IMG/VR virus record: IMGVR_UViG_3300021420_000018
Location: 59,708 to 123,707 of that record
Length of the DNA: 64,000 nt
DNA from: a virus
Direction: 5' to 3' (one strand)
In this document: piece by piece, positions 1 through 64,000 of the stretch
How positions within the stretch are numbered: position 1 is the stretch's first letter
Layout: the number at the start of each line of letters is the position of its first letter
Translations under genes and position numbers: made by a program
The notes under the pieces: generated by a model
Seen by the model: the letters and a program-made list of their open reading frames with translations, nothing else
Database searches by the model: none
Told to the model about the DNA's origin: nothing

Positions 1-1048
1 CCTTGGCCAGCGCTTTGAGGCTGCGCGCGACTTCCGCGACTTCTTCGTGCCGGCGTCCGGGGCGCTTAGTGCCCGGAGAGACCAGCTGCAGGTAATCGAT
101 GATGGCCAGGGCCAAGCCTCGTTCGCGTTTCATGCGGCTTGCGCGGATGGCGATATCGATCACCGAGGATGATGAAGAGTCGTCTATCTCGATCTTCCAG
201 GCCATCATTTCGCCGATCACTTGCGCGATCGCGGACCAATCCTCGCGGCGAATGTGGCCGGTCCTCAGCAGGTGCGAGTTAATGCGTGCGCGGGAAGTCA
301 GGAGCCTCGTGATCAGCGAGTCCGCCGACATTTCCAGGCTGAAGATGGCGATGGGCCCGCCGCCAGCGACCGAGACGTTCTCAGCGATATTGAGAGCGAG
401 GGCGCTCTTTCCAACCGAGGGTCTGGCTGCCAGGATGATTAGCTCAGAAGGCTGGAGTCCGGACGTAAGGGCGTCCAGCTGGTTGTAACCTGTGGATAGG
501 CCGGTCAAACGGCGCCCTTCGTGTATTATTTTCTCGATTTTGTCGCTGTAGTCGGGTATCAGCTTCCGGATCCCCACGAGGCCTTTGCTGGCTTGGGTGT
601 CAGACAGCGCTGTAAATGCTGCGTGCGCTTGTTCAAGCAGGGCCGATGCGCTATCGCCTTCGAGCGCATTGGTCAATATCGACTGTGCAACAAAAGCCGC
701 GGCACGCCTGATCGAGACATCTTTAACGATGGCAGCGTAGTGAGCAACATTGCTGATCCGCGGAACTCCATCGATCAGCGCCGATAAATAGGCTGGACCT
801 CCCGCAGCCTCAAGATCCCCGGTGAGCTGAAGATGCTCAGTTAGTGTTATGAGATCGATCGGCTCCCGGGCGGCCGCGAGCTGAATCATGTGGGTTAAGG
901 TTCTACGGTGGCGATCATCGAAAAAATCTTCAGCATTTACCTTCTCGATGACCGTACTCAGGGTATCGTTGTCGAGTAAAATCGCGCCGAGGATCGCGCG
1001 CTCCGCATCAGGATTCTGTGGCAGATGGGGAGTCTCTTCTGGTTTCAC
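1..1048 (-). CDS. dnaB: Replicative DNA helicase DnaB (3' end runs off window)
   Basis: Absent from the ORF track because no stop lies in the window. Manual translation from GTG 1048 (GTGA overlap with upstream stop) gives PQNPDAERAILGAILLDN...GLSTGYNQLDALTSGLQPSELIILAARPSVGKS...IFSLEMS...IIDYLQL, the DnaB N-terminus and helicase motifs. Confidence 0.95.
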   Translation of the reverse strand, partial: MKPEETPHLPQNPDAERAILGAILLDNDTLSTVIEKVNAEDFFDDRHRRTLTHMIQLAAAREPIDLITLTEHLQLTGDLEAAGGPAYLSALIDGVPRISNVAHYAAIVKDVSIRRAAAFVAQSILTNALEGDSASALLEQAHAAFTALSDTQASKGLVGIRKLIPDYSDKIEKIIHEGRRLTGLSTGYNQLDALTSGLQPSELIILAARPSVGKSALALNIAENVSVAGGGPIAIFSLEMSADSLITRLLTSRARINSHLLRTGHIRREDWSAIAQVIGEMMAWKIEIDDSSSSSVIDIAIRASRMKRERGLALAIIDYLQLVSPGTKRPGRRHEEVAEVARSLKALAK

Positions 1049-1491
1049 GCGGTCTTTCTCTGAAAGTTCTTCTCAAACCACGCGAGTCTCCGACAGGTGT
1101 CGCTACAGTATTTTTGCCAAGGTTTTTTGGGCGCAAACTCTTTGCGACATCCTTCACAACGTTCCGAGGCAAAGGTCATTTTGGTCCGCCTTATCTCTCT
1201 GCGTTTGCCATTAAAGCTAGGATTCAAAGACTTGATTAGTTTCGCTTCGTGTTTGAACGCCGCGTGTGCATTGTCAAAGAACTCTGCCGCCACCCTAGTG
1301 CAATCAGGCAAGTGGACATTTAACGGATGGGACCGCGACAATGGCCTACAGAGGCCGTTTGCGCTCGCACCAACGTAGAAGGCTTCATCGCCCTTCCAGA
1401 TCGTGTAAACGCACGGTTTTGATAGGGTTATAAAATCCCTGCTAGTCCAAGTGAATGTTGCCATGTCGTGCTTTGTCTTTGGTTGTGGCAT
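1045..1491 (-). CDS. GIY-YIG-like nuclease with C-terminal Zn finger
   Basis: CVYTIW...FYVGAS motif; C-terminal CEGC...YCSDTCR; probable leaderless ATG at 1491 just after the promoter. Confidence 0.6.
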   Translation of the reverse strand: MPQPKTKHDMATFTWTSRDFITLSKPCVYTIWKGDEAFYVGASANGLCRPLSRSHPLNVHLPDCTRVAAEFFDNAHAAFKHEAKLIKSLNPSFNGKRREIRRTKMTFASERCEGCRKEFAPKKPWQKYCSDTCRRLAWFEKNFQRKTA

Positions 1492-1497
1492 GATGCG

Positions 1498-1526
1498 TCT
1501 ATACGCCATCGGAACGCATGCGTCAA
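1498..1526 (-). promoter_or_regulatory. Possible sigma70 promoter (leaderless start)
   Basis: TTGACG-17nt-TATAGA, ATG 6 nt downstream. Confidence 0.45.
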
Positions 1527-1536
1527 GGCCTTAGCG

Positions 1537-1986
1537 TCACAGCCGGATCGCCCTCCGCGACTTGAGCTGTGCCAGTTCGGCTTGCAGTTCATTGACTCTT
1601 GCCCTTGCGCCAGGCTCCGGTGGCATTCCTGGTCCTGCTATGACCGGCAGTCTGCCGATAAGTTCGACCCTCAGCTGGTCGATCCTGTTCTGCATAAGCT
1701 GAAGGTCTTGGCGGGTTCGTAGATCGGCAAGCCTGCGCAGTGCCGGCTTGTCGATGTAGACCGCAAAGTATTCGGCATACTGCGCCGGCAGCCGGTCGCT
1801 GAAACGTCTCCTGTGAACATTGGCGGCAGCCGCGGCCTTTACTCGCGATCCGCGGCCGCGAGCCAGGATGCGCGTACCTTTGACGGCGTAAGCGCGAAGC
1901 TGCTTGAGGAAGGCGTTGCCTTCAGGTGTGTTGGGGACCCGAAGCAATGTGGCGATGGTTGGATCGTTCAGACCTGGTTTAGCCAC
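1537..1986 (-). CDS. Hypothetical protein ending ...SRRAIRL
   Basis: 149-aa ORF coupled to its upstream neighbour. Confidence 0.7.
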   Translation of the reverse strand: MAKPGLNDPTIATLLRVPNTPEGNAFLKQLRAYAVKGTRILARGRGSRVKAAAAANVHRRRFSDRLPAQYAEYFAVYIDKPALRRLADLRTRQDLQLMQNRIDQLRVELIGRLPVIAGPGMPPEPGARARVNELQAELAQLKSRRAIRL

Positions 1987-2230
1987 GGCGCTTCTCTTTG
2001 GCTAGCTGCTGTATTTTGTAGGCAGTTAGTACCGTGGCCGCGTACAGACCGGCCAGCATCTCGAATGGATCGGAACTGGCTGCAGAAGCCGCCCTCGCTG
2101 CGGAGTGGCTCACCCTTGCGACCACGCGCTTGCGCTTCCAAGGGCCAAGTGAGACGTCCAGGTGTTCGAGCGCGAAACTGTGTAACTGGCTCAGCCAAAG
2201 ATCAATCTCGTCAGGTTTTGTTTTCGGCAT
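1979..2230 (-). CDS. Hypothetical protein
   Basis: AAGGAG RBS; overlaps next gene. Confidence 0.65.
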   Translation of the reverse strand: MPKTKPDEIDLWLSQLHSFALEHLDVSLGPWKRKRVVARVSHSAARAASAASSDPFEMLAGLYAATVLTAYKIQQLAKEKRRG

Positions 2231-2245
2231 TTCGCTCCTTTATTT

Positions 2246-2497
2246 TCATTTGGTCCTCTTGAGAAACGTGTTGAGAAATGTGCTGCCCACGATGATCTTG
2301 GTGCCGGCCGGGACCGTCATGATGACTTCCACTGGTTGAGGTGGCCCCGCCTGCACTATTTGTGCGTCGGTATCGGCTTCCAGGCAGACACCGACTTGGC
2401 AGTTGACCGAAGGTTGGTCCGGCGAGACCACGAGCTGCACGTGGCCTCGCGAACACACGTATGGCGTTACCCTGAACCGCATGCGCTCTCGTTTCAT
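2246..2497 (-). CDS. Hypothetical protein
   Basis: Fills the gap after parB. Confidence 0.55.
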   Translation of the reverse strand: MKRERMRFRVTPYVCSRGHVQLVVSPDQPSVNCQVGVCLEADTDAQIVQAGPPQPVEVIMTVPAGTKIIVGSTFLNTFLKRTK

Positions 2498-2502
2498 GGG
2501 AC

Positions 2503-3993
2503 CTACTTTTTGGGCTTGGCTTCCTTGGCCTTTGGCTTGATCTGTTTCTCTTTGGCCAGCTTCGCGATCTCGGCCAGCGAAACATCTTCAGCCTTGGCCT
2601 TGGCTTCGAGCAGTGTAGCCTTTGGCGTGCTGCTGGTGGAGAACCAGAGCTCGCTGTCGGCCAGCATGAGCAAACACATCCATTGCTCGACGCCATCGGC
2701 ATTCAGTTTGGCGAGATTCTTCTCAATGGTTCCTTGGAAGTCTTTGCCGCCGTACTTACTGCTGGTGGGCTCCCAGGCCAGGGCATCGCAAACAGCTTTG
2801 GCGTGATCGTGGCTGAGAGTTCGGATTTGCCAGTCGAGGATCGCTCGATAATCCTTTTCGCTAACCTTGATGGGGTCCGACGCAAGTTCCTTGAAGATGA
2901 GCCCGCGGCGCCGCAGCTCCAGCCGGCGTGATTTGATCTTGACGTTTTGCTCTTTGCGCCAGGCACTGTTGCTGCTGCCACCGTCTGAAACGTAGCGATG
3001 CGTCTTGCATTTCGGATTGACGCAGACCGTGAGCACGTCTCCGACTTTGGCTGTTCTGCCACCCGCCCAATCGCCGTAGTAATCCAGCTTTTGAACGATG
3101 ATGCCTTGCTTGAGATTGGCGCAGTTTTTATCTTTGGCCGGCGTCCACTCGGTCGTGGCTATCGGCTTCTCACCATAGGAACTGCCCAACGTGAGTTTGA
3201 TCGCATCCGGAAACTTCGCGACCTGAATCGCTACCAGGGCCTCGACCTTCGAGTCGTAGCAAGTTGGATCGGTGCACGTATCGTTTCCCTTGATGTCGGC
3301 GAACAGCAACTTGTTCGCTCCGGTCCGCTTCGGACACGCAAGGCACGATCCGGCTGAAGGCTCCAACTTCGCGTCCTTGGTATCGAACGGCGCCTCGGCC
3401 AAGTTCAGAAAGAAGTGACGCTCGATTGAATCGGCCAAGCTGTGCGCGCTGTCGCCGCGCTTGAGATAGTCTAAACATTCCTTCTGCTGTTCCGGTTGCA
3501 ACCTGCAGACCTGGAGCGCGTGCGCCTGGCTGATCTTCAGTTCGCGGAACAGCTTCTTGACCGGCTCAATCAGTGCGCAGAACTTCAAGCGTATCTGCAC
3601 GTGCCGATCGCTCTTACCGGTCTTGGTGGCCAGTTGATCGATGGAGTAACCGAAGTCTTTCTGGAGCCGCTGATAGGTTTCTGCTTCGTCGAGCGGATGG
3701 AGATCATCCCGATGCATGTTCTCGATCAGTTGAATCTCGAAAGCTTCCGAGTCCGTCAGCGTTTTGACAATACACGGCACTTCCTTTAGGCCGGCAGCTT
3801 TGGCACCGCGATAGCGGCGCGAGCCAGCGACGATCAGGAAACCGTCATTATTGGAACGAACGAGCAACGGCTCCAGGATGCCTTTCTCTTTGATCGATTC
3901 GGTTAGTTCTTTGAGGCTGTCCTTGTCGAACGTGGTCCGGGGGTTGGTGCTTTCGTGTAATAAAACTAGTTCGATATTTTGAATCTCCAGCAT
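2503..3993 (-). CDS. parB: ParB/RepB/Spo0J family protein (long, PRTRC-ParB-like, with Cys cluster)
   Basis: NPRTTFD..SLKELTESIKEKGILEPLLVR...IVAGSRRYRG; ENMHRDDLHPLDEA; HTH; CLACPKRTG...CTDPTC. Confidence 0.9.
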   Translation of the reverse strand: MLEIQNIELVLLHESTNPRTTFDKDSLKELTESIKEKGILEPLLVRSNNDGFLIVAGSRRYRGAKAAGLKEVPCIVKTLTDSEAFEIQLIENMHRDDLHPLDEAETYQRLQKDFGYSIDQLATKTGKSDRHVQIRLKFCALIEPVKKLFRELKISQAHALQVCRLQPEQQKECLDYLKRGDSAHSLADSIERHFFLNLAEAPFDTKDAKLEPSAGSCLACPKRTGANKLLFADIKGNDTCTDPTCYDSKVEALVAIQVAKFPDAIKLTLGSSYGEKPIATTEWTPAKDKNCANLKQGIIVQKLDYYGDWAGGRTAKVGDVLTVCVNPKCKTHRYVSDGGSSNSAWRKEQNVKIKSRRLELRRRGLIFKELASDPIKVSEKDYRAILDWQIRTLSHDHAKAVCDALAWEPTSSKYGGKDFQGTIEKNLAKLNADGVEQWMCLLMLADSELWFSTSSTPKATLLEAKAKAEDVSLAEIAKLAKEKQIKPKAKEAKPKK

Positions 3994-4019
3994 TTTTTTG
4001 ATTCTCCCTTTTTGTGAAG

Positions 4020-4703
4020 TTACAGATGAGACCAGTTCTTGCGATGCAAGATGTAGGAAATTCTAGACCGTGAAACTCTAAATCGTTCAGCAATGAGTCG
4101 GTGATTGTGGCCAGATGCGGCTAATTGCCTAATTTGCAAAACTTGATTTTCAGTTAGTTTGGCGTGACCGTTCTTGACGCCACGCGCGCGAGTGCCGTGG
4201 CGTAATTGATCAGCAGCGTTCTCTTTTGGAGTGCCCCACTTCAGATTCGATAACTTGTTATTGCCTGCATTGTTGTCGTCGTGAAGAGATTCCAGCCCTG
4301 GCGGACACGGGCCGACGAACGCGGTTAAAACTAGGACATGAACGTATTTCTTAGTTTCCTTTCTGTCTGCGGTCCAAAGAGAGACTCGCAAATGGCCCGT
4401 GCGATTTGAACGCCACGGCTTTAGAAATCTCCCGAACCTGTGCGAGTTCCTGAACGATGCATATATAGCGCGGACGCGGCCCAAGCTGCTAACTTCGTAG
4501 CGATCGGCGAAACCGGGAACCGGACGCCATTCCTCTTCTGGAATGACGTTGTTAACGTCAGTGATTACAGCAAGGGCCTTTTCTAACGGCCAGCCAGCAT
4601 CTATGCGTTTCCAAAGAGTAGCCGGTTTGATCCCTACCTTACGCGCCCATGCCGTAATGGATAGCGACGTGTCCAGGAAAGTTATCGATCTCTTCTTAGG
4701 CAT
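4020..4703 (-). CDS. NUMOD4-HNH homing endonuclease
   Basis: EEWRPVPGF..RYEVSSLGRVR (NUMOD4); VHVLVLTAFVGP..LHDDNN..NN.LSNLKWGT..EN. Confidence 0.9.
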   Translation of the reverse strand: MPKKRSITFLDTSLSITAWARKVGIKPATLWKRIDAGWPLEKALAVITDVNNVIPEEEWRPVPGFADRYEVSSLGRVRAIYASFRNSHRFGRFLKPWRSNRTGHLRVSLWTADRKETKKYVHVLVLTAFVGPCPPGLESLHDDNNAGNNKLSNLKWGTPKENAADQLRHGTRARGVKNGHAKLTENQVLQIRQLAASGHNHRLIAERFRVSRSRISYILHRKNWSHL

Positions 4704-5154
4704 CGTATTTCCTTTGAATCGCTACAACCTTCTCATTCAGTTCCTTGAACTCTGCTTCGGTTATCCAGCGCGGCGACGGCAAACAACCATGGGGGCAACG
4801 AAGCCATTCGTTATCGACGCAGCCAAAGCATCGGCAAACTAGCGGTCTTATCGCATATGCCATGCAGGAGCCCATCTCACTAAGAAAAACACAGCGCAAG
4901 TCCTCCCGACTAGAGGGCGCAAGACCGATAAAATGCTGCCGTATGAACTCCTGATCAGGAAGGTGTGGGCGTTCACTAGGTTCAAATATCGTTACCAACT
5001 CGAGCCACCCGCGCTTGTCCTCGAGCCGCTGTGCTTCGATCTTCGGAATCAGGATAGGACCGCAGTAATCGAAACACTTCCGCTGACACTGGACCTGCGG
5101 CAGGGTTGCGTAGAGTGCTTCCAGTTCTGCGTATTTGCTAGCGGATTCTGTCAT
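4696..5154 (-). CDS. YkgJ-like Cys-cluster (Zn/Fe-S) protein
   Basis: CQRKCFDYCG ... CVFL...CMAYAIRPLVCR. Confidence 0.8.
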   Translation of the reverse strand: MTESASKYAELEALYATLPQVQCQRKCFDYCGPILIPKIEAQRLEDKRGWLELVTIFEPSERPHLPDQEFIRQHFIGLAPSSREDLRCVFLSEMGSCMAYAIRPLVCRCFGCVDNEWLRCPHGCLPSPRWITEAEFKELNEKVVAIQRKYDA

Positions 5155-5314
5155 CGAGTATAAACTCCAGTATCTTGATTTTGCGCCGCGTCTCCACTAT
5201 CTGACGTTCTAGCAATTCCTTTTCGACGAATGCCTTGTTGCGGCAGTCGGCACACGCCACATGATCGTGATTATCGGTCGCGCCAAAGGCTCGTCCACAG
5301 ATTGGACAACTCAT
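5138..5314 (-). CDS. Small Zn-finger protein
   Basis: MSCPICG...ACADC; ATG overlaps upstream stop. Confidence 0.55.
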   Translation of the reverse strand: MSCPICGRAFGATDNHDHVACADCRNKAFVEKELLERQIVETRRKIKILEFILDDRIR

Positions 5315-5532
5315 AGTTGTGAAGGCTTGCTCGGCCGCGGCTTCCAAAGCCGGTCTTTCGCAGCCCGAATCTCCTTTCCTAGTTTTATGTCGCACCAGTA
5401 CGTCGTAGGCGCAAACAAGCCGGCCTTTTTCATGGCCTTGATGATTTCGTACTCCATCTCGGACAGGATTGACCGGTGTCCGACGAGCCAATCAACGCGC
5501 TGCTTAAACGTGGACCGCTTCTCGCGGCTCAT
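5311..5532 (-). CDS. Hypothetical protein
   Basis: ATGA overlaps on both sides. Confidence 0.6.
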   Translation of the reverse strand: MSREKRSTFKQRVDWLVGHRSILSEMEYEIIKAMKKAGLFAPTTYWCDIKLGKEIRAAKDRLWKPRPSKPSQL

Positions 5533-6158
5533 AGTCCGAACCTTTCGAGCGCCTTGTAAACTCTCGGCACCGGACGATGTTCGTTCACGATATCCACAAA
5601 CCAGCGGAGTTTCTTGTATTCCTTGCTTGGAGTGTAGGCGTCGATGATCGTGAAAAAAAGAAACACGTCCATATCCTTGATCGACAGAACGTTATTCAGC
5701 CTGCTCTGCTTGACGCGGCCCTTTTCCTCGAACCCTTTCCAGATGGCCCAGTTCTCATCGTGGTACTGCACCATATTGAGCAAGTCATTTCTCTGCGCCG
5801 GCTCGACCAGGGTTTCGTCAAGGAACTCAGCCAAGAATCTCTTGGCGAGCGTGGCGTGGCTTTCATTCCCCGCGATCGGTGAGTCTCGCTTCGCCCAAAG
5901 TTTCATGGTGTCGTGCGTGTGGACCAGGATGCGCAGCTTCCAATACTCCACTTCCGAGAGAAGCGGATGCAACATCATCAGGTTATTTTCAAGATCGATA
6001 ATGTGGAGCTCGACTGTGCCTTCGGCGTGGCCGGTTCGCGGCTTCCCGTATTTCACTCCCTCGGTGTACCGAGGATCGGCGGTGATCTTTTCGTAGATCG
6101 TTTGCAGCTTCTGGACGTCCCAATAGACCTTATAGAACTCCGGTGAGTTTGCGATCAT
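5529..6158 (-). CDS. HD-domain phosphohydrolase-like protein
   Basis: GHAEGTVELH...HTHDTMK...SHA...YHD...IIDA pattern. Confidence 0.65.
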   Translation of the reverse strand: MIANSPEFYKVYWDVQKLQTIYEKITADPRYTEGVKYGKPRTGHAEGTVELHIIDLENNLMMLHPLLSEVEYWKLRILVHTHDTMKLWAKRDSPIAGNESHATLAKRFLAEFLDETLVEPAQRNDLLNMVQYHDENWAIWKGFEEKGRVKQSRLNNVLSIKDMDVFLFFTIIDAYTPSKEYKKLRWFVDIVNEHRPVPRVYKALERFGL

Positions 6159-6346
6159 TGCACGCCCTCGTACTTGTTGGCGATGATGTTGAACGGACCG
6201 AAACAGGCAATCAGCGCGGTTTCGTCATGGCGTTCCATGAAGTGGTTCGCTTCATCCACTGTGTCGGTGATGGCGCGAACCAGGAACCGCTTGCCCATGC
6301 TGTAAATCCAGAGCTGCTCTCCGCCTTTCTTAGCTTTGTGAATCAC
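6155..6346 (-). CDS. Hypothetical protein
   Basis: Coupled ORF. Confidence 0.6.
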   Translation of the reverse strand: MIHKAKKGGEQLWIYSMGKRFLVRAITDTVDEANHFMERHDETALIACFGPFNIIANKYEGVQ

Positions 6347-6630
6347 ACCACACCTCGTTTCTGCGCGTTCGTTTGCCAGCGTTCTTCCAAGTGGAAATGG
6401 ATTGGGATGGTGGTGCCGCCGCTGTCGTAGTACCGGATGAACTCGCGGACGGTGGGAGAAGTTTCAGCTACGTGCTCGCCGTTGTCTTGCCAGACGATCT
6501 CATCTTCGTAGACTTCCGGAGAAGGCAGGCCGGCGCGCTTCATGGCCAGGGCAATCGGGCACGCGCAAGGATCGCCTGGTTTGCCGTTGGCGATATCGGA
6601 CATCGTCACCCAAACGGTTACGTGGATCAT
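6343..6630 (-). CDS. Hypothetical phage protein
   Basis: DI..G...CPIALAMKR motif; coupled ORF. Confidence 0.65.
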   Translation of the reverse strand: MIHVTVWVTMSDIANGKPGDPCACPIALAMKRAGLPSPEVYEDEIVWQDNGEHVAETSPTVREFIRYYDSGGTTIPIHFHLEERWQTNAQKRGVV

Positions 6631-6788
6631 GTTTGGCTCGGCCGCTGTTCCTTGAGCGGCTTTGGTTGCATCGGGGGATCGGTCGGATCAATCTGCCTGC
6701 GCTTTTGCTCCCACTCTCGGATGAGCTCTGGATCGCCGCACCCTCTGAAAAACACAATCGCCAAAAGCAAAACCTGTCGGCGTGTCAT
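6627..6788 (-). CDS. Small possible lipoprotein (53 aa, below ORF-track cutoff)
   Basis: MTRRQVLLLAIVFFRGC...; ATGA overlaps on both sides. Confidence 0.45.
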   Translation of the reverse strand: MTRRQVLLLAIVFFRGCGDPELIREWEQKRRQIDPTDPPMQPKPLKEQRPSQT

Positions 6789-6895
6789 CGCCAGAGATCG
6801 TCCCACATTAGCCAGACGAAAAAGATCACGATGAAGGACCCGAACACTAAGGCTCCAAACGACGCCTTCAAAACTTCAAGGTGCTCTGGTGTCAT
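6785..6895 (-). CDS. Small membrane protein
   Basis: AAGGGAGAATC RBS before ATG 6895; one hydrophobic segment. Confidence 0.55.
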   Translation of the reverse strand: MTPEHLEVLKASFGALVFGSFIVIFFVWLMWDDLWR

Positions 6896-7015
6896 TTTTT
6901 GATTCTCCCTTGTTATTTGAAGCGGGGAGGTCCGTAGAGTCTCCCCGCCCATTGTGGCCGCCACCAACATTTCGACTCTGGGCTCCAAGGGCTATATGGC
7001 GGTCACAAAGATCAA

Positions 7016-7564
7016 TCAGTTGATCGTGCTATCCGTAACCGTTCCGCTTCCGCCTTGGAGCGTATCGGTGTAGTACGTGGTGCAGCGACCATAGCGGCAC
7101 GCCGTATGCGACGTGCGAACGTAAGTCGCTGTCACGCTGAAGCCATCCAGGCGATTGTTGCTGTTCTCGTAAGTTCCCCATTCGCCAGTGAAGTAAGGGC
7201 AGGTTGTGCTTCCCGAAACTGTGAACGTGTCTCCTGTGTGGGTGCCGTTGCCGATAGTCCATACTTTCTGTCCGAAGGCAATCGGGTTGCACGGCGAGAG
7301 ATAGCCGTTGTTCAGATAACCAAGCTGGAACGGAACGTCGATGGCCGATCCGTATCCGCTGCCGAAGCTGGAGTTGAGGCTGACGGCTCCCATTTCGTAA
7401 GGGTACGGAGGATTTGCCGGATCGCTTCCATCCCAAGAAGTGATTTGGGAGTTGGCGTTGAACACAAAAGTGTTAGACAACGACACCGTCTGGGCCTTTG
7501 CCTGGTTTGTTACGAACAACAGCACTGCCAGAATCGGAAAGATGAATCGCCTTACCATTTGCAT
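7016..7564 (-). CDS. Secreted beta-rich protein
   Basis: Signal peptide ...ILAVLLFVTNQAKA-Q; AAAAGGAG RBS; Cys pairs. Confidence 0.75.
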   Translation of the reverse strand: MQMVRRFIFPILAVLLFVTNQAKAQTVSLSNTFVFNANSQITSWDGSDPANPPYPYEMGAVSLNSSFGSGYGSAIDVPFQLGYLNNGYLSPCNPIAFGQKVWTIGNGTHTGDTFTVSGSTTCPYFTGEWGTYENSNNRLDGFSVTATYVRTSHTACRYGRCTTYYTDTLQGGSGTVTDSTIN

Positions 7565-7686
7565 TGTCGATCTCCTTTTTTTTGATTTGTGATTTGATAT
7601 TTGGCGGCGGTCACCCCGGGCCTTTTATTCGCTTGTGTCCTGGCAACCGCCGCCCTATTCAGCCGCTGTGCCGGTCGGCACTGCGG

Positions 7687-8481
7687 CTAAACTCTTCGGC
7701 CGAACATACTTGTGGCCGATCGCACTGCGTCGCGATATTGGTCGTACTGCTTCGGATACTCGCGCACCAATCTGCCGTCCAGCTCGACTCCCATCTCGGT
7801 TCGGACGTTTGCGCTCTGCTTGAAGAAGCGGGCCACTTTGCGGCGCGTGCACGCGGCGAACATTTCGCGGACCCAGGTGTGATCCATGGGCCGGAAGTTT
7901 TTCGTGTTGTTGCCAGACTCGCCGCCGATGATGCACCAGTGGTAGCCAACGAGGGCTGGCTCAAACTCTGGCATGAGATTTTCCAATAGCGGCTCGGCCG
8001 AAATGAATCGGACGTAGGCGGGAACTTCGCGCAAAGCATCCAGAGCACGCAGATGTTTCTTCATGCCGATGCTTGTTCCTAGCCACACGTTCTTGTAGTT
8101 GGAGCCCCCGGCCCAGTCGGCCGGCAGTCGCGCCGTTATCAGATTCGGCCGCTTCGTCAGCACTTGATAGATCATGTTTGGAGTGCGGCGAATGATGCTC
8201 CAGATCGCCGGACGCCACTCATCGGCATCCTGAATAAAGAAGTCGGAAAGCGAGCACGTGAACACAAGATCGCAGCGCCCTTCTCGTTCGGCTTCCTTCT
8301 GCCAGCGAATCGGGTCGTTCCAAGTCTTTGAGCGGACTACGGTATCGAATGCACCCTTGCCGCGCGTGCGGTTAATCATCGCCCTGGCATAGCAGTTGTC
8401 GCAGCACTCATTCACGTCGCGGCAGCCGATCCAGGGATTCCACGTTCTACCAGCCCAACTTATTTTTGTGGTCTCACCCAA
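7687..8481 (-). CDS. DUF5131 / phage Gp37Gp68 family (radical-SAM-like)
   Basis: ISW..TWNPWIGC..VNECCDNCYA; SLSDFF; YQVLTKRP; NVWLGTS; RFISAEPLL; IIGGESG; FFKQ. Confidence 0.92.
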   Translation of the reverse strand: MGETTKISWAGRTWNPWIGCRDVNECCDNCYARAMINRTRGKGAFDTVVRSKTWNDPIRWQKEAEREGRCDLVFTCSLSDFFIQDADEWRPAIWSIIRRTPNMIYQVLTKRPNLITARLPADWAGGSNYKNVWLGTSIGMKKHLRALDALREVPAYVRFISAEPLLENLMPEFEPALVGYHWCIIGGESGNNTKNFRPMDHTWVREMFAACTRRKVARFFKQSANVRTEMGVELDGRLVREYPKQYDQYRDAVRSATSMFGRRV

Positions 8482-9014
8482 GGTTTTTCTCCTCTCCTGA
8501 TATAAGACACAGCGCTCTTTCCGACGCCAAATCGCACCGCTATGTCTCGTTGCGTTCCGCTCGCTTTGCGAATCTTTGCTTTAAGTGCTTCGGAAATCCA
8601 TGCGGGATGATGTTTAGGACCGGTCCCAGGACGTTTTAAGCCAGCTACAGATCTTCCCTTGTTGCGCATGTCGTCCATGTTGTCTTGTTGGGTTCCAGCA
8701 AACAAGTGACCAGGATTGCAGCATGGCTTATTGTCGCAGTGGTGAAGAACAAAGCCTCGTCCCGGGTCACCTTTGGTGAGCATGAAAGCTAAAACATGCG
8801 CGCCGATAGTTTTGCCGTGGTGTAGCTCAAACTGCCCATAGCCATTAGGATAAAATGACGCTTGCCACGGCCAGCATTCTTCAGGACTTCCAATCTTTAC
8901 CTTCTGCCAAAATCTGTCGATGATCGGCAGCGCCGGACAATCGTGCCCCTTGGCAGATAGTATCCTTCCGCAGCGGTCACAGTATTTAGTCCACGGTCGC
9001 GGATCGCACGACAT
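8460..9014 (-). CDS. HNH homing endonuclease
   Basis: RFWQKV..ECWPWQ..GYG..AH..VLHHCDNKPCCNPGHLFAGTQQDN..DM..KGR. Confidence 0.9.
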   Translation of the reverse strand: MSCDPRPWTKYCDRCGRILSAKGHDCPALPIIDRFWQKVKIGSPEECWPWQASFYPNGYGQFELHHGKTIGAHVLAFMLTKGDPGRGFVLHHCDNKPCCNPGHLFAGTQQDNMDDMRNKGRSVAGLKRPGTGPKHHPAWISEALKAKIRKASGTQRDIAVRFGVGKSAVSYIRRGEKPWVRPQK

Positions 9015-9023
9015 CGTGTTCGT

Positions 9024-9052
9024 ATGTTAGCTTGGCGGCCACGATATGTCAA
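9024..9052 (-). promoter_or_regulatory. Sigma70-type promoter
   Basis: TTGACA-TATCGTGGCCGCCAAGC(17)-TAACAT; spacer resembles that of the 26344-26372 promoter. Confidence 0.6.
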
Positions 9053-9248
9053 TAAGTTTCACTTTGATTCTCCCTTTATCGGAAAGTACAGCAACGTCGG
9101 GGTCTTTTGAGCGCGCATCACGGCCGACCCGGAACGGATCCAGCGAAGCGGAGGCGGATTGTGCTCAAACGGCTCGAAGACTACCAGGCTCGTTATGCAC
9201 GCATCGCCTATCCAAAACCGTCGTAGCATTGCTTGTGCAAGTGGGCAG

Positions 9249-9914
9249 TTAAGCGACAGCATGTGCCTCCGTTGGCGCGACGAGCAAGCCATAGTAATCC
9301 ACTCGGCGAAGTTTGATCTGGTAGCCTTTGGCTATCTTCGCCGTTGGACAGTGCTGAAGCAGTTGTGCGCGATCGCCGTATTCCATAAGTTCCACTTTTC
9401 CTGGAACGTCCCACTCTTCAGGGATGCCCATCACGGTCTTGGCCAGCTTTGATATCGGCATCCTGCCGGCGCCGTAGGTCACGCGGCCTCTGGTCAGGAA
9501 CACTGCGGTTGGCACCCGGATCCGAAATAGCACAGCTTGCCAGATGGCAAATGGGTCGCCAAAGCAGTCGATGTCGATCACGTTGTAGCGGCTTAACCCG
9601 CCATCTTCATCGAGTGCCGCGATCAGCCGCGGCGTTATCTTGAATCGGATCTGCCCGGGCTGCCTGGCTACCGAATCGATTGGTGTGTAGCTCTCCACGT
9701 TCAAGGGCGGCGGCGCGTTCTTCAGCTTGGATTGACGCCGGAGCTCGGTCCAGATTTTCCCTTCACCGGCGTAGAGATCGAGCACTCGTAGCGGCTCAAG
9801 TCCACCCTCTCGGATCACCTTGCGCCGGATGGCTGTCTTGTCATCCAGGCTCTGGTTGTCGGTCTTGAGTTTTAGTTTTGGCGATGGGAGCAGCGTCATG
9901 TTCTTCTCCTTCAC
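9249..9914 (-). CDS. SAM-dependent methyltransferase-like protein (Trm1/TcmP-like motifs)
   Basis: RVLDLYAGEG (motif I) and YNVIDIDCFGDPF; close to DUF5131. Confidence 0.65.
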   Translation of the reverse strand: MKEKNMTLLPSPKLKLKTDNQSLDDKTAIRRKVIREGGLEPLRVLDLYAGEGKIWTELRRQSKLKNAPPPLNVESYTPIDSVARQPGQIRFKITPRLIAALDEDGGLSRYNVIDIDCFGDPFAIWQAVLFRIRVPTAVFLTRGRVTYGAGRMPISKLAKTVMGIPEEWDVPGKVELMEYGDRAQLLQHCPTAKIAKGYQIKLRRVDYYGLLVAPTEAHAVA

Positions 9915-10285
9915 GCGGCCTTGCTTGGCTTTTGTAGTCCGAGTTCCTTGAGCATCTTGATGCGCGCAAGGTATCTCAGAATCTTCGGGCCGGGAGACAT
10001 CGCGCCTTTGAGCACTTTATTGACGTAGGAAGAACTGCAGCCAATCTCCTTGGCGAAGTCGTCTTGATCGCGAGTGCCCTGGCGTTCCAGGAGCACCTTG
10101 ACGATCTTGGGCCATTTACTCTTGGGCACGGCGTTTTTGACACGATTGGATTTTCCTACTGCCATGCGAGACCACTCCGACCTTTGTTTGGGGCCGTACT
10201 TTTTGGCGCGAGCCCGGCCCCCTTTGGCACCTACTTCCTTGAAGAACTCCTTCATGATTTCTGATTTACTTTTTTCGGCTGACAC
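9911..10285 (-). CDS. Xre-type HTH regulator with N-terminal KGG motif
   Basis: VGAKGGRARA; QDDFAKEIGCSSSYVNKVLKG..SPGPKIL. Confidence 0.75.
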   Translation of the reverse strand: MSAEKSKSEIMKEFFKEVGAKGGRARAKKYGPKQRSEWSRMAVGKSNRVKNAVPKSKWPKIVKVLLERQGTRDQDDFAKEIGCSSSYVNKVLKGAMSPGPKILRYLARIKMLKELGLQKPSKAA

Positions 10286-10327
10286 GTTTTAGCTCCTTCA
10301 GCACATTATATACCGTAGCCGCTAACG

Positions 10328-11206
10328 TTACTTGCTATTTTTCAGTTCGGCTGCGATCTTGCGTCTGATTGTTTTCCACGCCTTTTGTGCGCGGTGCTGA
10401 CCGATCGTTCTCACGCCGCCGCATGGCTGACAAATCGACCGGAATGGTAACTCGCACATGGGGTCCGGATGCTTCCACGGCTGCTTGCACGTCGGACAGG
10501 AGTGGGTATGGTTTTCGACGATCTTGATATCCTCGGACGGCAGATCATCGCGGTCGGTGCCGATCATAAGTTCCACTTCCATCTTGTTGAGGGCGTCGCG
10601 CACGTTATAGCTCGACGCCTTGGCGATAGCTTCAAAGTCCAACGGATAACGGCCACCTTCTTTCTTGTAAATCCTGCGCAGATAATCCTCGATCTCGCCT
10701 TCGAGAGTGTCCTTGTCGAACACCAGGACGCGACATCGCGAAAGGAACCGGCCCTCGAATGCGGTGATGGAGTTACACGTGAAGAACCACACCGTCTTTG
10801 GAAGCATGGCTGTCGAATCCAGCTTCGATAGCAGCGAGTGTTGAGCGGCCAAAGTAATCTGATCCGCTTCGTCGCAGATCACGACGTGGTACGGCGCCGG
10901 CAGCCCTGTTGTGAAGTTGAAAGCCGCGAAGTGGCACATGTAGGCGACCTTCTCCACGGCCTCCAGGTCGCAGCTTTTCGATGGAATCGAATGCACTTCG
11001 GCTTTCAGTTCTTCGGCAATGGCCATAGCCATCGTTGTTTTGCCGCACCCACTCGGGCCCACAAACAGCCACGCGGACTCGAATGGCCGTTTGATGAAGG
11101 CTTCGAGAATCTTCCGCGGCTTATTCAAGCCGACGAACGAAGCCAAGCTGCGGGGGCGGTACTTCTCCGTTAGAGACTGCGGAAATGCGATTTTGGATTG
11201 GCTCAC
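10328..11206 (-). CDS. Clamp-loader-clade AAA+ ATPase (RFC/DnaX/RarA-like) with C-terminal Cys cluster
   Basis: LTEKYRPRSL..FVG; GPSGCGKTT; ICDEAD; SRC motif. Confidence 0.85.
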   Translation of the reverse strand: MSQSKIAFPQSLTEKYRPRSLASFVGLNKPRKILEAFIKRPFESAWLFVGPSGCGKTTMAMAIAEELKAEVHSIPSKSCDLEAVEKVAYMCHFAAFNFTTGLPAPYHVVICDEADQITLAAQHSLLSKLDSTAMLPKTVWFFTCNSITAFEGRFLSRCRVLVFDKDTLEGEIEDYLRRIYKKEGGRYPLDFEAIAKASSYNVRDALNKMEVELMIGTDRDDLPSEDIKIVENHTHSCPTCKQPWKHPDPMCELPFRSICQPCGGVRTIGQHRAQKAWKTIRRKIAAELKNSK

Positions 11207-11465
11207 TGGCGATTGATTCTCCCTTTCTTGAAGTTGAAGTCATACTCCTGTTCAAAATGCTGCTTAGGCTCACCTGGGGATCGCCGAGTGCCCATAACAC
11301 TAGCTTGACGATCGAATCTACACCTACCTTGCGGTAGATATTGGTGCGGTGAGTTTCCACTGTTTTTTCTGAGATATTCAGATGAGCGGCTATCTCTTTG
11401 TTGACCTTGGCCTCACATAACAGCTTGATGATTTCCATTTCGCGGGTACTAAGGTCTAGCGTCAT
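11121..11465 (-). CDS. Solo LuxR-type HTH regulator
   Basis: LSTREMEIIKLL..NKEIAAHLNISEKTVETHRTNIYRK. Confidence 0.85.
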   Translation of the reverse strand: MTLDLSTREMEIIKLLCEAKVNKEIAAHLNISEKTVETHRTNIYRKVGVDSIVKLVLWALGDPQVSLSSILNRSMTSTSRKGESIASEPIQNRISAVSNGEVPPPQLGFVRRLE

Positions 11466-11471
11466 TTTGTA

Positions 11472-11687
11472 TTACTCCAGGTGAATGAGACGCCTTGGTC
11501 GCACTTCCAGTTCCGCGACTCTTCGGCGCAGTGCTTCGATCTCTTCGTTAGCCAGCGCTTTTTCGTGCATCTTGACGCGGCGTTCCCAGTTCTTTAGCGA
11601 CGTATTGAGACGGCGAATGCGCTTGAGCGTGGCCTTGACCATCTCTTGGGCCTCGGCCAGCTTGCGCTTACGTTTCTCGGTGTCCAC
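11472..11687 (-). CDS. Small coiled-coil protein ending ...RPRRLIHLE
   Basis: Heptad pattern; shared C-terminal tag. Confidence 0.7.
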   Translation of the reverse strand: MDTEKRKRKLAEAQEMVKATLKRIRRLNTSLKNWERRVKMHEKALANEEIEALRRRVAELEVRPRRLIHLE

Positions 11688-11691
11688 GGCT

Positions 11692-12789
11692 TTAGACGGA
11701 AACGCCTTGCTTCAACCCCGCCATGACTTTGGCGATGGAATCAGCTTCGGATTGGTCGTCGCGAAGGGCCACGATGCGAGGCTGATACAAGCGGGAGCCG
11801 GTGAAGTTCAGAAACACGACTTCAACCAGGCTGCCAACTTGGATCCCTTTATCCTTGCCGATCATGCTGGCTCTGCCGACTTCGCGCAGCTTGCCGTCAT
11901 CGAGCACGGCGAGCGTTGCTGAGTCGTGGCCCTTGTCGCCAATCCGAATAACTTCACACGTGCAAGACTTTAGAAACTTCAGCTTGAAATCCTGAGTGCT
12001 CACGCCGGCATGGTAGGGCATGTTAGTATTCTTGAATGCCGCGCCTTCTGCTCGTTCCTCTTTCAGGCATTTGAGCGCTTCCCTTTTCGCGACAACCGTT
12101 TTCCATGTCGGAATCACGATGAAGTGCGAACGAGCCTTGCGCTTCGGCAGTAGCTCCAATAGCTCAAGCCGCTGCGAGTAAGGCGCTCCGGAGACTTCCT
12201 TGCCGTTCGCCATGAAGATATCGAAGGCGATGTAGTCGTCGCCAACAATCTCGCCATCGAGGAAAAACGATTGCAGCTTGAGCAGGGCGAGATCCGCGGC
12301 CAGCGCCTGGCTGACAGGCACAGGGTTGCCGAGTTTGTTGTAGCCGGTGTAGACGCCGTTTGCGTATCGCAGTTGTCGGCGCTGGCCATCGATCTTTGGT
12401 TGCATGTAATAGCCCAAGGACTTCACATACGTCCCGGCATCTTCTTCGTTGATCTCGGCCAACTTCGAAACCGGAAACGGCGTCCTGTTGGTCATGGGAG
12501 CAACCGGCAGCGGCGAAGATGGTGCCTCTGCCACTGTGCCGTTCTTAACCAGCGAGTACCCATCTTTCAACTTTCCGGCAAGGATGCTGTTGTATTTCTG
12601 TTCCGCTTCCTCAAGTGGAAGAGGCGTAACTGTTCTAGTGCCGGGATGCAGCGTGTCGCCGATGCGGCCATTCTCGTAGTTGACGACGTAGCCGCCGTCT
12701 TTCTTTTCGAGAAAGAGCCGATATTCTTTGTGGGAACTTCCGCCTAAAGCCAGATCCGAATACTGCAAACGCACGCTCTTTATGCTCAT
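11692..12789 (-). CDS. ATP-dependent DNA ligase with N-terminal WGR-like domain
   Basis: Motifs QPKIDGQR, LDGEI, AFDI, EGAAFK, FKLKF; OB-fold QPR..LRDD; N-terminal SHKEY...YENGRIG. Confidence 0.85.
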   Translation of the reverse strand: MSIKSVRLQYSDLALGGSSHKEYRLFLEKKDGGYVVNYENGRIGDTLHPGTRTVTPLPLEEAEQKYNSILAGKLKDGYSLVKNGTVAEAPSSPLPVAPMTNRTPFPVSKLAEINEEDAGTYVKSLGYYMQPKIDGQRRQLRYANGVYTGYNKLGNPVPVSQALAADLALLKLQSFFLDGEIVGDDYIAFDIFMANGKEVSGAPYSQRLELLELLPKRKARSHFIVIPTWKTVVAKREALKCLKEERAEGAAFKNTNMPYHAGVSTQDFKLKFLKSCTCEVIRIGDKGHDSATLAVLDDGKLREVGRASMIGKDKGIQVGSLVEVVFLNFTGSRLYQPRIVALRDDQSEADSIAKVMAGLKQGVSV

Positions 12790-12804
12790 CTTGATTCTCC
12801 CTTT

Positions 12805-12829
12805 GTCCGGTTCTCGGTCCGGGCTACCG
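12805..12829 (-). promoter_or_regulatory. Leader pseudoknot copy 1 (ligase)
   Basis: CGGT-A-GCCCGG-ACCG-AGAA-CCGGAC, then AAAGGGAGAATC. Confidence 0.6.
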
Positions 12830-13129
12830 TCGATCGATGTTGAACCAGGTCTCGCCCAACTGCTCTTTCTGATCCTTGGTCAGCATTTCGTTGAGTGCCT
12901 CGAACAGCTTGGCCTCGGGAATAGTTTTGGCGGCATCTTTCATAAGACCCGCCAGCTCGTTAGGGTTGAACTGCACCATCTCCAGTTTCTGTTTGTCGGT
13001 GAGTATCCGATTGAGAGTCTCAAAAAGTTTCTCTTCCCTCAGATACTCGGCGGCCGTCATGAATAACTCGGCCGTTTCATCTTCGGTCAGACGTCCCAGG
13101 TCGATTGATTGGGTCCCAAGTCTCAGCAT
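12824..13129 (-). CDS. Hypothetical protein with internal duplication
   Basis: EEKLFETLNRILTDKQK / EAKLFEALNEMLTKDQK; AAGGAG RBS. Confidence 0.75.
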   Translation of the reverse strand: MLRLGTQSIDLGRLTEDETAELFMTAAEYLREEKLFETLNRILTDKQKLEMVQFNPNELAGLMKDAAKTIPEAKLFEALNEMLTKDQKEQLGETWFNIDRR

Positions 13130-13197
13130 TTTCTTTCTCCTTCGGTCGAAGTGACTGCATAGATCGCGGAAGCCGTGATACCAGCAGTAGCTCTCGC

Positions 13198-13401
13198 TCA
13201 GATTCGGACTCCTTCACTGCGCGCCCACCTGTACAATCCCTCATCGTTCAGAATCCACTGGCGACGTTCCTCATCGTTTGAAACCCTGGCGCCGTCAGGT
13301 ATCGTGCCCTTACCGCCGTTGCCATCGTATCGGTAGATTGCGCCGAGGATGGCTTGATCCAGTTCTTTGCGGTGCTGTCGGATGAACTCGCGTATGGTCA
13401 T
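13198..13401 (-). CDS. Hypothetical phage protein
   Basis: MTIREFIRQHRKELD...ERRQWILNDEGLYRWAR; ATGA overlap. Confidence 0.7.
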   Translation of the reverse strand: MTIREFIRQHRKELDQAILGAIYRYDGNGGKGTIPDGARVSNDEERRQWILNDEGLYRWARSEGVRI

Positions 13402-13886
13402 TTGACTGGAACAAGAACGCCGGCCGCATAGAACGGTTCTTTGACGAACGTACTCCGCTCCATGTCGTAATACATCGGCACCGGAACCAAGAGCTCCGGC
13501 ATCGTGGCTATCTTTTCGATATCGAGTACGTCCGAGTGCCTTCCACGAAACGCTTTTGTCCACTCCACGTCATGTTGGTAGCGTTCGTTAAGGTAGGCGA
13601 CGAAGGCCGCGTACTCGTCGGGCATCCAGTGGTACGGGTATTCGTGTGTGTGCCCATTGATTCCGTGGACTGCGGAGCCATCGCGCCACCGGACGACGCA
13701 GCCATTCTGGCGAGCCAGGATGTCGGCCGCGAATCCGTCAGCAGTGCCGTTATAAATCTTGGCCATGTATTCAAGCGTGGAGGGCGAGCCGCGATAGGTT
13801 TCGATTCGGCGAAGGCAGGTATCGCCGAAAACTGCATACTCTACTTCGTCCAAATAACTACACTTCCACTTGAACTGGATTGCCAT
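13398..13886 (-). CDS. Hypothetical protein
   Basis: Extended RBS motif at 13892-13903. Confidence 0.75.
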   Translation of the reverse strand: MAIQFKWKCSYLDEVEYAVFGDTCLRRIETYRGSPSTLEYMAKIYNGTADGFAADILARQNGCVVRWRDGSAVHGINGHTHEYPYHWMPDEYAAFVAYLNERYQHDVEWTKAFRGRHSDVLDIEKIATMPELLVPVPMYYDMERSTFVKEPFYAAGVLVPVK

Positions 13887-13903
13887 TTTTTGATTCTCCC
13901 TTT

Positions 13904-13928
13904 GCGCTCTTCCCGGTGAGCACTACCG
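13904..13928 (-). promoter_or_regulatory. Leader pseudoknot copy 2
   Basis: CGGT-A-GTGCTC-ACCG-GGAA-GAGCGC, then AAAGGGAGAATC. Confidence 0.65.
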
Positions 13929-14237
13929 TGTTCTGAAAGCGTCTATCTCCGGATCGCCGTATCGGACGCGAAAAGCTTTCACCGCGGCGTTGAGAAGTTT
14001 CCATGAAGTTTGGGCAATGATGGTTTTACCGTCTGCGGTTTGGATAGCCACGCAAACCGCTGCATTGCCGCTCGTCATGCCGTGCGGCAACACGCCGATG
14101 CGTCCTATCATGGCCATGTCAGGTGATGCGTTGTCTTTCAAATCAGACCACGGATCGGTGTCAAGATTCATGGTTACTTGTAGCGGCGTCATTCCCGGCA
14201 CCAGACGCGGCGTGCGATTGTCGCCTTGCTCTGTCAT
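13923..14237 (-). CDS. Hypothetical protein
   Basis: GGAGG RBS; LPHGMTSG..V...DG..IIAQTS. Confidence 0.7.
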   Translation of the reverse strand: MTEQGDNRTPRLVPGMTPLQVTMNLDTDPWSDLKDNASPDMAMIGRIGVLPHGMTSGNAAVCVAIQTADGKTIIAQTSWKLLNAAVKAFRVRYGDPEIDAFRTR

Positions 14238-15300
14238 TTTTGTTTGCCTCCAGTTCTCGAACGAAGTCGTCGTAGTTTAATAGGTGCGCGCCGATATGGC
14301 CGACGCGCAGTTTGGGCCTGTAGACATCGGCGGTCAAGCCGCGCTGATGAGACCCGATCCAAATGGTGCGCATGTCGCCCTTCTCGTCACGGCTGAAACG
14401 ATCCGAACGCAGATGGCGAAAGTGGGCCCGCACGTCGAATCTGACAGAGACGTGCCGGCCGGTCGGTGCGCTCCGCTGTAGATAACGGTACCGCGGTGCG
14501 TGGATGGACGTGATGTAGTAGGGACGGTCGGATTTCGGCAGACTCTTCAGTTCCGCGCCGTACTTCTGCCGATGCTCCGGTCTGATTTTTACAAACGTCA
14601 CGTTCTCGCTCATCAAGAAATGGCACAGGTTCACCGACGCGTGGTAGAGCCGCTTGGTCTGCGCAATCTCTTTATCCGCCCACCCAGGAGGCTCGTTCTC
14701 TTGCCGATAACCGCTGCCGAACTGAGTCTTCGGCCAGTCTTTGGTGTCCATGACGATTGTGAACGTGTAACCTTCTTTTGTGAACCAATCCGCCGACAAG
14801 GTATAAGGAGCCGAGACCGTTGCTTCACGTGAAGCACTGGCAGCCAGTAGCCGGCTACTCTGATCGCGCAGAAGCACGCCGCGATAGTCGGAACCGCCCG
14901 GGACCGGTTCTGCAAAGGCGAGGCCGGTCCTCAATGATTCCTTGTCCACGACGTTCAGCACGTGGTCGTAGTCGTAATGGAGACGGCCATCGAACTCGAT
15001 GAACGTCAGTGGATGCGGCACGCGAGGAAATGCCGTTTCATCCAGCTCCAGGTCGCGCAGTTCACTCACCTGATCGACTTCCAGGAAGTAGTGCACCGCT
15101 CGCGGCAGATCATTCTGAATGCACCAGGTGTGAACTACTTCCGGTTTCAGCTTGTCCGCTAGAGTCTTCAGATCAATCTGCCGGTATAGGCTCGCCACGT
15201 GGTGCTTGAAGTGCTGTTGGATGAAATCAAAGAACATATAACCTGCGTTGCGCTTCCCGATTGTAAATGCGTTGGCACGATTTGCACCGTCGCCAGCCAC
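14161..15300 (-). CDS. Hypothetical phage protein
   Basis: 379-aa ORF; C-terminal VRAHFR...WIGSHQRG motif. Confidence 0.7.
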   Translation of the reverse strand: MAGDGANRANAFTIGKRNAGYMFFDFIQQHFKHHVASLYRQIDLKTLADKLKPEVVHTWCIQNDLPRAVHYFLEVDQVSELRDLELDETAFPRVPHPLTFIEFDGRLHYDYDHVLNVVDKESLRTGLAFAEPVPGGSDYRGVLLRDQSSRLLAASASREATVSAPYTLSADWFTKEGYTFTIVMDTKDWPKTQFGSGYRQENEPPGWADKEIAQTKRLYHASVNLCHFLMSENVTFVKIRPEHRQKYGAELKSLPKSDRPYYITSIHAPRYRYLQRSAPTGRHVSVRFDVRAHFRHLRSDRFSRDEKGDMRTIWIGSHQRGLTADVYRPKLRVGHIGAHLLNYDDFVRELEANKNDRARRQSHAASGAGNDAATSNHES

Positions 15301-15393
15301 GCGAATCGATGCGCGTATTTCGTTTGTTGTAGCTGTGGCCTCGTGGACAGCGGCTCTTGAGTGCGTTCCTCTGGCTGAGCACTGGACGGTGAT

Positions 15394-15867
15394 TCACGAT
15401 GCCCTCATCACCGCACGCAGTTTCTCCGGCGCTTTCTGCGTGAGACCTTTATAGTTCAGGTGAACCACGAGATGGTAGTAGAGACTCTGGCTGGCGTGAG
15501 CCTGATAGACGGCCGCTAGCCCTTGGTTGGCAACGCCTGGTGGTTCAGGACCGCAATCGAAAAAGGCACAGCCGAACGGTGCAACGTCATGGATGTCACA
15601 CCGTTCGTCTTTTGTTAAGTGGATGCAGGAGCCATCCGGTTTCGTGGCAGGAACTAGAGTGGGAATGCGAAACGACTTGCCACGCTTCATGACCAGGGCG
15701 CCGGGAGAGGCCAGCAGGTTCTCTTCGGCCCAACGGAAAGGATCCGCGCCGGCTGGAATCATTCGCTCCAGGTCGGCAGGAATCAGATAGCCGGGCATCA
15801 CTTTGCAGTTGAGCCGGCACATCTTGCAGCTACAGTTGGTACGTGGGGCACCGAACTCTGTTCTCAT
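15394..15867 (-). CDS. Cys-cluster (YkgJ-like) protein
   Basis: CSCKMCRLNC...CIHL..ERCDIH..APFGC. Confidence 0.7.
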   Translation of the reverse strand: MRTEFGAPRTNCSCKMCRLNCKVMPGYLIPADLERMIPAGADPFRWAEENLLASPGALVMKRGKSFRIPTLVPATKPDGSCIHLTKDERCDIHDVAPFGCAFFDCGPEPPGVANQGLAAVYQAHASQSLYYHLVVHLNYKGLTQKAPEKLRAVMRAS

Positions 15868-16127
15868 CGTGGGACCGCCTTTCTATCCGCTCGTTTGAAA
15901 GCCAGGAAGGAAACATCTTCCGGACTCAATCCGACACCTTGGAAGTTGTTGTTGCCGTTGAGCACAGCGAGTCGCTCGATCTCAACGGCATGACGATAGC
16001 CAGGAGCCTCGCGTTCTTCCTCGGCGCACGTTATACAAATCGTGTCCGTGTTGAACTTCGACATCGTGGATGGAATGTGCGCGAGGCTAGCCGCACAGCG
16101 AACGCAGAACCGCGGCCACGCTCTCAT
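15864..16127 (-). CDS. Small Zn-finger protein
   Basis: CVRC...MSKFNTDTICITC; ATGA overlaps. Confidence 0.7.
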   Translation of the reverse strand: MRAWPRFCVRCAASLAHIPSTMSKFNTDTICITCAEEEREAPGYRHAVEIERLAVLNGNNNFQGVGLSPEDVSFLAFKRADRKAVPR

Positions 16128-16381
16128 GGCTTCTCCCCGTGGTAGTGCTCTGGCTTTCGATGGCTGGCAATCAGCTTCTCCAGCGCATTCCGGTACTGCG
16201 GATACCGTCTGAGCCAAAGCTCTACGCAGCGTTGTGAGCCAAGGACGACCGCAACGTCTCCGACTGGTTTGTGGCAACACGTCCAGCCGAATACGAGTAT
16301 GCCGTCGCCGCGGTCCTGGCCATAGATCGCTTGCTGGCCTTCTTCGATGGTGCCGCCGCAAGGTTCGCAGATCATGCGCAT
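16124..16381 (-). CDS. Hypothetical protein
   Basis: GGAGGTG RBS; coupled ORF. Confidence 0.65.
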   Translation of the reverse strand: MRMICEPCGGTIEEGQQAIYGQDRGDGILVFGWTCCHKPVGDVAVVLGSQRCVELWLRRYPQYRNALEKLIASHRKPEHYHGEKP

Positions 16382-16803
16382 TCACCTCCGCACATCAGCA
16401 GTTGGTGACGGCAGTTCGGGCATTCGGCCCAATCACAACCGTCATGGTGGTACTGCCCCGGCAGCACGTTGCAGTCGTGGCAGCGCACATTCTCCCTCGG
16501 ACTGAACCGCGTCTCGGCCGTGTCGAATCGTTTTTCTTGGCCGTAAGGAATCGGATCCAGGAAGAAACTAATCTGGCCGCGAGGCGGGAGAATGATCCCG
16601 CCCGCAGACTCGGTCTTGTGCTCGACCCATTCCACGTAGCCCAGGCGTGTATCACCATTGGCTACGTCATATTGCCAATCCTCAAGTGGGTAAGTATTGG
16701 GGCTGGCGATATTCTTGGTGTCGTCTTTGTGGAACTCGACGGGCACCTTGATGCACCCGTCTGCCGTGAGCATGTCTTGGTTGCAGGCTGGACAGATGGA
16801 CAT
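16372..16803 (-). CDS. Cys/His-rich Zn-binding protein
   Basis: CPAC...CHDC..GQYHH.GCD.AECPNC..QLLMC. Confidence 0.75.
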   Translation of the reverse strand: MSICPACNQDMLTADGCIKVPVEFHKDDTKNIASPNTYPLEDWQYDVANGDTRLGYVEWVEHKTESAGGIILPPRGQISFFLDPIPYGQEKRFDTAETRFSPRENVRCHDCNVLPGQYHHDGCDWAECPNCRHQLLMCGGECA

Positions 16804-17648
16804 TAGGCCGCTTTGCCTTTCTTGGCCTTCGCCTGCTTCGCCGGCGCCGCGGGAGTGTCCAGCTTGATCGTGCGGCGCGGCTTCGGCGTGGCCAAGGAAG
16901 CAGACAGCGCTGCCATGAGATCTTGCACCGGTTGTGCTGTTACCGCGCTGACCGGCGTGGGTGCCGCGATGGACTTGTCGATCTTGGAAGCGATCAACGT
17001 GTTGAGCCGTTGGTAGTAGCCATCTTCGAAAGTTTCGGGATTGAACTCAGAGTCCAGGCTCTCCGCAAGCTGCCTCGCCAGCTTCAACTCCGATGCTGTG
17101 AGCGAGACCGCCTGCAGATCATCGAACTCTGCGACCTTGGCTATCTCAGTCTGATACCACAGGTAGTGAAGAATGAGACCGTTGCCTTGGGGCCGCAAGA
17201 GGATCATGTTCTCGCGGCCTGACTTGGTAAGCTGCGCGATTGCCACGCGGCCGGTGTCGGTCAGTGTCTTGACGAGTAGGCCGTAGGCTTTCATGCCGAC
17301 ATCTTCCGGCAACAGATAAAACGATTCGGCGAGATAGAGCGAATCGACGTCCGACCACTTCACGCATTCGGTGATCTCCAGCACTTTGCCGCTCGCCGGC
17401 GTGATGCCTTCGATCTCTTCGTCGGTGATCTCGACGATTCGGCCATCGGTTTGGTAGCCCCTGAAGATTTCGGATGCTTCCAACATCTTGGAACAGGCAG
17501 GGCAGTATTTCGGAGATTTTACTGCGCCTTTGCACTCCGTGTGGAACGTGTGCAGCTCGACCCGCTTATCCCGGGCTGCGACATTGAGATAGACGGGGAT
17601 ATTCAGTAGCCCAAACGAAAGATGTCCCTTCCAGACTTTGTGAGCCAT
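16803..17648 (-). CDS. ku: Ku DNA end-binding protein
   Basis: VWKGHLSFGLLNIPVYL; YC..C; I.RGY; FYLLP..G.KAY.LL; F.PE.FED.Y. Confidence 0.95.
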   Translation of the reverse strand: MAHKVWKGHLSFGLLNIPVYLNVAARDKRVELHTFHTECKGAVKSPKYCPACSKMLEASEIFRGYQTDGRIVEITDEEIEGITPASGKVLEITECVKWSDVDSLYLAESFYLLPEDVGMKAYGLLVKTLTDTGRVAIAQLTKSGRENMILLRPQGNGLILHYLWYQTEIAKVAEFDDLQAVSLTASELKLARQLAESLDSEFNPETFEDGYYQRLNTLIASKIDKSIAAPTPVSAVTAQPVQDLMAALSASLATPKPRRTIKLDTPAAPAKQAKAKKGKAA

Positions 17649-17672
17649 TTCGATTCTCCCTTTTATTATTTT

Positions 17673-17700
17673 GGGCGCATTCTCGGCTGCGCCCTTGCCG
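17673..17700 (-). promoter_or_regulatory. Leader pseudoknot copy 3 (Ku)
   Basis: CGGC-AA-GGGCGCA-GCCG-AGAA-TGCGCCC, short A-rich linker, then AAAGGGAGAATC. Confidence 0.65.
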
Positions 17701-17732
17701 CACCTGGACAGTGGGTTCCAGACCTGATGTGG

Positions 17733-18089
17733 TTATGGATTAAGTCTGCGATACTCCGTGTTCAACTTGTCGAAAAGCTGCCGAAGTTCAAATGGGATAC
17801 GAGCGACTCCCGGACTGATGGTGCCATTGATGATCTCCTTGCGAAAGACCAGCTCGAACTGCTCTGCTACCTTCGCCAAGAGATCGACTTTGTGAATGTC
17901 CAAACACATTTCGGCCGGAGGATAATACTCGACTTGGTTCCGCATTCCGTAAAGCAAACCGCCCTCTTCAGACTGCCGGCGACACAGAGGATCGTAATGC
18001 GCCCGCGCCGCTTCGAAAAGGGCGTCTACTTCTTCCGCGTCGAACTCAACCCTGGCCTCCGGCAGGTAGATCAGCTTTTGCAGCTTCAT
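17733..18089 (-). CDS. Hypothetical protein
   Basis: Extended RBS motif directly before ATG 18089. Confidence 0.75.
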   Translation of the reverse strand: MKLQKLIYLPEARVEFDAEEVDALFEAARAHYDPLCRRQSEEGGLLYGMRNQVEYYPPAEMCLDIHKVDLLAKVAEQFELVFRKEIINGTISPGVARIPFELRQLFDKLNTEYRRLNP

Positions 18090-18258
18090 GATTCTCCCTT
18101 TCTTGCTTCTGCTTAACCTTAACCGCATGCTTGCTGGCTTTGCGTTTCCACTTCTCCTCTCTAGAGATCGCCTCAGCGCTTATGTGCGAGCCAGCATCTA
18201 GTTCTTCTTTCGGAACCACGCGCCAACGGCGTTGCTGATTAGGCGGTACTCTTTTCAT
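18046..18258 (-). CDS. Small basic hypothetical protein
   Basis: First ORF after the consensus promoter. Confidence 0.45.
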   Translation of the reverse strand: MKRVPPNQQRRWRVVPKEELDAGSHISAEAISREEKWKRKASKHAVKVKQKQERENHEAAKADLPAGGQG

Positions 18259-18274
18259 GGTTGCACTCTCTCTT

Positions 18275-18303
18275 ATTATAGGTTAGCTACTACGTTATGT
18301 CAA
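18275..18303 (-). promoter_or_regulatory. Consensus sigma70 promoter
   Basis: TTGACA-TAACGTAGTAGCTAACC(17)-TATAAT. Confidence 0.85.
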
Positions 18304-19367
18304 TCGAACGTGATCCTGCGCTTGGGTTGCAGCACCACGAGTGTATCGAGCGCAGCTTTGATGTTTTCAAAGCCCTGCCTTACGTGTTCCCGCAGTTCAT
18401 CATTGGTTCGCAGAGTCACAGCGTTGTGGCCGCCGATCAGGTCTTTCGCCCGATCGACCAGAACCTTCATCTGTAGATCGTTGCCGATGTTGCGCGGGTC
18501 AAAGGTCTCCAAGAACTGCTGGAACTTCGTGATTGAGCCGTCTTGGAATGTTTTCATTCGGCCTTCTTCGTTGGGCGCAAGTCTGTCTGCCAGGTGATTG
18601 ACGAACTCCGACATGTGCCCGCGGAGCAGTTGTCTGTGAACTTGGGTCAGCTCAGCCCAACTCTCTTGCGCCTTTCTGCGTTCCTCGTCGGCCACCTCTT
18701 TACTGATGCCGGCAAGGTTCGGTGCGCTATCGACGTAGACGAATCGCCAATCGACATGGAACGCTGCCATCAGCTCGTCCCTGGTCATGAAGTCGTCGTC
18801 GTTGAACAGAGGACCAAGCCGTTTGGCGGATTCTTCTTTGATCTCGTCGTAACGCTTGCCCAAAGACTTGATGAAAGGCTGGCAGGCCGCGATGCCTTCC
18901 TTGAGTGTGGTGTTGACTTGCTCGACAAACGCGGTCGGCATGATATAGACGCCGCGCTTGATCTGCGATGGAAGAGCCAGGCGTTCGACGTACTGGCGCA
19001 TTTTGCCGTACCGCGACATGATCTCGTCCAACTCTTCGGCTTCGATCAGGCGCTTGGTCAGGTGCAACCATTCCTTATCGACTTGGGCCTCTTTTGCTCT
19101 GCCGCGGGTGTCTCTCTCGACATTGACATCGATGTTCGCGGTGTCTACTTTGCGGCGATTGCCGGTGCCGTGAAACGTGAGGACCATGACGACTGATTTC
19201 GCCATGATGTCTTTCGGCGAAACAAACTCCGGATTCTTCGGCAGTTTGATCGCCGGCAACGGCGGCAACGGTTTGATTTTCTTTTTTGGCGGTAGCGGAT
19301 TTGCCCTGCGAGCCCGGATCGTTTCCCATGCCTTCTTTGCTGCGGCGGTACGTGCTGCTGCTGTCAT
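18300..19367 (-). CDS. DUF3150-like helical protein
   Basis: Helical composition and AAA/DUF1257/DUF2997 context; start reassigned to ATG 19367 behind the extended RBS; ends QPKRRITFD. Confidence 0.65.
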   Translation of the reverse strand: MTAAARTAAAKKAWETIRARRANPLPPKKKIKPLPPLPAIKLPKNPEFVSPKDIMAKSVVMVLTFHGTGNRRKVDTANIDVNVERDTRGRAKEAQVDKEWLHLTKRLIEAEELDEIMSRYGKMRQYVERLALPSQIKRGVYIMPTAFVEQVNTTLKEGIAACQPFIKSLGKRYDEIKEESAKRLGPLFNDDDFMTRDELMAAFHVDWRFVYVDSAPNLAGISKEVADEERRKAQESWAELTQVHRQLLRGHMSEFVNHLADRLAPNEEGRMKTFQDGSITKFQQFLETFDPRNIGNDLQMKVLVDRAKDLIGGHNAVTLRTNDELREHVRQGFENIKAALDTLVVLQPKRRITFD

Positions 19368-19382
19368 TGTGATTCTCCCTTT

Positions 19383-19407
19383 GCCGGATTGTCGGCTCCG
19401 GCTGCCG
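19383..19407 (-). promoter_or_regulatory. Leader pseudoknot copy 4
   Basis: CGGC-A-GCCGGA-GCCG-ACAA-TCCGGC, then AAAGGGAGAATC. Confidence 0.65.
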
Positions 19408-19413
19408 ATGTTG

Positions 19414-19791
19414 TTACCGGCCCTGTCCGCGCAGAATAGCGGCATCGAGCCTGGGTATGAGCGAATCGATCTCCTGCTTCGCTCGCATTGCATCGTTGGC
19501 TACAGGGACTCCGTAATCGCCATCTTTGACATCCACATAGCCTTCGATCAGTTCGTTGATTCTCTCCATCGCCTCAGACGCCTGAATCATGGCTGTGAGC
19601 ATGATCTGGTGAGTCTCAGCATCTGAGCCAAGGGAAAGGCTGAGGACCAATCGCAAAGCATCCTCGAATCGCTTCGATGGCTCACCAAGAATGACAAACT
19701 CTTGAGGAGCCAAGTTGTAGCGATCAAGAAACGCGCGAATGATTCGTCGCGCTTCCGTTCGCTGTCCTGCCAGTTCTGTTAGATCGATCAT
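19414..19791 (-). CDS. Hypothetical protein
   Basis: ATGA overlap with upstream gene. Confidence 0.65.
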   Translation of the reverse strand: MIDLTELAGQRTEARRIIRAFLDRYNLAPQEFVILGEPSKRFEDALRLVLSLSLGSDAETHQIMLTAMIQASEAMERINELIEGYVDVKDGDYGVPVANDAMRAKQEIDSLIPRLDAAILRGQGR

Positions 19792-20069
19792 GCGAACAGC
19801 CTCTTTTCGAGCCACTCGTGTTCGGCTTTGAGCGCTGCGGCTCTGGTTGTGAACGGGCCCAGGATGGGGTTATCGACGTCCAGGTTGAACTGCTTGATCG
19901 CCGGCGACATGTCTGCTATCCAGCGGCCGGATGGCGTTGGCTCAACCAAGCTAGCTCTGGTGATCTCCATCGACGCGTCCGGGAATACGTCCCATAGCGC
20001 GTCGTCGTAGATCGCCAGGATCGTGCCGTTAGGCGCGACTCTTAACTTGAACGTGCTCTGGCTTTTCAT
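19788..20069 (-). CDS. Small hypothetical protein
   Basis: ITRASLVEP..GRW.ADM...GPF.TR..AL.AE..WL. Confidence 0.7.
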   Translation of the reverse strand: MKSQSTFKLRVAPNGTILAIYDDALWDVFPDASMEITRASLVEPTPSGRWIADMSPAIKQFNLDVDNPILGPFTTRAAALKAEHEWLEKRLFA

Positions 20070-20220
20070 ACATCTCCGACGTTTCAACATCGCTCACCTT
20101 CTTCCCGAGTCCTTCTTCGAACTCGCGAGTTAGTTCTTTGCACGACCGGCCCTTCACGCCCTTCACGGTAACTTTGGCGTTGCCGTCAGGCGCGATGCGG
20201 ATGATCACCGTCTCTTCCAT
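20029..20220 (-). CDS. DUF2997 family protein
   Basis: IRIAPDG...VTVKGVKGRSC..LT..FEE.LG.....TSEMY. Confidence 0.85.
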   Translation of the reverse strand: MEETVIIRIAPDGNAKVTVKGVKGRSCKELTREFEEGLGKKVSDVETSEMYEKPEHVQVKSRA

Positions 20221-20221
20221 G

Positions 20222-20635
20222 TCAATCCTCCTCAAGATTGATCTTGCGTTTTGGATTCAACTCCAGCGTCGGTACTTCCTGATCCTCGCGGATGCGTTGC
20301 AGTTCCGCTTGTTGTCTGAGCCCTTTTCTGATGCGATCCACTTCCGCTGCCGTGGCAGGACGTAGACGTTCGGCGGCTTGATAGAACTCAAACACAGCCC
20401 ATACGTGGTCGCACCACAGGTTCGACGATATGGACTGCATTCCATTGATCTGGCCATTCGGACAATCGCACCCCCAGCGGTCGTCCGGGCTTAAGGTGAC
20501 GGTCCACCAACAGCTACTGTTGGCGAAGGCTTTCCATTTACGTTGGCCGAACTCGTTGACGTAGACAGGTGGGTAGAAACGACCGTCAACGGTACGTGCC
20601 GCGACAAACTCAACTCGCGTGATTGTGTATTGCAA
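20222..20635 (-). CDS. SWIM Zn-finger protein
   Basis: WGCDCP...WCDH; ends NPKRKINLEED. Confidence 0.7.
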   Translation of the reverse strand: MQYTITRVEFVAARTVDGRFYPPVYVNEFGQRKWKAFANSSCWWTVTLSPDDRWGCDCPNGQINGMQSISSNLWCDHVWAVFEFYQAAERLRPATAAEVDRIRKGLRQQAELQRIREDQEVPTLELNPKRKINLEED

Positions 20636-20653
20636 CTTTTGTTGCCTCGCAAC

Positions 20654-21061
20654 TTAAGTCGTGCGGGGACGAGTCGCAGTGACCGTGACGTAGCCCTGCT
20701 CGTCGGTTGTCGTCTTAACCTTGAAGCCTTTCTTCTTCCACTGCCTCTTGGTGTATTCGGTGGTGTAGGCTTGCTTCAGTCTCATCGCATCCTGCCCAAC
20801 GAAGTCTTGAAGACCGTAGCCTCGATTGTAAAAATCAGTCTCCAGGCGGAAGCGGCCCGGGCGACCGGTTTCAGAGACGCCGATTTCCATCGCTTGACTG
20901 TTGTTAGGGACGCGAATCGCGTGCTGGCAGCGGCCGTTCTGTCCGGCGAACTGCCTGAACGTTTTCTGGCCCTTGATGTACTCCAATCCAAGGCTCTTTG
21001 CCGCTTCTTCAAGAGCGCCAAGATCGGTGACTTCAAGTTCTATCTGACTGGTGTGGCTCAT
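20654..21061 (-). CDS. DUF1257 (Ycf35-like) family protein
   Basis: MSHTSQIELEVTD..AL..A...LG; EIGV; D.Y; LKQAY. Confidence 0.85.
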   Translation of the reverse strand: MSHTSQIELEVTDLGALEEAAKSLGLEYIKGQKTFRQFAGQNGRCQHAIRVPNNSQAMEIGVSETGRPGRFRLETDFYNRGYGLQDFVGQDAMRLKQAYTTEYTKRQWKKKGFKVKTTTDEQGYVTVTATRPRTT

Positions 21062-21071
21062 CTGTTGCCTC

Positions 21072-21440
21072 CTATTCGAGTGTGATTTTTCTTTTTGGCC
21101 TAAGAACTATTTCCGGTTCCTGCGGCTTCCTGCTTTCGGCACGATGATTAACTTCCTTTATGAGCTGCGCCTTTTTCCCTTCTCCTTGTCTGTGAAAGAT
21201 GAACGCTTGAGCAATGTGTTCGCATGGTGGCGGAACCCATGCAGGCGTCCCTAGCGCGTCTCGTGATGCCGGCGTCCAGGAAGTCTCTTGGCAACTCCCT
21301 GTGCCGCGTGCACCACAATCACACTGCCAAGTCTTGTCCGGGTTGATGCGGGCGATGGCTGGTTCGACATCGCCCCCACTGATTCTGCTGACAGCAAACT
21401 CTACGGTGCCGTCAGGATGTCGCCATACTCGTAGGATCAT
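21072..21440 (-). CDS. SWIM Zn-finger protein
   Basis: WQCDCG...PCEHI; ends RPKRKITLE. Confidence 0.7.
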   Translation of the reverse strand: MILRVWRHPDGTVEFAVSRISGGDVEPAIARINPDKTWQCDCGARGTGSCQETSWTPASRDALGTPAWVPPPCEHIAQAFIFHRQGEGKKAQLIKEVNHRAESRKPQEPEIVLRPKRKITLE

Positions 21441-21443
21441 CGT

Positions 21444-21782
21444 TCAATCCAGGTGGATGAGACGCCGCGTTTGGAGAACGAAGTACGGCTGTGGTGGCGG
21501 CGCGACTGCCGGTGCTCCAGGCCGCCGCCGCGTGGCTGATTGGAATGCGTGCTCTTGTGATGGAGTCGTGCGGGTTTTGTCCACAGGCTCCATCAGCTTA
21601 ACCTGCTCGATGTGCCAACAATCGGCACGCGGCCGCTGTTTGTTGAAGATCCAGCCGCCACAGCTGCATCCCCAGGTGCCGTCTACTTTCATGGCGACGA
21701 CGCGTTTTTTGTCAGGCTCGCTCCGGCTTTCGACTTCCCACCGCGCGATCCACACACCGTTTGCTTCGAGTTTGTTGGGCAT
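21444..21782 (-). CDS. SWIM Zn-finger protein
   Basis: WGCSCGGW...DCWHI; ends QTRRLIHLD. Confidence 0.75.
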   Translation of the reverse strand: MPNKLEANGVWIARWEVESRSEPDKKRVVAMKVDGTWGCSCGGWIFNKQRPRADCWHIEQVKLMEPVDKTRTTPSQEHAFQSATRRRPGAPAVAPPPQPYFVLQTRRLIHLD

Positions 21783-21784
21783 GT

Positions 21785-23371
21785 TCAGTTCACCTGGCCT
21801 TTCGGCGTGCTTCCGCCGCTGCCAGAGGGATCGATCTTGCGACGTCCCTTCACGGCAGCGACCACGCCGACGATCTCGACTTGCGGTTCAGGCTCGAGCC
21901 CTTCCGGCACGTGGTACAGGCCGGAGTAGCTCGCCGAAATGAACTTCTGATCGGCTTGACGGCGCAGATCATCCAGCTTGTCGCGGGAAGAAATGGACAC
22001 CGGCACAATGTACTTCGCCGCTTCCTCGATCGAAGTGCTCAGCACATGCGCGTTGTAACAGCAGTTGCGGATTTCGGCAGGCGTCCAGCCCGTATCGTCA
22101 GGGCGCTTGCCTTTCACATTCCACTTCGCTTCGTACAAGTTCCAGGCCGCTTCCTTCTCAGGCTTGGTCGGCAGATCGAAGAAGAAGGTGCCCGAGCGGA
22201 ACCGGCGCCGCATCTCCGGAGGCAGGCTGTCGAAACGATTGCACGTCGCGATGTAGTAGACCTGGCCCTGGCTGACGGCATGCACCACCTTGAGCGCGGT
22301 GCGGATGTTCTCGCCGGACTGCCCCACAAGCGAGCCCTTCATCCCGGCGAGATCGAAGAAGATCAGCGGCACTTGCCATTCGTTGGCAATCGCTTTCGCA
22401 AGCAGCGTCTTGCCAGAGCCGGCAACGCCCAGGAACGCGCTGCCTTCGGCTTCGGTCTCTTCCATGTCGGTCAGGAGTGCGCCAATCATTTCGGTTGTCG
22501 TGTCTCCTGTGCCTACGGCGCCGAAGTTGGCCATGTGCTTGTCGATCTCATCGATGAATACGACGGCACGGCGTCTGAGAGGACCCTGTCCGCGGCGCAG
22601 ATGGAATCCCTTGCAGTTTCCAAGGCCGATCACGCTGCTGAACGAATCCTTTCCGCGCCAGATGCTCAGGCCTGGCGTCTGTTCGATCTGTTGTCGTTTG
22701 CGTTCCCACAACGCTTCGATATCGAGACCAGCTTTGGTGATGCTCATCGCGCAGACTTGCTCTGCCGGAAACGCAGCGAGGCCGGAAAGCGCTTCGACCG
22801 CACGCTCCACGACTTCGGCCTTTGGCTTCTCTTCGGCTTTGATCAGATTCGCCGCAAGATAGGTTTCGCCCACTATGCCTGCCAGTTGCGCAGCATCGGG
22901 AAGCGGCTCGTCCAGCACCAAAACATCTTGCGCGAGTTCTGGCGGCAGAGTAATCGCTGGACCCACCATGACCAGCGTGCGGGTATCCTCTTTGAACTTG
23001 TCGCGCAAGTTCCAGACAGCTTGGACCACTCGGCTGTCGTGGAAATAGCGATTCAGGTTGGCCATGAAGACGACCGTGCCGGCTGGAATGGCGTTCTTCG
23101 GCGCGATCTTCTTGAGCATGTCGAGAGGATCTTCCAGACGGTTGGCATCTTCGCCGGATCCAGTGATGAGTGACTTCGCGACATTGCGGCCCCGCGGATC
23201 GTTGCAGCCAACAACGCCGTTGACGATATCCCACAGGATCATCGGCGACTCGCCATGCGTCCGGTCGTTCACGATGTTGGCGATGGTCGCTGCATAATCG
23301 GCGGTCCGTACAAAAATGAGCGGAGTCGAAACCTTGCGTGCTGCTTTGAATGTTTCAAGGAAAGTTGGCAT
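21785..23371 (-). CDS. Ycf46-like AAA ATPase
   Basis: Degenerate N-terminal AAA domain; GVAGSGKTLLAKA; SLVGQS; ATCN..SLPPE.RRRF..FFFDLP; WT.AEI. Confidence 0.85.
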   Translation of the reverse strand: MPTFLETFKAARKVSTPLIFVRTADYAATIANIVNDRTHGESPMILWDIVNGVVGCNDPRGRNVAKSLITGSGEDANRLEDPLDMLKKIAPKNAIPAGTVVFMANLNRYFHDSRVVQAVWNLRDKFKEDTRTLVMVGPAITLPPELAQDVLVLDEPLPDAAQLAGIVGETYLAANLIKAEEKPKAEVVERAVEALSGLAAFPAEQVCAMSITKAGLDIEALWERKRQQIEQTPGLSIWRGKDSFSSVIGLGNCKGFHLRRGQGPLRRRAVVFIDEIDKHMANFGAVGTGDTTTEMIGALLTDMEETEAEGSAFLGVAGSGKTLLAKAIANEWQVPLIFFDLAGMKGSLVGQSGENIRTALKVVHAVSQGQVYYIATCNRFDSLPPEMRRRFRSGTFFFDLPTKPEKEAAWNLYEAKWNVKGKRPDDTGWTPAEIRNCCYNAHVLSTSIEEAAKYIVPVSISSRDKLDDLRRQADQKFISASYSGLYHVPEGLEPEPQVEIVGVVAAVKGRRKIDPSGSGGSTPKGQVN

Positions 23372-23392
23372 CTTGATTCTCCCTTTCGTTTT

Positions 23393-23420
23393 GCGATTTC
23401 TTTGCGGCGAATCGCTGCCG
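23393..23420 (-). promoter_or_regulatory. Leader pseudoknot copy 5 (AAA ATPase)
   Basis: CGGC-A-GCGATTC-GCCG-CAAA-GAAATCGC, short linker, then extended RBS. Confidence 0.6.
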
Positions 23421-23762
23421 TTATTTGGCCCTCTTATCCTGTAGCATAAAGCGCCGCATGTGAGCGTACATCCAGCGCCCGCCCGGGGTAAGGTCGCGGC
23501 GTAGCTTCTTGAGCTGTCTGACCAAGAGTGCCCGTCGAATCATGATGTAGATTTCCATCGGTGGAGTGATGATCGCGAACGGAGCACAAATCATCATTCC
23601 CGTTGCGTACAGTATGATCCGGATTTGTTTCAGGCTGAACAGACTCGGCATGTTGCCGTAAGGGATTTGCTTCCGCATCTCTTTCCGGTCTTGGCTCCAT
23701 ACCCACAGCAACCCGAGGAGCATCCACGCCAGAGTCATGATCGCGCCAGGATTCACATTCAT
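23421..23762 (-). CDS. Membrane protein
   Basis: Two hydrophobic segments; extended RBS at 23767-23777. Confidence 0.7.
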   Translation of the reverse strand: MNVNPGAIMTLAWMLLGLLWVWSQDRKEMRKQIPYGNMPSLFSLKQIRIILYATGMMICAPFAIITPPMEIYIMIRRALLVRQLKKLRRDLTPGGRWMYAHMRRFMLQDKRAK

Positions 23763-23777
23763 GGTCGATTCTCCCTT

Positions 23778-23803
23778 GCGCCGTTCGCGGTCGGCAGCTA
23801 CCG
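23778..23803 (-). promoter_or_regulatory. Leader pseudoknot copy 6
   Basis: CGGT-A-GCTGCCG-ACCG-CGAA-CGGCGC, then AAGGGAGAATC. Confidence 0.6.
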
Positions 23804-24013
23804 GTGCAACCACTCTCCCAAGAGCGGTAAGTAGATGGCAACTGCGGCTACGATGGCAAGTAGCGCCAGCGCGTAGGCCACGATCGCCGCAACGTTGACA
23901 ACGCCTTTTAGGTTTATGGTAGTGAAGTGGCGGCCGCTTCCACTACACAGTGTACATTCGTCGGTGCCGCGGCCGTGGCAGGCGGGACACGGAATACTCT
24001 TATGCTGTCGCAT
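23798..24013 (-). CDS. Small CxxCxGxG Zn-finger membrane protein
   Basis: CPACHGRG..CTLCSGSG plus a hydrophobic segment. Confidence 0.65.
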   Translation of the reverse strand: MRQHKSIPCPACHGRGTDECTLCSGSGRHFTTINLKGVVNVAAIVAYALALLAIVAAVAIYLPLLGEWLHR

Positions 24014-24326
24014 TTTTGGCCTCTTGGACTATCCAATCACGGATGGCTTTGATAGCGTCACTCGCCATCTCGATCGTGCTTGGCCAATGCCACTTGTATA
24101 CGCTTCCGATCACGTACGCCGTGTTGCCGCCGGCCGCCACGATCACGGTGTAGTCGGCGTGATGAGTTTCGATAACCTGCGCGGGATTGCCGTGACTGAA
24201 CACGGCAAAGTCTCCAGTTCTGCCATGCTCGATCATTTCCGCGAGCGTGTTAACGAACTCCACTGGGTTGCGGCGAATGTCGCCGATGGCATCGTTGCGA
24301 ATAATCACCGTGGTTTGGTTTCCCAT
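24000..24326 (-). CDS. Hypothetical protein
   Basis: MGNQTTVIIRNDA behind an AAAAGGAG RBS. Confidence 0.65.
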   Translation of the reverse strand: MGNQTTVIIRNDAIGDIRRNPVEFVNTLAEMIEHGRTGDFAVFSHGNPAQVIETHHADYTVIVAAGGNTAYVIGSVYKWHWPSTIEMASDAIKAIRDWIVQEAKNATA

Positions 24327-24489
24327 CAGCTTTTCTCCTTTTTGCGAAAGACTTGCGGAAAGAACAACGTGAGCACCAGATGCAGGGCCGACAGGATCAG
24401 CCCTGCGGAAACGCACGCCGTGATTACGGCGAGCGCGAACTTAACCTTCGCGTCACTGTTAAAAACCCACGACCAAAACTGATATTCGG

Positions 24490-24756
24490 TCATAGCCCAC
24501 CCCAACGATACAGTTCGTCACGGCTTTGAAGGGCAGCCTTCTTCGCCTCAGTGCCAGCGCACCAGAGTTTGTGGCTTTGCCAACCGGCAATAAATGTCGC
24601 CACGCCGGTCAATCCATCGATCAGATGGTGAACGACGCCAGCGAGCGATTGATTAAGCAACGCATCAGACACGCCCTCGATCGCGCCACAAAGAGCCATG
24701 AAGAACAGAAATCCAAACAAGATTCCGTACGTCCCATTACGTCTTGTATGGCTCAT
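24490..24756 (-). CDS. Small membrane protein
   Basis: Two hydrophobic segments; ATGA overlap. Confidence 0.55.
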   Translation of the reverse strand: MSHTRRNGTYGILFGFLFFMALCGAIEGVSDALLNQSLAGVVHHLIDGLTGVATFIAGWQSHKLWCAGTEAKKAALQSRDELYRWGGL

Positions 24757-25694
24757 CGCGCACCTTCCCTTTCTGGCTTTGGCAAGCATCCATCGCAGAA
24801 CACGCCGCGTGAAACTGGCCGGTTGCACCGGACTGCGCGGCGCTGCTCGATGGTATGCGTGGGAGTTTTCATCGCCACGCACAGGGTTTGGCTGTAGGCC
24901 ACTTCATGCTCAACCAATCGCTGCGGCAGTGGTGGGATGTTAAACGCGATGTTTGGCACTCCACTCCCTGCTACCAGTGTTTTGCCGGTGCCAGATTGTG
25001 TCAGCATCGGCTTTTCCAACATGCGGTCGAGTGAGCGGCGGCGACGGCGCATGAATCGCCGGAACGATACCCGCGCTGGCTGATAGGCTCGGCTCTTTTG
25101 GACGAGACCCAACTTGCGGCGCAGCTTGATCCAAAACTCCGCGTTCAGCGGCTTGGTATTAAGCCAACGCAGCAAGTCTGGAAATAGATGCTTCTGAAGT
25201 ATCAGTTCCAGGCGTGCCCGGGCCTCGTTCTTGTTCCGCTTGCACGCGACGCAAACGCGGTAATACGGTTTGTCGTGGACGCACGTGAAAATGCTCGCAC
25301 GTCGCCGGTTCCGCTTCTTTTCCGCTTTGCGCCACGCCGCTGATTTGTGAATCCGCGGCTCATCCGACTGCTTCTTGGGAACGAAGAGAGAATGGCGCAT
25401 GTGGAACTTCCGCAGTTCGGACCACGCCACCATCAGCATGACGTTGGTGCGATTCTTCGGGACGCCGAACCGACGACGCCACTGTTCGATTTGAATCGGG
25501 TGTAAGTCTTTGACGCGCCACTGGTGCCACGGCAACTTGGTTCCGGCTAACTGGTGCGCGAGGCGCTTGCCGGCGTGCTTGGCTAACCGCGTGCTGTCTT
25601 TGCTCGCGGTCGATAGACTGCTGCGAAACTCCGATGGCGTCGCCGCGATCTCTCGCTTCGACCAACGACGACTACGCTTCACGTGGCGCGTCAT
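24753..25694 (-). CDS. Basic hypothetical protein
   Basis: 313-aa Arg/Lys-rich ORF; CxH..CxxC. Confidence 0.6.
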   Translation of the reverse strand: MTRHVKRSRRWSKREIAATPSEFRSSLSTASKDSTRLAKHAGKRLAHQLAGTKLPWHQWRVKDLHPIQIEQWRRRFGVPKNRTNVMLMVAWSELRKFHMRHSLFVPKKQSDEPRIHKSAAWRKAEKKRNRRRASIFTCVHDKPYYRVCVACKRNKNEARARLELILQKHLFPDLLRWLNTKPLNAEFWIKLRRKLGLVQKSRAYQPARVSFRRFMRRRRRSLDRMLEKPMLTQSGTGKTLVAGSGVPNIAFNIPPLPQRLVEHEVAYSQTLCVAMKTPTHTIEQRRAVRCNRPVSRGVFCDGCLPKPEREGAR

Positions 25695-25984
25695 GCTGCC
25701 ACCTGTTTTTTCCTTCGGACCGGGATGCCTACCGCTTCCGGCGCGAACTTTTTAATGTGTCGGCAAGGATTCCGCATCCGGATGATCTCGCCGTTCTTCT
25801 GCTTCACGTTTCGCGGGACGATCCACCCCAAACAGGAGCAGGCCCACTTGCCATTCTTGCAAGTGACGGTGTAATGACGGCGCGCGTCGCTCGACGAAGT
25901 GACTTCGATTCTCCGAACACCGGCGCGCTTGGAGGACCGAATCACGCGGATTGGCTTCGGCTCTTGCCAGTAGTGTCGGCTCAT
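25691..25984 (-). CDS. SWIM Zn-finger protein
   Basis: YTV...WACSCLGW...PCRHI. Confidence 0.75.
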   Translation of the reverse strand: MSRHYWQEPKPIRVIRSSKRAGVRRIEVTSSSDARRHYTVTCKNGKWACSCLGWIVPRNVKQKNGEIIRMRNPCRHIKKFAPEAVGIPVRRKKQVAA

Positions 25985-26277
25985 GCTGCCACCTCTGCGC
26001 GCCACTTCTTGAAGACCAGCTTCGCGTGGTAGGACTTGTGGCAGGATTGGTGCGCTACGCGGCGGTTAGCTTTCCGATTGTCGTCGTGGTTACCGTTCTT
26101 GTGATGGATGGTGATATCCATGTCGAAGATCGGCGCTCTGGCGTTTCCGAACTTCGGTTCGATATCCGTAGGAAGAAATCCCTTGTTGCAGAAGAAGCAC
26201 TTTTCGCCTTCAAGAAAATGCCAGAGCAACTCGCGGCCCTTGTTCAGCTCCATCTCAGTTCGTCTCGACATTGCCAT
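25981..26277 (-). CDS. Small HNH-domain protein
   Basis: CFFC...TIHHKNGNHDDN...N....HQSCH..YH. Confidence 0.75.
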   Translation of the reverse strand: MAMSRRTEMELNKGRELLWHFLEGEKCFFCNKGFLPTDIEPKFGNARAPIFDMDITIHHKNGNHDDNRKANRRVAHQSCHKSYHAKLVFKKWRAEVAA

Positions 26278-26343
26278 TCTGTTTCCCCTTTCTCTCTAAC
26301 TGCGCTTGCTAGCATTTGGGTCGTTCTTATACTAGCGTTCAGC

Positions 26344-26372
26344 ATTATAGCTTAGTCGGCACGATAGGTCAA
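26344..26372 (-). promoter_or_regulatory. Strong sigma70 promoter heading the early region
   Basis: TTGACC-TATCGTGCCGACTAAGC(17)-TATAAT in an intergenic gap. Confidence 0.8.
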
Positions 26373-26454
26373 GCACGAATAACCGTTTACTGTGTCGGGC
26401 AAGGTGGGGCTAGTGGCGAGAAAGGTACGGCTATTGACTAGGCGAAAAGGCCTG

Positions 26455-27105
26455 CTATCGCTGCTGGACTTCTGGCTCATCCTCAGCGTTGCGCGACTGT
26501 TGGACCGAGATCTCCGCTTCCGCTTCGATCTTGGCTAAGGGAGCCTGGATTACGTCGAACCGATTGAAGGGAACGCCGAGCAGGATCCAAATCATTTTCG
26601 GCGGCGGCTGGAGATCGATCTTGTCGATTCGTTTGCGGCCTTTGCCTTCGTTCAAAAGATTGTCCAACTCAATCGGCTCGAATAGATCGTTCAGCTCTAC
26701 ATCCGTAGTGGCCAGCACTTCCTTGTCCCAGGCGAGATCGACTTCCTGCGTCCTGTTCTCGAACAGGGCGAGCTCACGCGCCTTCTTATCCTCGCCCTCA
26801 AGCTTCAGGTCTTTGCGGCGAACGGCAACGAGCGTATCGCCATCGGAGTCAACAACCATGACGCGTTTGTAGCCCAACGACTTCGCCTGCTCAAGGGTGG
26901 CGTTACCGCTGATCACGCGGTTATCGGCATCGAGCAAAATCGAACGGCCGGCACCAAACTTCTTGAGCGAAGTCTTGAGCATCTTCTTACCGCGGGGCGT
27001 GTGTTTGTTGGGATTGTTCCGGTCCGGCTTCAAGTCTTCGATTGGTTCGAGTGCGATCTCGGCCATCTCATCAGAACTTCCGTTTTTTGCTGCCATTTCT
27101 GACAT
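26455..27105 (-). CDS. ParB-N (ParBc)-like domain protein
   Basis: LKPDRNNPNKH...SLKKFGAGRSILLD....ISGN; start reassigned to ATG 27105. Confidence 0.75.
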   Translation of the reverse strand: MSEMAAKNGSSDEMAEIALEPIEDLKPDRNNPNKHTPRGKKMLKTSLKKFGAGRSILLDADNRVISGNATLEQAKSLGYKRVMVVDSDGDTLVAVRRKDLKLEGEDKKARELALFENRTQEVDLAWDKEVLATTDVELNDLFEPIELDNLLNEGKGRKRIDKIDLQPPPKMIWILLGVPFNRFDVIQAPLAKIEAEAEISVQQSRNAEDEPEVQQR

Positions 27106-27292
27106 CTCCGTTCTTCGATCGCTCGACTTCCGACAAAAGATAAGTGCGCCGCAGGCGCCGAATGGTGCATACGGAAACGCTGAATCGTGTGGCAACTGCT
27201 TCGGCGGTGACATCCGCCACGAATAAAAGATGGAGTATTTGTGCGCGCTGCGCCTCGGAGAAATGCGGCTTGGGACCAGACAAACCGGCCAT
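27071..27292 (-). CDS. Small HTH DNA-binding protein
   Basis: GPKPHFSEAQ..I......AEAVATRFSVSVCTIRR. Confidence 0.6.
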   Translation of the reverse strand: MAGLSGPKPHFSEAQRAQILHLLFVADVTAEAVATRFSVSVCTIRRLRRTYLLSEVERSKNGDVRNGSKKRKF

Positions 27293-27331
27293 GTCTCTGG
27301 AGTGTACTGGTTAACCATTGGCTGAGTCAAA

Positions 27332-27958
27332 CTAGTCCAAAGAAATGGCTCGCCGGGGCCTCGCGAAAATGGGCTCTTTTCGCTGGGTTCCAATGGTCTG
27401 ATAGCCGCTCTCTTCAATGGTCTTGCACGCCTGGCACAGAGGACGCTGATAGGCTGAATCAAAAAGCTGGCCGCAGTTCGTGCACCGCAGCTTGAATGTC
27501 TGTGTCGGCTCAACCTGGACGCCATCGGTATTGAATCCGCGGTGTCGTAGCTCGGCGCCTACGCTCTCAAACAGCCAGTTGAACTGAGTCCTATCAATAG
27601 GGCAGTTTGAGAAAAACCATAGCAGGTAATCATTGGGTAGCACGGAGACTTGTGCGCCGCGGAACTTACCGAGTGGCATGATCGCTCTGCCGTGTCTGCT
27701 CATGGCGTCTTGTGCGGCGGCGTGCAGGACGCGGCCGATTCGTTCCCGTTCGAATCCGGTGAGGATTTTAGCATCGCGAATACCGTGCCGTTTACGTAAG
27801 TGGTGTTTCAATCCGCAGGAGGCCCATCCGACACTCGTATACCAGCGCAGGATTCTGGCCGGCTCGCATCTGAAACACCTGGCGTAATCTCTTTCTTCGT
27901 TCCGTGAAAGATGGAAGCTGCCGAATAGCTCGCCATCATAGCCGGTGTTATTTGGCAT
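27332..27958 (-). CDS. DUF3820-like domain plus Zn fingers; ends RPRRAISLD
   Basis: MPLGKFRG..V..LP.DYLLW; CTNC..CQAC. Confidence 0.65.
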   Translation of the reverse strand: MPNNTGYDGELFGSFHLSRNEERDYARCFRCEPARILRWYTSVGWASCGLKHHLRKRHGIRDAKILTGFERERIGRVLHAAAQDAMSRHGRAIMPLGKFRGAQVSVLPNDYLLWFFSNCPIDRTQFNWLFESVGAELRHRGFNTDGVQVEPTQTFKLRCTNCGQLFDSAYQRPLCQACKTIEESGYQTIGTQRKEPIFARPRRAISLD

Positions 27959-28241
27959 TGCCCTTCATCACCGCGGCCAGGTGTCGCAGCATAGGATCGG
28001 ACTGCGACTCGAGCCATGCGATGTACTGCGCTCGCTGCTGGTCGTGCAGCTCCGCATGCCGGCAGTGATTCGGGAAGAAAAAGCCGAGAGCTCCGGCAAG
28101 GATCTTGCCCCACAGCTTGCCGGCATGGGCGGCTCGACCGGATCGTGCGCTGATCGTTTCGCCGAGATTGCCGGCGAAGATCACGTTCACGAACTCGTCA
28201 AAGCCGATGGCCAGATTAAGCAGATACGTTTGTATTTTCAT
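27948..28241 (-). CDS. Hypothetical phage protein
   Basis: YLLNL.I..DE..NV......ETISAR.G......NHC. Confidence 0.7.
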   Translation of the reverse strand: MKIQTYLLNLAIGFDEFVNVIFAGNLGETISARSGRAAHAGKLWGKILAGALGFFFPNHCRHAELHDQQRAQYIAWLESQSDPMLRHLAAVMKGNAK

Positions 28242-28471
28242 GATCCACTCAACATCGCCGCAGCTTCTTCCTTCGTCGTCTCTTTGAAGACGTGCATGCC
28301 ACTCGGCAGTTGATCTACCCAATAGAAGTAAAACGTCGCGCCGCTTTGATCGTCATGGTATCGGCAAACGCGTGGCAGATAGGGAAAGGCCGTCTCATAC
28401 CAGAGATCTGAACCATTAGCGAACCGGAGCAGGATTTTGATCACGAGCCACCTGGGCTGCGATCCAAGCAT
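28238..28471 (-). CDS. Hypothetical protein
   Basis: Coupled ORF; start uncertain. Confidence 0.5.
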   Translation of the reverse strand: MLGSQPRWLVIKILLRFANGSDLWYETAFPYLPRVCRYHDDQSGATFYFYWVDQLPSGMHVFKETTKEEAAAMLSGS

Positions 28472-29393
28472 AAGTCTCTTTGAGACCGTCGATCAATCGG
28501 ATACTCGGCTCCCATGCTACTGTCCTGCGTAACCGCAAGTTGTCGCTGCTGCGTCCTCTCACGCCTTGCGGCTTTGACTCGTCGTGCACTATTTTGAGGC
28601 GCTTAGCCGCGATGCCTGCCACTAGATTTACGAGATCATCGACCGTTACGAGCTCGGCCGTCCCCAGGTTGAGAGGACGCTGATAACCGGACTGCATGAT
28701 GCGCACCAGGCCTTCGATGCAGTCGTGTATATACAAGTATGTACGCGTCTGCTTTCCGTCGCCCCAAACTTCAATCGCGTCGCCGTCTTTGGCTTGCGCA
28801 ACCTTGCGACAGATCGCAGCGGGACTTTTCTCGCGGCCGCCAGTGAAGGTTCCCAAGGGACCGTAAACGTTGTGAAGGCGCACGATCCGCACGTTTAGGC
28901 CGTGATCCTTTCGATAGTAAGCACACATTTGTTCGCTGAAAAGTTTCTCCCACCCATATCCGTCTTCGGGATCGGCTGGCCACGCATCGGTTTCTTTCAA
29001 TGGCATGCCGTCAGTTACCATCTGTCTGCCGAGTGGATACACACACGCCGATGAGGTGAAAAGATACCGCTTCACGTTGTTTTGCCGGCAGGCCTCGAGC
29101 ATGTTCAGGTTGATGAGGGCGTTGTTCCTGGCGACGTCCGCAAGGTGAGAAGTGATAAAACCAATCCCGCCCATGTCCGCTGCGAGATTGTAGACCGTGT
29201 CTATTTGCTGCGTGACCATCATGCAGTTGGCAAACTCCCGCAGATCGCGCAGATGGAAGAAATCGGCAGGCGATGCCGGCTCGAACTCCGGACGCTTCAG
29301 ATCGGCGCCCATGACGTAGTGGCCGTCAGCTTTGAGACGTTTGACCAGCCAGCTTCCGATGAACCCGCCAGCTCCTGTGCACAATATTCTCAT
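28416..29393 (-). CDS. NAD-dependent epimerase/dehydratase (GDP-mannose 3',5'-epimerase-like)
   Basis: TGAGGFIG; LAADMGG.GFI; SSAC.YP; YGWEK; REK.PAAICRK; WGDG.QTR. Confidence 0.92.
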   Translation of the reverse strand: MRILCTGAGGFIGSWLVKRLKADGHYVMGADLKRPEFEPASPADFFHLRDLREFANCMMVTQQIDTVYNLAADMGGIGFITSHLADVARNNALINLNMLEACRQNNVKRYLFTSSACVYPLGRQMVTDGMPLKETDAWPADPEDGYGWEKLFSEQMCAYYRKDHGLNVRIVRLHNVYGPLGTFTGGREKSPAAICRKVAQAKDGDAIEVWGDGKQTRTYLYIHDCIEGLVRIMQSGYQRPLNLGTAELVTVDDLVNLVAGIAAKRLKIVHDESKPQGVRGRSSDNLRLRRTVAWEPSIRLIDGLKETYAWIAAQVARDQNPAPVR

Positions 29394-29878
29394 CTTCGAC
29401 CCTCCGCATAGGCACGCCGGAGGCCTTCTGAAATGCTCTTACGGTGCTCCTTGCTCCTGCCATTTTTATGAAAGCACTCTTGAGAACAGAATCTCCACGT
29501 GCGCCGTCGTTTATACTCTCGCCTTTGAATCTCGAATGGTTTACCGCAAACAATGCAACTCTTAGCCACCGGACATTTCGGCTTGTGCCTTCGACTGTGG
29601 GCTGCGTGATCTAGGAGGCGCAGATTCTCAAACGAGTCATCCGTTTTTATTTCGTTACTGTGATCCAGATCAGTTCCGTCTGGATGGATATTCCCTGTGG
29701 TTAACCACCAAACGACATGAGCACGCAATGCATATCCTTCCGAGTATGCCCGCGGATAATCTGGTCGATAAACTCTGAAGCGGCCGTCGGAGTCGATATA
29801 CCCATCGTCCCACTTATCAGGAGTCCACATTTCATGCGTGCGCACAAAGCGACCGGACTGTTGATTCCGTTGAATCAT
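29390..29878 (-). CDS. HNH homing endonuclease
   Basis: GY...HVVWW...DH.NE.KTDD..ENL; CIVC..FCSQEC. Confidence 0.8.
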   Translation of the reverse strand: MIQRNQQSGRFVRTHEMWTPDKWDDGYIDSDGRFRVYRPDYPRAYSEGYALRAHVVWWLTTGNIHPDGTDLDHSNEIKTDDSFENLRLLDHAAHSRRHKPKCPVAKSCIVCGKPFEIQRREYKRRRTWRFCSQECFHKNGRSKEHRKSISEGLRRAYAEGRR

Positions 29879-30002
29879 TTGTCTGGAGCCTTCCTTTTCT
29901 TTCCGCAGTGGATGCACTTTTGCGTGCGGTTGCCGTCGCGATCAAAGATGATCTCATGGCTGAACTTGTGGCGACCAGAAATGGACGTGCACTTCGGCTG
30001 GC

Positions 30003-30431
30003 TCATCCTGTTTTCCTGCTTTCGTGGCTGATGAAATCAATCCCGATCTCGAGCCGCTCCGGAGTGCCGTACGTTTTCACGACGTGCAAGGCTGCAACCT
30101 GCGCATCATCCTCGTAGGCGATCCCGACCAGCGCGTCGAGCACGCACCTGGCCAGCTTGTCGACGTCCGGCTTCTTATTCAGCACTGTGAATCTTTTTTG
30201 CAGGCTCGCCGGCCTAGCCATGACGAATACCAGCGTCAGATTTACGCCGCCTTGTTCGCGAGTCCAGAGCTGCATGCCCTGAACATCGATAGCCGTGCCG
30301 GTAATCTGCTGTCGCCACGGCTTCATTTTCTTGCTGGCGGTGGTGATGACAGGACGGCTCCAACCCTTAGGGATGAAGGCGCGCGTGGATCCCTGCGCCT
30401 CAGCGTGGCCGTATACAACAAAGTGGATCAT
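30003..30431 (-). CDS. rusA: RusA Holliday junction resolvase
   Basis: AQGS; KPWR; KKPDVDKL.R.VLDALVG..YEDDAQV. Confidence 0.92.
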   Translation of the reverse strand: MIHFVVYGHAEAQGSTRAFIPKGWSRPVITTASKKMKPWRQQITGTAIDVQGMQLWTREQGGVNLTLVFVMARPASLQKRFTVLNKKPDVDKLARCVLDALVGIAYEDDAQVAALHVVKTYGTPERLEIGIDFISHESRKTG

Positions 30432-31049
30432 TTAAGTCTCAAGCGGCAGCGTGCCCTGGACATCGCCCATCTTCAACCAGATCGTCGAACCATAATGGCG
30501 GCAAGCAAACCGTTCTACAGTCGGATTCAAGGCGCACACCAGGCGGAAGGAAAGCCGGATGATGTCTTTGGCATCGCCAGTGCCTTTGTCTTCGATCACC
30601 TGGAGACGAATCTTTTCGATGGGAGCGCTGTCCTGGAGCTCTGTCTCCGCGCCATCCGGGGCCAGTCTCAAATCAAAGCTTTGGGCGCCTACGCCGCTCA
30701 CTTCACTAAGCCGGCAGGTCCCTTCTTCAATGTGCCGCCATTCGCTCACGACGCTATCCGGCAACAAATCGCGATGGTCCTCAGTCAGCTCCACGGAAAA
30801 CTCCATCGCGACGCTTCTCTTGTCTTTCTCAATATCGAAGTGCGGCTTGACGTAGTTGATCGCCATGAAGCCGTTTATGATGCGGGTCGGCTCCCGCTTC
30901 TCTTCGTTTTCTGCCTCGAGCTCCTCCGCGGAAAGCTGCTCCGGCTCGGTACGGACCGGTTCTTCAAAATCTGCGTTCGGATCCAGTTTTTGCGTGGAAC
31001 GTTTCTTCGTTGTGTCACGCCCCACGAGTCCCACCTGTCTAACCGCCAT
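30432..31049 (-). CDS. Hypothetical protein
   Basis: GAGGAGG RBS; 205 aa. Confidence 0.7.
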   Translation of the reverse strand: MAVRQVGLVGRDTTKKRSTQKLDPNADFEEPVRTEPEQLSAEELEAENEEKREPTRIINGFMAINYVKPHFDIEKDKRSVAMEFSVELTEDHRDLLPDSVVSEWRHIEEGTCRLSEVSGVGAQSFDLRLAPDGAETELQDSAPIEKIRLQVIEDKGTGDAKDIIRLSFRLVCALNPTVERFACRHYGSTIWLKMGDVQGTLPLET

Positions 31050-31061
31050 GTCTATTCCTCC

Positions 31062-31403
31062 TCAGTTTGTCGGCATCGGTATATCGATCGTTCCAATGGG
31101 GAAAATCCCGATGATCTTTCGGCAGTCGTCATTGATGCACCGGACCACCATAATCACGAATCGGTTGCCCATCACCGTCTGCGTTCCTTTGAGGCCTTCG
31201 GTCCCGCAGTACGGGCAGATCGGATGGGTTGATTTTTTAGGGATGGCTTCGACCGGGGCAATGGTCACTGAATCATCATCCGGGATGATCGGTTCCGGCT
31301 CTTTGTGGAACTGGTTCTGGCATTCATACGGTTCTTCCCGGTCGTGCAGCACCCGCGGTAAGCCACGAAAACCACCACAGTCTGGGCACTTTAGTTCAGC
31401 CAT
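31062..31403 (-). CDS. Zn-ribbon protein
   Basis: CPDC, CPYC, C...C. Confidence 0.65.
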   Translation of the reverse strand: MAELKCPDCGGFRGLPRVLHDREEPYECQNQFHKEPEPIIPDDDSVTIAPVEAIPKKSTHPICPYCGTEGLKGTQTVMGNRFVIMVVRCINDDCRKIIGIFPIGTIDIPMPTN

Positions 31404-31409
31404 TGTCCC

Positions 31410-33215
31410 TCACAAAAATAGCCATTCGGCAGCCTTCACGTCTCCGCTACTTGGATAGGTGATCAAGCCAGCCGTACGCATTGCGCCGATGTAGTTTCGA
31501 AATGTTCCGGTATCTGGCTGGAGTCCGACCCTTTCTCCTAATTCTTCTCGACTGAGGCCTTCGGGATGCTCGAATAGCGCGTCCAAGATGCGCTGCTGAG
31601 AACTGTTTAGGAGTTGTCGGGCACGCCCCAGGACTTCTTCCTGCGTTGGCGCTTCACTGCTGCCGGCCAGTTCCCTACCGGAATGAGTTAGTTGGATCGT
31701 CCCTGGCGTTGGATAGAAAATAAGGCCAGCGGTTTTGAGGCTTCCAATGTAGTTGCGGAAAGTACCAGTATTGGGCTTTAAGACAGACCAGAAGCCAACG
31801 GTTTCGCGGGTAGGCTGCTCCCGGCCGATCGCCTCAAGCTCGGCAAGGGCCTTAAGGATCCGCTTCTGAGAGCTATTGATAGCCCCATTCTCGATTGAAG
31901 GCGATTCCCGGGCCTCAGAACGTTCTGAGGCAGGCTTCCTAGGCAAAGGTGCGCTGCGTGGCACAGGGACCGCGGGTGCATTATGGCTGGCCGCCACAGA
32001 AACATGGTAGGACTCAATAGTCGGGATACTGAATCCAGTCGCCAGCTTGGCATAACGTACGGCTGCCTCCAGGGTGTGGATAGCCTTTTTGAGCTGCACC
32101 TCGTAAAAAGCTGAGGCTTTCTTAACCTCTCGTTCGATCGCCTTGGTGTCCACTTTAGTGGACATTGCCGGTGTCGGATGTACATTATGGTGTACATTTG
32201 CCTTACGAACTTCTGCTTCCAATTCACGGATACGCGCCTTGGCCTGTTTAAGATCCGACACTTCCTGACGCCGCTCGGTTTGCTTGGACGCGAATAGAGT
32301 TTTCAGCTTTTTGACCGCTTCCGTGACACTAAACTTGGCAACGTTAACTGGTGATTCGCCAGGCTTTGGCGTACGTCCAGCGTGATAAGTGGCACGCATC
32401 CTGGCAGTGAACTTGACCGGCGCCCCAAGCTTGTCTGGCATCAAGCCCCAGGCCTCGCCAGGCTTGAGATGTGGAAGCGTGTCGATCATGACTTTCAATG
32501 CGTCCTTGTCGGCAAAATGATGCTTGAACCAGTCTTCGACCTGATCGATATCCTGTGGGCCCATCATTCCGAGAACGAAAAGGTTGTCGATCTGCGTCAG
32601 GGCATCCTTGTTAATCTTGGCAGGACGCTGGGAGATGATCGTAAAGCCCAAGCCAGAACTGCGGCCTTCCTCGATGATTCTGCTCATGGCATAGAGTACG
32701 GCTTTCTGCTCGTCAAACTTCAGTACCTGCGGCAAAAAGTTCTGTGCTTCCTCGAAGAAAATATGGCGTGGCGTTTTATTTATCCGGAAAATCTCGTCGG
32801 CAAAATCAGCGCACCATTTCTGGCGGGCTGTGAAGCCAAGCGCCTTCATGTCTACGATTGTGGAGATATGGCCGTCGACGATGATCCGAGCGGCTTCACG
32901 GCCATCCGTCTGCTCGATAGGAATGTCGCCGTGCTCACCACCGATGATCAGAACATCAAAACCTGATGGACCGCTAGGACGTCCACTATCGTCCGTGGCA
33001 AAGCGGATGCCCCAATGCGCTGCTGGCGGATCCAGAACGACTATCGACTCGCCGCGGGCCAGGAAAAACTCTTCCATATCGGCAGCCAACACCGTCTTGC
33101 CCTTTCCGCGCTTCGCAAGTATGGCAAATCCTTGAGTGATGGCGTCATCGGACAACTCAAGACGACCTCCATGAACTGCGGTGCCGATCCAACGCGGGAT
33201 GCGAATATGCGTCAT
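31410..33215 (-). CDS. HerA/DUF87-like P-loop ATPase with tandem C-terminal winged-helix-like repeats
   Basis: AKRGKGKT; VLDP; FEEAQ; EGRS.GLG..IISQRP. Confidence 0.85.
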   Translation of the reverse strand: MTHIRIPRWIGTAVHGGRLELSDDAITQGFAILAKRGKGKTVLAADMEEFFLARGESIVVLDPPAAHWGIRFATDDSGRPSGPSGFDVLIIGGEHGDIPIEQTDGREAARIIVDGHISTIVDMKALGFTARQKWCADFADEIFRINKTPRHIFFEEAQNFLPQVLKFDEQKAVLYAMSRIIEEGRSSGLGFTIISQRPAKINKDALTQIDNLFVLGMMGPQDIDQVEDWFKHHFADKDALKVMIDTLPHLKPGEAWGLMPDKLGAPVKFTARMRATYHAGRTPKPGESPVNVAKFSVTEAVKKLKTLFASKQTERRQEVSDLKQAKARIRELEAEVRKANVHHNVHPTPAMSTKVDTKAIEREVKKASAFYEVQLKKAIHTLEAAVRYAKLATGFSIPTIESYHVSVAASHNAPAVPVPRSAPLPRKPASERSEARESPSIENGAINSSQKRILKALAELEAIGREQPTRETVGFWSVLKPNTGTFRNYIGSLKTAGLIFYPTPGTIQLTHSGRELAGSSEAPTQEEVLGRARQLLNSSQQRILDALFEHPEGLSREELGERVGLQPDTGTFRNYIGAMRTAGLITYPSSGDVKAAEWLFL

Positions 33216-33469
33216 CGCCGCGCCGCCATTGCCTTGCTGTGTTCCTTGAGGCTGTCGTGATAAGCGATATCCTCCTTCTTCAATGCTCCCGCGATATGCT
33301 CGTCAAGTTTCTTGCCTACCTCTTCCCAACTGTCCGAGATATCGGCCGCCGTCCATCCGCACATACACCAAACCACAGGATGCGGCTTATGGTCAGGTAG
33401 TAACGTATAGTAGCCTTTGTCAAAACCGTGCTGGATGCGAAGACCTTTTCGTTCTGTTTCGCTGTTCAT
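33212..33469 (-). CDS. Hypothetical protein
   Basis: Coupled ORF; CMCGW..H. Confidence 0.6.
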   Translation of the reverse strand: MNSETERKGLRIQHGFDKGYYTLLPDHKPHPVVWCMCGWTAADISDSWEEVGKKLDEHIAGALKKEDIAYHDSLKEHSKAMAARR

Positions 33470-33834
33470 GACTTCGCCTGCGTAGCGTGGCCGCGCCGTT
33501 CCGCGACCATCGCAAGATCAAGCGGCTTAAGGAAACAGTTGCTGCAAATGAAAAGCGTGGTCATGGCGTCCGGCTCATCCAGGACATCAACGGCCGCATC
33601 GCCGCCTGGCGAGAGCGTTTCAGCTATATCTAACGCTCGTTTGGCATCTGGATCTGTCAGCGTTCTGCCCCAACCGTGGAGAATACCTAGCGTGGCATTC
33701 GCGTTCTTTGGATTGAAGATGGCGTGCCGGATCTGGATGTAGTGAAAGAACGGCACCAGCTTCTCCCCACAACTGTCGCACGGGCGCAGCTCGCTAAGCT
33801 TCAGCCCGAATGTTTTTGGCTTTGGTAGATCCAT
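33466..33834 (-). CDS. Zn-binding hypothetical protein
   Basis: CDSC...CSNC. Confidence 0.65.
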   Translation of the reverse strand: MDLPKPKTFGLKLSELRPCDSCGEKLVPFFHYIQIRHAIFNPKNANATLGILHGWGRTLTDPDAKRALDIAETLSPGGDAAVDVLDEPDAMTTLFICSNCFLKPLDLAMVAERRGHATQAKS

Positions 33835-34276
33835 TTGATCCTCTCGCTAAACGCTTCACTCGATTGCGTTCATTATCGATAGCCCGTCTACATGCTTTGC
33901 AACATCTCCTGCCATCTGGATAGGTATAAAGATTGTCGCCGGAGTACGGATGGCCTTGCGGACAAGATGTGATATTCGCCGCGACACTTAACCATGCTTG
34001 TGGAAACTTACTCTCGCCACGAGCCACGCTGCGCTTGTAATGACACGGAAAACAGACAGCTTGAACATCGGTTTGGTGTGCAGCCGAATATCCTAAATAA
34101 TGATCGTAGTGGTGCTTCCTGTCGCTGCCAGTATGTCCGCAGTCGAAACACGGAACCGATTGCGGATGCGGCAGTATTCCTGCATTCACTAGGCGGCGAA
34201 TACGATTGTGGGCTTGTCGCCTATCTCCATCGCGCGCAGCTGTCCGCAGAGAACGCAGTTTGGTATTTGTTTTCAT
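33794..34276 (-). CDS. HNH-like endonuclease
   Basis: CFDCG...YDHY.GY....V..VC..CH; CPQGHPY..N.....R.CKAC. Confidence 0.75.
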   Translation of the reverse strand: MKTNTKLRSLRTAARDGDRRQAHNRIRRLVNAGILPHPQSVPCFDCGHTGSDRKHHYDHYLGYSAAHQTDVQAVCFPCHYKRSVARGESKFPQAWLSVAANITSCPQGHPYSGDNLYTYPDGRRCCKACRRAIDNERNRVKRLARGSNGSTKAKNIRAEA

Positions 34277-34983
34277 CGTCGCCGGACAGATTCGATTTCC
34301 TCGGGATAAACTTCTATGCCACCAACAATAGCAGCGGCATCAGGTCCGAGCCTTGTAACGATAGGGTTAACTTTCGATTCATCTAGAACTAAGAACTCGC
34401 GCTTGATCAACGCCGGATTCTTCACGCGCCACTTCCACACTGTCTTAATCGCATGGCCTTTCTGCTTCGGCACGGTGCTTGGAACGATGACCGGAGGCGG
34501 CGGCGCGGCCGCTGCGCGATCGATTACGACTTGCGCGGCTTCCGTCTCGCCCATCTGTTGAAGCTGGCTCGCTTCTTCTATCGCCTGAGCTTCTTGTTGG
34601 GCCTTGGCCTTTTTGCGTTCCTCATCTTCAATCGCCTGGCGCTTGCGTTCTTCTTCCATGCGCCAGTCGCGACGCCGCTGCTTGATGAGTTCCTCTGCCT
34701 TCGAATAAGGGAGCGTGAGCATGGCGCGGAGTCCGGTCAGAAACTTGTGCACACGGTTGGCTTCTGCAACCGTCTGCTCAAAAAACTCGTCGACTTTCTT
34801 TTTCCTTTCGGCAACCACATCCAGGAACGCGCCGCTGGCTTCGTAGTCCTCAAGCGTGGCTATTTCTAGCTCCTGGGCCTGCTTCAGAATCTTTGGAGCT
34901 GCCTCTTGCAGCGCGGCCACTTGCTTCTGATCGAGCGGCGAGATCTTCAGTTCATACGGTGTCACGGTTGCCGGTTCGCTCAT
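34273..34983 (-). CDS. Coiled-coil phage protein beside recombination genes (Gam/Gp157-like)
   Basis: Long coiled coil; WKWRV...I.REFL..DE.K......GGIEVY. Confidence 0.6.
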   Translation of the reverse strand: MSEPATVTPYELKISPLDQKQVAALQEAAPKILKQAQELEIATLEDYEASGAFLDVVAERKKKVDEFFEQTVAEANRVHKFLTGLRAMLTLPYSKAEELIKQRRRDWRMEEERKRQAIEDEERKKAKAQQEAQAIEEASQLQQMGETEAAQVVIDRAAAAPPPPVIVPSTVPKQKGHAIKTVWKWRVKNPALIKREFLVLDESKVNPIVTRLGPDAAAIVGGIEVYPEEIESVRRR

Positions 34984-35639
34984 GCTGCCTCCTCAATCAT
35001 TCGCAGCTTGTTACCCTGCTTCAGCTTCCAATGGGTAAGGTGCAGGGCCGAAATGAATACGTTCGCATCCTCACGCTCGGAATAATCAAACTTTCGATAC
35101 TTGCCGGTTTCGAATAACTGCACGGCGATCCGGCGCCGGCGAACGAATAAAGCAATCGGCGAACTTTCAAGACTGGTAGCCACGCCGTAGAAGTCCGGGA
35201 CCCCGAGAGCGTATCCCGCAAGCTGTATGGCCCACCAGTCTTGCTCCGTCGAAGAAGTCTTAAGATCAACAATGGCCTCGCGTTTTTGGAACAATCCTTC
35301 CCTGTCTGGCGTCAGCCCAACCGGCATTCCATTGATCGTCGCGCAAAACGACTGCTCGATGCGGCGCGGCACGAAGCCGGTAACCTCGCGAAAGTTAGCC
35401 CAACCCTCAACGTAGCCTCTGATCTTTTCATGGACCGAGTTCCAATCGAGCTGGCCTTCATCGTAGTAGTGAGTCGCCTGATGGACGAGGACCCCAATCC
35501 GGCTTTTTCTTTCAAGTATTTCTCTCCGCACCATGTCATAGGAAACCAACCCTGCGTGATCTAAGCAGCGAGTGCAACTGGGAACAACGATGCCATTCAG
35601 CGCATAAGAATGCGTGGAAGGCTCAAATGTAAAGGCCAT
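34980..35639 (-). CDS. PD-(D/E)XK exonuclease (RecE-like partner of RecT)
   Basis: H.Y..G..VPS.T; G..VH; TPDR; IVDLKT; QLAGY. Confidence 0.85.
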   Translation of the reverse strand: MAFTFEPSTHSYALNGIVVPSCTRCLDHAGLVSYDMVRREILERKSRIGVLVHQATHYYDEGQLDWNSVHEKIRGYVEGWANFREVTGFVPRRIEQSFCATINGMPVGLTPDREGLFQKREAIVDLKTSSTEQDWWAIQLAGYALGVPDFYGVATSLESSPIALFVRRRRIAVQLFETGKYRKFDYSEREDANVFISALHLTHWKLKQGNKLRMIEEAA

Positions 35640-36724
35640 CAGAACTTGGCGTTTATCAGTTCTTCGAGTTTCTTGCGCTGCGACCGGCGAACGTCCTTAA
35701 GATCCTCAACGTTGAACTCCTGCTTGAGTATCTTCTTGACGTCCAACTTCGAAATGCTCTTTCCGAATACGAACTTCCAAATCTCCTGCTGCTCTTCGGC
35801 GCTCAGAAGTGGATCCGCTTCTTGCTCCTGCGCCGGCTTCTCTTTGGCTTTTGGCTTTTCGGCTTCAGCGGGTGAGCCATGCCCAGTCTTCTGCGTTTGG
35901 GTGGTCGCCTCTTCCGCTTTCTCTTTTGGGCGATCGGCTTCCCTGTTCTCTGCTTCCGGTTCGGCCTCGGTCCGGCGTGGCGGCGGGATCTCGACAACAT
36001 CATCCGGAGGGATAACCAGGTCAGCCTCGGCGTCTTTATTCACGAGCTCGACCAGGTCCTCCAGCTTGCGGCTCTTGAGCGGCAGGCGCTTGGCGAGTAC
36101 GCGGATCGGTGTCTTGCGCCAGCCTTCTTCCCAAAACGTGCCCCACATCAGGCTGTTCGGCTGCTTCGAGTGCTTTCTGTGGCGGTCAACCTGTTCGGCG
36201 GTCAGGTATTCCCAGTCAAGCTGGCCATCGTTGAACTCGATCAGCGCGTAGGCGCCGGAAGCTGTCTCCCGATTGCGCTCATTATCGTCCCCGGGCGCGT
36301 GGAACAGGTTTTTCTTGGGAGCGTATTGACGGTCCAGTCTGTCGCCTTCGTAGGTGACTTCGGCAAAGAACGCCCTCACGTCGCCCGTTTCATACGCCTT
36401 CTGGATGAAGAACCGGTAGGACGGCTGGAACTGCGCTTCCTTGCCGTAAGGGATCAGCCAGCCAAGCTGGAGCGACGGATTCAAGGGACAGCCGACTTCG
36501 GCCGCTTCGAAGGCTGCCAGCAGAACGCTATTCGGATCGCATTCGGCCAAGCTCTTGCCTGGCTGCGCGTTCGCTTTGCTGCGATTGATCGCGGTCATGA
36601 TTCCCAGGAAGAACTTCGATTTGTCCATTCCTTGTGGCAGCCGGGCCATCAAGTTCTCTTTGCGCGATTCGATCATCGCGAGGACCGGATTCTTCGGCGC
36701 TAACTTGGTGCTCTGTTCAGGCAT
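35639..36724 (-). CDS. recT: RecT single-strand annealing recombinase
   Basis: LAECDPNSVL; LGWLIPYG..AQFQ..YR; VTYEGD; GAYA; W..KT.IR.L.K.LP.S. Confidence 0.9.
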   Translation of the reverse strand: MPEQSTKLAPKNPVLAMIESRKENLMARLPQGMDKSKFFLGIMTAINRSKANAQPGKSLAECDPNSVLLAAFEAAEVGCPLNPSLQLGWLIPYGKEAQFQPSYRFFIQKAYETGDVRAFFAEVTYEGDRLDRQYAPKKNLFHAPGDDNERNRETASGAYALIEFNDGQLDWEYLTAEQVDRHRKHSKQPNSLMWGTFWEEGWRKTPIRVLAKRLPLKSRKLEDLVELVNKDAEADLVIPPDDVVEIPPPRRTEAEPEAENREADRPKEKAEEATTQTQKTGHGSPAEAEKPKAKEKPAQEQEADPLLSAEEQQEIWKFVFGKSISKLDVKKILKQEFNVEDLKDVRRSQRKKLEELINAKF

Positions 36725-36869
36725 GCACTTTTCCTTTCCATTTTTCCAATCCTAGCTCTAGCAAAATCTTCATCAGGCCAGATAGTGTGCGCCCTTCAGC
36801 GCGGGCTATCTTGCGGCACTCTTCAACTGTGGCGGAATCGATCTTAACCGACTCGGTCTCGGTCTTCAT
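36717..36869 (-). CDS. Ribbon-helix-helix (Arc/CopG-like) regulator, 50 aa (below ORF-track cutoff)
   Basis: MKTETESVKIDSATVEECRKIARAEGRTLSGLMKILLELGLEKW... Confidence 0.7.
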   Translation of the reverse strand: MKTETESVKIDSATVEECRKIARAEGRTLSGLMKILLELGLEKWKGKVHA

Positions 36870-36907
36870 GTTCCACTTGTGTACACCATCGTGGAACTCG
36901 GTGTCAA
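36870..36907 (-). promoter_or_regulatory. Promoter with palindromic operator
   Basis: TTGACA at 36907-36902; GTTCCAC/GTGGAAC inverted repeat (36870-36897) around GTGTACAC. Confidence 0.55.
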
Positions 36908-36927
36908 GAAGAAGAGCTGTGGAAAAC

Positions 36928-37443
36928 CTAAGCGGAAATACCGGGAGTATCCCAGACCGCGGTTGGGATTGTCGTTTCGGCCCAAAGGGACGGAGCCCCG
37001 GCCTGAAGATAGGTTTGCTGCATTTCCTCGGTAGGCACTTCAGGAACCTCGATCAGCTCCAAATGCGGCGCATCGTGAAAGCACTGGCCGTCGCGCAGTC
37101 CGTATTTCGGCGCGAGAGCGATGATACGCTGCCAATCTTTGTGGCTGAGATTCCAGTCCGGCTGGCCGGTGTTGATATTCATCGGCACGACGTCCACTGC
37201 GAAACCGAGCACGTGGTTGCTTTGCGTGCCCTTGGCATTCGTGACTGTTGCGCCAATCTTGTTGCCATCGGCATCGCGCCCGATCTGCCACAGCGCGTCC
37301 TGCTGCTCGACTGTAGCGATTCCGCGCGTAACGCGAATGTTGACGGGATCCGGATCGTTCGCGAGTTCATCGATCAGGCCGGTCACGCGCCTGGCGAGTT
37401 CCGGATGCACTGGAGCTAATCGCGCTGTGGAAATCGAATCCAT
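36928..37443 (-). CDS. Endolysin, M15 family peptidase (L-Ala-D-Glu peptidase-like)
   Basis: Q.AL..IGR..G..VTNAKG.QSNH..G.AVD...DAPHLE. Confidence 0.9.
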   Translation of the reverse strand: MDSISTARLAPVHPELARRVTGLIDELANDPDPVNIRVTRGIATVEQQDALWQIGRDADGNKIGATVTNAKGTQSNHVLGFAVDVVPMNINTGQPDWNLSHKDWQRIIALAPKYGLRDGQCFHDAPHLELIEVPEVPTEEMQQTYLQAGAPSLWAETTIPTAVWDTPGISA

Positions 37444-37444
37444 G

Positions 37445-37648
37445 TCAGTGCTGGTAAAGGTGCGCCCAGAGATCCGCTATGCACCCGCACGCAAGTCCGG
37501 CCGTAAGAGCCGCAGCACGCGGCGAGCGGCGCGCCACAACTACGGAGAGCAGAAGGATGCCGGCGAGCGCGTAATAACAATGCCCTTTGCCGCTTCGCAC
37601 GCATGCCCACACGGGATCAGGACCGATAAGAGGCGGGTCTACTTTCAT
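37445..37648 (-). CDS. Small two-TM protein (holin-like), in frame with the GIY-YIG ORF
   Basis: Internal ATG 37648; two hydrophobic segments; abuts the endolysin. Confidence 0.4.
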   Translation of the reverse strand: MKVDPPLIGPDPVWACVRSGKGHCYYALAGILLLSVVVARRSPRAAALTAGLACGCIADLWAHLYQH

Positions 37649-38491
37649 ATGTGTCAGTTGACACCTATCGTGGAAGGCCACTGTTAACGGACAGTGGCCA
37701 GAACCGGCGCCGTTGGGTTTTATCCCATCGGGGGCACCACTTGCCGCGCTGCTACCACGACAAGATCGATGTGCACTGAAAAACGCGCCATGTGGCATCA
37801 AAGGTCCGATGCGCTTCCGCTTCCGGAAAGACAGTTTGGCTATATGTTCTGGCGAGCGGGGCGGCATTTTATAGCCTTTCTTTCGCTTTAGGCCAGGCGT
37901 CATCTTGACGCCTTTCTTTGCTGCAGAAATCTTCGCCTTCCATTCGGGAGTAAAAACGCGGCCCTTGAAATGGTTGGACATTCTAGCGTGACGTTCAGGA
38001 GCCCAATCATAGCCGTGATTGGCCTTGGTGGCAGCTATACGTTTGGCGATGATCTCAGGAATATTCATGTGCGCCGTATTGCTCCCATGTCTTTCTTGCG
38101 TCGTCCGCACTCTCTTTGCGATTAGCTCCGGTGATTGTTTCTTGCCAGTCTGGGCGATCCGCATCTTTTCCCTGGTGCTATCTGGAACATCTAACTGATA
38201 GCCAGAGGCGCCGCCTGTTGTGCAGTTGTAGCCGTTCCTGAAAGAATCGAACTGAACAATCAGAAGCCTTTCCACTTCGGAGATGTCGGCGACGGTCTGC
38301 GCGTTGGCAAGTTCCTCGATACTAAATGTAGCTATCCCGTACTTGCGCATCGCAGCATAGATGCGGGCGCTCCTGTCAGAGAGGTATGCCTCTTTGTGAT
38401 CTTGCCAACGGTCAGCCAAGTTGCGTTTGGTGATTCCGATGTAAACCTTCGGCGTTGCAGTGGAGCGGATGACGTAGGCACGAAATATCAT
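37445..38491 (-). CDS. GIY-YIG homing endonuclease with NUMOD3 repeats
   Basis: AYVI....KVYIGIT....RW..H; E; GYN.T.GG; TREKMRIAQTGKKQS, WKAKISAAKKG. Confidence 0.85.
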   Translation of the reverse strand: MIFRAYVIRSTATPKVYIGITKRNLADRWQDHKEAYLSDRSARIYAAMRKYGIATFSIEELANAQTVADISEVERLLIVQFDSFRNGYNCTTGGASGYQLDVPDSTREKMRIAQTGKKQSPELIAKRVRTTQERHGSNTAHMNIPEIIAKRIAATKANHGYDWAPERHARMSNHFKGRVFTPEWKAKISAAKKGVKMTPGLKRKKGYKMPPRSPEHIAKLSFRKRKRIGPLMPHGAFFSAHRSCRGSSAASGAPDGIKPNGAGSGHCPLTVAFHDRCQLTHMKVDPPLIGPDPVWACVRSGKGHCYYALAGILLLSVVVARRSPRAAALTAGLACGCIADLWAHLYQH

Positions 38492-39150
38492 TTACTAGGA
38501 AGCGGACCGATCCGTTTTTTGTAGCTGGCTACCCAGTCTGTACTGATTTCTTTTTGCGCTTCGGACAGCGATATTTTACCACTGCACACCAGAACGTGGA
38601 GAACAGTCTCTAGTTTATCTTTGAAGTGATATTGCGGTGCCATTTGAACCCACAGATTAGCCTGTACATCCGCGCCGCCATCTTCGAGAGCGATGACATG
38701 ATCCAACTCCATCGTGTTCTGGTGCGGGCAGTTCGTCACTCCGTATTCCGCGCAAACAGCTCTCTTTGTTGCCGCGCTCGTGTGCCGATAATCGCGAGTA
38801 GTAAAAGACTTCGAACAAAGGTTGTGTTTGTCCTGAGGATCTGCCGGCAGAGTAGCGTGTAGCGAGCGATTCACGCATTTGTCTATCTGTACCGCGCATG
38901 GCGTGAGCTTAGGATCAGGAAGCAAAGCGCCGGTTACCTTAGTGGCTTCGCTCGCGACTTGCGCAGTCTCATTCAGACTTGGGACACATTGAATGTAGTA
39001 AGGAAAACCAAGATCATGCCAATCAGTTTTTACGAAACCAGTTCTGCATGTTTGCTCTGGAGTGTAATAGATCTCCGGCTTTGATGTCGGGCCAGACAGT
39101 TGTGCGTTCGCGGCGAAGGCCGCGAGCACGATGAGAGCAATCGTTTTCAT
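38488..39150 (-). CDS. Secreted HNH-like protein
   Basis: Signal MKTIALIVLAAFAANA-Q; ELDHVIALEDGG....NLW.Q; KDKLE..LH..VC.G.ISL.EAQ. Confidence 0.75.
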   Translation of the reverse strand: MKTIALIVLAAFAANAQLSGPTSKPEIYYTPEQTCRTGFVKTDWHDLGFPYYIQCVPSLNETAQVASEATKVTGALLPDPKLTPCAVQIDKCVNRSLHATLPADPQDKHNLCSKSFTTRDYRHTSAATKRAVCAEYGVTNCPHQNTMELDHVIALEDGGADVQANLWVQMAPQYHFKDKLETVLHVLVCSGKISLSEAQKEISTDWVASYKKRIGPLPSK

Positions 39151-39151
39151 G

Positions 39152-39985
39152 CTAGCTCCTTGGCACCCACGGCGGGCCCAGGTGCTGGATTTTAGCATCG
39201 GCCGACAGCACAGCCGATGCGAAAGCCTCGTACGGCATGGCGAAGTCGCCACCGCGGCCCCACGAGGAACTCCAAGAGTTACGGATCCAAATCGCGCCGG
39301 GGTAGGTCGTGTTCGGGCACTTCACAGTGTCATCGTAGGCATAGCCAAGCACTTCGTGTCCGCCGAGCAATGACTCCTTGTTCGGATCCGGCATCGGCAT
39401 AAGGCCGTTGGACTTGATGTCGTTCTCGAAAGAATCGTAAACGTTGAAGCCGATGCGTACGCGATAGCCGGAAATAATGCATGTCTTGATGTCCTCGACC
39501 GTGAAGATCGAGTGATAGGCACCATTCTTCCACTTGAGCGCTGCGGCGAGCTGCGCAGCCGTGGGCGTGCGATTAAAGTTAAAGGTGTCGTAAGGATCGA
39601 CCGTCTCTTCGCAAATACCGAACTGGATCTGCGCCTTGCAGGAAGTCTCTCCTGTCGAACCGGTATCGCCCTGATCGACGGAGCCATCTATCTGGCGTTC
39701 GATGTAATAGAGAAAAAGCGGAGCCAGGATCGGTGAGACGTTCTCAAACTGCCGTGCGATCGCTTCCCGATCTTCGGTGCCGGCAAACGCAGTGCAGGCC
39801 CCCAGGTTTCCCTGGTCCTTGACTGGAGGCATCCACTGGCCGAGATGATCATCTACTGGCGGCAGTGCTACGAGTTTCAGATTCGGGACCGATGCTAGTC
39901 CGAATGCACGATGGCTGTGCGGCTTGCGAATGTATCCGTAACGGCGTCCACCAGGAGAAAGAATAAGTTCTGGCATTTTAGTCAC
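39152..39985 (-). CDS. Papain-family (C1) cysteine protease
   Basis: PVKDQG.LGACTAF; GGHEV; IRNSW..SWG..G.F.MPY. Confidence 0.92.
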   Translation of the reverse strand: MTKMPELILSPGGRRYGYIRKPHSHRAFGLASVPNLKLVALPPVDDHLGQWMPPVKDQGNLGACTAFAGTEDREAIARQFENVSPILAPLFLYYIERQIDGSVDQGDTGSTGETSCKAQIQFGICEETVDPYDTFNFNRTPTAAQLAAALKWKNGAYHSIFTVEDIKTCIISGYRVRIGFNVYDSFENDIKSNGLMPMPDPNKESLLGGHEVLGYAYDDTVKCPNTTYPGAIWIRNSWSSSWGRGGDFAMPYEAFASAVLSADAKIQHLGPPWVPRS

Positions 39986-40061
39986 CTCATCTATAATGGC
40001 GGTCGGCGCGGCATCTCACCTTACGATTGCAACCCATTAAATGTGTACCGCGCCACTTCAC

Positions 40062-40319
40062 TTACAACACCTCTTCGGGATTTACATCTTTCAAGCGCAA
40101 GGCAACTGATTGTGCGATGACTATGCGCGCCGTCTGCAGGCCAAGTTCGTAGCCGAGCCGGAAATCGTGGGTGAGCGGGTATGTGGATCCCATCTTTTCA
40201 AGCGTGTCCGCACCCATTGCGGACGTGAGCTCTTTCTGTTGGGACTCGCGAATAAATGTTGTCACCGACTTCAGGCCGTCCACGGCTGTTTCGATCTGTT
40301 CGGCATTCGGTGAGAGCAT
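40062..40319 (-). CDS. Hypothetical protein
   Basis: Coupled ORF. Confidence 0.65.
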   Translation of the reverse strand: MLSPNAEQIETAVDGLKSVTTFIRESQQKELTSAMGADTLEKMGSTYPLTHDFRLGYELGLQTARIVIAQSVALRLKDVNPEEVL

Positions 40320-40320
40320 T

Positions 40321-40812
40321 TTACTTAAGGACTCCTTGATTCCGCAGGTCTCTGACTTCCCGATCGTTCTCCATAATGCTTTCCACGTGGAGAGCGACGG
40401 GAGTTACCAGCACGAGAACAGAAGACACGGGAGATGTTCCACGAACAGCGTCCGCGGATGCCAGCAACGCAAGATCCTCCGACATTCCGACAGAAATAAC
40501 CTGCACGAGAGACGGCCGCGACGACAACGAAAGGTTTGCTCCGTAACAAGGCAGCGTGACATGGCTTGCGCACGATAGAGTAGATTTAGCGTCCCAAACG
40601 CTCGATCCAACAATGATCGCACACTCTACAGCCATCAGCTTGCTCCGAAAACAGTCGGAGACTGCGTTCGTTACCGCGTCTCCCGCTTGGCTGACTTTTC
40701 TTGTTAAGAACTTGCCGCTGGAATGCGCGGCGCGCGCCATCTTATTTTGTGAAAATGCTCTCGCCGGCATAAAAAGTACCAGCGAGAGCAGGATGAGGGT
40801 GAGCCTTTTCAC
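40321..40812 (-). CDS. Secreted/membrane protein
   Basis: Signal peptide ...LFMPARA. Confidence 0.65.
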   Translation of the reverse strand: MKRLTLILLSLVLFMPARAFSQNKMARAAHSSGKFLTRKVSQAGDAVTNAVSDCFRSKLMAVECAIIVGSSVWDAKSTLSCASHVTLPCYGANLSLSSRPSLVQVISVGMSEDLALLASADAVRGTSPVSSVLVLVTPVALHVESIMENDREVRDLRNQGVLK

Positions 40813-41420
40813 TAGAACCGCTTGTACTGGCTGTATCCGTTCGTGTCCAGAATGCCGTTGAACGCAGCCTTGAACTGTGGCAGCGAGCGTTTTTGTGGCG
40901 CAGCGCCGGCAAGCGTCTTCGGGAAGGTCCTCAGTGCCGCTGGTGCTGGTGCCGGAGGCAGCAAGGACATGAAGCCAGCGAGTGTGCTCACGATCAATCC
41001 GAGCAATCCGGCAACAGTCGAAGCAACCTTCGCATCGGGGATGGTCAGATCGTTCCAGAACTGCGAGATCTCGTTTTGCGCAGCGACCAGCGCCGTAGAG
41101 ATCTTGCCCACCAGGGTGGCCTTAGCCGCGGCTGGCGCAGCATTGTAGTTGCTGACAGCCGTACCGATATCGGCAATCGCAGCTTTCACGGCTTTGATGA
41201 TGAGATCGATCGCGGACCCGATCGTGATATTGATCACGCTCTGGCCGGCCAGCAAATCTACAACAGATTGAAAAGCCGCGAGGCCGGTATCGACCCAGGA
41301 GAGAATCGTGCTGAAGGATGTGCCGCAGCCGGTCACGAGCAGCGATGGACCGACCGAGAGCGCAAGCAGAAAAGTTGCCCAGGCTTGCCCGAACTTCCTT
41401 CTTGTCATTGTTGTTCCCAT
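40812..41420 (-). CDS. Lipoprotein with Tat-like signal (lysis region)
   Basis: MTRRKF...LLVTG-C lipobox; AAAGGAGG RBS. Confidence 0.7.
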   Translation of the reverse strand: MGTTMTRRKFGQAWATFLLALSVGPSLLVTGCGTSFSTILSWVDTGLAAFQSVVDLLAGQSVINITIGSAIDLIIKAVKAAIADIGTAVSNYNAAPAAAKATLVGKISTALVAAQNEISQFWNDLTIPDAKVASTVAGLLGLIVSTLAGFMSLLPPAPAPAALRTFPKTLAGAAPQKRSLPQFKAAFNGILDTNGYSQYKRF

Positions 41421-41446
41421 CGTTTCCTCCTTTGAAAGTCCGAGTG

Positions 41447-41668
41447 TTACGTAACAGCTGGCTTGCCAGTAATCGTAGCCAGCTTCTTGGCCCGCAGGCG
41501 GCCGTAGACTGCAATACCCCATCCGACAAGGGTAACAAGGATCTGGGCTGCCGCGCCTGGGTCAGTGATGCCTAGCGCCGCGTACAGCTTGGGCGATATC
41601 GCTCCAAGCGCCATCAGAACCGTACCGTAAAAGGTCACACTGGTGAAAATCGACTTGGTGCCGTTCAT
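41447..41668 (-). CDS. Holin-like small membrane protein
   Basis: KS.F.S.TFYG; two TM segments; .AVYGR..A; AAAGGAGG RBS. Confidence 0.7.
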   Translation of the reverse strand: MNGTKSIFTSVTFYGTVLMALGAISPKLYAALGITDPGAAAQILVTLVGWGIAVYGRLRAKKLATITGKPAVT

Positions 41669-41684
41669 TTCATGGCCTCCTTTG

Positions 41685-41784
41685 GGACCTTCCGCAAGGG
41701 CGGCCTTGGGGAATAACCGTACCGGAACCTTAACACATAAGGGTGGTCCGGCCTACGACTAAACTTACCAAGGTGCCCGAGTCC
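41685..41784 (-). other. Long nested intergenic stem-loop
   Basis: Nested pairs GGAC/GTCC, GGGC/GCCC, CCTTGG/CCAAGG, CGTA/TACG, CCGGA/TCCGG, CCTTA/TAAGG. Confidence 0.6.
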
Positions 41785-41806
41785 TGAAAGAGACAAGACC
41801 GATGCG

Positions 41807-42961
41807 TCACCGTCCAGTGGTAGTCAAATCCAGACGGAAGTAATCGAGCCACATATCGGCCGCTGTAGCACCGCTCCCGAGCGCTTGCGCGGCGACATCC
41901 AACCCGGTATTCGGCAGATCCGTTCCACCGATGCTGCCGCAGACCGCCGAGCCGTCTATTTTCCAGGTGACCGTACTTGAGCCGGTCGCATCGATCTCCA
42001 CTGTGTGATAGGCACCGCTCGATGAAGCATTTATGCCGGTATCGACTGAGTTGCTCACGCTTGTTGCGCGCTGAACGCACCACCAGTCGGTGTTGCTCTG
42101 TCCTGTGCCAGATTCAAAATAAACGCCGTTGGCTGGATTGGAGACGCCGCGGTTATCGACTAGACCTAGACGGCTTGTGCCGCTGGCCCCTCCGTTATTA
42201 TTGAGGACGCGCCAGTATTCTTTGAACGTGTTGACTTGAGGATTCAACTGGTTTCCGCCGGTGCTATTTATGCCCAGCAGCAGATAAATGTATGCAGTGC
42301 CATTGTCAGAGCTGATTCCGAGAATACCAATGGTGTTTGCCAAAACGCTGCTTTGCGGCTGCGGTTGAAGACCGCATCCACCGCCAACGCAGCTTGATTG
42401 AACAGTCCAGCCGAGCGCCATGATTGCTGCGTTCGAACTGCTGGAGGCTGTGTATGCCCCGCCCACGAAATCATCGAAGAGCGTGACCGAATTGGGATTG
42501 AAGGCAGCAGTTCCAGTCGGCGCTGGGACGTAACTAAAAAACGTACGATCATCGGTGATGGTAGTGATGGTTGAAACGCCTGTCGCGACTTCGGCTATAG
42601 GAATGAGCGGCGTTGTGCCGGAAATGAATCCAGTCGTGTTCGAAGCCGGCGCACAAGCCGCAGTGGTATCTAGGTAGACATAGTTCGTTACGCTCGCCGC
42701 CATCGTGAGGGTGCTACCGGCGTAAGTATGTTTCGTGCCGTTGCAAATCGCCGTGCCGGCACTGATATTTAACGTCAATCCGGAGCCAGCAGTCGGCCAG
42801 TAGCCGGGCGCGACTCCGTTCGTCCACGAAGAGTTCGCCCTAAAGCTTGGTTGCGTGTTGGCAACATCGCTCGTCTGCGGATTCTGAGAATGCAACGCAG
42901 CGATGCCCAAAAACGCGAGCACCGCCGAGAACAGAAATAGAAGCCAAAGTTCTTTTTTCAT
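41807..42961 (-). CDS. Tail fibre/receptor-binding-like protein with N-terminal signal sequence
   Basis: GLTLNISAG..TNYVYLD..IPIAEV.T....IT.ITDDR; lectin-like C-terminus; start reassigned to ATG 42961. Confidence 0.7.
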   Translation of the reverse strand: MKKELWLLFLFSAVLAFLGIAALHSQNPQTSDVANTQPSFRANSSWTNGVAPGYWPTAGSGLTLNISAGTAICNGTKHTYAGSTLTMAASVTNYVYLDTTAACAPASNTTGFISGTTPLIPIAEVATGVSTITTITDDRTFFSYVPAPTGTAAFNPNSVTLFDDFVGGAYTASSSSNAAIMALGWTVQSSCVGGGCGLQPQPQSSVLANTIGILGISSDNGTAYIYLLLGINSTGGNQLNPQVNTFKEYWRVLNNNGGASGTSRLGLVDNRGVSNPANGVYFESGTGQSNTDWWCVQRATSVSNSVDTGINASSSGAYHTVEIDATGSSTVTWKIDGSAVCGSIGGTDLPNTGLDVAAQALGSGATAADMWLDYFRLDLTTTGR

Positions 42962-45900
42962 AACAGGAATACCCTCGCGGTTAGACCTGCGTCGGAAGCT
43001 ACCAAGTAGAGATTGGTGGCGTCGAATGGCGTCGGACTCTGAAGCCAAATCGCGCCAGCAGAGGTCATGGCGATATCCACGACAATAGGCGTATGCCCGA
43101 GTCCGTGGGCGACAGTGAAGTTCCCTGGATTGGCCGGATTGATGCTCAGCTGAACAAAGGCATTGCTCGTCGGCGCCGGTTGGCCGCCAGGATTGACCGT
43201 GTTATTGGTCGCAGTATGGTTCGCGACAACCGAGCCCATGTAAATGTAGCCCGGCTGCAGGTAGTTCACGCTCGCGAGCGTCGTTCCGATGAAGGATGTC
43301 AGGTTCGTCGCTCCGGGCGTGTCGCCGACATAGCCAGGGTCATAGATCGTCACGTAGTAAATCTGCGTGTTGCCGGCGCCAGGGTCCGCAATCGTGAAGT
43401 TTCTGGCGTTGTAGACGGTCTGGTTCGACGGGAAAGTTGCCGTGGTCTGCGCCATGGCGATATTGGTCGCCGTGGTCTGTGACAGCGGCGACGCTGGACT
43501 GATCGTGTACTGCAAAACGTTCTGCGACGAAGTGCTACCAACTGTTCCAGTGGGCGTATAGGGGTAGTCGGTAACAGCCGTTAAAGATGCCGTGCCGAAA
43601 CGGTTCTGGCTGAACTGAACAAATTTGAAATGCAATGTCTTGCCAATCCAGTTTGGATCCATGTTCAGCTTGAGGATCCCTTGAGACACTTCGCCCAGGC
43701 TGAGAGGACCAAGGAAACAGAAACGCCCGGGGGTGCTGTGGAGCACGCCGTTTGAAACCGCAGGCGCGCCAAAGACAGCTCGTCGCAAATGGTTCGTGCC
43801 GCCGCCAGTGGCCTTGAGCGTGTACTTGCTGGTTGCGGTGAGCGTCGCCACAGCGTAAGTCATCAGCTCGTAAGGGATCGTTGCGTTGCCGCCAGCGACG
43901 TAGCACGGATAAGTGAAAGCGTCTTCGTCGGCCACCTGATAAGAGGCCAACACTCCGATCGATTCAGTGAGATCGAGTGCAAGATCGTTGGTTGTGTCTT
44001 CGTCAGCATGCGCCGGCCAATTGGAAGTCAGCACGCCGGTAATCGCGCTGCCTATGATCGGCGGGCCTATCTGGTTGTAGGAGTTTGCGCCGTCCGTGCT
44101 GACGTAGACAAAACATCCACCATAGTTCGGGTCGCTATCGCTCACCGCAATCCAGAGCTGCGGCATGGTGGGATTCTGCGTGAGCCGCGAAACAGGCTCG
44201 ATGAAGATCGGTGTGTTGACTGCGGCAGGGATAGCCGTGCTCGGCTGGTTCGGCGTCGTCTGCGTGTACTCAACGGTGCCCTGGTTGCCGCCACGCGGAT
44301 CGTGGACGCCATAGATGAACGGCTCAGCCTCGCAATCCAGCTCGAAAGTGTCGCTCTCCTGAACGCTCGTGATGCGCACCGGAACGGTCGGCACATTTGC
44401 TTGTGCTTCCACCGGGAACGGCATCAGCGCGTTTATTGGCAGCGTGATTAAATCCATCGGCTCCAACAGCGACCATTTGGCATTCAGTTTGAACTTATAG
44501 GTATTCCTGATTTGCGTGAGCCTGCGAACAAAAATGCCCAGCAGCATTTGCGAGACTTGCTCGCGAACCACCATGTCTAGCTGGACTGGCGTGTCTTTGC
44601 GGATGCCGTAAATCGCAACCGTGGACTGTTCCGGCTGCGAGCTCGTGACCGCGTCATAGTCGTTTGCGCGATTCGGATGCGTTATGGCTTGTAGCGGCCA
44701 GGAATCTACCTGGGCCTTGCGTTCCACGGTGATGGGCGGCTGCGAAGCGTCGCCAGAAATGAAATCCGCAATGGTTAGATTGGCTATCGGTCCAGGACCT
44801 GTTGGCGCATTGTAGATCGCACCGTTTCCTACGCTGCTTACTTCCGACCAGGGGATGACCTTCAGCTTGAATCCGGACCAGACAAACGCCACATTCGCGG
44901 CCTTGCCGATATCGGTGAGCCAATCCGACGCCTTGCGCTGGCTCGTCATGGCGAGCGAGCCCCACAAACCATTCGCCTGGCACTGCTTGCGCGCGACATC
45001 GAGTGTGCCGCCAACCTGATCGTCAAGGATGTCGCCGAGAGGGAAAAGCGACGGATATGAAGGCGGCGTCGAGTTCTTGAAAGCGAAGATCACCTGGATC
45101 CAAGTGCTGCTGTGCGAGATGTCGTTACTCACCTGGAAGATGTTTGGATACCTGATTAAGCGCCCATCGACCCACAGATAAAGAGCGCTCGTCACATTCC
45201 TGAACCAATGAGACGCTGCCTTTGTATTCAAAGCAGTATCGGCCGAACTGGGAGGGACCAAGATTATGTTGCACAAAAACTCTGGATTTTGCGCCGCATT
45301 CGTAGTGGTTATCGCAGTGGTTGCAGGTCCGGTTCCGGATGCCGTGATGATTTGATCGATCGTGTCCAGGCCGGCGACTTCCAGAATCGCCATGTCGATG
45401 TTCCACGCGGCGAAGTTGATCGGGGCGAAGGTGACTAGGTTGTTCGCTGCCGTGTTCGCGGCCACCTGCGCATAAAAGACTTGTTGGTGAACGGCGCTTG
45501 TCCCTGTTGGAAAAACTTTGGTCCAACTATTGCCGGCCGCGTCGCTGATCTCGAGATCCGCGGCAGTGCCAACGGTGATGATGCCGATAAGCCAGTTACC
45601 CTTGGTGTTCGGCAAATCGAAAGACAGCTTGCCGCCGTTTCCGAAAATCTCCGAGTAAGACTTGGATTGCACGATGCCGGGGAAGTTGTTGCAGCTCAGG
45701 CCGTGCTGAATTTCGCCGAGTCCGGAGGATCCGCCGATCGCAGTCTGCGTGGGCCCAGACTTGAAGATGTCCTCGATCATGTCGATGAAATCGGCATCGC
45801 CAGCAGCCGGAGTGTCCGCGCCGTTGATCATCAGCGGGAAGCCGCCCATCACTTCGTAGTTGAACAGCGGCAAAGTCTGCGACATTCCGACGTCAGCTCC

Positions 45901-46695
45901 CAGGATTCCGACGCCGGCAAAGTAGGGATAAATGATCTGTTGGGTCGGCGAGAAAAGGTATTCGCTTCCATTGCCGAGAGAACTCTCAAACGTGTTGCCC
46001 GGGAAGCTGCCGAGCGGCGATGCGTGTCCTGGCGTGTTGGCCATGTAATAAATATGGATGGTGAACGGAGCAGGCCAACTGAAGTTCGCAGTGCCCGCAA
46101 CGGATAGCCAATCGAGAGTGATCGTTGGACCTTGACCAGGCAGCCACCTGAAGATAAACGGCGAACGGCGCAGCGTGGCCTGCCAAACAGGATCAGGTCC
46201 TTGATGATTCGCGTTCCAGAAAGGGATCTCGTAGTTGCCGCTGTAAGTGGCCGAGCCTAACTGCGAGCCGTAATCATTGAACGTCACACTGTACGGAGCC
46301 ACGATCGAAACGCCGACGATCGCGTAGAAATCGGAATCGACAAAGCTGATGACGTTCGATCCGAACGGCGATAGACCTGTCTGCGTGTTGACCTTGGCAA
46401 CCAAAGCGTACTGCCTGGCGCCATTCATCCAGAAGTTCAGGACCGTGGTGATGGGATTGTGGCCGAGCAGGAAATCGATATCTTCGACGTACGCTTGCCC
46501 GCCCTTGGCCGTGGCTTTCTTTGATTGATTGGGATTCTTGCGGAGATTGTTGGCCCAGATCATCAACGGCGAGACTTTCGTTATGCCGTAGATCACTGGA
46601 ATGGCCGCGCCGTAAACAGCCGCCTGTGGCAGGATGCCGGCAGCCCAAGGCTTGATCTTCGACTTCTTAAATACTTGCACGTTCGACTCCGGCAA
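42958..46695 (-). CDS. Tail tip / host-specificity protein (GTA-like phage tail family)
   Basis: YG..IPVIYG; NTYKFKL..W.LLEPMD.I; YGGC.VYVS.DG; LRR..FG; position after NlpC. Confidence 0.85.
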   Translation of the reverse strand: MPESNVQVFKKSKIKPWAAGILPQAAVYGAAIPVIYGITKVSPLMIWANNLRKNPNQSKKATAKGGQAYVEDIDFLLGHNPITTVLNFWMNGARQYALVAKVNTQTGLSPFGSNVISFVDSDFYAIVGVSIVAPYSVTFNDYGSQLGSATYSGNYEIPFWNANHQGPDPVWQATLRRSPFIFRWLPGQGPTITLDWLSVAGTANFSWPAPFTIHIYYMANTPGHASPLGSFPGNTFESSLGNGSEYLFSPTQQIIYPYFAGVGILGADVGMSQTLPLFNYEVMGGFPLMINGADTPAAGDADFIDMIEDIFKSGPTQTAIGGSSGLGEIQHGLSCNNFPGIVQSKSYSEIFGNGGKLSFDLPNTKGNWLIGIITVGTAADLEISDAAGNSWTKVFPTGTSAVHQQVFYAQVAANTAANNLVTFAPINFAAWNIDMAILEVAGLDTIDQIITASGTGPATTAITTTNAAQNPEFLCNIILVPPSSADTALNTKAASHWFRNVTSALYLWVDGRLIRYPNIFQVSNDISHSSTWIQVIFAFKNSTPPSYPSLFPLGDILDDQVGGTLDVARKQCQANGLWGSLAMTSQRKASDWLTDIGKAANVAFVWSGFKLKVIPWSEVSSVGNGAIYNAPTGPGPIANLTIADFISGDASQPPITVERKAQVDSWPLQAITHPNRANDYDAVTSSQPEQSTVAIYGIRKDTPVQLDMVVREQVSQMLLGIFVRRLTQIRNTYKFKLNAKWSLLEPMDLITLPINALMPFPVEAQANVPTVPVRITSVQESDTFELDCEAEPFIYGVHDPRGGNQGTVEYTQTTPNQPSTAIPAAVNTPIFIEPVSRLTQNPTMPQLWIAVSDSDPNYGGCFVYVSTDGANSYNQIGPPIIGSAITGVLTSNWPAHADEDTTNDLALDLTESIGVLASYQVADEDAFTYPCYVAGGNATIPYELMTYAVATLTATSKYTLKATGGGTNHLRRAVFGAPAVSNGVLHSTPGRFCFLGPLSLGEVSQGILKLNMDPNWIGKTLHFKFVQFSQNRFGTASLTAVTDYPYTPTGTVGSTSSQNVLQYTISPASPLSQTTATNIAMAQTTATFPSNQTVYNARNFTIADPGAGNTQIYYVTIYDPGYVGDTPGATNLTSFIGTTLASVNYLQPGYIYMGSVVANHTATNNTVNPGGQPAPTSNAFVQLSINPANPGNFTVAHGLGHTPIVVDIAMTSAGAIWLQSPTPFDATNLYLVASDAGLTARVFLL

Positions 46696-47179
46696 TCCTA
46701 TCCGACCAGCGCGCTACCACGTCAAAGATCGCTACTTCGTGGCCGGACCAGAGCCAATGAAGGCTCGCATCAGCTTGTTCTACGCCGTAGCCTGCCGCGT
46801 GGATTACTGTTGGCCACTTTACGATGATGCCGCCGTGATTGTAGACCTTGCTCTCTGGACCCCTTATGAGGGCGATATTCCCTGGCGACGCCTCAAGCGT
46901 GCTCCACGAAACTCCCTCAAGAACTTTGTAGCCGTGGCGCAGCACGCGCAGCATGTATTTCTCGGTTGTGGTGTGGCACCACCAGTCACCTGAATAAACC
47001 CCGAGTTCCTCTTCGTTGACTAGCCCGCAGTTTTGGAGGACGCATAAAATGAAGGAAGCGCAATCAACCCCTGCTCCTTTGACCATGGCACCAGCGTGAT
47101 ATGGAGTTCCACGAAACGACAACGCCTCCGCAATGATGCGGTCTCGCAATGCGCTCATCGATTCCATCTGGCTACCCAT
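46667..47179 (-). CDS. NlpC/P60 tail-associated protein
   Basis: IIAEA.SF.GTPYH..A.VKG.GVDC; NHGGI; VIHA. Confidence 0.9.
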   Translation of the reverse strand: MGSQMESMSALRDRIIAEALSFRGTPYHAGAMVKGAGVDCASFILCVLQNCGLVNEEELGVYSGDWWCHTTTEKYMLRVLRHGYKVLEGVSWSTLEASPGNIALIRGPESKVYNHGGIIVKWPTVIHAAGYGVEQADASLHWLWSGHEVAIFDVVARWSDRIAGVERASI

Positions 47180-48099
47180 CAGAGCGCACTAGTCGCAACG
47201 GGTACGAAAGGGAAGCCAAAATACGATCCGTCCTGTAAATGTCGCGGGAAGGCAATGCTTGCCGCAAACCTGTCGTTAGTTCCAGGGATCCACGGCATCG
47301 GCTTGAGCAATAGGAACTGGTTGTAGTTCACGCTCGAAATCGTCACCGATTGATTATCTTGGATCGTGCTGAACATGCCCGCCAAAGTTGATCCGGAGAC
47401 AAACAGGAACAGCACAAAACCGTTTATGAAAACATGGTTCGGGAAAATGGTATTCGCAATCGGCGATGCACACACCGCGTTGATGACGTTCGTGGTGGAC
47501 TGCGGGCCGATAGTGAACTGAGGAACAGCTGTGGTGCCGGCCGGAGGCGTGAATGCCTTGAAGGCCGCAAGCGCATTGGTCACTTCGACGGTCTGCGTCG
47601 GAACGTTTTCGTTGACCACATCGAGAAACGAGTTGACCGTGAACTGGATGTCTCCGCGCCTGAAAGTTGTATCGGCGATTCGGCCGCCAAACAGTTCCAT
47701 CGCGCCCCAAGTATTCGCATCGCCAGCCGTAGGCATGAACGTCTTCCAGACGCGCACGCGCCAGTTATCGTAAAAACCGATGTTCGCGAGCTCGTAGGGT
47801 CCCGCGGTCTGCGTGTTCACCGTCCAGGGCACAAGCTTTGGCGACCAGGTGAGATCGAGCGAGGAAACTTCAAGGCCGATCTTTGTTCCTACTGTTCCTC
47901 TTCTGATGTTTGCGGGAAGGAATGTGCCCCACAGCGGCCAACTGAGTGGCGACTCGTAATCGGTCAGCCACCACGCCATCGGATCTTCTGGCTCGCCGAT
48001 CAGGTAGAGATGGGCCATCCGAAATGTGTGGCCGGCGAGCAGGGCGGCTGCAACCGTTGCAGTGGTATCAACTCCAGCTCCGCTGAGGACCTGCCTCAT
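47179..48099 (-). CDS. DUF2163 / tail hub protein
   Basis: LTDY; GLEV..L; G.YD..V; LF.G.I; FGFPFVP; synteny. Confidence 0.8.
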   Translation of the reverse strand: MRQVLSGAGVDTTATVAAALLAGHTFRMAHLYLIGEPEDPMAWWLTDYESPLSWPLWGTFLPANIRRGTVGTKIGLEVSSLDLTWSPKLVPWTVNTQTAGPYELANIGFYDNWRVRVWKTFMPTAGDANTWGAMELFGGRIADTTFRRGDIQFTVNSFLDVVNENVPTQTVEVTNALAAFKAFTPPAGTTAVPQFTIGPQSTTNVINAVCASPIANTIFPNHVFINGFVLFLFVSGSTLAGMFSTIQDNQSVTISSVNYNQFLLLKPMPWIPGTNDRFAASIAFPRHLQDGSYFGFPFVPVATSAL

Positions 48100-49010
48100 A
48101 CGGTCGGCACACGAGAGCTCATCAGTTCAAGCATTCCCTTTCCGTTCTTTGTGCTCTGTCCTCCTATAGTCCATAAATTATCCATGAATTTTTCGAAGTC
48201 CTGGCTGTCGGTTTCGAAACGCACGCGGAAATAAAAACTGAAAGAAGCCGTGATCGGCCCTGCCGGACCCGGGTTGTAGCCTTGATCTGTCCAGACTAGT
48301 GAGCCGGTGCCGTCCGGAGTAGTGCCGCCGGTATCGTTCCAGGCTGGCTGCGAGGCTCCGGACGTACCGGCTGTCGTGACTTTCTGGATGTGGCCCGCCG
48401 GATCCAGAATCGTGTTATTGAGCAGATAAGCGTGACCGCTCTGCCAAACGCCGTTCGTCGTGGGATTGGTCCACTTGATGTACATGCCCATGAAGGAAAA
48501 CCCAGGTATTGCTAGGCCTGGCCCGAGAAATGTGTAGTTTGTGCCGCCACCTGTTTGCGTGACACCATTCGCCTTCACGACAAGGCCGGATCCGCTCAAC
48601 GGATTAAGATCGGTGACGTCCTCGTAGAACTGCCCGCCCATCCAGCGCTGGATCGGCGTGTAGTACGTCCCCAAACCATCGTTGACTATTTGCATGGTCT
48701 GCGCGGTGACGGTGTTGTCGTCCGGATCGGTGAACAGGAAGTCGTCGAACTGTCCGTTCCGCGCCATGAAGAAACCCATCAGCGTCGCGAGATCCGTGTA
48801 GGGAGAAAACGGCTTGGTATTGTTCGGGCTAATAAAATTGTCATATAAATATTCGTAGATCAGCCGCCAGTGCCAGATCGGATTGCTCGTTTGGATCACG
48901 CGCACTTCGTACCGATTGGCTGAAGGCTGTACAAAAGTAAACTCCTCAATTTCCTTTAAAACGGTAAACGTCAAACCGTGGATCGCAGAGGGGTAGACAC
49001 TGTTGCTCAT
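48096..49010 (-). CDS. DUF2460 distal tail protein
   Basis: W.L.YEYL; L.GFF.AR.G.FD.FLF.DP.D; ITA.F.FYFRVRF..D. Confidence 0.85.
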   Translation of the reverse strand: MSNSVYPSAIHGLTFTVLKEIEEFTFVQPSANRYEVRVIQTSNPIWHWRLIYEYLYDNFISPNNTKPFSPYTDLATLMGFFMARNGQFDDFLFTDPDDNTVTAQTMQIVNDGLGTYYTPIQRWMGGQFYEDVTDLNPLSGSGLVVKANGVTQTGGGTNYTFLGPGLAIPGFSFMGMYIKWTNPTTNGVWQSGHAYLLNNTILDPAGHIQKVTTAGTSGASQPAWNDTGGTTPDGTGSLVWTDQGYNPGPAGPITASFSFYFRVRFETDSQDFEKFMDNLWTIGGQSTKNGKGMLELMSSRVPTV

Positions 49011-51316
49011 AGGCTCGGCAGCTCCCCGCGGCGGATGCCCATCCGCACGGCCCTAATGATGTCGTCATGGGATAGATTATTGTTGCGTGCGTTGATATTC
49101 ACGCCGATGTTCTGGCGCTTCGACGAAGTGTTGGTAACACCACCGCCAGCAATAATGCGCTGGAGTCCGGTTGAAAGTGATTCAGGCAGAACCATTTCTT
49201 TCGCGTGTGCGAAGATGGCCATGTTTTCGGGAACGAGCGCGCCGCGCTGGGCCTGCCCCACAGCTTCCGTCTCAGCGAAAGCGGCGCCAGCGATGCCAGG
49301 AGCCGCCGATATGTTTAGAGGGAATGGCAACGCCGTCATGACAGAGGCGAAAGCGCCAGCCGCTGCGAGACCGGCATCCATCTGAATCAGGGCCTCATCA
49401 GTCGTGAGCTTTATGGCCGCCTTGGTTGCCCCACCGCTTACCAGCGTAGCGATGCTTTTGGCCAGTGAACTTTTCTCCAACAAATCCACGATGATGAAAT
49501 GCTCGGCCCATTTCAGGCCCATCTGCAAGATATCGTTGGCAACCGATGCCAGAATGGTGTTGCCCATTTTTATGAATATGGTGCTGACTTTCGTGGTGCT
49601 GGTGATCAGCTCGTTCGCGACCCGGGCGAAAGCCTGGTTGATTCCGGTGAACGCTTTGGTCCAAAACTCTTCCACCTTCAGCGCTGCCTGCTGTTGGCTT
49701 AGTGCGATCTGATTGTCGATGGACTTGATCTTGTTGGCGCTATCCTGTACGGCCTTAACTTCCTCGTTCAAGAATGCTTGGTATTTGGCGCGTGTCTCTG
49801 GCGTCGCGCCGGCCAAAAACGCAGTCTCGCCTGCACTTCCGGATGCCGCGCCAGTCAAAAGATTCCTTTGTTTTTCCAGGCCTTCGATGATGATGCGCAG
49901 CTTGTCATCTTCCAGCTTCTTGAGACCCTCCAGTTCCTGGATGTCGAGGGCCTGATTGATATTCAGTCTCGCGAGCCCTGTGACATGTGCGATGTCGAGT
50001 TTTACTGCTGCGATAGCTTTGGTCGACGCCAGCGTTTTTTCCTCTTCGGCAATCGAAGCCAGAGCCATTTCCTCATTTGTTTTCCTTGTCTCCTCGGCCG
50101 CCTTGAGTTGAGCTTCAGACCCGGCTATGAAACGTTTGGTGCTTTCAGCGTCCTGTTCTTCTTTGCTCCTTGTTGCGAACTCGTCTTCAAGCTTAATCGC
50201 GGCTTCGATTCCATCGGCCACCGTACGCCAATACTTGGTTGCTGCTTTATCTTGCTCCAGGAACAGGTCTACGGCTTGCCTCGCGCGCTTTTCTCTTTCT
50301 TTCTCAGCGTCAGCCACACCGGTGGCCACGTCCTTCGGAATATCCACTAACTGTATTTCCTGTATTTTTTTGGCCGTTTCATCAATGGCCTTTTGGGCTT
50401 CGGACATTTTCGCCGTGAGTTCGTCCCATGCCTTACTGCCGGCGCGAACACCGCCAACATGCTGGTCCATCGCCACACCGAGGCGTTCATGCGTTTCAGG
50501 ATCGAAAATCTCGATGTCCTTGCTCATTCCGTCACGCTGCGTTTGAAGATCGCGCAAAGTAACCGTTTGCTCCTGGAGCAACTTGGCGTAGTCCTTGGCT
50601 GCGGCTATTTCATCCTTGACGGCAACGGTGCTCTTCTCCGATCCTGTGAGACCTATCTGATTCAGGTTGCGCTGCTCGATTCCAAGCTTGGTGATCCAGA
50701 CCAGTTGTTCTTGGTTGGCTTTCACCGAATCCTCGTAGGCCTTTTGAGCTGCTTTATCCCAGCCTTCGAATGCGTCAACGGCGTCTCCTATTTTGGAGAT
50801 CATGTCGACGAGGAGTTCGATGAAGCCGACTACCAGAAATGCAGGGAAAAGATCGTTAATAATTGGAATCAATCCAGACATTCGGGACGCGAGGCGAGCG
50901 AAAGCATATTCCATGCCGCCGACGCTGTCGGTTGCGGCTCCCAAGATCTCTCGTGCTTTCGCGCCAGCAATCGCAGTCTGTTCGAATCCTACGCCGGCAC
51001 CTACTGCGGCCTTGGCTACCCGTTCCAGTTGAGGAGCGGCAACGCCGGCAGCTGAGCCAACGGCAGCAACGGCTGTCGCAGCTTCTTTACTGCTGTAACC
51101 GAGCGCTTCAAGAGAAGCGGCCGCGGCGGTGGCGCTGCTGCCCTGCTCCAAATAGCGTGCTGCCGTAGCCTGCGATGCGTCGCCAGCAACCCTGGCCGCC
51201 TCGCCAACTTCCTTGAACTTCGTGGCAAGAATACTTACAGCTTCTGAGGCTGATTTGGCGCCGGCTGTGATTGGTCCAACGTCAAACTCTGTCGCGATCT
51301 TCAGTGTGTCTGCCAT
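49007..51316 (-). CDS. Tape measure protein
   Basis: Ala-rich coiled coil, 769 aa; C-terminal G.LVP.....H..EMVLP; follows the chaperones. Confidence 0.85.
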   Translation of the reverse strand: MADTLKIATEFDVGPITAGAKSASEAVSILATKFKEVGEAARVAGDASQATAARYLEQGSSATAAAASLEALGYSSKEAATAVAAVGSAAGVAAPQLERVAKAAVGAGVGFEQTAIAGAKAREILGAATDSVGGMEYAFARLASRMSGLIPIINDLFPAFLVVGFIELLVDMISKIGDAVDAFEGWDKAAQKAYEDSVKANQEQLVWITKLGIEQRNLNQIGLTGSEKSTVAVKDEIAAAKDYAKLLQEQTVTLRDLQTQRDGMSKDIEIFDPETHERLGVAMDQHVGGVRAGSKAWDELTAKMSEAQKAIDETAKKIQEIQLVDIPKDVATGVADAEKEREKRARQAVDLFLEQDKAATKYWRTVADGIEAAIKLEDEFATRSKEEQDAESTKRFIAGSEAQLKAAEETRKTNEEMALASIAEEEKTLASTKAIAAVKLDIAHVTGLARLNINQALDIQELEGLKKLEDDKLRIIIEGLEKQRNLLTGAASGSAGETAFLAGATPETRAKYQAFLNEEVKAVQDSANKIKSIDNQIALSQQQAALKVEEFWTKAFTGINQAFARVANELITSTTKVSTIFIKMGNTILASVANDILQMGLKWAEHFIIVDLLEKSSLAKSIATLVSGGATKAAIKLTTDEALIQMDAGLAAAGAFASVMTALPFPLNISAAPGIAGAAFAETEAVGQAQRGALVPENMAIFAHAKEMVLPESLSTGLQRIIAGGGVTNTSSKRQNIGVNINARNNNLSHDDIIRAVRMGIRRGELPSL

Positions 51317-51324
51317 GCGGTCCT

Positions 51325-51753
51325 TTATTGTGGCGGAGGAATGTTCATGTGCTCGCCGCGCTTAGAGCGCGCCACGGCTTCTTGAATATGGCCTGGCGCA
51401 CAATCCAAGTGCCGTGCGCCAGTGACGGACTGCAGCGCCATGCGAACATCTTCAGCGGATGGTGATGGACGCGCTGGGCGCGCTGAGCTGCCAGTTCCTT
51501 GCAACTGATAAACAAATGTTTCATCGCCCATTTCTTTCGCTCGCTGTTCCCGCCACGGCTGTTTTTTAGACTCGAATCCGACGAAAGCTCGCACGAGTTC
51601 GTGCACGGGCGGATACTCGTTCCAATACTCCACCAAGTTTCCCACAAACATAAAATCCATCGCGCCCACATCTTCTGGCGATAGCCCTAGCGCGGTAGCA
51701 ATGCGGTTGCGGCATCGAATCAGGGCTACGTCGATGTCGCCAACGCTTCCCCC
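51325..51753 (-). CDS. Tail assembly chaperone, -1 frameshift extension (gpT-like)
   Basis: The -1 frame is open from slippery G-GGG-GAA (51753-51747) to the stop at 51325. Confidence 0.75.
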   Translation of the reverse strand, partial: GGSVGDIDVALIRCRNRIATALGLSPEDVGAMDFMFVGNLVEYWNEYPPVHELVRAFVGFESKKQPWREQRAKEMGDETFVYQLQGTGSSARPARPSPSAEDVRMALQSVTGARHLDCAPGHIQEAVARSKRGEHMNIPPPQ

Positions 51754-52058
51754 GGTTGGGCAAGTTTAATGCCGCTCATTCTGAGGATCTCATCGTGCAA
51801 GTAGAAAACGAAAACCATGTCGAGTTCGGCACGCACCCGCTTAACGTCCCACGGAGCATTGCCGTTGGTATTTCCGGCCGCCTTGTTCAAGGAAGCGCAG
51901 ACCGTTTGGAGCACTCGCTCGGTCCAGTCTGCTTCGGTTGGGGGCGGATTTTTCGCTTTCAACTCGCGGTTGGTTTTCAGGTATTCCTCGGCGGCGTCAA
52001 AACTGAACGGGGCTATTTTTACTGTGAATCCGTCCATCGTGATATCACGGATACGCAT
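51726..52058 (-). CDS. Tail assembly chaperone (gpG-like)
   Basis: Between tail tube and tape measure; ends ...QPGEALATST. Confidence 0.8.
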   Translation of the reverse strand: MRIRDITMDGFTVKIAPFSFDAAEEYLKTNRELKAKNPPPTEADWTERVLQTVCASLNKAAGNTNGNAPWDVKRVRAELDMVFVFYLHDEILRMSGIKLAQPGEALATST

Positions 52059-52182
52059 GCTCACCTTCAACTTGTGTTTTGGATTTTTGTGGCTGCGAGC
52101 ATTCCCGCGGGGAGGCCACGGTACTTCTGAACTTCTCTGGCGGATCTCGGGAGCCGCTCAATCTTCCTGCGAGGGCGTCTCC

Positions 52183-52287
52183 GGATTAAAGTGGGTGCCG
52201 AGGAATCAGCTCGGCACCCTAAAGGGAGAATCAAACTTGAGCATTGCACTCAAGATGTCTTGAAGTGACAACACAGAAGAATGATCC
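52183..52287 (-). ncRNA. Candidate trans-acting antisense sRNA against the shared early RBS
   Basis: Own promoter; hairpins at 52236-52254 and 52193-52219 flank single-stranded UUUGAUUCUCCCUUUA (52235-52220); ends approximate. Confidence 0.7.
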
Positions 52288-52294
52288 AGACGCG

Positions 52295-52323
52295 ATGATA
52301 GGGAAATCGATTACCTTTGTCAA
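52295..52323 (-). promoter_or_regulatory. Sigma70 promoter for the candidate sRNA
   Basis: TTGACA-AAGGTAATCGATTTCCC(17)-TATCAT. Confidence 0.75.
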
Positions 52324-52398
52324 CGAAGAGACTTAAAATATAAAGGGCCTGCGCCTAGAACGCAGACCCGAAGAGCACCGCACCTAATAGGAGGCGCG

Positions 52399-52890
52399 AT
52401 GGCCTGTCCTACCGATAATACTCTCCAAGAACGATTCTGGAAGCATGTTAATAAAAACGGACCAATCCCGGTGTCATGCCCGGAGTTGGGGCCGTGCTGG
52501 ATTTGGACCGGCTCGGCGAATCAATCCGGGTACGGGCAGATTGGCACGTCCAAAGGTTTGCAAGTAGTCCATCGGCTGCATTGGACGTGGCGACACGGCG
52601 AGATTCCACCAGGAAAAGAAGTGATGCACCGCTGCGATACCACGCGCTGCGTTCGGCTCGGGCATCTATTTCTTGGCACTCACACCGACAACATGCACGA
52701 CATGATGACGAAAGGACGAAACAACCAACCCTCTGGAGATGCACACTATCAGCGGAAGCTGACAAGGGATGATGTGGAAACGATAAGAACCTTGTGGTCG
52801 CAAGGCGTGCCGCAAACGGAACTAGCCAAACGCTACAGCAGGAAGACCAACACCATTTCTAAGATAGTTAACAGAAAGCGCTGGTTATAA
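52399..52890 (+). CDS. HNH homing endonuclease (only plus-strand gene)
   Basis: AGGAGG RBS; RFWKHV..GPCWIWTG..GYG..HR..VMHRCD..CV...HLFLGT..DN..DM..KGR; C-terminal HTH. Confidence 0.92.
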   Translation: MACPTDNTLQERFWKHVNKNGPIPVSCPELGPCWIWTGSANQSGYGQIGTSKGLQVVHRLHWTWRHGEIPPGKEVMHRCDTTRCVRLGHLFLGTHTDNMHDMMTKGRNNQPSGDAHYQRKLTRDDVETIRTLWSQGVPQTELAKRYSRKTNTISKIVNRKRWL

Positions 52891-52898
52891 AGTAGGTA

Positions 52899-53669
52899 CT
52901 AGTCCTCGTAAAATTCTCCGACGTAACCGGCCGCATTTGCGAACGCTTGGCCTTCGATATCGGAGATGGTGTAATCGGCGCGCTTGAGAGGAGCAGTGAG
53001 TTTGCCAGCCTTGCAGGCGTAAAGATCCAAATAGTTCGGGATGCCGGCAGTCAGTTCCTGATACGGCTGCGACAGAAGCATTTCAAACTGCGGGCCCCAA
53101 CCTTGAATGTGATTCTGAACGACGAGCACGCGGCCGGTCCCTAGTTGATAGCGGTAGCTGACGAGGATGGCCTTGTTGTTGTCGGACACATTGAACGTGT
53201 ACAAACCGGCGCTGACGTTGTACTGGCCAACAGCGGGGGCTCCAGTGACTTTCTGGAAAAGCTGGAAGTTGGACGCGTAGAGGACGCCCATGTCCTGCGT
53301 GAACACAGCAGAGTGGCTAACCGTGTACGTAGTGCTAACGAGCGTGGTTGCTTCTTGCACCTGCGGCACGCCGCCGCCAGGCCCCGTTCCGGAAGCGTTC
53401 GAGCCGGCCGAGATATTGTCACCAAAATACAGGTTGTTCCACGTGTCGATCGAGAACCGGCCGAAGCCTGCCTTCCACGTGATTTTCTTATCGGAGATCG
53501 CAGTGTCGTCGGGAAACTGGAACTGGCCGCGGAGTTCTTTGATGGTGGCGTCGATGGTGATATCGACGTCCTGCAGGGTAGCGAACCAAATCGGGGATGC
53601 GTTGAAAACGCCGCCGAAGAACGGCCCTGGCAATGCGAAAAGTTGTCCCGCGCCGAAAGCTATTCTCGT
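52899..53669 (-). CDS. Major tail tube protein (probable ACG start at 53669)
   Basis: F.TLQDV.I.ID.TIKEL.GQ.QFP; position between terminator-like gene and chaperones; frame open to TAA/RBS AAGAGGG. Confidence 0.8.
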   Translation of the reverse strand, partial: TRIAFGAGQLFALPGPFFGGVFNASPIWFATLQDVDITIDATIKELRGQFQFPDDTAISDKKITWKAGFGRFSIDTWNNLYFGDNISAGSNASGTGPGGGVPQVQEATTLVSTTYTVSHSAVFTQDMGVLYASNFQLFQKVTGAPAVGQYNVSAGLYTFNVSDNNKAILVSYRYQLGTGRVLVVQNHIQGWGPQFEMLLSQPYQELTAGIPNYLDLYACKAGKLTAPLKRADYTISDIEGQAFANAAGYVGEFYED

Positions 53670-53734
53670 ATGGCTACCCTCTTAAACTACGGCGCAAGGC
53701 TAGCCCAAAAAACGTGCAGGAGCAACAACCAAAA

Positions 53735-54211
53735 CTATATTCCCAACTCTACGGCGATACGCCAAAAAACCGCGATGTTGTTATCTTCGAACTCACGGCC
53801 CCATTCCGAGCCGCCGTCGATCCAGGCATTGTTGACCAGGCCGCCTAATGTCTGGCGCTCCCCGAAGGATGATGGCGTCGAACCGAGCTGCATGGCGGCA
53901 TCGATTTGGTCGGCGATATTGTTGATCGTGGTTTCGCCGTTGATTTGTGCCGTCGGATCGGACGTTACGTAAAGCCAAAGGTTGTAGTGGATCCTGTACT
54001 TGGTGAGGCCGATGTGCGCCTGTTGCCCCTGGATGTACTCTTCTGTGGCCGGACCGCCCTTGAAGAGCGTGAGAAAGGGTTTCTCGGATTCATTCACCGA
54101 CGTCCAAATCCGCGGCACGCGCGTAATGTTGGAACAGAGGGCAGCAAGTGGCGCATAGCCGCTGAGCAGATTGAAGAGTGCAACGGAAATGTCTTCACGG
54201 GCACTTTTCAT
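53735..54211 (-). CDS. Tail terminator-like protein
   Basis: RE.I..ALF.LL; QTLGGLV..WI.G; precedes the tail tube. Confidence 0.7.
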   Translation of the reverse strand: MKSAREDISVALFNLLSGYAPLAALCSNITRVPRIWTSVNESEKPFLTLFKGGPATEEYIQGQQAHIGLTKYRIHYNLWLYVTSDPTAQINGETTINNIADQIDAAMQLGSTPSSFGERQTLGGLVNNAWIDGGSEWGREFEDNNIAVFWRIAVELGI

Positions 54212-54531
54212 TGAGTGCGGAACCGCACTGCTGCGTCAAATGTCCAGACAGCCTGCTCGAGGCCTTGAAGCGCGGTGATTTTGAGCTGATACCGGCTGCC
54301 AACGGTGGCATTAAACGTGTTCGGAACGATGCCCTGGTAATTGCCGTTCGATGCCGGAATGTAGGTCAAAGGCAGGCTGTTAATCACGGGATCTGCATTG
54401 CCTTTTTCATCCATCAGAGTCGCTGCCACTGTCGCTGCGTCCAAATAAGCACCGCTCAAGAAATCCTGCAAACCAGTGACAGAAATAACCGTTGAGTTCA
54501 GCGGATAGAAAATCTGTGGATTGACGGTCAT
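54208..54531 (-). CDS. Small Ig-like virion-region protein
   Basis: Beta-rich; ATV.ATL.D..G; G.YQG. Confidence 0.6.
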   Translation of the reverse strand: MTVNPQIFYPLNSTVISVTGLQDFLSGAYLDAATVAATLMDEKGNADPVINSLPLTYIPASNGNYQGIVPNTFNATVGSRYQLKITALQGLEQAVWTFDAAVRFRTQ

Positions 54532-54535
54532 TTTT

Positions 54536-55252
54536 TTAGAAGGTGATCACGCCGCCATCGCTATCGCCGCCTGTTTCTTGAAATGCCACAGCGTAGGCAC
54601 CATTGAGACCTGCGGATGCAATCCACGTCGTAGGAGCTGTGAGTGATCCCACAGTCATGCTGTGTCCAAATCCATCTCCGAAAGACGTTGTGCCGTCGTA
54701 AGTAAACCCCGCGCCTGTTAAGCCGCTCACGGCACCAGCCCCTCCTGACATCACGACGATGAAATCACTATTCCCCGAGAGTGTCAGCGGCACTCCTGAA
54801 CACGAAGTGCATGAAGCGTTTGCAACCTTGTTTCCTGGGTTCGCCCCTGAATCTAATGCAAAACGCGGAAGCGTCGATATGGCTTCCCACACGATCACAT
54901 CGGCGGTTCCGGTGAAAGTAGTAACCGGCTGACTGAAGGACGTGATGCCGCTGTTGGATTGCAAGCAATAATAAATATCGTTCAGGTCTCCCGCTGGCGC
55001 ATATGCCGCCGGAGCATTGGGAGCATGCACCCAGGGAAGGGCGCAGGCGCCCGAAGGTGGTGCGCCCATCACATCGGTAAAAGCATTATCTTCGAATCCA
55101 ACCACAAGAAGATGGTTTGCTCCGGTCGCTGAAAGAGAAACTACACAAGGGCTAACCGTGCAACCGGCTGCAATGTGTTGCACCTGGGTTTGCGTCCAAG
55201 CGCGAGCTTCCGGAATGAAGGCTAAGAACAACAATGCTGTCAATATTCTCAC
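54536..55252 (-). CDS. Signal-peptide-bearing beta-rich protein ending DGGVITF
   Basis: MRILTALLFLAFIPEARA; Cys pairs. Confidence 0.7.
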   Translation of the reverse strand: MRILTALLFLAFIPEARAWTQTQVQHIAAGCTVSPCVVSLSATGANHLLVVGFEDNAFTDVMGAPPSGACALPWVHAPNAPAAYAPAGDLNDIYYCLQSNSGITSFSQPVTTFTGTADVIVWEAISTLPRFALDSGANPGNKVANASCTSCSGVPLTLSGNSDFIVVMSGGAGAVSGLTGAGFTYDGTTSFGDGFGHSMTVGSLTAPTTWIASAGLNGAYAVAFQETGGDSDGGVITF

Positions 55253-55267
55253 GGTACGATTCTACTC

Positions 55268-58200
55268 CTAACTGGCCACCTTTATGCTAGCTGCAATTAC
55301 CGCACTGTTCACTGAAGGCGTTCCCACAACCTGCGATGCAACCGAAGGCGTTCCCAAAACCAGCGGCGTCACGGAAATAGAAGCAAAAATGAACCCGATG
55401 TTCGGCGGTTGCAACTCCACAAATACAGCGCCAGAGCTCGCCAGCACGGCCATGTCAAAGGTTCGGTTGATCCAGCTTTGGTAGGCTGGTCCGAACTTAT
55501 CGATGCTGACGGTTTCTGGCCTTAGCAGGGCTCCGGCGTCGATTACGGACTGGCCAAGCTCTGCTGTCCTCTTCGCCAAATATGTCGGCTGCGAAGCCGG
55601 CTGCCACCACTTGTCGAAGCTGACGATCTCCGTTAGGACGAGCGTTTGACCAGAAGCAGCCGGGACGGCGGAATTGAATGGCCGATTGACCCAGGCTTGG
55701 TAGTCAGGCGCCCACTTATCGATCCTGATCGTTTCAGGCTTCGGATCAATGATGAATTGCTGCAGCTCCGCAGAACGCTTTGGCAGATACGTTGGTTGAG
55801 AAGTAGGCTGCCACCATTTGTCGAGCAGAATCTTCTCTGGCGGCGGTATTACGGTCTGAGTGAGATCAGCCGAGCGCGTCGGCAAATATGTCGGTTGCGA
55901 GGCTGGTTTCCACCACTTATCTAGCGTGACCGTTTCGATAGGCGGCTGAGGGATGTAAATGCCGCCCGATGCTTGCTGAACGGCTGAATTAAATGGACGG
56001 TTTACCCATGCCTGATAGTCAGGAGCCCACTTGTCCAGACTGAACAGCTCCGATGGAGCTATTACGGTCTGAGTTAAATCTGGCGTTCTTGCAGGCAGCC
56101 GTGTGGGGACAGATGCCGGCTGCCACCACTTATCAAGTGTTACGACTTCCGGCGGAATGATGACAATTAAGCCGCCACTTGTGTACGTCGCTACCGGCCA
56201 GAGCCGCGGAATACGATCCGGATAATTAGGATTGAATTTATCGATGCGAACTGTTTCTTGCAGCGTGAGCTGCTTCGCATCGATTGCCGCCATTCCGGAA
56301 GCTGCCTCGGCGGCATAGATCTTCTTTTGCAGCGACAGGTAAGCGGCCGGGTATTCTGGCTGTTCCATCCACGCATCGACGTGAACGGCTTCCTTCTGCG
56401 TGAGTAGCTTTGGATCAATTACAGACTGGCCAAGTTCTGGACACCGCTTTGCTAAATACGTCGGCTGAGCTGCGGGCTGCCACCACTTATCTATCGTGAC
56501 AAGTTCGCCAGACTTAAGCAGAACAGTTGGATCGATTACCGTCTGGCCGAGAACAACGCAACGAGCCGCCAAACGCGGTGCGATGTCCACATAGTCGGCT
56601 TGGAACTTTTCAACGAAGACAGCTTCAGATGCGGTCGAAATAGCTGTGATTGCCCCGGAGGCTGGCTGCGATGCAGGACGAACCAAACGATCTGGATATA
56701 CAGCCGGAACTTCAGTGATCAGCACTGCCTGGCCAGGATCGCGGACGATCTGAGTTAATTCAGCGACACGCTTTGGCAGGTAAGTCGGCTGAGATGGAGG
56801 CTCAAACCACTTGTCGAGACTGACAACTTCTCCGGAACTCCATGCCAATCCAGAAACGTAGGTCGCTTGTGAAAACGCTCTAGCTAGCGAAACTGGATAA
56901 TCGGGCAGCCACTTATCAGGTGTGATCGTTTCGGAAACTAATACCGGCAAAACGGATGCCGGTGCAAGCGCAGCGAACGACGGGATCTTCGCGATGCTAT
57001 CCGGGTAGCTGGCTTTGAACTTGTCGGTTGAAACAGCTTCCTGGGCTGTAGAGACGACATTGACAGAGCCAGATGCCGCGTATGTTGCTATCGCAAACGG
57101 CCTGGCGAATTGGCTTGGGTAATCCGCATACATCGGCGAATAGGCGCCGTGCAGCGTGAGGAAGGCCTGTTGGTGTCCAGGGACAGTAAATAGATCGTAT
57201 GGGTAGGGCGGCCGGACTGGATCAGGCTGCTCATGCCACCACTTGTCAATGGTGATTACTTCGACTACCGCCGTCGACGGGCCAACAAAGGCGCTGCCTG
57301 AACTGACGCCAGTGCGACGGCGTAAGAACGATTGCGAGGATGGTTGGCCCCACGCATCGATTGATCCTGGAACTACCGTTGCGGCCACTACGAATGGACT
57401 GCTATAGCCAGATGTCAGATATGCAGGGCTGAATGGACGCGGGAAACTGTCTGGATATGTGGATTTGAACTTATCAACCGAAACAGTTTCTTTTTGCGTC
57501 AGGAGTTTCGGATCATTTACGCTCTGCCCAAGTTCCGCTGATCGTTTAACCTGATAAGTCGGCTGGCTCGCCGGCTGACCCCATTTGTCGAGAAGTATCA
57601 GCTCGATCGGAGTGATGTATATGCCACCGCTAGCCGTGTAAGTAGCTCGCGGATAGGGGCGCGCATTCCAAACCGGATAGGTCGGTCCGAAGCGGTCAAT
57701 GCTGACCGTTTCTTGCTGCGTCAGGGATTTCGCATCGGTGACCGATTGGCCTGGCTCATTGCGACGCGGCTGATAGGTTGGCTGAGATACTGGCTCAAAC
57801 CACTTGTCGATGGTTATCGTTTCAGCGGCGGCTACGACCTGAACAATGGATGGTTCTGGCGCAAACGACGCAATCCTAGAAGGAACAAATAATGGCTGCG
57901 ATGGCGGCTCAAACCACTTATCAAGAGAAATAACCTCGCCACCAACGAAAACACTGCCCGAGCAAACGCCGGTACGTCGCCGCAAGCTCGGCTGCAATGA
58001 CGGCTGGCCCCACTTGTCGAGCGTGACGACTTCCGCAGCTGCGGCAAAGACAAACGGCCCAGTGGCACCAGAAGCGATATACGTTGCTGCTGGATATGGT
58101 CTCGGTAGTGAGCTCGGATAATTCGGATGCCAGTGATCCTCGTAGCCGTGAATGTAGGCAAAAGCCTGCTGATGACCAGGGACGGTGAACAGATCAAGCG

Positions 58201-59260
58201 GATAAGGCCGGGGCAGCCAGTCGGGATAGGCCGGTTTGAACTTGCTGATGGTGACTTGCTCTTTTTGCGTGAGCAGATTCGGATCAGTAACCGACTGACC
58301 TTGCTCACTGCGACGCGGCTGATAGGTCGGCTGAGATACTGGCTCAAACCACTTGTCGATGGTTATCGTTTCAGCGGCGGCAGGAGTGAAAACTGGTGCG
58401 CTGGATCCAGAAGCTGCATAGGCTGCTTCGGGATATGGTCGCGCTATCGATGCGGGATAATTCGGATGCCAGTGATCCTCGTAGCCGTGAATATAAGCAA
58501 AGGCCTGTTGATGACCTGGAACAGTAAAAAGATCAAAAGGATATGGTTGTTTGAGCGGTTGCGAAGGTGGCTCAAACCATTTATCGATGGTGACCGTCTC
58601 TGCTGGTACGGTAATTGGTGCAACGGTCTGGGTTAAATCAGCAGTGCGCTTAAGCTGGATCGGAACAATCGCAGGGAACTCCGGACGCCAACTCCCATTG
58701 CCCGGATAATCAAGAACGCCAAAGTTGCGTTCATTGCCAGACGAAGCGGATAGTGCCGCCGGATATCCTTGAGGTCTATATGTTGGCTGGGAAGTTGGCT
58801 GCCACCATCGATCTAAAAAGACTGGAGGTGGCGGAACGAATGCACTTCCGGAACACACGCCATAATTGCGACGGCGCAAATATTGCGATGGCGGTGGCTG
58901 ACCGAATTTGTCGAGAAACGGTTCTTCTGGCTCTGATGCCTGTTCTACGTCGGATGGCGCTTGGCCGGATGAAGCGGAGAGCGCTGCATAGTAGTTCCAC
59001 TGCGGACTGCGTGGAACGATCGAAGTATATTCAGGCCGCCAATTACCATTACCGGGATAATCCTTGACGTCGAAGTTGCGCTGGCTTCCTGAAGCGGTCG
59101 ATAGAACGATTACAAATGCTGCTGCTGCGATAGCCCAATTTCTCTGCGGCGGTGTCGGCGGCTGCATCCACGCTTCGGGGTGAACCGTTTCGGCAGTATT
59201 CGGCGGGGTTACGACCGGCTGGACTTTTTCTTGATATTGCCAGCGGCGCGGCATGGTCAA
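55268..59260 (-). CDS. Large Pro/Trp-rich repeat protein (about 30 DK[WF] repeats)
   Basis: Repeats E.V.[IL]DKW.QP.SQPTY.P.R and DKF.P.YP...RP. Confidence 0.85.
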   Translation of the reverse strand: MTMPRRWQYQEKVQPVVTPPNTAETVHPEAWMQPPTPPQRNWAIAAAAFVIVLSTASGSQRNFDVKDYPGNGNWRPEYTSIVPRSPQWNYYAALSASSGQAPSDVEQASEPEEPFLDKFGQPPPSQYLRRRNYGVCSGSAFVPPPPVFLDRWWQPTSQPTYRPQGYPAALSASSGNERNFGVLDYPGNGSWRPEFPAIVPIQLKRTADLTQTVAPITVPAETVTIDKWFEPPSQPLKQPYPFDLFTVPGHQQAFAYIHGYEDHWHPNYPASIARPYPEAAYAASGSSAPVFTPAAAETITIDKWFEPVSQPTYQPRRSEQGQSVTDPNLLTQKEQVTISKFKPAYPDWLPRPYPLDLFTVPGHQQAFAYIHGYEDHWHPNYPSSLPRPYPAATYIASGATGPFVFAAAAEVVTLDKWGQPSLQPSLRRRTGVCSGSVFVGGEVISLDKWFEPPSQPLFVPSRIASFAPEPSIVQVVAAAETITIDKWFEPVSQPTYQPRRNEPGQSVTDAKSLTQQETVSIDRFGPTYPVWNARPYPRATYTASGGIYITPIELILLDKWGQPASQPTYQVKRSAELGQSVNDPKLLTQKETVSVDKFKSTYPDSFPRPFSPAYLTSGYSSPFVVAATVVPGSIDAWGQPSSQSFLRRRTGVSSGSAFVGPSTAVVEVITIDKWWHEQPDPVRPPYPYDLFTVPGHQQAFLTLHGAYSPMYADYPSQFARPFAIATYAASGSVNVVSTAQEAVSTDKFKASYPDSIAKIPSFAALAPASVLPVLVSETITPDKWLPDYPVSLARAFSQATYVSGLAWSSGEVVSLDKWFEPPSQPTYLPKRVAELTQIVRDPGQAVLITEVPAVYPDRLVRPASQPASGAITAISTASEAVFVEKFQADYVDIAPRLAARCVVLGQTVIDPTVLLKSGELVTIDKWWQPAAQPTYLAKRCPELGQSVIDPKLLTQKEAVHVDAWMEQPEYPAAYLSLQKKIYAAEAASGMAAIDAKQLTLQETVRIDKFNPNYPDRIPRLWPVATYTSGGLIVIIPPEVVTLDKWWQPASVPTRLPARTPDLTQTVIAPSELFSLDKWAPDYQAWVNRPFNSAVQQASGGIYIPQPPIETVTLDKWWKPASQPTYLPTRSADLTQTVIPPPEKILLDKWWQPTSQPTYLPKRSAELQQFIIDPKPETIRIDKWAPDYQAWVNRPFNSAVPAASGQTLVLTEIVSFDKWWQPASQPTYLAKRTAELGQSVIDAGALLRPETVSIDKFGPAYQSWINRTFDMAVLASSGAVFVELQPPNIGFIFASISVTPLVLGTPSVASQVVGTPSVNSAVIAASIKVAS
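57760..58381. repeat. Near-identical ~73-bp intragenic direct repeat (57760-57832 / 58309-58381)
   Basis: One mismatch by eye; further duplications near 58120-58190 / 58455-58530. Confidence 0.8.
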
Positions 59261-59940
59261 TAACCTACGATTTCAGGCTTCCAGTGACCAAACGGAATCG
59301 GTGGAGACTCTCGGCCAGGAACTTGGCTATCAATCACATCTACTGCCAAACCGGTTCCAGGCGTGATGATCTCCGCTGCCGATGCCGTTACGCTTTCATC
59401 TACCAGATTAGAAAACGTGCCCGTGCCGGTTGTCGTGCATTCCCAAAAGACTTGGATGTAAAGGTATTGGTTCGCTGCTAGCGTGGTGGAAGAGCCAGAA
59501 AAGGTCGCCGCAAAACGGGTTGCCGTAGTGGTCAACGTAATCAGCCCTGAATCCGCGGTGCCGATCAGCGAGACTTTTGTCACGGTCGTTGTCGTAGCCG
59601 TGACGACATAGATTTCGCAGATCGCATGGCCTGTGTGTGCACCACCTGACGCCCGGAGCAGTTCGAAATTTACCGTCCACGTGCCAGCCAGAAACGTTAC
59701 GAGCGGTTGGGTATCGTAGAACCATCCCTTGCCAGTGCCAGTGATCGTGCCGCCAGGCGTGCCGGTTACGTTCGCTCCCGGGCCCACATTGTAGTTTGTT
59801 GAAGCGACGGGAACGAACGCAGTGCCGTCCGCTGTGCCGCCAGAGGTCGCACCTTCGGTCAGGCTGAGCTGATTTACGCTAGCATTGCTGCTGACTACGC
59901 CTGAGGCGGTAGAGCGTAGGAATAGTGTGAGGGCTGCCAT
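59257..59940 (-). CDS. Thr/Gly-rich beta-sandwich virion-region protein
   Basis: 227 aa; AGTWT; coupled ORF. Confidence 0.7.
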   Translation of the reverse strand: MAALTLFLRSTASGVVSSNASVNQLSLTEGATSGGTADGTAFVPVASTNYNVGPGANVTGTPGGTITGTGKGWFYDTQPLVTFLAGTWTVNFELLRASGGAHTGHAICEIYVVTATTTTVTKVSLIGTADSGLITLTTTATRFAATFSGSSTTLAANQYLYIQVFWECTTTGTGTFSNLVDESVTASAAEIITPGTGLAVDVIDSQVPGRESPPIPFGHWKPEIVGY

Positions 59941-59943
59941 TTG

Positions 59944-60324
59944 TCAGTAAACAATAGCGTCGCGCATCTGCAAAACAGGAATCCTAACCGTCTGCAACAT
60001 GCCGGATGTCAACACGAACAGGTTGTAGAGAAAGCCAGATGGACTGATAAGCGTCACGGAAAGCGGATAGCCGCCATTCAGAATCGGCGTGACAATCAAC
60101 GGTGCGCTAAGTTGCCAGGAGTTGCCGCTGGAATCGTTCAAGATCGGGAAGTTGGAAGTATTCGTGGCAGGACTGAAAGTGGACGTTATATCGCCTATAT
60201 CGCTAACGCCAAGTACCCAGTTACCGACGGCCGGGAGTTGAATGCCTTGTTGGTCTTGCTGAAACTCAAATGGCTTGAGCGGCCCGACTGCGCCTACAGT
60301 TCCACCGCCGCCAAGTCCTGGCAT
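59944..60324 (-). CDS. Hypothetical virion-region protein
   Basis: GGTGAGG RBS. Confidence 0.65.
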   Translation of the reverse strand: MPGLGGGGTVGAVGPLKPFEFQQDQQGIQLPAVGNWVLGVSDIGDITSTFSPATNTSNFPILNDSSGNSWQLSAPLIVTPILNGGYPLSVTLISPSGFLYNLFVLTSGMLQTVRIPVLQMRDAIVY

Positions 60325-60335
60325 TTATCCTCACC

Positions 60336-61073
60336 TTAGTTTAGGGACATCATCAACGCATATTCGGGAGTCCAACTCGATCCGGTCACTGATGGCGTGA
60401 CGGCAACGTTGAGTGCACCGAACGAGTTGGCTGTGAGCCCTGTCGTGTCCACGTTGACTGCAGCGTTGCTCGATATCAGAGCACTCACATCGGCCAATGT
60501 GCCGCCAGACGGTCCGCTAGTATCAACGCTGCCACCGAACCAACAAGTCGAAGTCGTCGCAATTTCAGAAATCGTGCGATAAACCAAGGTTCCTTCAACC
60601 CGCCAGTAGCCAGCCGTGATGCTGGGAGTCGGCGTGAATGTGTTCGATGAAGCTATAAGCGTTCCGCCTGTCGTGGGGCCGTGGTAAATTCCGATGATCA
60701 AAGTGCCAGAAGCTGGTGTCGTGAGCAAACCGCCACACACGATCCGAAAAGCTTGCCCTGGAGAGGGAGCATTCTGCCCATACGGCAGCGGCAAAAACTT
60801 GTTCGCCTGCGACGTGGAAAATAGCGCCGTCAGTGAAGTCCCAGGCGTAACCGCAGCAATCGGTGAGAATAGAGCATCAGCAATTTGCGCTGAGTAGTAT
60901 TGCCGCGACGCTTCGGCCCACGGTCCGCGGTAGCGCGCGTCAGCAATGACTCTCTCCTGGATCTTGCCGGTGAGGATGTCGCTCGTGATCTTCGAGTAGA
61001 CAGCGCGCGGACGGATGATGCGACCGTTCTGGATGTTCCAATCGCTAGCGGCTAGCAATTGTGAGGCGTGCAT
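60336..61073 (-). CDS. Hypothetical virion-region protein
   Basis: AAAGGAG RBS before ATG 61073; beta-rich. Confidence 0.7.
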   Translation of the reverse strand: MHASQLLAASDWNIQNGRIIRPRAVYSKITSDILTGKIQERVIADARYRGPWAEASRQYYSAQIADALFSPIAAVTPGTSLTALFSTSQANKFLPLPYGQNAPSPGQAFRIVCGGLLTTPASGTLIIGIYHGPTTGGTLIASSNTFTPTPSITAGYWRVEGTLVYRTISEIATTSTCWFGGSVDTSGPSGGTLADVSALISSNAAVNVDTTGLTANSFGALNVAVTPSVTGSSWTPEYALMMSLN

Positions 61074-61090
61074 GTAGACTCCTTTGAAGT

Positions 61091-63448
61091 TCATTGAACA
61101 AGACAAAAACTTCCCGCTTGGATTTGGAGTTGTACGGCCGTCGAAGCCTTCGCCAATAAGTTGACAGTTCCTGCATTTGCGCCGTTAATCAGTGAGAACG
61201 ACACTATCGCATCGAAATTGGTTGCCGCTGTAACGATCACATTGCCAAGAGACGTACCGAATGCCGTGGCAACCGAGTTATCCGTCGTTCCAAGGGCTGT
61301 CGGGTCAGCTAGCCCATAAGCAACCGCCGTCGGCGAAGCCGGTCCCGTGAACTCAATATTAAGTCCACCGAGTGCTACTGACTGGTAATAAAGGTGACAA
61401 GTGGCCGTATAATTCTGATTAGCTGCCACAGGAAATTGGACCGTGTTACCGCCCGCCACATTCGAGAACGTAGTCGTAGAGTTTGTATATTGGCTCGTGA
61501 GCGCTATGATGAACGGCTGATTTTGGGTGGTAGCAGCATTAGCGCCCCAATCCGGTATGCTCCACGTTCTGGCACCGGTCGTTGCAGCTGGAGCGACTTT
61601 GAAGTTGTTCGTGGCTGCCGTGCCGAGCCAGAGATTGCCGAACGGGAGAGCTGTTGTCCCTAAATCGGTGCCACCGGCACTATGTGGGAGATAACCGGAA
61701 GCCGAAAAACTTCCCAATCCGTTTCCTGTGGAACTGGTATCCGCGCTTACGACACCAGCGGAAAGACGCGCTAACCCCGTGTCCGGTCCAGCGCTTATCG
61801 GATTCGTGGTGCTGGCCCACATGAATCCCTTGGCGCTTCCGAGAGTCAATGCCGCCGTGTTTAGCGCAAACACGCTGGTATTGCTTACACACCCCTGGAT
61901 CAGTGTGGAAGCCACGAACCAATTGAAACCGCTATTTACGGAACCGAGGAAGCCTAGTCCCGTATTCGTGCAACCAGCCTGAGTGCCGTTTGCGGCGACG
62001 AAGTTGCCTACATTGTCGATGTAAGACAGTTCTGTAGCAGCGTTGTTTTCAATCCTAACTAATGGGGCACTCTGAGTGCCAGAGTTTGCGCGGGCATCGA
62101 TTGCATTATCCGTATCGGATGGAGCAATAGCTCTGGCGCTCGGCTCACCTGGACCCGAGTTGGCATAAATCTGAACTCTCGCTGCCGCCGTATCTCCACA
62201 CACTGCCGTAGACGTGCCACCACCGCCCCACGTATTCGGTCCAATAGTGCCACCCGTGCTCCCAGCAACGATGTTGATTCCGCAGCCAGCCGTAGGATTC
62301 ATCGTGATCTTGTTGCCAAGGACATGCCAGTTAGTTGAGTTCGCGCCAAAGTTGATATTGTTCGTGCAGAAGGTATGAGCATTGATGTTGTTGCTCAGAA
62401 CTTCAGAGGCATCTATCGCGCCCACGTCACCTTTAAAGTCAATTACCGAGCCATCCCCACAACTAGCCGTTACCTCGAACTGGTTGAGAACCATTTTTAT
62501 CTGGTTCGCTTGATGAACGATGGCACCAGCATAGTTACATTGAAGATTGTTATGAATGAGTGTCTGAGTGGCTGAGCCAACTAGGCTGGTATGGTTAAAG
62601 CAGGGATTGGTCGTGCTTGTGCTGCGAATAAGATTATGTTCCCAGAGTTGGGAATCCACCAAGCTGAGATTGCTATTGAGCCCTCCGCTCTCGAAGTAAT
62701 TGTCTTCCGCGTGATAAACAAATCCCGCGAATGAGCCGCCAGTCGTTTCATTAACATCGTAACCGCCAAAGCATCCCGTATCGACAATGACATGGTGTAT
62801 GTAGACCTGAGATGGACCCAACCCTGCACCACCACCATTGTCGAAAAGCATGACATCTCCAGCGGTAGGCGATGACAGGCAGGCAAATTCGATATTCTCC
62901 AAATCATAAGCTAGATTGCTGACCGTGGTTTTCAGACGAAATATCGGGATTGCGCTGGAGATGCCTCCAGCTACGCTTAATATCGTCGCTTCGCCCCCAA
63001 CACCCTTAAGATGAATTGGGCAAGGGGACAGCAAAAGCTGACTCGCTAGATTGGTCACATTTATTGTTGTCGGGGGGAGATCGACCTCTCCGCCCTGATT
63101 AAAACTCTGAGTGCAGGCAGCGGCGATAGCAGAGTTCACACCTGCATTCGTAAATGGGTACGTCACCCCATCCACAGAGATGATGTTGTTGAGGGAAGAT
63201 TCCGTATCATTGCCAGTCCACGCATTATTTCCGGTCCACGTACAGTTCTGACTCAGCGCACAGAACGTCAGCGTTTGCGGCTCGGGATCTGGCAACGCCA
63301 CGTCGGGCACCGGTGCGTCGTTCAGCATCAGCTCGATGTTCGCTGGATCAGCTACGTCAGGCCGCGGCATGGCAAGATCCATGTCGGACGCGTGCGCCGT
63401 CGCCGCGATGTAGACGAGCACGAGTGCGTAGCAGATTCGTTTAATCAT
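61091..63448 (-). CDS. Tailspike-like parallel beta-helix protein with signal peptide
   Basis: AI.AA....GG.V.LP (pectate-lyase-like start); Asn ladder; N-terminal ...VYIAATAHA. Confidence 0.75.
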   Translation of the reverse strand: MIKRICYALVLVYIAATAHASDMDLAMPRPDVADPANIELMLNDAPVPDVALPDPEPQTLTFCALSQNCTWTGNNAWTGNDTESSLNNIISVDGVTYPFTNAGVNSAIAAACTQSFNQGGEVDLPPTTINVTNLASQLLLSPCPIHLKGVGGEATILSVAGGISSAIPIFRLKTTVSNLAYDLENIEFACLSSPTAGDVMLFDNGGGAGLGPSQVYIHHVIVDTGCFGGYDVNETTGGSFAGFVYHAEDNYFESGGLNSNLSLVDSQLWEHNLIRSTSTTNPCFNHTSLVGSATQTLIHNNLQCNYAGAIVHQANQIKMVLNQFEVTASCGDGSVIDFKGDVGAIDASEVLSNNINAHTFCTNNINFGANSTNWHVLGNKITMNPTAGCGINIVAGSTGGTIGPNTWGGGGTSTAVCGDTAAARVQIYANSGPGEPSARAIAPSDTDNAIDARANSGTQSAPLVRIENNAATELSYIDNVGNFVAANGTQAGCTNTGLGFLGSVNSGFNWFVASTLIQGCVSNTSVFALNTAALTLGSAKGFMWASTTNPISAGPDTGLARLSAGVVSADTSSTGNGLGSFSASGYLPHSAGGTDLGTTALPFGNLWLGTAATNNFKVAPAATTGARTWSIPDWGANAATTQNQPFIIALTSQYTNSTTTFSNVAGGNTVQFPVAANQNYTATCHLYYQSVALGGLNIEFTGPASPTAVAYGLADPTALGTTDNSVATAFGTSLGNVIVTAATNFDAIVSFSLINGANAGTVNLLAKASTAVQLQIQAGSFCLVQ

Positions 63449-63455
63449 AGGGGCC

Positions 63456-64000
63456 TCAGAAAGTGATCACCGGACCGTCGTCGCCAGTGTTAGGCATGAC
63501 AAACTCTAAGGCTCCGTCACTCGGAGGGCTGTGGTATGGCAGACCGTTGTAGTCGTTCGTCAATCCGCCGATGGCGACTCCTGCATATTTCGCGGGACTA
63601 CTGGACGTAATAGCGAAATTGAAATTATCCAGTAAAGATTCCTGTAAGAAGCTTTGCAACGGTTCGTTGACAAACAGCGGATCAGAGGCGCAAAGCTCCC
63701 CAGCGTAAGTGCAATTCCCGCTGCCTGCATTGAAGCCGAAGAACTCGTTCTTCGTTCGAGTCGTCCACATCGAATCGTCGGTTGTGCCAAAGCCACCGGG
63801 GGCCAGGCAAGCCGAATAGCAAAAAGCGACGATTTGCTGTCCGGCAACAATCGGGTTGTTCGGGTCGGTATAGCCTAGAAAAATGTTGTTCCGCATGATG
63901 CGCGGACCGCCGTTGCAGGTGTTCCCAGCTTGGGTAATGTTCACCGTTAGCCCAGTACCGTGCCCTCCACTGGTGGTCTGATTGGTTGTACCGCTAGTGA
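63456..64000 (-). CDS. Beta-helix-type protein C-terminus (5' truncated), ending DDGPVITF
   Basis: RNNIF..DPLFV..F.I.SSSPA..AG..D..G......P..GA.E; frame open to the window end. Confidence 0.7.
   Translation of the reverse strand, partial: TSGTTNQTTSGGHGTGLTVNITQAGNTCNGGPRIMRNNIFLGYTDPNNPIVAGQQIVAFCYSACLAPGGFGTTDDSMWTTRTKNEFFGFNAGSGNCTYAGELCASDPLFVNEPLQSFLQESLLDNFNFAITSSSPAKYAGVAIGGLTNDYNGLPYHSPPSDGALEFVMPNTGDDGPVITF

Follow-up and report, generated by a model that had tools for sequence, protein, structure and literature searches.

Results

Six copies of an intercistronic element

The window, the whole 64,000-nucleotide stretch of DNA that was analysed, is a section of a phage contig (soil phage). 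It holds a polycistronic replication/repair module encoding a clamp loader, an ATP-dependent DNA ligase, Ku and an AAA ATPase, and six copies of a short element sit in this module (w1 to w6, Table 1). Read on the minus strand, the mRNA at all six sites has the form CGGY-A(A)-X-RCCG-NNAA-X', after which come (A)AAGGGAGAATC and a start codon, in agreement with the preliminary description, which had placed six such elements at these positions. CGGT goes with ACCG in three of three copies and CGGC with GCCG in the other three. The segment X differs in each copy yet pairs with X' (stem 2): the pairing is perfect in w2, w3, w4 and w5, while w1 has one internal C/A mismatch and w6 one bulged C. The cassette ends 0–9 nt before (A)AAGGGAGAATC in every copy, and the CGG-to-CCG spacing differs among copies, at 15–17 nt overall.

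Table 1. Cassette copies, flanking features and motif positions, in window coordinates.
Feature	Position	Strand	Sequence or description
w1	12829-12805	-	CGGT A GCCCGG ACCG AGAA CCGGAC
w1 upstream	12824-13129	-	101-aa ORF; UAG spans stem 1 / loop 1 / stem 2 junction
w1 downstream	RBS 12793-12804, ATG 12789	-	ATP-dependent DNA ligase
w2	13928-13904	-	CGGT A GTGCTC ACCG GGAA GAGCGC
w2 upstream	13923-14237	-	104-aa ORF; UAG inside w2
w2 downstream	RBS 13892-13903, ATG 13886	-	162-aa protein, without family hit
w3	17700-17673	-	CGGC AA GGGCGCA GCCG AGAA TGCGCCC
w3 downstream	RBS 17652-17663, ATG 17648	-	Ku; 9-nt A-rich spacer before RBS
w4	19407-19383	-	CGGC A GCCGGA GCCG ACAA TCCGGC
w4 upstream		-	TAA ending 6 nt 5' of w4
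w4 downstream	RBS 19371-19382, ATG 19367	-	355-aa protein, without family hit
w5	23420-23393	-	CGGC A GCGATT C GCCG CAAAGA AATCGC
w5 upstream	23421-23423	-	TAA, adjoining w5
w5 downstream	RBS 23375-23386, ATG 23371	-	AAA ATPase, 528 aa
w6	23803-23778	-	CGGT A GCTGCCG ACCG CGAA CGGCGC
w6 upstream	23798-24013	-	71-aa ORF; UAG inside w6
w6 downstream	RBS (AAGGGAGAATC) 23767-23777, ATG 23762	-	113-aa protein
First G of GGGAGAATC	4008, 6909, 9074, 11223, 12801, 13900, 17660, 18098, 19379, 23383, 23775	-	
First G of GGGAGAATC	52224	+	

The placement of the copies relative to the genes is equally regular. CGG-TAG forms the last codon and stop of the preceding ORF in w1, w2 and w6, and a TAA adjoins w5, both as described previously. 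The start-associated motif AAAGGGAGAATC comes after every copy (for example at 12793-12804 on the minus strand); exact copies of it number 14 in the whole assembly, 12 of them on contig C17. Within the 11–25.7 kb stretch the cassette is present at six of the eight copies of AAGGGAGAATC; the junctions that bear it have gaps of 34–84 nt, and it is missing from tightly coupled junctions, where the gap is at most 18 nt.

Distribution of the cassette

A strict descriptor, GATTCTCCCTT N5-17 TTNNCGGY N4-9 TRCCG, returned six matches in the 6.8-Mb assembly, exactly the six sites and all on a single strand, with none in the reversed control of that assembly and none in 400 further genomes from the phylum. 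A looser descriptor, from which the ribosome-binding site was omitted, gave 107 matches genome-wide, including five on contig C17, all five of which lie directly 5' of the RBS motif. The Rfam comparison proposed in the preliminary description yielded no family: covariance models run over the whole window gave no match at the gathering score, which places the element outside the curated families, and at E<=10 the five weak matches in 11–25 kb fell at none of the cassette sites. Sigma-70-like promoter matches and gene-strand terminator-like matches likewise coincided with none of the six sites; w5 has a single weak terminator-like match on the opposite strand, and the region contains no more promoter-like and terminator-like matches than shuffles do (5 vs 6.2 and 16 vs 17.7).

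One close relative was found, G201, an IMG/VR phage with a complete genome of 164.9 kb, and the cassette is known from these two genomes only, the search for further carriers having returned none; two carriers are too few for proper covariation statistics. The two phages differ in gene content at some of the junctions. At the w1 site G201 has an HNH endonuclease gene and a small ORF additional to the gene content of the window, a 133-aa ORF at w4 is extra in the window relative to G201, and the genes around w2 are without a G201 match. Hairpins unrelated to the cassette occur directly 5' of the same RBS motif at window positions 52224 (plus strand) and 6909 (minus strand), at C17:30184 and at sites in G201.

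Stem 2 and the sense strand

Covariation among the copies is concentrated in stem 2. Both-sided changes are seen at five of its six pairs, and 93.3% of cells pair, compared with 74% in shuffles (0 of 500 shuffles reach the observed value); when the partner is slid, pairing falls to 24–44%. At the Ku site the stem changes from GCGCA/UGCGC in the window to GCGAC/GU(U)CGC in G201, which is a compensated swap. The G201 ortholog of w5 (g5) differs from it by two changes only, both at unpaired positions, and the ortholog of w6 is without the bulge and gives a clean fold (-10.1). Stem 2 is thus well supported, by covariation and by the compensated swap. G·U pairs also occur in stem 2 of w2, of w6 and of the G201 site g6; on the opposite strand these would be A/C mismatches, which points to sense-strand RNA. 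These observations uphold the central proposal of a sense-strand cis element present in several copies, comprising a covarying hairpin tied to a conserved RBS, with the descriptor recovering six of six sites. The analysis establishes the repeat and where it lies, as well as stem 2 and the strand, and the six sites are a real, lineage-specific intercistronic RNA cassette.

Stem 1 and the putative pseudoknot

The elements had been described as six covarying pseudoknots; this stands for stem 2 and overstates stem 1 (CGGY/RCCG), in which three of the four pairs are invariant. Stem 1 is Watson-Crick complementary in all six window copies and in two G201 orthologs. The sole covarying pair, Y-R, occurs as UA in four rows and CG in two rows of the pair-variation count (three and three in the window), and no copy has a C/A combination. 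The three-and-three match in the window has a chance probability of 1 in 20, and the U of the T-type copies is forced by the UAG stop. Since X has fully diverged while three of four stem 1 pairs have not changed, the complementarity may reflect conserved sequence and not pairing. The orthologous sites are similarly mixed: the compensation expected in a homolog appears in stem 2 at Ku, whereas stem 1 is degraded at two of five G201 sites. It is intact at g5 and g6 and has a U·G wobble at g1; at the Ku site it retains about three pairs, including one G·U, loop 1 has 3 nt, and RCCG and NNAA are kept there although CGGY has decayed. At the fourth site (g4) a nested long hairpin without pseudoknot topology replaces the cassette fold, and its GCCG pairs with a different upstream CGGC within a 10-bp helix (z -3.8).

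The arms have the sequence potential for an interleaved order (stem 1 5', stem 2 5', stem 1 3', stem 2 3') in all six window copies and in g5, g6 and g1. Loop 1, of one or two A, would cross the 6–7-bp stem 2, and the A-ending loop 3 of 4–6 nt would cross the 4-bp stem 1; by a general rule and the gene 32 precedent, these lengths are compatible with a compact H-type knot. The gene 32 pseudoknot, from the work of Du, Giedroc and Hoffman, reportedly has a 1-nt loop over a 7-bp stem 2.

Folding of single copies gave energies close to those of shuffles (z +0.2 to -2.2). In a 130-nt context the X/X' hairpin forms with P of 0.99 in w2, 0.99 in w3 and 0.96 in w4, and of 0.54 in w1, 0.24 in w5 and 0.00 in w6. 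The hairpin is the minimum-energy fold of w2 (-8.0), w3 has a fold energy of -13.8 and w4 of -10.7 (z -2.2). For w5 and g5 folded in isolation the minimum-energy fold is the CGGC/GCCG helix, and a different fold is predicted for w6 in long context. In the nested ensembles RCCG is largely unpaired (0.56–1.0) and so is free to pair with CGGY. Rough pseudoknot energies, estimated with an assumed penalty term and not produced by a pseudoknot program, are better than the best nested fold by a marginal 0 to 2.7 kcal/mol in eight of nine copies and worse in w6 (+1.6 kcal/mol). Taken together, the sequence features make a pseudoknot plausible, with the chances for and against about even, and stem 1 would then pair in vivo.

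Discussion

Comparison with known systems

In logic, the closest system appears to be the SAS/ESAS repeats of mycobacteriophages. PMC3203893 (2011) and the 2025 survey PMC12699233 describe a conserved 12–13-nt asymmetric repeat that includes the SD and lies directly before the start codon in a subset of the genes, with 11–19 copies per genome confined to the non-structural part, about half of them having an inverted repeat immediately upstream, and a suspected role in translation. Both systems thus place an SD-containing repeat before the starts of some genes, with an inverted repeat upstream. In cluster K the definition, from the text description in PMC3203893, is a 13-bp repeat GGGATAGGAGCCC plus 17-bp conserved imperfect inverted repeats with a 4–13-bp spacer. 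The motif GGGATAGGAGCCC is unrelated to AAAGGGAGAATC, and, going by that description, ESAS conserves its 17-bp arms to a consensus, whereas the cassette arms are 6–7 nt long and different in each copy, the conserved and mutually complementary parts being loop and flank. Host phylum and phage type differ too. On motif and arms, the cassette is not a member of this group.

The preliminary description likened the element to the T2/T4 gene 32 leader pseudoknot (PDB 2tpk; PMC3014915, in part). The predicted compact geometry would bear this out, with an H-type arrangement of coaxial stems, a one-nucleotide A first loop and an A-containing second loop in a phage mRNA leader; the position and the single autoregulatory site do not. 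As outlined in PMC3014915, the gene 32 knot is one such site, which sits 67 nt before the AUG, at the 5' end of its leader, and nucleates gp32 binding; downstream of it comes an unstructured A+U-rich tract to which gp32 binds cooperatively. The cassettes, by contrast, are six paralogs at the SD, over stop codons and before unrelated genes. They end 0–9 nt before the SD of the ligase, Ku, AAA ATPase and unknown genes, which sets them outside the gene 32 class, and no link to an SSB was found.

The PeSL of T4-type phages, also repeated intergenic stem-loops at junctions where close relatives differ in gene content, consist of an early sigma-70-type promoter and a terminator stem-loop, as far as the relevant parts of PMC2839356 and PMC4122927 describe them. 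The cassettes are joined to an RBS and do not belong with PeSL, having no promoter-like or gene-strand terminator-like match at the six sites. A knot upstream of a start codon could also recruit the 30S subunit through protein S1. PMC7708055 supplies this precedent: S1 binds H-type pseudoknots (a SELEX S1 ligand), and standby translation of tisB (+42 mRNA) needs an upstream knot. That knot acts on one mRNA, at a distance of about 100 nt from an RBS that is sequestered, whereas the RBS of the cassettes is open and adjacent.

Alternative explanations

We tentatively favor, at just short of an even chance, phage-lineage-specific intercistronic cassettes that adopt a compact H-type pseudoknot and work in connection with the RBS. 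A less probable reading, which we regard as rather unlikely, is a plain hairpin operator, in which X/X' forms a simple stem-loop and the CGGYAG flank and RCCG-NNAA loop are contacted by an RNA-binding protein of phage or host, through which translation of the replication/repair genes is co-regulated. Invariant CGG/CCG letters beside a freely varying X are typical of sequence-specific recognition, the six sites lie immediately 5' of RBSs in one functional gene set, and the persistence of RCCG and NNAA at the G201 Ku site fits as well. T4 offers precedents (PMC3014915): gp43 binds a hairpin plus an RBS-overlapping sequence, a hairpin just 5' of the RBS and functionally joined to it, as would hold here, and RegA, a single regulator of many RBS regions, represses about 30 mRNAs. 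The gp43 operator is, in that account, a single autoregulatory site without a pseudoknot, and RegA sites are unstructured and A+U-rich; the cassettes differ from both. Protein contacts alone leave unexplained the complementarity of the blocks, the Y-R covariation and the occurrence of U·G but never C/A variants, and a knot needs exactly this kind of 8-nt loop, in which the first four bases match the flank. No candidate RNA-binding protein was identified.

It is less likely still, and improbable in our view, that the copies are generic intercistronic stabilizers, derived from one duplicated cassette, whose hairpin stops exonucleases or insulates the RBS and whose CGGY...RCCG match is historical, without a pairing role. 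Unrelated hairpins before other copies of the RBS motif suggest that the phage generally places a hairpin here; at the G201 ligase gene there is just an AT-rich one, without CGGY/RCCG, and stem 1 has decayed at two G201 sites. Against this, 14 flank and loop positions are fixed in the six paralogs while X has diverged to saturation, and the loop keeps both its size and the placement of RCCG on its 5' side, which speaks for selection acting on these letters. A DNA-level site (an operator, a phage-polymerase promoter or a PeSL-like recombination cassette moving genes at junctions) is very improbable: although CGG...CCG is an inverted repeat, the gene content of the two phages differs exactly at three junctions (w1, w2 and w4), and a distant jumbo relative has a repeated promoter-like block 5' of its RBSs, the CGG-CCG spacing varies, as the preliminary description had argued against an operator, the X/X' complementarity with its G·U pairs makes sense only as RNA of one strand, all copies have the same orientation relative to the genes, and gene-strand promoter-like and terminator-like matches are absent from the six sites.

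Proposed working of the cassette

The cassette begins at, or right after, the stop codon of the preceding cistron and consists of the variable 6–7-bp hairpin X/X', the conserved loop RCCG-NNAA and the conserved 5' flank CGGY-A, its 3' end lying directly at the strong conserved Shine-Dalgarno block AAAGGGAGAATC. In the favored reading, pairing of the flank CGGY with the loop RCCG would close the hairpin into a compact H-type pseudoknot. The folded module may shield the downstream RBS from pairing with upstream coding RNA, may serve as a decay barrier or stable end, and could provide a standby site or a place for protein S1 to dock. Termination on the UAG or UAA within or next to the module would require the ribosome to melt it, so that translation of the upstream cistron would transiently remodel the RBS-adjacent region, a form of coupling.

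Six copies of an intercistronic element precede ribosome-binding sites

The element is repeated six times in the window, always on the minus strand, which also carries the genes at these sites, and extends from the stop codon of one gene towards the Shine-Dalgarno (SD) block of the next. Each copy reads CGGY-A(A)-X-RCCG-NNAA-X', where CGGY/RCCG is the proposed stem 1 and X/X' is stem 2, a hairpin whose arms covary. Re-reading as mRNA returned exactly the six sequences of the preliminary description. Behind each copy, a spacer of 0-9 nt is followed by the conserved ribosome-binding-site (RBS) motif, (A)AAGGGAGAAUC, and by the AUG 3-7 nt further on. ORF ends bear out the earlier observation that CGG-TAG forms the last codon and stop of the upstream gene in three copies and that a stop abuts a fourth; in the proposed fold of these three UAG copies, the U closes stem 1, the A is loop 1 and the G opens stem 2. 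We take the element to be a cis-acting intercistronic RNA module.

Copies of the element (w1-w6) in the window. P is the predicted hairpin probability in a 130-nt context.
Copy	Position (minus strand)	mRNA	Upstream stop	P	Product of gene behind
w1	12829-12805	CGGU-A-GCCCGG-ACCG-AGAA-CCGGAC	CGG-UAG, ORF end 12824	0.54	ATP-dependent DNA ligase
w2	13928-13904	CGGU-A-GUGCUC-ACCG-GGAA-GAGCGC	CGG-UAG, ORF end 13923	at least 0.96	no family match
w3	17700-17673	CGGC-AA-GGGCGCA-GCCG-AGAA-UGCGCCC		at least 0.96	Ku
w4	19407-19383	CGGC-A-GCCGGA-GCCG-ACAA-UCCGGC	UAA ending 6 nt upstream	at least 0.96	no family match
w5	23420-23393	CGGC-A-GCGAUU-C-GCCG-CAAAGA-AAUCGC	UAA ending 23421, abutting	0.24	AAA ATPase
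w6	23803-23778	CGGU-A-GCUGCCG-ACCG-CGAA-CGGCGC	CGG-UAG, ORF end 23798	0.00	no family match

Between 11 and 25.7 kb of the window, the cassette accompanies six of the eight AAGGGAGAATC copies, all but those at 18098 and 11223. Cassettes are found at junctions with gaps of 34-84 nt, and overlapping or tight junctions (≤18 nt) have none. The 6.8 Mb assembly has 14 exact copies of the 12-mer AAAGGGAGAATC, 12 of them on C17, the contig whose positions 59708-123707 make up the window; it is not enriched in the family, with a maximum of 3 per genome among 200 genomes. A genome-wide descriptor search, as proposed in the preliminary description, joined RBS, NNAA, RCCG and CGGY-A, and matched exactly the six sites in the assembly, on a single strand, with no match in the reversed control or in 400 other genomes of the phylum. 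Without the RBS, the loosened descriptor gave 107 matches genome-wide, of which the five on C17 all stand before an RBS. The comparison with Rfam, also proposed there, returned no family at the six sites, and a tRNA/tmRNA scan found none. A megablast search with 13.5 kb found no match among GenBank phages, and the assembly yielded no 16S 3' end with which to assess anti-SD pairing.

Copies of AAAGGGAGAATC lacking CGGY/RCCG lie at 4008, 6909, 9074, 11223, 18098 (-) and 52224 (+) of the window and at C17:30184 and 59391. Several have unrelated hairpins directly upstream: GGGTGCCGAG..CTCGGCACCC at 52224(+), GCGGGGAG..CTCCCCGC at 6909, and CCGGTCCGG..CCGGACCGG at C17:30184, the last being kept in the close relative G201.

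Stem 2 covaries within the window and in a related phage

X differs in all six copies and still pairs with X'. In a six-row alignment (w1, w2, w3, w4, w6 and g6, the G201 counterpart of w6), with w3 partly out of register, both sides have changed in five of the six stem 2 pairs; pairs were counted on these six rows and by hand because MAFFT alignments placed w3, w5 and g5 out of register. Across both stems, 93.3% of cells pair, against 74.2% in shuffles (0/500 reach the observed value) and 24-44% with the partner slid, a comparison biased in favour of the scored structure, which was itself derived from these sequences.

G201, the one close relative found, is a complete IMG/VR phage (164,879 bp, direct terminal repeats). 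It is syntenic across the six-copy region, with amino-acid identities of 33-83% per gene (ATPase 72%), and its sites lend stem 2 independent comparative support. At Ku, GCGCA/UGCGC in the window corresponds to GCGAC/GU(U)CGC in G201; at the ATPase site the two phages differ at 2 of 28 nt, both unpaired; and the G201 ortholog of w6 lacks the bulged C. The G·U pairs of w2, w6 and g6 would become A/C mismatches if the opposite strand were folded, which places the fold on the sense strand, with RNA as the simplest reading. This pattern of substitution indicates that the stem 2 hairpin is real. When folded by themselves, w2, w3, w4 and g6 have the hairpin as their minimum-energy structure, with z-scores of only -0.9 to -2.2, and predicted thermodynamics alone gives it weak support.

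Stem 1 and closure of the pseudoknot

All six window copies show Watson-Crick complementarity between CGGY and RCCG, and the pairing of CGGT with ACCG and of CGGC with GCCG reported earlier was recovered as three U-A and three C-G matches. RCCG is always on the 5' side of the loop at an offset of 0-1 nt, the position that coaxial stacking requires; loop 1 consists of a single A (AA where the stem has 7 bp), and AA closes the final loop. Nested ensembles leave RCCG mostly free (unpaired 0.56-1.0) and CGGY free in part (0.25-0.86), and for w5 and g5 the minimum-energy fold is the CGGC/GCCG helix itself. A rough knot energy, combining stem 1 stacking with a pseudoknot penalty and not taken from a pseudoknot program, lies 0 to -2.7 kcal/mol below the best nested fold in eight of nine copies, and at +1.6 in w6.

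Three of the four stem 1 pairs are invariant, though X has diverged to saturation, so that the complementarity may reflect two conserved blocks and not a helix. The 3+3 Y-R match would arise by chance 1 time in 20, C is never combined with A at Y-R in either genome, and in the T-type copies the U is dictated by the stop codon. Among the G201 sites, stem 1 is kept in g5 and g6. Site g1, behind a small ORF ending CGG-UAG and ahead of an inserted HNH endonuclease gene, sets CGGU against GCCG (U·G) and has a stem 2 of only 4 bp. At g3 (Ku), GCCG-CUAA is kept and the flank AGGUACC allows three pairs at best; g4 is without X', and its GUGUCCGCCG forms 10 bp with an CGGCGGACAC further upstream, a nested helix (z -3.8). 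At the G201 ligase gene the hairpin is AT-rich, and neither the CGGY nor the RCCG block is present. The "covarying pseudoknots" of the preliminary description are borne out for stem 2, which is compensated in the related phage at Ku, and overstate the case for stem 1, where three pairs never vary, one covaries and the relative gives a mixed picture. Stem 1 pairing is possible, and we give closure into a compact H-type knot roughly an even chance.

The main rival is a hairpin without a knot, its conserved loop and flank being recognised by an RNA-binding regulator; such a system would be built like the gp43 operator and, like RegA, would serve several genes (PMC3014915). A dimeric DNA operator is argued against, as had been anticipated, by the variable CGG-to-CCG distance (15-17 nt overall), and none of the six sites coincides with a sigma-70-like promoter or with a terminator-like signal on the gene strand.

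Genomic setting and relatives

C17 is a 123.7-kb contig of 54.8% G+C in an assembly of ~58.7%, with phage-like genes for ParB-like proteins, a clamp loader, a terminase-like protein, a tail protein and a GIY-YIG homing endonuclease (37445-38491 (-); PHROG 314, E 3e-29). The ligase and Ku genes (11692-12789 and 16803-17648 (-)) form a non-homologous end-joining pair neighbouring the clamp loader and AAA ATPase. At 18275-18303 (-), within a 207-nt gap directly behind the stop of a 355-aa gene, lies a promoter that matches the sigma-70 consensus at 12/12 positions (TTGACA, 17 nt, TATAAT), upstream of Ku and of 18098, the sole hairpin-less RBS copy in the stretch; it may be an internal transcription start within the module.

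In G201, an insertion (record positions 40088-41045) falls precisely at the w1 cassette, between the ligase and the homologue of the 101-aa gene. It consists of a small Zn-ribbon-like ORF ending CGG-TAG and the HNH endonuclease gene, which has no ATG/GTG/TTG start behind its RBS-like block. The w2 and w4 junctions likewise differ in gene content between the two phages.

Ku found no relative among viral contigs. The AAA ATPase matched G201 (72%) and four other viral contigs (34-39%), including jumbo-phage contigs; its best identity was 43% among the metagenome matches listed, and 40-48% in genome contigs from bins labelled mostly Bryobacteraceae, Solibacteraceae or Pyrinomonadaceae (mostly Acidobacteriota), with one labelled Deltaproteobacteria. 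By inspection, the element is absent at RBS-like sites and before the ATPase gene at the loci of the distant relatives, and X/X' pairing is absent from the 14 non-G201 stretches among 15 returned by a second, looser scan of viral contigs. One distant jumbo-phage relative (IMGVR_UViG_3300029288_000054, 388 kb) has its own repeated pre-RBS module at ~9100-14900, a conserved TCGTGCTATAAC block with short inverted repeats on either side, 25-35 nt ahead of AGGAGAA, which looks like a phage-specific promoter.

The sequencing runs searched for the phage listed no RNA run. Contigs of two DNA runs, the second with short, near-identical pieces, gave no new variant at the six sites among the differences listed. 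In the first, a soil run that is a possible source of the window, a G201-like 21-kb contig of about 2.5 times the depth is ~80-88% identical to parts of 11500-24500 and has the same 7-nt deletion near w6 as G201, so two related phages seem to co-occur in that sample.

Discussion

As an intercistronic RNA module, the fold could insulate and stabilise the start region of the next cistron; a terminating ribosome must unwind it, which would make the state of the RBS-adjacent RNA depend on translation upstream. Protein S1 could also dock on a knot in this position, as described for standby translation of tisB (PMC7708055). It is unlikely, in our estimate, that the cassettes combine true compact knots built round the upstream stop with the role of a multi-copy translational device. 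Under that proposal, with UAG distributed over stem 1, loop 1 and stem 2, the terminating ribosome would melt the knot, and the refolded knot would dock S1 and the 30S subunit beside an exceptionally strong SD, setting the restart rate of each cistron of the phage replication/repair operon. Such a "pseudoknot regulon" would have no described counterpart among phages.

To our knowledge, repeated start-associated cassettes (SAS/ESAS and PeSL among them) occur in a few phage groups, with a mechanism established for none. The gene 32 knot has a one-nucleotide loop over a 7-bp stem, and geometry alone is common to it and the window element. The likeness drawn earlier does not extend to placement, the gene 32 knot sitting 67 nt upstream of its AUG (PMC3014915) and the window copies at the RBS. 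Nearest in logic are the SAS/ESAS of cluster K mycobacteriophages, described as a 13-bp start-associated repeat of 11-19 copies in the non-structural genome half, with an upstream inverted repeat at half of the copies and unknown function (PMC3203893, PMC12699233). The sequences and arm properties are unlike, and the window element is therefore not a member. An open-access keyword search, which is not proof of absence, found no description of RBS-adjacent multi-copy phage pseudoknots.

The set is unusually legible, with a stem free to vary, a loop and flank that are fixed and mutually complementary, and three stops inside the fold, so that simple mutants (break one arm, restore pairing) would discriminate between the readings. 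If only the hairpin forms, the element would be an ordinary intercistronic stabiliser in a soil phage about which little is known. A real knot would supply small modular insulator parts; it would also be a multi-copy pseudoknot beside the RBS, joining a list that a 2010 account of phage translational control put at essentially gene 32 alone (PMC3014915).

What the first reader, a model, noticed from the sequence alone, without database searches (positions are those of the whole stretch)
52183..52323. Phage sRNA whose exposed seed is the exact antisense of 11 early ribosome-binding sites
Seen: a non-coding gap inside the tail operon holds a minus-strand near-consensus promoter (TTGACA-17-TATCAT). 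The ~105-nt predicted RNA has a 6-bp hairpin (52254-52236), then unpaired UUUGAUUCUCCCUUUA (52235-52220), then a perfect 10-bp hairpin (52219-52193) followed by ACUUUAA; its ends GGAU/AUCC can also pair. The 16-nt linker is complementary over 11-16 nt to the (A)AAGGGAGAAUC(AAA) RBS at 11 sites 28-48 kb away, including those of parB, the clamp-loader-like ATPase, ligase, Ku, DUF3150-like and AAA genes. It is the only opposite-orientation copy I found. A given 15-mer is expected roughly 1e-4 times in 64 kb by simple arithmetic. The loop of the 10-bp hairpin repeats part of the seed (UGAUUC). Established: phage antisense RNAs such as P1 C4 and P4 CI act on one or a few loci. Inference: one trans RNA silences a whole regulon through a standardised RBS, serving as an early-to-late switch, a carrier-state or immunity repressor, or a weapon against related phages.
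Basis: partly seen in the sequence, partly recalled or inferred. Interest (0 to 1): 0.95.

Follow-up and report, generated by a model that had tools for sequence, protein, structure and literature searches.

The report
Phage leader RNA mirroring its ribosome sites
A large soil phage puts the same extended ribosome-binding tag on about thirteen replication and repair genes and keeps one mirror-image copy of that tag in a conserved, folded RNA leader in front of a tail-gene operon, so one RNA probably controls the whole gene set by pairing, though no transcript has been seen.

Summary
AAGGGAGAATC sits at 11 minus-strand ribosome-binding sites in the window (13 on the 123.7-kb phage contig, 3 in the other 6.7 Mb). 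The only opposite-orientation copy on the contig is at 52222-52232, behind a TTGACA-17-TATCAT promoter.

New here: the element is conserved. Nine distinct relatives keep promoter, 5' stem, seed and GC-rich hairpin upstream of the same 109-aa gene, with or without the neighbouring HNH gene. The seed is the only invariant block. It follows each phage's own RBS consensus: ...GAAUC in two genomes, ...GAAAC in two. A fifth genome fits less well. G.U pairs put the fold on the sense strand.

Corrections:
- Half of the "exposed" seed pairs with the RNA's 5' end, leaving 5-8 nt free in 8 of 9 elements.
- No credible terminator follows, so this is a leader of the downstream operon, not a shown ~105-nt sRNA.
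- Nothing supports an early-to-late timing.
- No RNA data exist.

Best reading (about 0.5): a trans-acting anti-RBS leader RNA. Closest published parallel: the start-associated sequences of Cluster K mycobacteriophages, whose function and single reversed copy remain unexplained. This scan has noted similar anti-leader RNAs before in at least ten other phage genomes.

The parts
52295..52323 (-). sigma70-type promoter TTGACA-17-TATCAT; predicted start at about 52286-52288
   Evidence: A TTGACA/TTGACG -35 box, a 16-17 nt spacer and a TAnnnT -10 box are kept in all 9 distinct relatives; L001 has TTGACG, the rest TTGACA.
52228..52287 (-). 5' stem-loop domain. The RNA's first bases GGAUCA (52287-52282) pair with UGAUUC (52233-52228), the 5' half of the seed.
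   Evidence: z = -7.1 for the 107-nt RNA. The same 5'-end-to-seed pairing, with different 5' arms, occurs in 8 of 9 relatives.
52220..52235 (-). seed UUUGAUUCUCCCUUUA, complement of the standard RBS; predicted free part UCCCUUUA at 52227-52220
   Evidence: T.G.TTCTCC.TT are the only invariant columns of the 9-sequence alignment.
52193..52219 (-). hairpin 2: 10-bp GC-rich stem with 7-nt loop CUGAUUC
   Evidence: A 10-12 bp stem is present in all 9 elements with different sequences that stay paired.
52056..52192 (-). rest of the leader: ACUUUAAUCC tail, a further hairpin, an AAAAAUCCAAAAC tract and the RBS of the 109-aa gene
   Evidence: An AAAAUCC-like tract follows the hairpins in relatives.
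51726..52055 (-). 109-aa gene that the leader precedes (ATG at 52055); no family match. It is followed by a 114-aa and a 769-aa gene.
   Evidence: homologues lie downstream of the element in relatives.
52335..52369 (-). terminator-like hairpin plus T-run just upstream of the promoter; it came in with the HNH cassette
   Evidence: Present in the window and L001, absent where the HNH is absent.
52399..52890 (+). HNH homing endonuclease with HTH, the only plus-strand gene nearby; an insertion, not part of the element
   Evidence: Present at this site in the window, L001 and L011 (broken there); absent in L002-L005 and L007, which keep the RNA element.
23767..23777 (-). target RBS, 113-aa protein
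23375..23385 (-). target RBS, 528-aa AAA ATPase
19371..19381 (-). target RBS, 355-aa protein (no Pfam hit)
18090..18100 (-). target RBS, 118-aa protein
17652..17662 (-). target RBS, Ku
13892..13902 (-). target RBS, 162-aa protein
12793..12803 (-). target RBS, ATP-dependent DNA ligase
11215..11225 (-). target RBS, clamp-loader-like AAA ATPase (GTG start 10 nt downstream)
9066..9076 (-). motif copy before an 11-codon mini-ORF that overlaps a TTGACA-17-TAACAT promoter
6901..6911 (-). target RBS, 36-aa hydrophobic peptide
4000..4010 (-). target RBS, ParB-like protein

Best explanation
The stretch is the 5' part of a leader RNA. It is transcribed on the minus strand from a host-type (sigma70) promoter at the head of the operon that begins with the 109-aa gene.

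The RNA starts with a stem-loop whose 3' arm, together with the following 5-8 free bases (UCCCUU...), is the exact complement of the phage's private, extended ribosome-binding tag AAAGGGAGAAUCAAA. A strong GC hairpin follows.

Thirteen non-structural genes on the contig carry that tag, among them ParB, Ku, ligase and two AAA ATPases. The most likely mechanism is pairing in trans. The free CCCUU contacts the GGGAG of a tagged mRNA, and pairing then spreads into the G.U-weakened 5' stem to give an 11-15 bp duplex over the Shine-Dalgarno region. That duplex outcompetes the roughly 7-bp contact with 16S rRNA, blocks ribosome loading and may expose the mRNA to cleavage. Output of the tagged gene set is thereby tied to activity of this promoter.

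Shown: the sequences, their conservation, the tracking of seed and tag, and the strand of the fold.
Inferred: that the RNA is made, that it pairs, that it represses, and whether it acts as a full-length leader or as a processed fragment.
For: (1) Specificity. The motif is the most frequent 11-mer of the contig (13 copies), and its only antisense-oriented copy on the contig is this one. The 13 sites are the 13 best duplex partners on the sense strand.

(2) Conservation. Nine distinct elements (window, L001, L002, L003, L004, L005, L007, L011, L047) lie upstream of the same gene in phages whose 109-aa proteins are only 44-50% identical. All have a sense-strand TTGAC(A/G)-16/17-TAnnnT promoter and a hairpin starting at the predicted start site. 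The element persists where the HNH gene is absent.

(3) Sequence constraint on the seed only. The invariant columns of the alignment are T.G.TTCTCC.TT. Hairpin 2 and the 5' arm change sequence but stay paired.

(4) Tracking.
- RBS consensus cAAAGGGAGAATCAA (C17) and AAAAGGGAGAATCAAAA (G001), against leader complements TAAAGGGAGAATCAAAC and CCAAGGGAGAATCAAAT.
- RBS consensus AAGGGAGAAACA (G002) and AAAAGGGAGAAACAAAA (G004), against leader complement CGAAGGGAGAAACAATG.
- Sites with at least 11 contiguous complementary bases: 8-14 with a seed of the same clade, 0-2 with the other clade's seed.

(5) Asymmetry. The seed arm stays a perfect complement of the tag. The 5' arm differs from the tag by transitions that give G.U pairs (AGAGAUGAUG, GGAAAUAGUG, AGAAUCAGA, GGAUCA).

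(6) Strand. The sense fold is more stable than the antisense fold in 8 of 9 elements and holds 3-6 G.U pairs.

(7) The 16S 3' end in 4 genomes of the same genus or order is GGAUCACCUCCUUUCU. It can pair with AAGGGAG but not with the conserved AAUC/AAAC extension.

(8) The seed pairs poorly with the downstream gene's own start region: -3.3 to -10.3 kcal/mol, and paired to it in the full-leader fold in 2 of 9.
Against: - No RNA evidence of any kind.
- In the predicted folds the 5' half of the seed is sequestered in 8 of 9 elements, leaving only 5-8 free bases.
- No terminator follows, so a discrete sRNA is not supported.
- The leader's promoter and several promoters in the target region are of the same sigma70 type, so no temporal logic is visible.
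- The tracking is in effect one substitution between two clades.
- In G003 the seed does not follow the consensus just after GGGAGAA (G against C). It has only 3 partners of 11 nt or more and none of 12.
- A distant phage, G023, has its own standard RBS (GGAGACGAC, 12 copies) and no antisense copy. RBS standardisation therefore does not need such an RNA.
- On the opposite strand a start codon follows the motif at RBS-like spacing in 8 of 9 elements.
- The tag resembles the T4 RegB strong-site consensus GGAGRAYARAA (passages of PMC3014915). A protein could therefore be what reads it.
Confidence: 0.5

Rival explanations
1. Same pairing, opposite direction. The abundant tagged mRNAs act on the leader. 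By pairing with the seed they open the 5' stem and so change the stability, read-through or translation of the downstream tail-gene operon. Late expression would then depend on accumulation of the tagged messages.
For: The seed lies in the leader of a protein-coding operon, not in a stand-alone gene, and no terminator follows. Half of the seed is part of a 5'-terminal stem of the kind that usually protects an mRNA end, so pairing would remodel the leader.
Against: A sensor would need only a few partners. It does not explain why 13 separate RBSs each keep an 11-15 nt match. No alternative leader fold linking the seed to the downstream start region is predicted: paired in 2 of 9.
Confidence: 0.15
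2. A purely local leader structure, acting as a 5' stabiliser or a transcription anti-termination element. Its complementarity to the RBS tag would be a relic of its origin as an inverted copy of an early intergenic module, kept only because it forms the stem.
For: Two stem-loops directly after a strong promoter at the head of a long operon resemble stabiliser or put-like leaders (recalled knowledge). The opposite strand of the element looks like an early module: a hairpin, 1-3 nt, then the tag. Most of the seed is paired within the RNA.
Against: If only pairing mattered, both arms should drift. Instead the seed arm stays an exact complement of the current RBS consensus in four genomes while the 5' arm drifts through G.U pairs. 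The free CCCUU stretch is invariant although unpaired. The seed follows the T/A difference between clades.
Confidence: 0.15
3. The functional copy is on the plus strand. It would be a genuine tag-type RBS with a start codon, serving a tiny ORF or an antisense transcript, or a DNA site read in either orientation by a protein.
For: A start codon follows the motif on the opposite strand in 8 of 9 elements (TTG in the window, ATG in 7), at 3-8 nt. G002 has two further opposite-strand tag copies that are RBSs of real reverse genes. In three elements a reverse-strand HNH gene lies beyond it. A sense-strand tag copy also precedes an 11-codon mini-ORF at window 9062.
Against: The ORFs are 8-72 codons with unrelated peptides, and L001 has none. 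No plus-strand promoter was found in 50000-55000. The element persists without the HNH gene, and the HNH has its own RBS 160 nt further on. The fold's G.U pairs become A.C mismatches on that strand, and the antisense fold is weaker in 8 of 9. The conserved promoter faces the other way.
Confidence: 0.08
4. Chance occurrence of the reverse complement of a frequent motif.
For: None beyond the short length (11 nt) of the core.
Against: Across five genomes the core 9-mer has only 7 antisense-oriented copies in all. Five of them fall at this same spot upstream of the same gene, with conserved architecture.
Confidence: 0.01

Closest known systems
[quoted passage not shown] 2011, PMC3203893; passages read)
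   Same: An asymmetric tag of about 13 bp containing the Shine-Dalgarno core, 3-7 bp before start codons. Its conserved flanks cannot pair with 16S rRNA. It is confined to non-structural genes and often preceded by inverted repeats. [quoted passage not shown] The authors left open whether an RNA or a protein reads it. A 2025 survey of 188 genomes still calls the function unverified and does not mention antisense or small RNA (PMC12699233, passages read).
   Different: The tag sequence differs (GGGATAGGAGCCC), as do the host phylum and phage size. No one has tied the reversed copy to an RNA. Here the reversed copy sits in a conserved promoter-driven leader and tracks the tag across relatives. 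In phage Anaya I found the reversed copy in the 10-nt apical loop of a sense-strand hairpin in the gp96-gp97 gap, a different display from the linker used here.
c4 antisense RNA of phages P1 and P7 (as described in review PMC12197685, passages read; processing from the operon leader is recalled)
   Same: [quoted passage not shown]
   Different: c4 acts on its own operon (ant) and pairs through loop sequences. This element would act on 13 dispersed genes through a linker and stem arm. It has no Rfam match at all: the one sub-threshold hit in 51000-53500 is elsewhere.
T4 RegB endoribonuclease and RegA repressor (review PMC3014915, passages read)
   Same: Selective shut-off of many early messages through a shared, unusually long RBS-embedded motif. 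The RegB strong-site consensus GGAGRAYARAA matches GGAGAAUCAAA at 10 of 11 positions.
   Different: The T4 readers are proteins. No RegB or RegA family match was found in this assembly (the control genomes were silent too, so this is weak). A protein reader does not explain a conserved complementary copy.
C-rich (UCCC-motif) multi-target sRNAs of Gram-positive bacteria such as RsaE/RoxS and RNAIII (recalled, not checked here)
   Same: A free UCCC-type stretch pairs with the G-rich Shine-Dalgarno region of several mRNAs.
   Different: Those are stand-alone cellular sRNAs with short, imperfect matches to ordinary RBSs. Here the match is 11-15 nt to a private tag.

Membership tests
Stand-alone trans-acting sRNA gene (promoter to intrinsic terminator) | own promoter | tested here: met
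   TTGACA-17-TATCAT, 11 of 12; conserved in 9 of 9 elements
Stand-alone trans-acting sRNA gene (promoter to intrinsic terminator) | GC hairpin followed by a U-run that ends the transcript | tested here: not met
   The tail is ACUUUAAUCC, and hairpin 2 is not among the terminator-like sites listed. Relatives have A-rich tails such as AUAAAAUCC and CAAAAUCC.
c4 antisense RNA (Rfam C4 family) | match to the family's covariance model | tested here: not met
   cmscan of 51000-53500 against Rfam 15 at E up to 1: no hit on the element
c4 antisense RNA (Rfam C4 family) | cut out of the operon leader by RNase P and acting on the RBS of a downstream gene of the same operon | not testable with these tools
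   Processing cannot be seen in sequence. Pairing with the downstream gene's own RBS is weak.
SAS-type start-associated tag system (Cluster K mycobacteriophages) | asymmetric tag containing the SD core a few nt before start codons, with conserved flanks not explained by 16S pairing | tested here: met
   16S tail
SAS-type start-associated tag system (Cluster K mycobacteriophages) | restricted to the non-structural part of the genome | tested here: met
   All 11 window copies lie at 4000-23777, none in 24-64 kb except the reversed one.
SAS-type start-associated tag system (Cluster K mycobacteriophages) | single copy in the opposite orientation, not at a gene start | tested here: met
   (sole reversed copy in C17, G001, G003, G004)
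SAS-type start-associated tag system (Cluster K mycobacteriophages) | the tag sequence GGGATAGGAGCCC and relatedness to Cluster K phages | tested here: not met
   The tag here is AAAGGGAGAAUCAAA. No phage record matched the region by blastn. This is an analogue, not a member.
RegB-type nuclease target set | RBS motif fitting GGAGRAYARAA | tested here: inconclusive
   10 of 11 positions for the AUC clade, 9 of 11 for the AAC clade, by eye against the consensus quoted in PMC3014915
RegB-type nuclease target set | a RegB homologue encoded by the phage | tested here: inconclusive
   No PF10715 match in the assembly, but the control genomes did not ring either.

The most novel reading that the evidence does not exclude
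Many tailed phages may mark a set of non-structural genes with a private, extended ribosome-binding tag and govern the whole set with one complementary RNA, built here into the leader of a late (tail) operon. If so, this would explain the start-associated sequences of Cluster K mycobacteriophages, open since 2011, and their single reversed copy. It would define a widespread, undescribed class of viral one-to-many regulatory RNAs in which tag and anti-tag co-evolve.
Probability: 0.35. Interest if true: 0.85.

Novelty: new variant of a known kind. Interest (0 to 1): 0.65.

Why it matters
Antisense control of a ribosome-binding site is textbook, but known phage cases act on one or a few loci. Here a single RNA element matches the standardised start sites of about thirteen dispersed genes and follows them across related phages.

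This gives a concrete, testable reader for start-associated tags, whose function has stayed unknown in mycobacteriophages since 2011. It also points to the single reversed tag copy as the place to look.

If confirmed, it would add a post-transcriptional layer to phage gene timing. It would also offer a compact orthogonal tag and anti-tag pair for synthetic control of gene sets.

Tried and rejected
- Rfam scan of 51000-53500: nothing on the element.
- blastn of 51300-53700 against GenBank phages: no match.
- Genome-contig scan with the 244-aa neighbour: no relative.
- Sequencing runs: no RNA holder listed, only 2 soil-metagenome DNA holders.
- Second-site (kissing-loop) idea: complements of the hairpin-2 loops are not clearly enriched. 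G002 gives 21 hits against 8.2 expected at 9 nt or more, not at RBSs; the other genomes are at expectation. Dropped.
- Cis anti-SD for the 109-aa gene: weak duplexes, and paired in 2 of 9 folds. Kept only as part of a rival.
- MAFFT-based consensus folding of seed plus hairpin 2 mis-registers three sequences and reports broken pairs. I used per-sequence folds aligned from the stem base instead.
- Covariance model R1, built from six AAC-clade elements, recovers those six and the window element only weakly (E = 0.11). It misses G001 and G003 and finds no extra copies or distant members in 775 kb.
- More distant relatives (L008, L009, L054-L059, L064-L066) have other genes after the 244-aa gene and no detectable 109-aa homologue within 3 kb. 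Their leaders could not be examined.
- A profile of the 109-aa protein was too variable to scan with. Single-protein scans gave one known locus and nothing.
Uninformative.
- RegB and RegA family searches of the assembly: no match, controls silent.
- Supplementary files of PMC3203893, which list SAS sites of Adephagia, Angelica and CrimD, were not opened and may bear on the reversed-copy claim.
Full report
WHAT IS THERE

The window is the last 64 kb of a 123.7-kb contig (C17) in a 6.85-Mb assembly. The contig has 54.8% G+C, against about 58-59% for the large contigs. Almost all its genes are on the minus strand. Between a 244-aa gene (53633-52899) and a 109-aa gene (52055-51726), the minus strand reads in this order:
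- the antisense of a plus-strand HNH homing-endonuclease gene (52399-52890);
- a terminator-like hairpin with a T-run (52369-52335);
- the only sigma70-like promoter found in 50000-55000 (TTGACA from 52323, 17 nt, TATCAT to 52295, 11 of 12);
- a structured stretch containing UUUGAUUCUCCCUUUA (52235-52220);
- a perfect 10-bp GC hairpin (52219-52193);
- ACUUUAAUCC, about 125 nt of further leader, and the start of the 109-aa gene.

Yes. AAGGGAGAATC with up to one mismatch occurs 13 times in the window, against 0.8 expected (0 of 100 shuffles reach 13). Eleven are exact minus-strand copies, one is a one-mismatch copy inside a gene, and one is the exact plus-strand copy at 52222-52232.

Every exact minus-strand copy lies 0-10 nt before a start codon. 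The genes include a ParB-like protein, a clamp-loader-like AAA ATPase, an ATP-dependent ligase, Ku and a 528-aa AAA ATPase. One copy precedes only an 11-codon ORF and two precede 36- and 46-aa hydrophobic peptides.

Over the whole assembly the contig has 13 sense copies and this single reversed copy. The remaining 6.7 Mb have three, which is what chance gives. The motif is the most frequent 11-mer of the contig. A duplex-energy scan of the contig's sense strand with the 20-nt seed puts the 13 sites in ranks 1-13 (-20.4 to -24.0 kcal/mol; next -18.9).

In the minimum-energy fold of the predicted RNA (z = -7.1), the first bases GGAUCA pair with UGAUUC of the seed. Only UCCCUUUA is then free between a long 5' stem-loop and hairpin 2.

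Hairpin 2 is not followed by a U-run and is not among the terminator-like sites listed. In relatives the tail is A-rich. The RNA therefore reads as the leader of the 109-aa gene's operon. A ~105-nt free sRNA could arise only by processing, which sequence cannot show.

RELATIVES

The 244-aa neighbour retrieved 13 viral and 34 metagenome loci. Wherever the 109-aa gene follows it, the same element lies in front of that gene. There are nine distinct versions: window, L001, L002, L003, L004, L005, L007, L011 and L047. A tenth, divergent one is L068.

The HNH gene with its upstream hairpin is an insertion. It is present in the window, in L001 and (broken) in L011, and absent in the others, which keep the RNA element. 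The element therefore does not belong to the HNH gene.

All nine keep a sense-strand TTGAC(A/G), a 16-17 nt spacer and a TAnnnT box. In all nine a hairpin begins at the predicted start site, 6-7 nt after the -10 box.

In the nine-sequence alignment the only invariant columns are T.G.TTCTCC.TT, which is the seed. Hairpin 2 is 10-12 bp in all nine, with different sequences that remain paired.

In eight of nine the 5' end of the RNA pairs with the 5' half of the seed. The 5' arms differ (GGAUCA, AGAAUCAGA, AGAGAUGAUG, GGAAAUAGUG, AGAA-CAGUG) and use several G.U pairs, while the seed arm stays constant.

The sense strand folds better than its complement in eight of nine (by 4-13 kcal/mol), with 3-6 G.U pairs. 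L007 is the exception.

DOES THE SEED FOLLOW THE TAG

Four relatives were read in full or in large part (G001 165 kb, G002 179 kb, G003 152 kb, G004 65 kb).
- The tag is the most frequent 11-mer in G001 (AAAGGGAGAAT 10 copies, AAGGGAGAATC 9) and G004 (AAGGGAGAAAC 7), and the second most frequent in G002 (AAGGGAGAAAC 6).
- Consensus around GGGAGAA before start codons: cAAAGGGAGAATCAAaAa (C17, 15 sites), AAAAGGGAGAATCAAAAt (G001, 15), acAAGGGAGAAACAaAAg (G002, 16), AAAAGGGAGAAACAAAAt (G004, 9).
- Complements of the leaders: TAAAGGGAGAATCAAACT, CCAAGGGAGAATCAAATA, CGAAGGGAGAAACAATGA and CGAAGGGAGAAACAATGA.
- Sense-strand sites with at least 11 contiguous complementary bases: 13/13 and 14/11 for the two AUC-type seeds on C17/G001, and 8/10 and 8/10 for the AAC-type seeds on G002/G004. 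Across clades the counts are 0-2.
- The core 9-mer has a single antisense-oriented copy, the leader, in C17, G001, G003 and G004. G002 has two more, which are RBSs of reverse-strand genes.

Limits of this evidence:
- The tracking amounts to one substitution separating two clades.
- G003 has a looser tag and its seed (complement CTAAGGGAGAAGCC) does not follow the base after GGGAGAA. It has 3 partners of 11 nt or more and none of 12.
- In the partial record G005 the seed reads UCUCCUUU, and the two RBSs of this type in the 22.7 kb held read GGAGAA without the third G. This is only a hint.

WHY THE TAG IS NOT JUST A GOOD SHINE-DALGARNO

The 16S 3' end in four genomes of the same genus or order is GGAUCACCUCCUUUCU. 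It can pair with AAGGGAG (7 bp with one wobble) but not with the conserved AAUC/AAAC(AAA) extension.

However, a distant phage (G023, 102 kb, 65% G+C, 39% identity in the AAA protein) has its own standard RBS, GGAGACGAC(GATG), 12 times on the gene strand. It has no antisense copy, and nothing convincing appears at up to 2 mismatches. Standardised RBSs can therefore exist without a mirror RNA. The tag also fits the T4 RegB strong-site consensus GGAGRAYARAA at 10 of 11 positions, although no RegB or RegA family match was found (controls silent).

WEIGHING THE READINGS

Four observations point to an RNA made from the sense strand whose seed arm is selected for complementarity to the tag:
- the sense-strand promoter conserved in nine of nine elements;
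- a hairpin that starts at the predicted transcript start;
- the G.U pairs;
- the asymmetry between a fixed seed arm and a drifting 5' arm.

Pairing with the tagged mRNAs is the simplest reason for that selection. The free CCCUU stretch would serve as a toehold, and the wobble-weakened 5' stem as a gate that a perfect target can displace. I put this at about 0.5.

The same pairing could work the other way, with tagged mRNAs opening the leader and acting on the tail operon (0.15).

A purely local leader structure descended from an inverted early module is possible. It does not explain why only one arm is frozen (0.15).

An opposite-strand RBS cannot be dismissed outright, because a start codon follows the motif on that strand in eight of nine elements. 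Against it: the ORFs are 8-72 codons and unrelated, L001 has none, no plus-strand promoter was found, and the fold is weaker on that strand. I put this at 0.08.

Pairing of the seed with the downstream gene's own start region is weak: -3.3 to -10.3 kcal/mol, and seen in 2 of 9 full-leader folds.

Nothing in the sequence supports a particular biological role. The phage has seven strong sigma70-type promoters on its gene strand, some in the target region, so an early-to-late switch is conjecture.

COMPARISON WITH WHAT IS KNOWN

The closest published parallel is the start-associated sequence system of Cluster K mycobacteriophages. That is a 13-bp asymmetric tag containing the SD core, 3-7 bp before start codons and restricted to non-structural genes. 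Its flanks cannot be explained by 16S pairing, it often has upstream inverted repeats, and K1 phages carry a single copy in the opposite orientation not associated with a gene start. The reader of the tag ("either RNA or protein") was left open (PMC3203893, passages read). A 2025 survey of 188 Cluster K genomes still calls the function unverified and contains no occurrence of 'antisense' or 'small RNA' (PMC12699233, passages read).

In phage Anaya I located the reversed copy (one mismatch) in the gp96-gp97 gap. On the gene strand it falls in the 10-nt apical loop of a long hairpin.

The P1/P7 c4 RNA (review PMC12197685, passages read) shares the principle of an antisense RNA that masks an RBS, but acts on its own operon. 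The element here has no Rfam match. T4 RegB and RegA are protein analogues of regulon-wide control through RBS motifs.

My two literature searches for a phage RNA controlling many of its own RBSs listed no such case (listings and abstracts only).

EARLIER NOTES OF THIS SCAN

Notes on this window describe the tag (e1-6168805) and structured motifs just upstream of six tagged RBSs (e1-6168806). I saw the same recurring CGGY...RCCG-NNAA hairpins in C17, G001, G002 and G004.

By words, the scan holds at least ten follow-up reports of "anti-leader" or anti-RBS RNAs in other uncultured phages. So this kind of thing has been found before on other DNA within this scan. One of those reports gave me the lead to the SAS paper. 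These are unchecked AI notes and are not counted as evidence.

VERDICT

It is a new variant of a known kind (antisense control of translation start sites) and an analogue, not a member, of the SAS system. Interest 0.65.

Noticed in passing
window 12805-23803 (minus strand); also G001, G002, G004 (loci L014-L031, L040-L043): Many tagged RBSs are preceded by a short module: ...CGG(T/C)-A-stem, an 8-nt loop (A/G)CCGNNAA, stem, then 1-4 nt and the tag. The stems differ in sequence but stay paired. The opposite strand of the leader element has the same outline: a hairpin, 1-3 nt, then the tag.
   Followed up: partly
window 52335-52890: The plus-strand HNH-HTH homing endonuclease, with a hairpin before its own RBS, is a cassette inserted between the 244-aa gene's stop and the leader promoter. 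It is present in the window, L001 and L011 (frameshifted there) and absent in six other relatives.
   Followed up: partly
window 9040-9076 (minus strand): One tag copy is followed by GTG and only 11 codons (MKLIDISWPPS). The mini-ORF overlaps a TTGACA-17-TAACAT promoter-like site. This may be a translated leader that couples to a promoter.
   Followed up: no
window 52183-52192 and 52068-52082 (minus strand); same places in L001-L011: An AAAAUCC(AA)-like tract follows both hairpin 2 and the last hairpin before the 109-aa gene's RBS, in most relatives. Its function is unknown; it could be a processing or ribosome stand-by site.
   Followed up: no
G023 (loci L101-L106): A distant 102-kb, 65% G+C phage has its own standardised start tag GGAGACGAC(GATG), with 12 copies, all on the gene strand and all a few nt before start codons. 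No antisense copy was found.
   Followed up: partly
L221 12850-12900 (phage Anaya JF704106, about 59,850-59,900): The single reversed start-associated sequence of this Cluster K1 mycobacteriophage lies in the 385-nt gp96-gp97 gap, after a terminator. On the gene strand it is displayed in the 10-nt apical loop of a long hairpin (161-nt fold, z = -4.0).
   Followed up: partly
window RBS sites (for example 4000-4014): GGAGAAUCAAA fits the T4 RegB/S1 strong cleavage consensus GGAGRAYARAA at 10 of 11 positions. No RegB-family protein was detected in the assembly.
   Followed up: partly
C17 sense-strand positions 37629, 45698, 78351 (window about 26372, 18302; the third lies outside the window): The phage carries several near-perfect or perfect sigma70 promoters (TTGACA-17-TATAAT) on its gene strand, as do G001 and G002. 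Two C17 leaders share a 'cagttagag' stretch.
   Followed up: no
L001 5300-5610: In the closest relative, a small ORF with two CxxC pairs (zinc-ribbon-like) sits between the HNH cassette's hairpin and the leader promoter. It is absent from the window.
   Followed up: no
G000 contig C13 about 122634 (minus strand): One of the three host-contig copies of the 11-mer is followed by CGAATG and so looks like an RBS. Three copies in 6.7 Mb is chance level.
   Followed up: no
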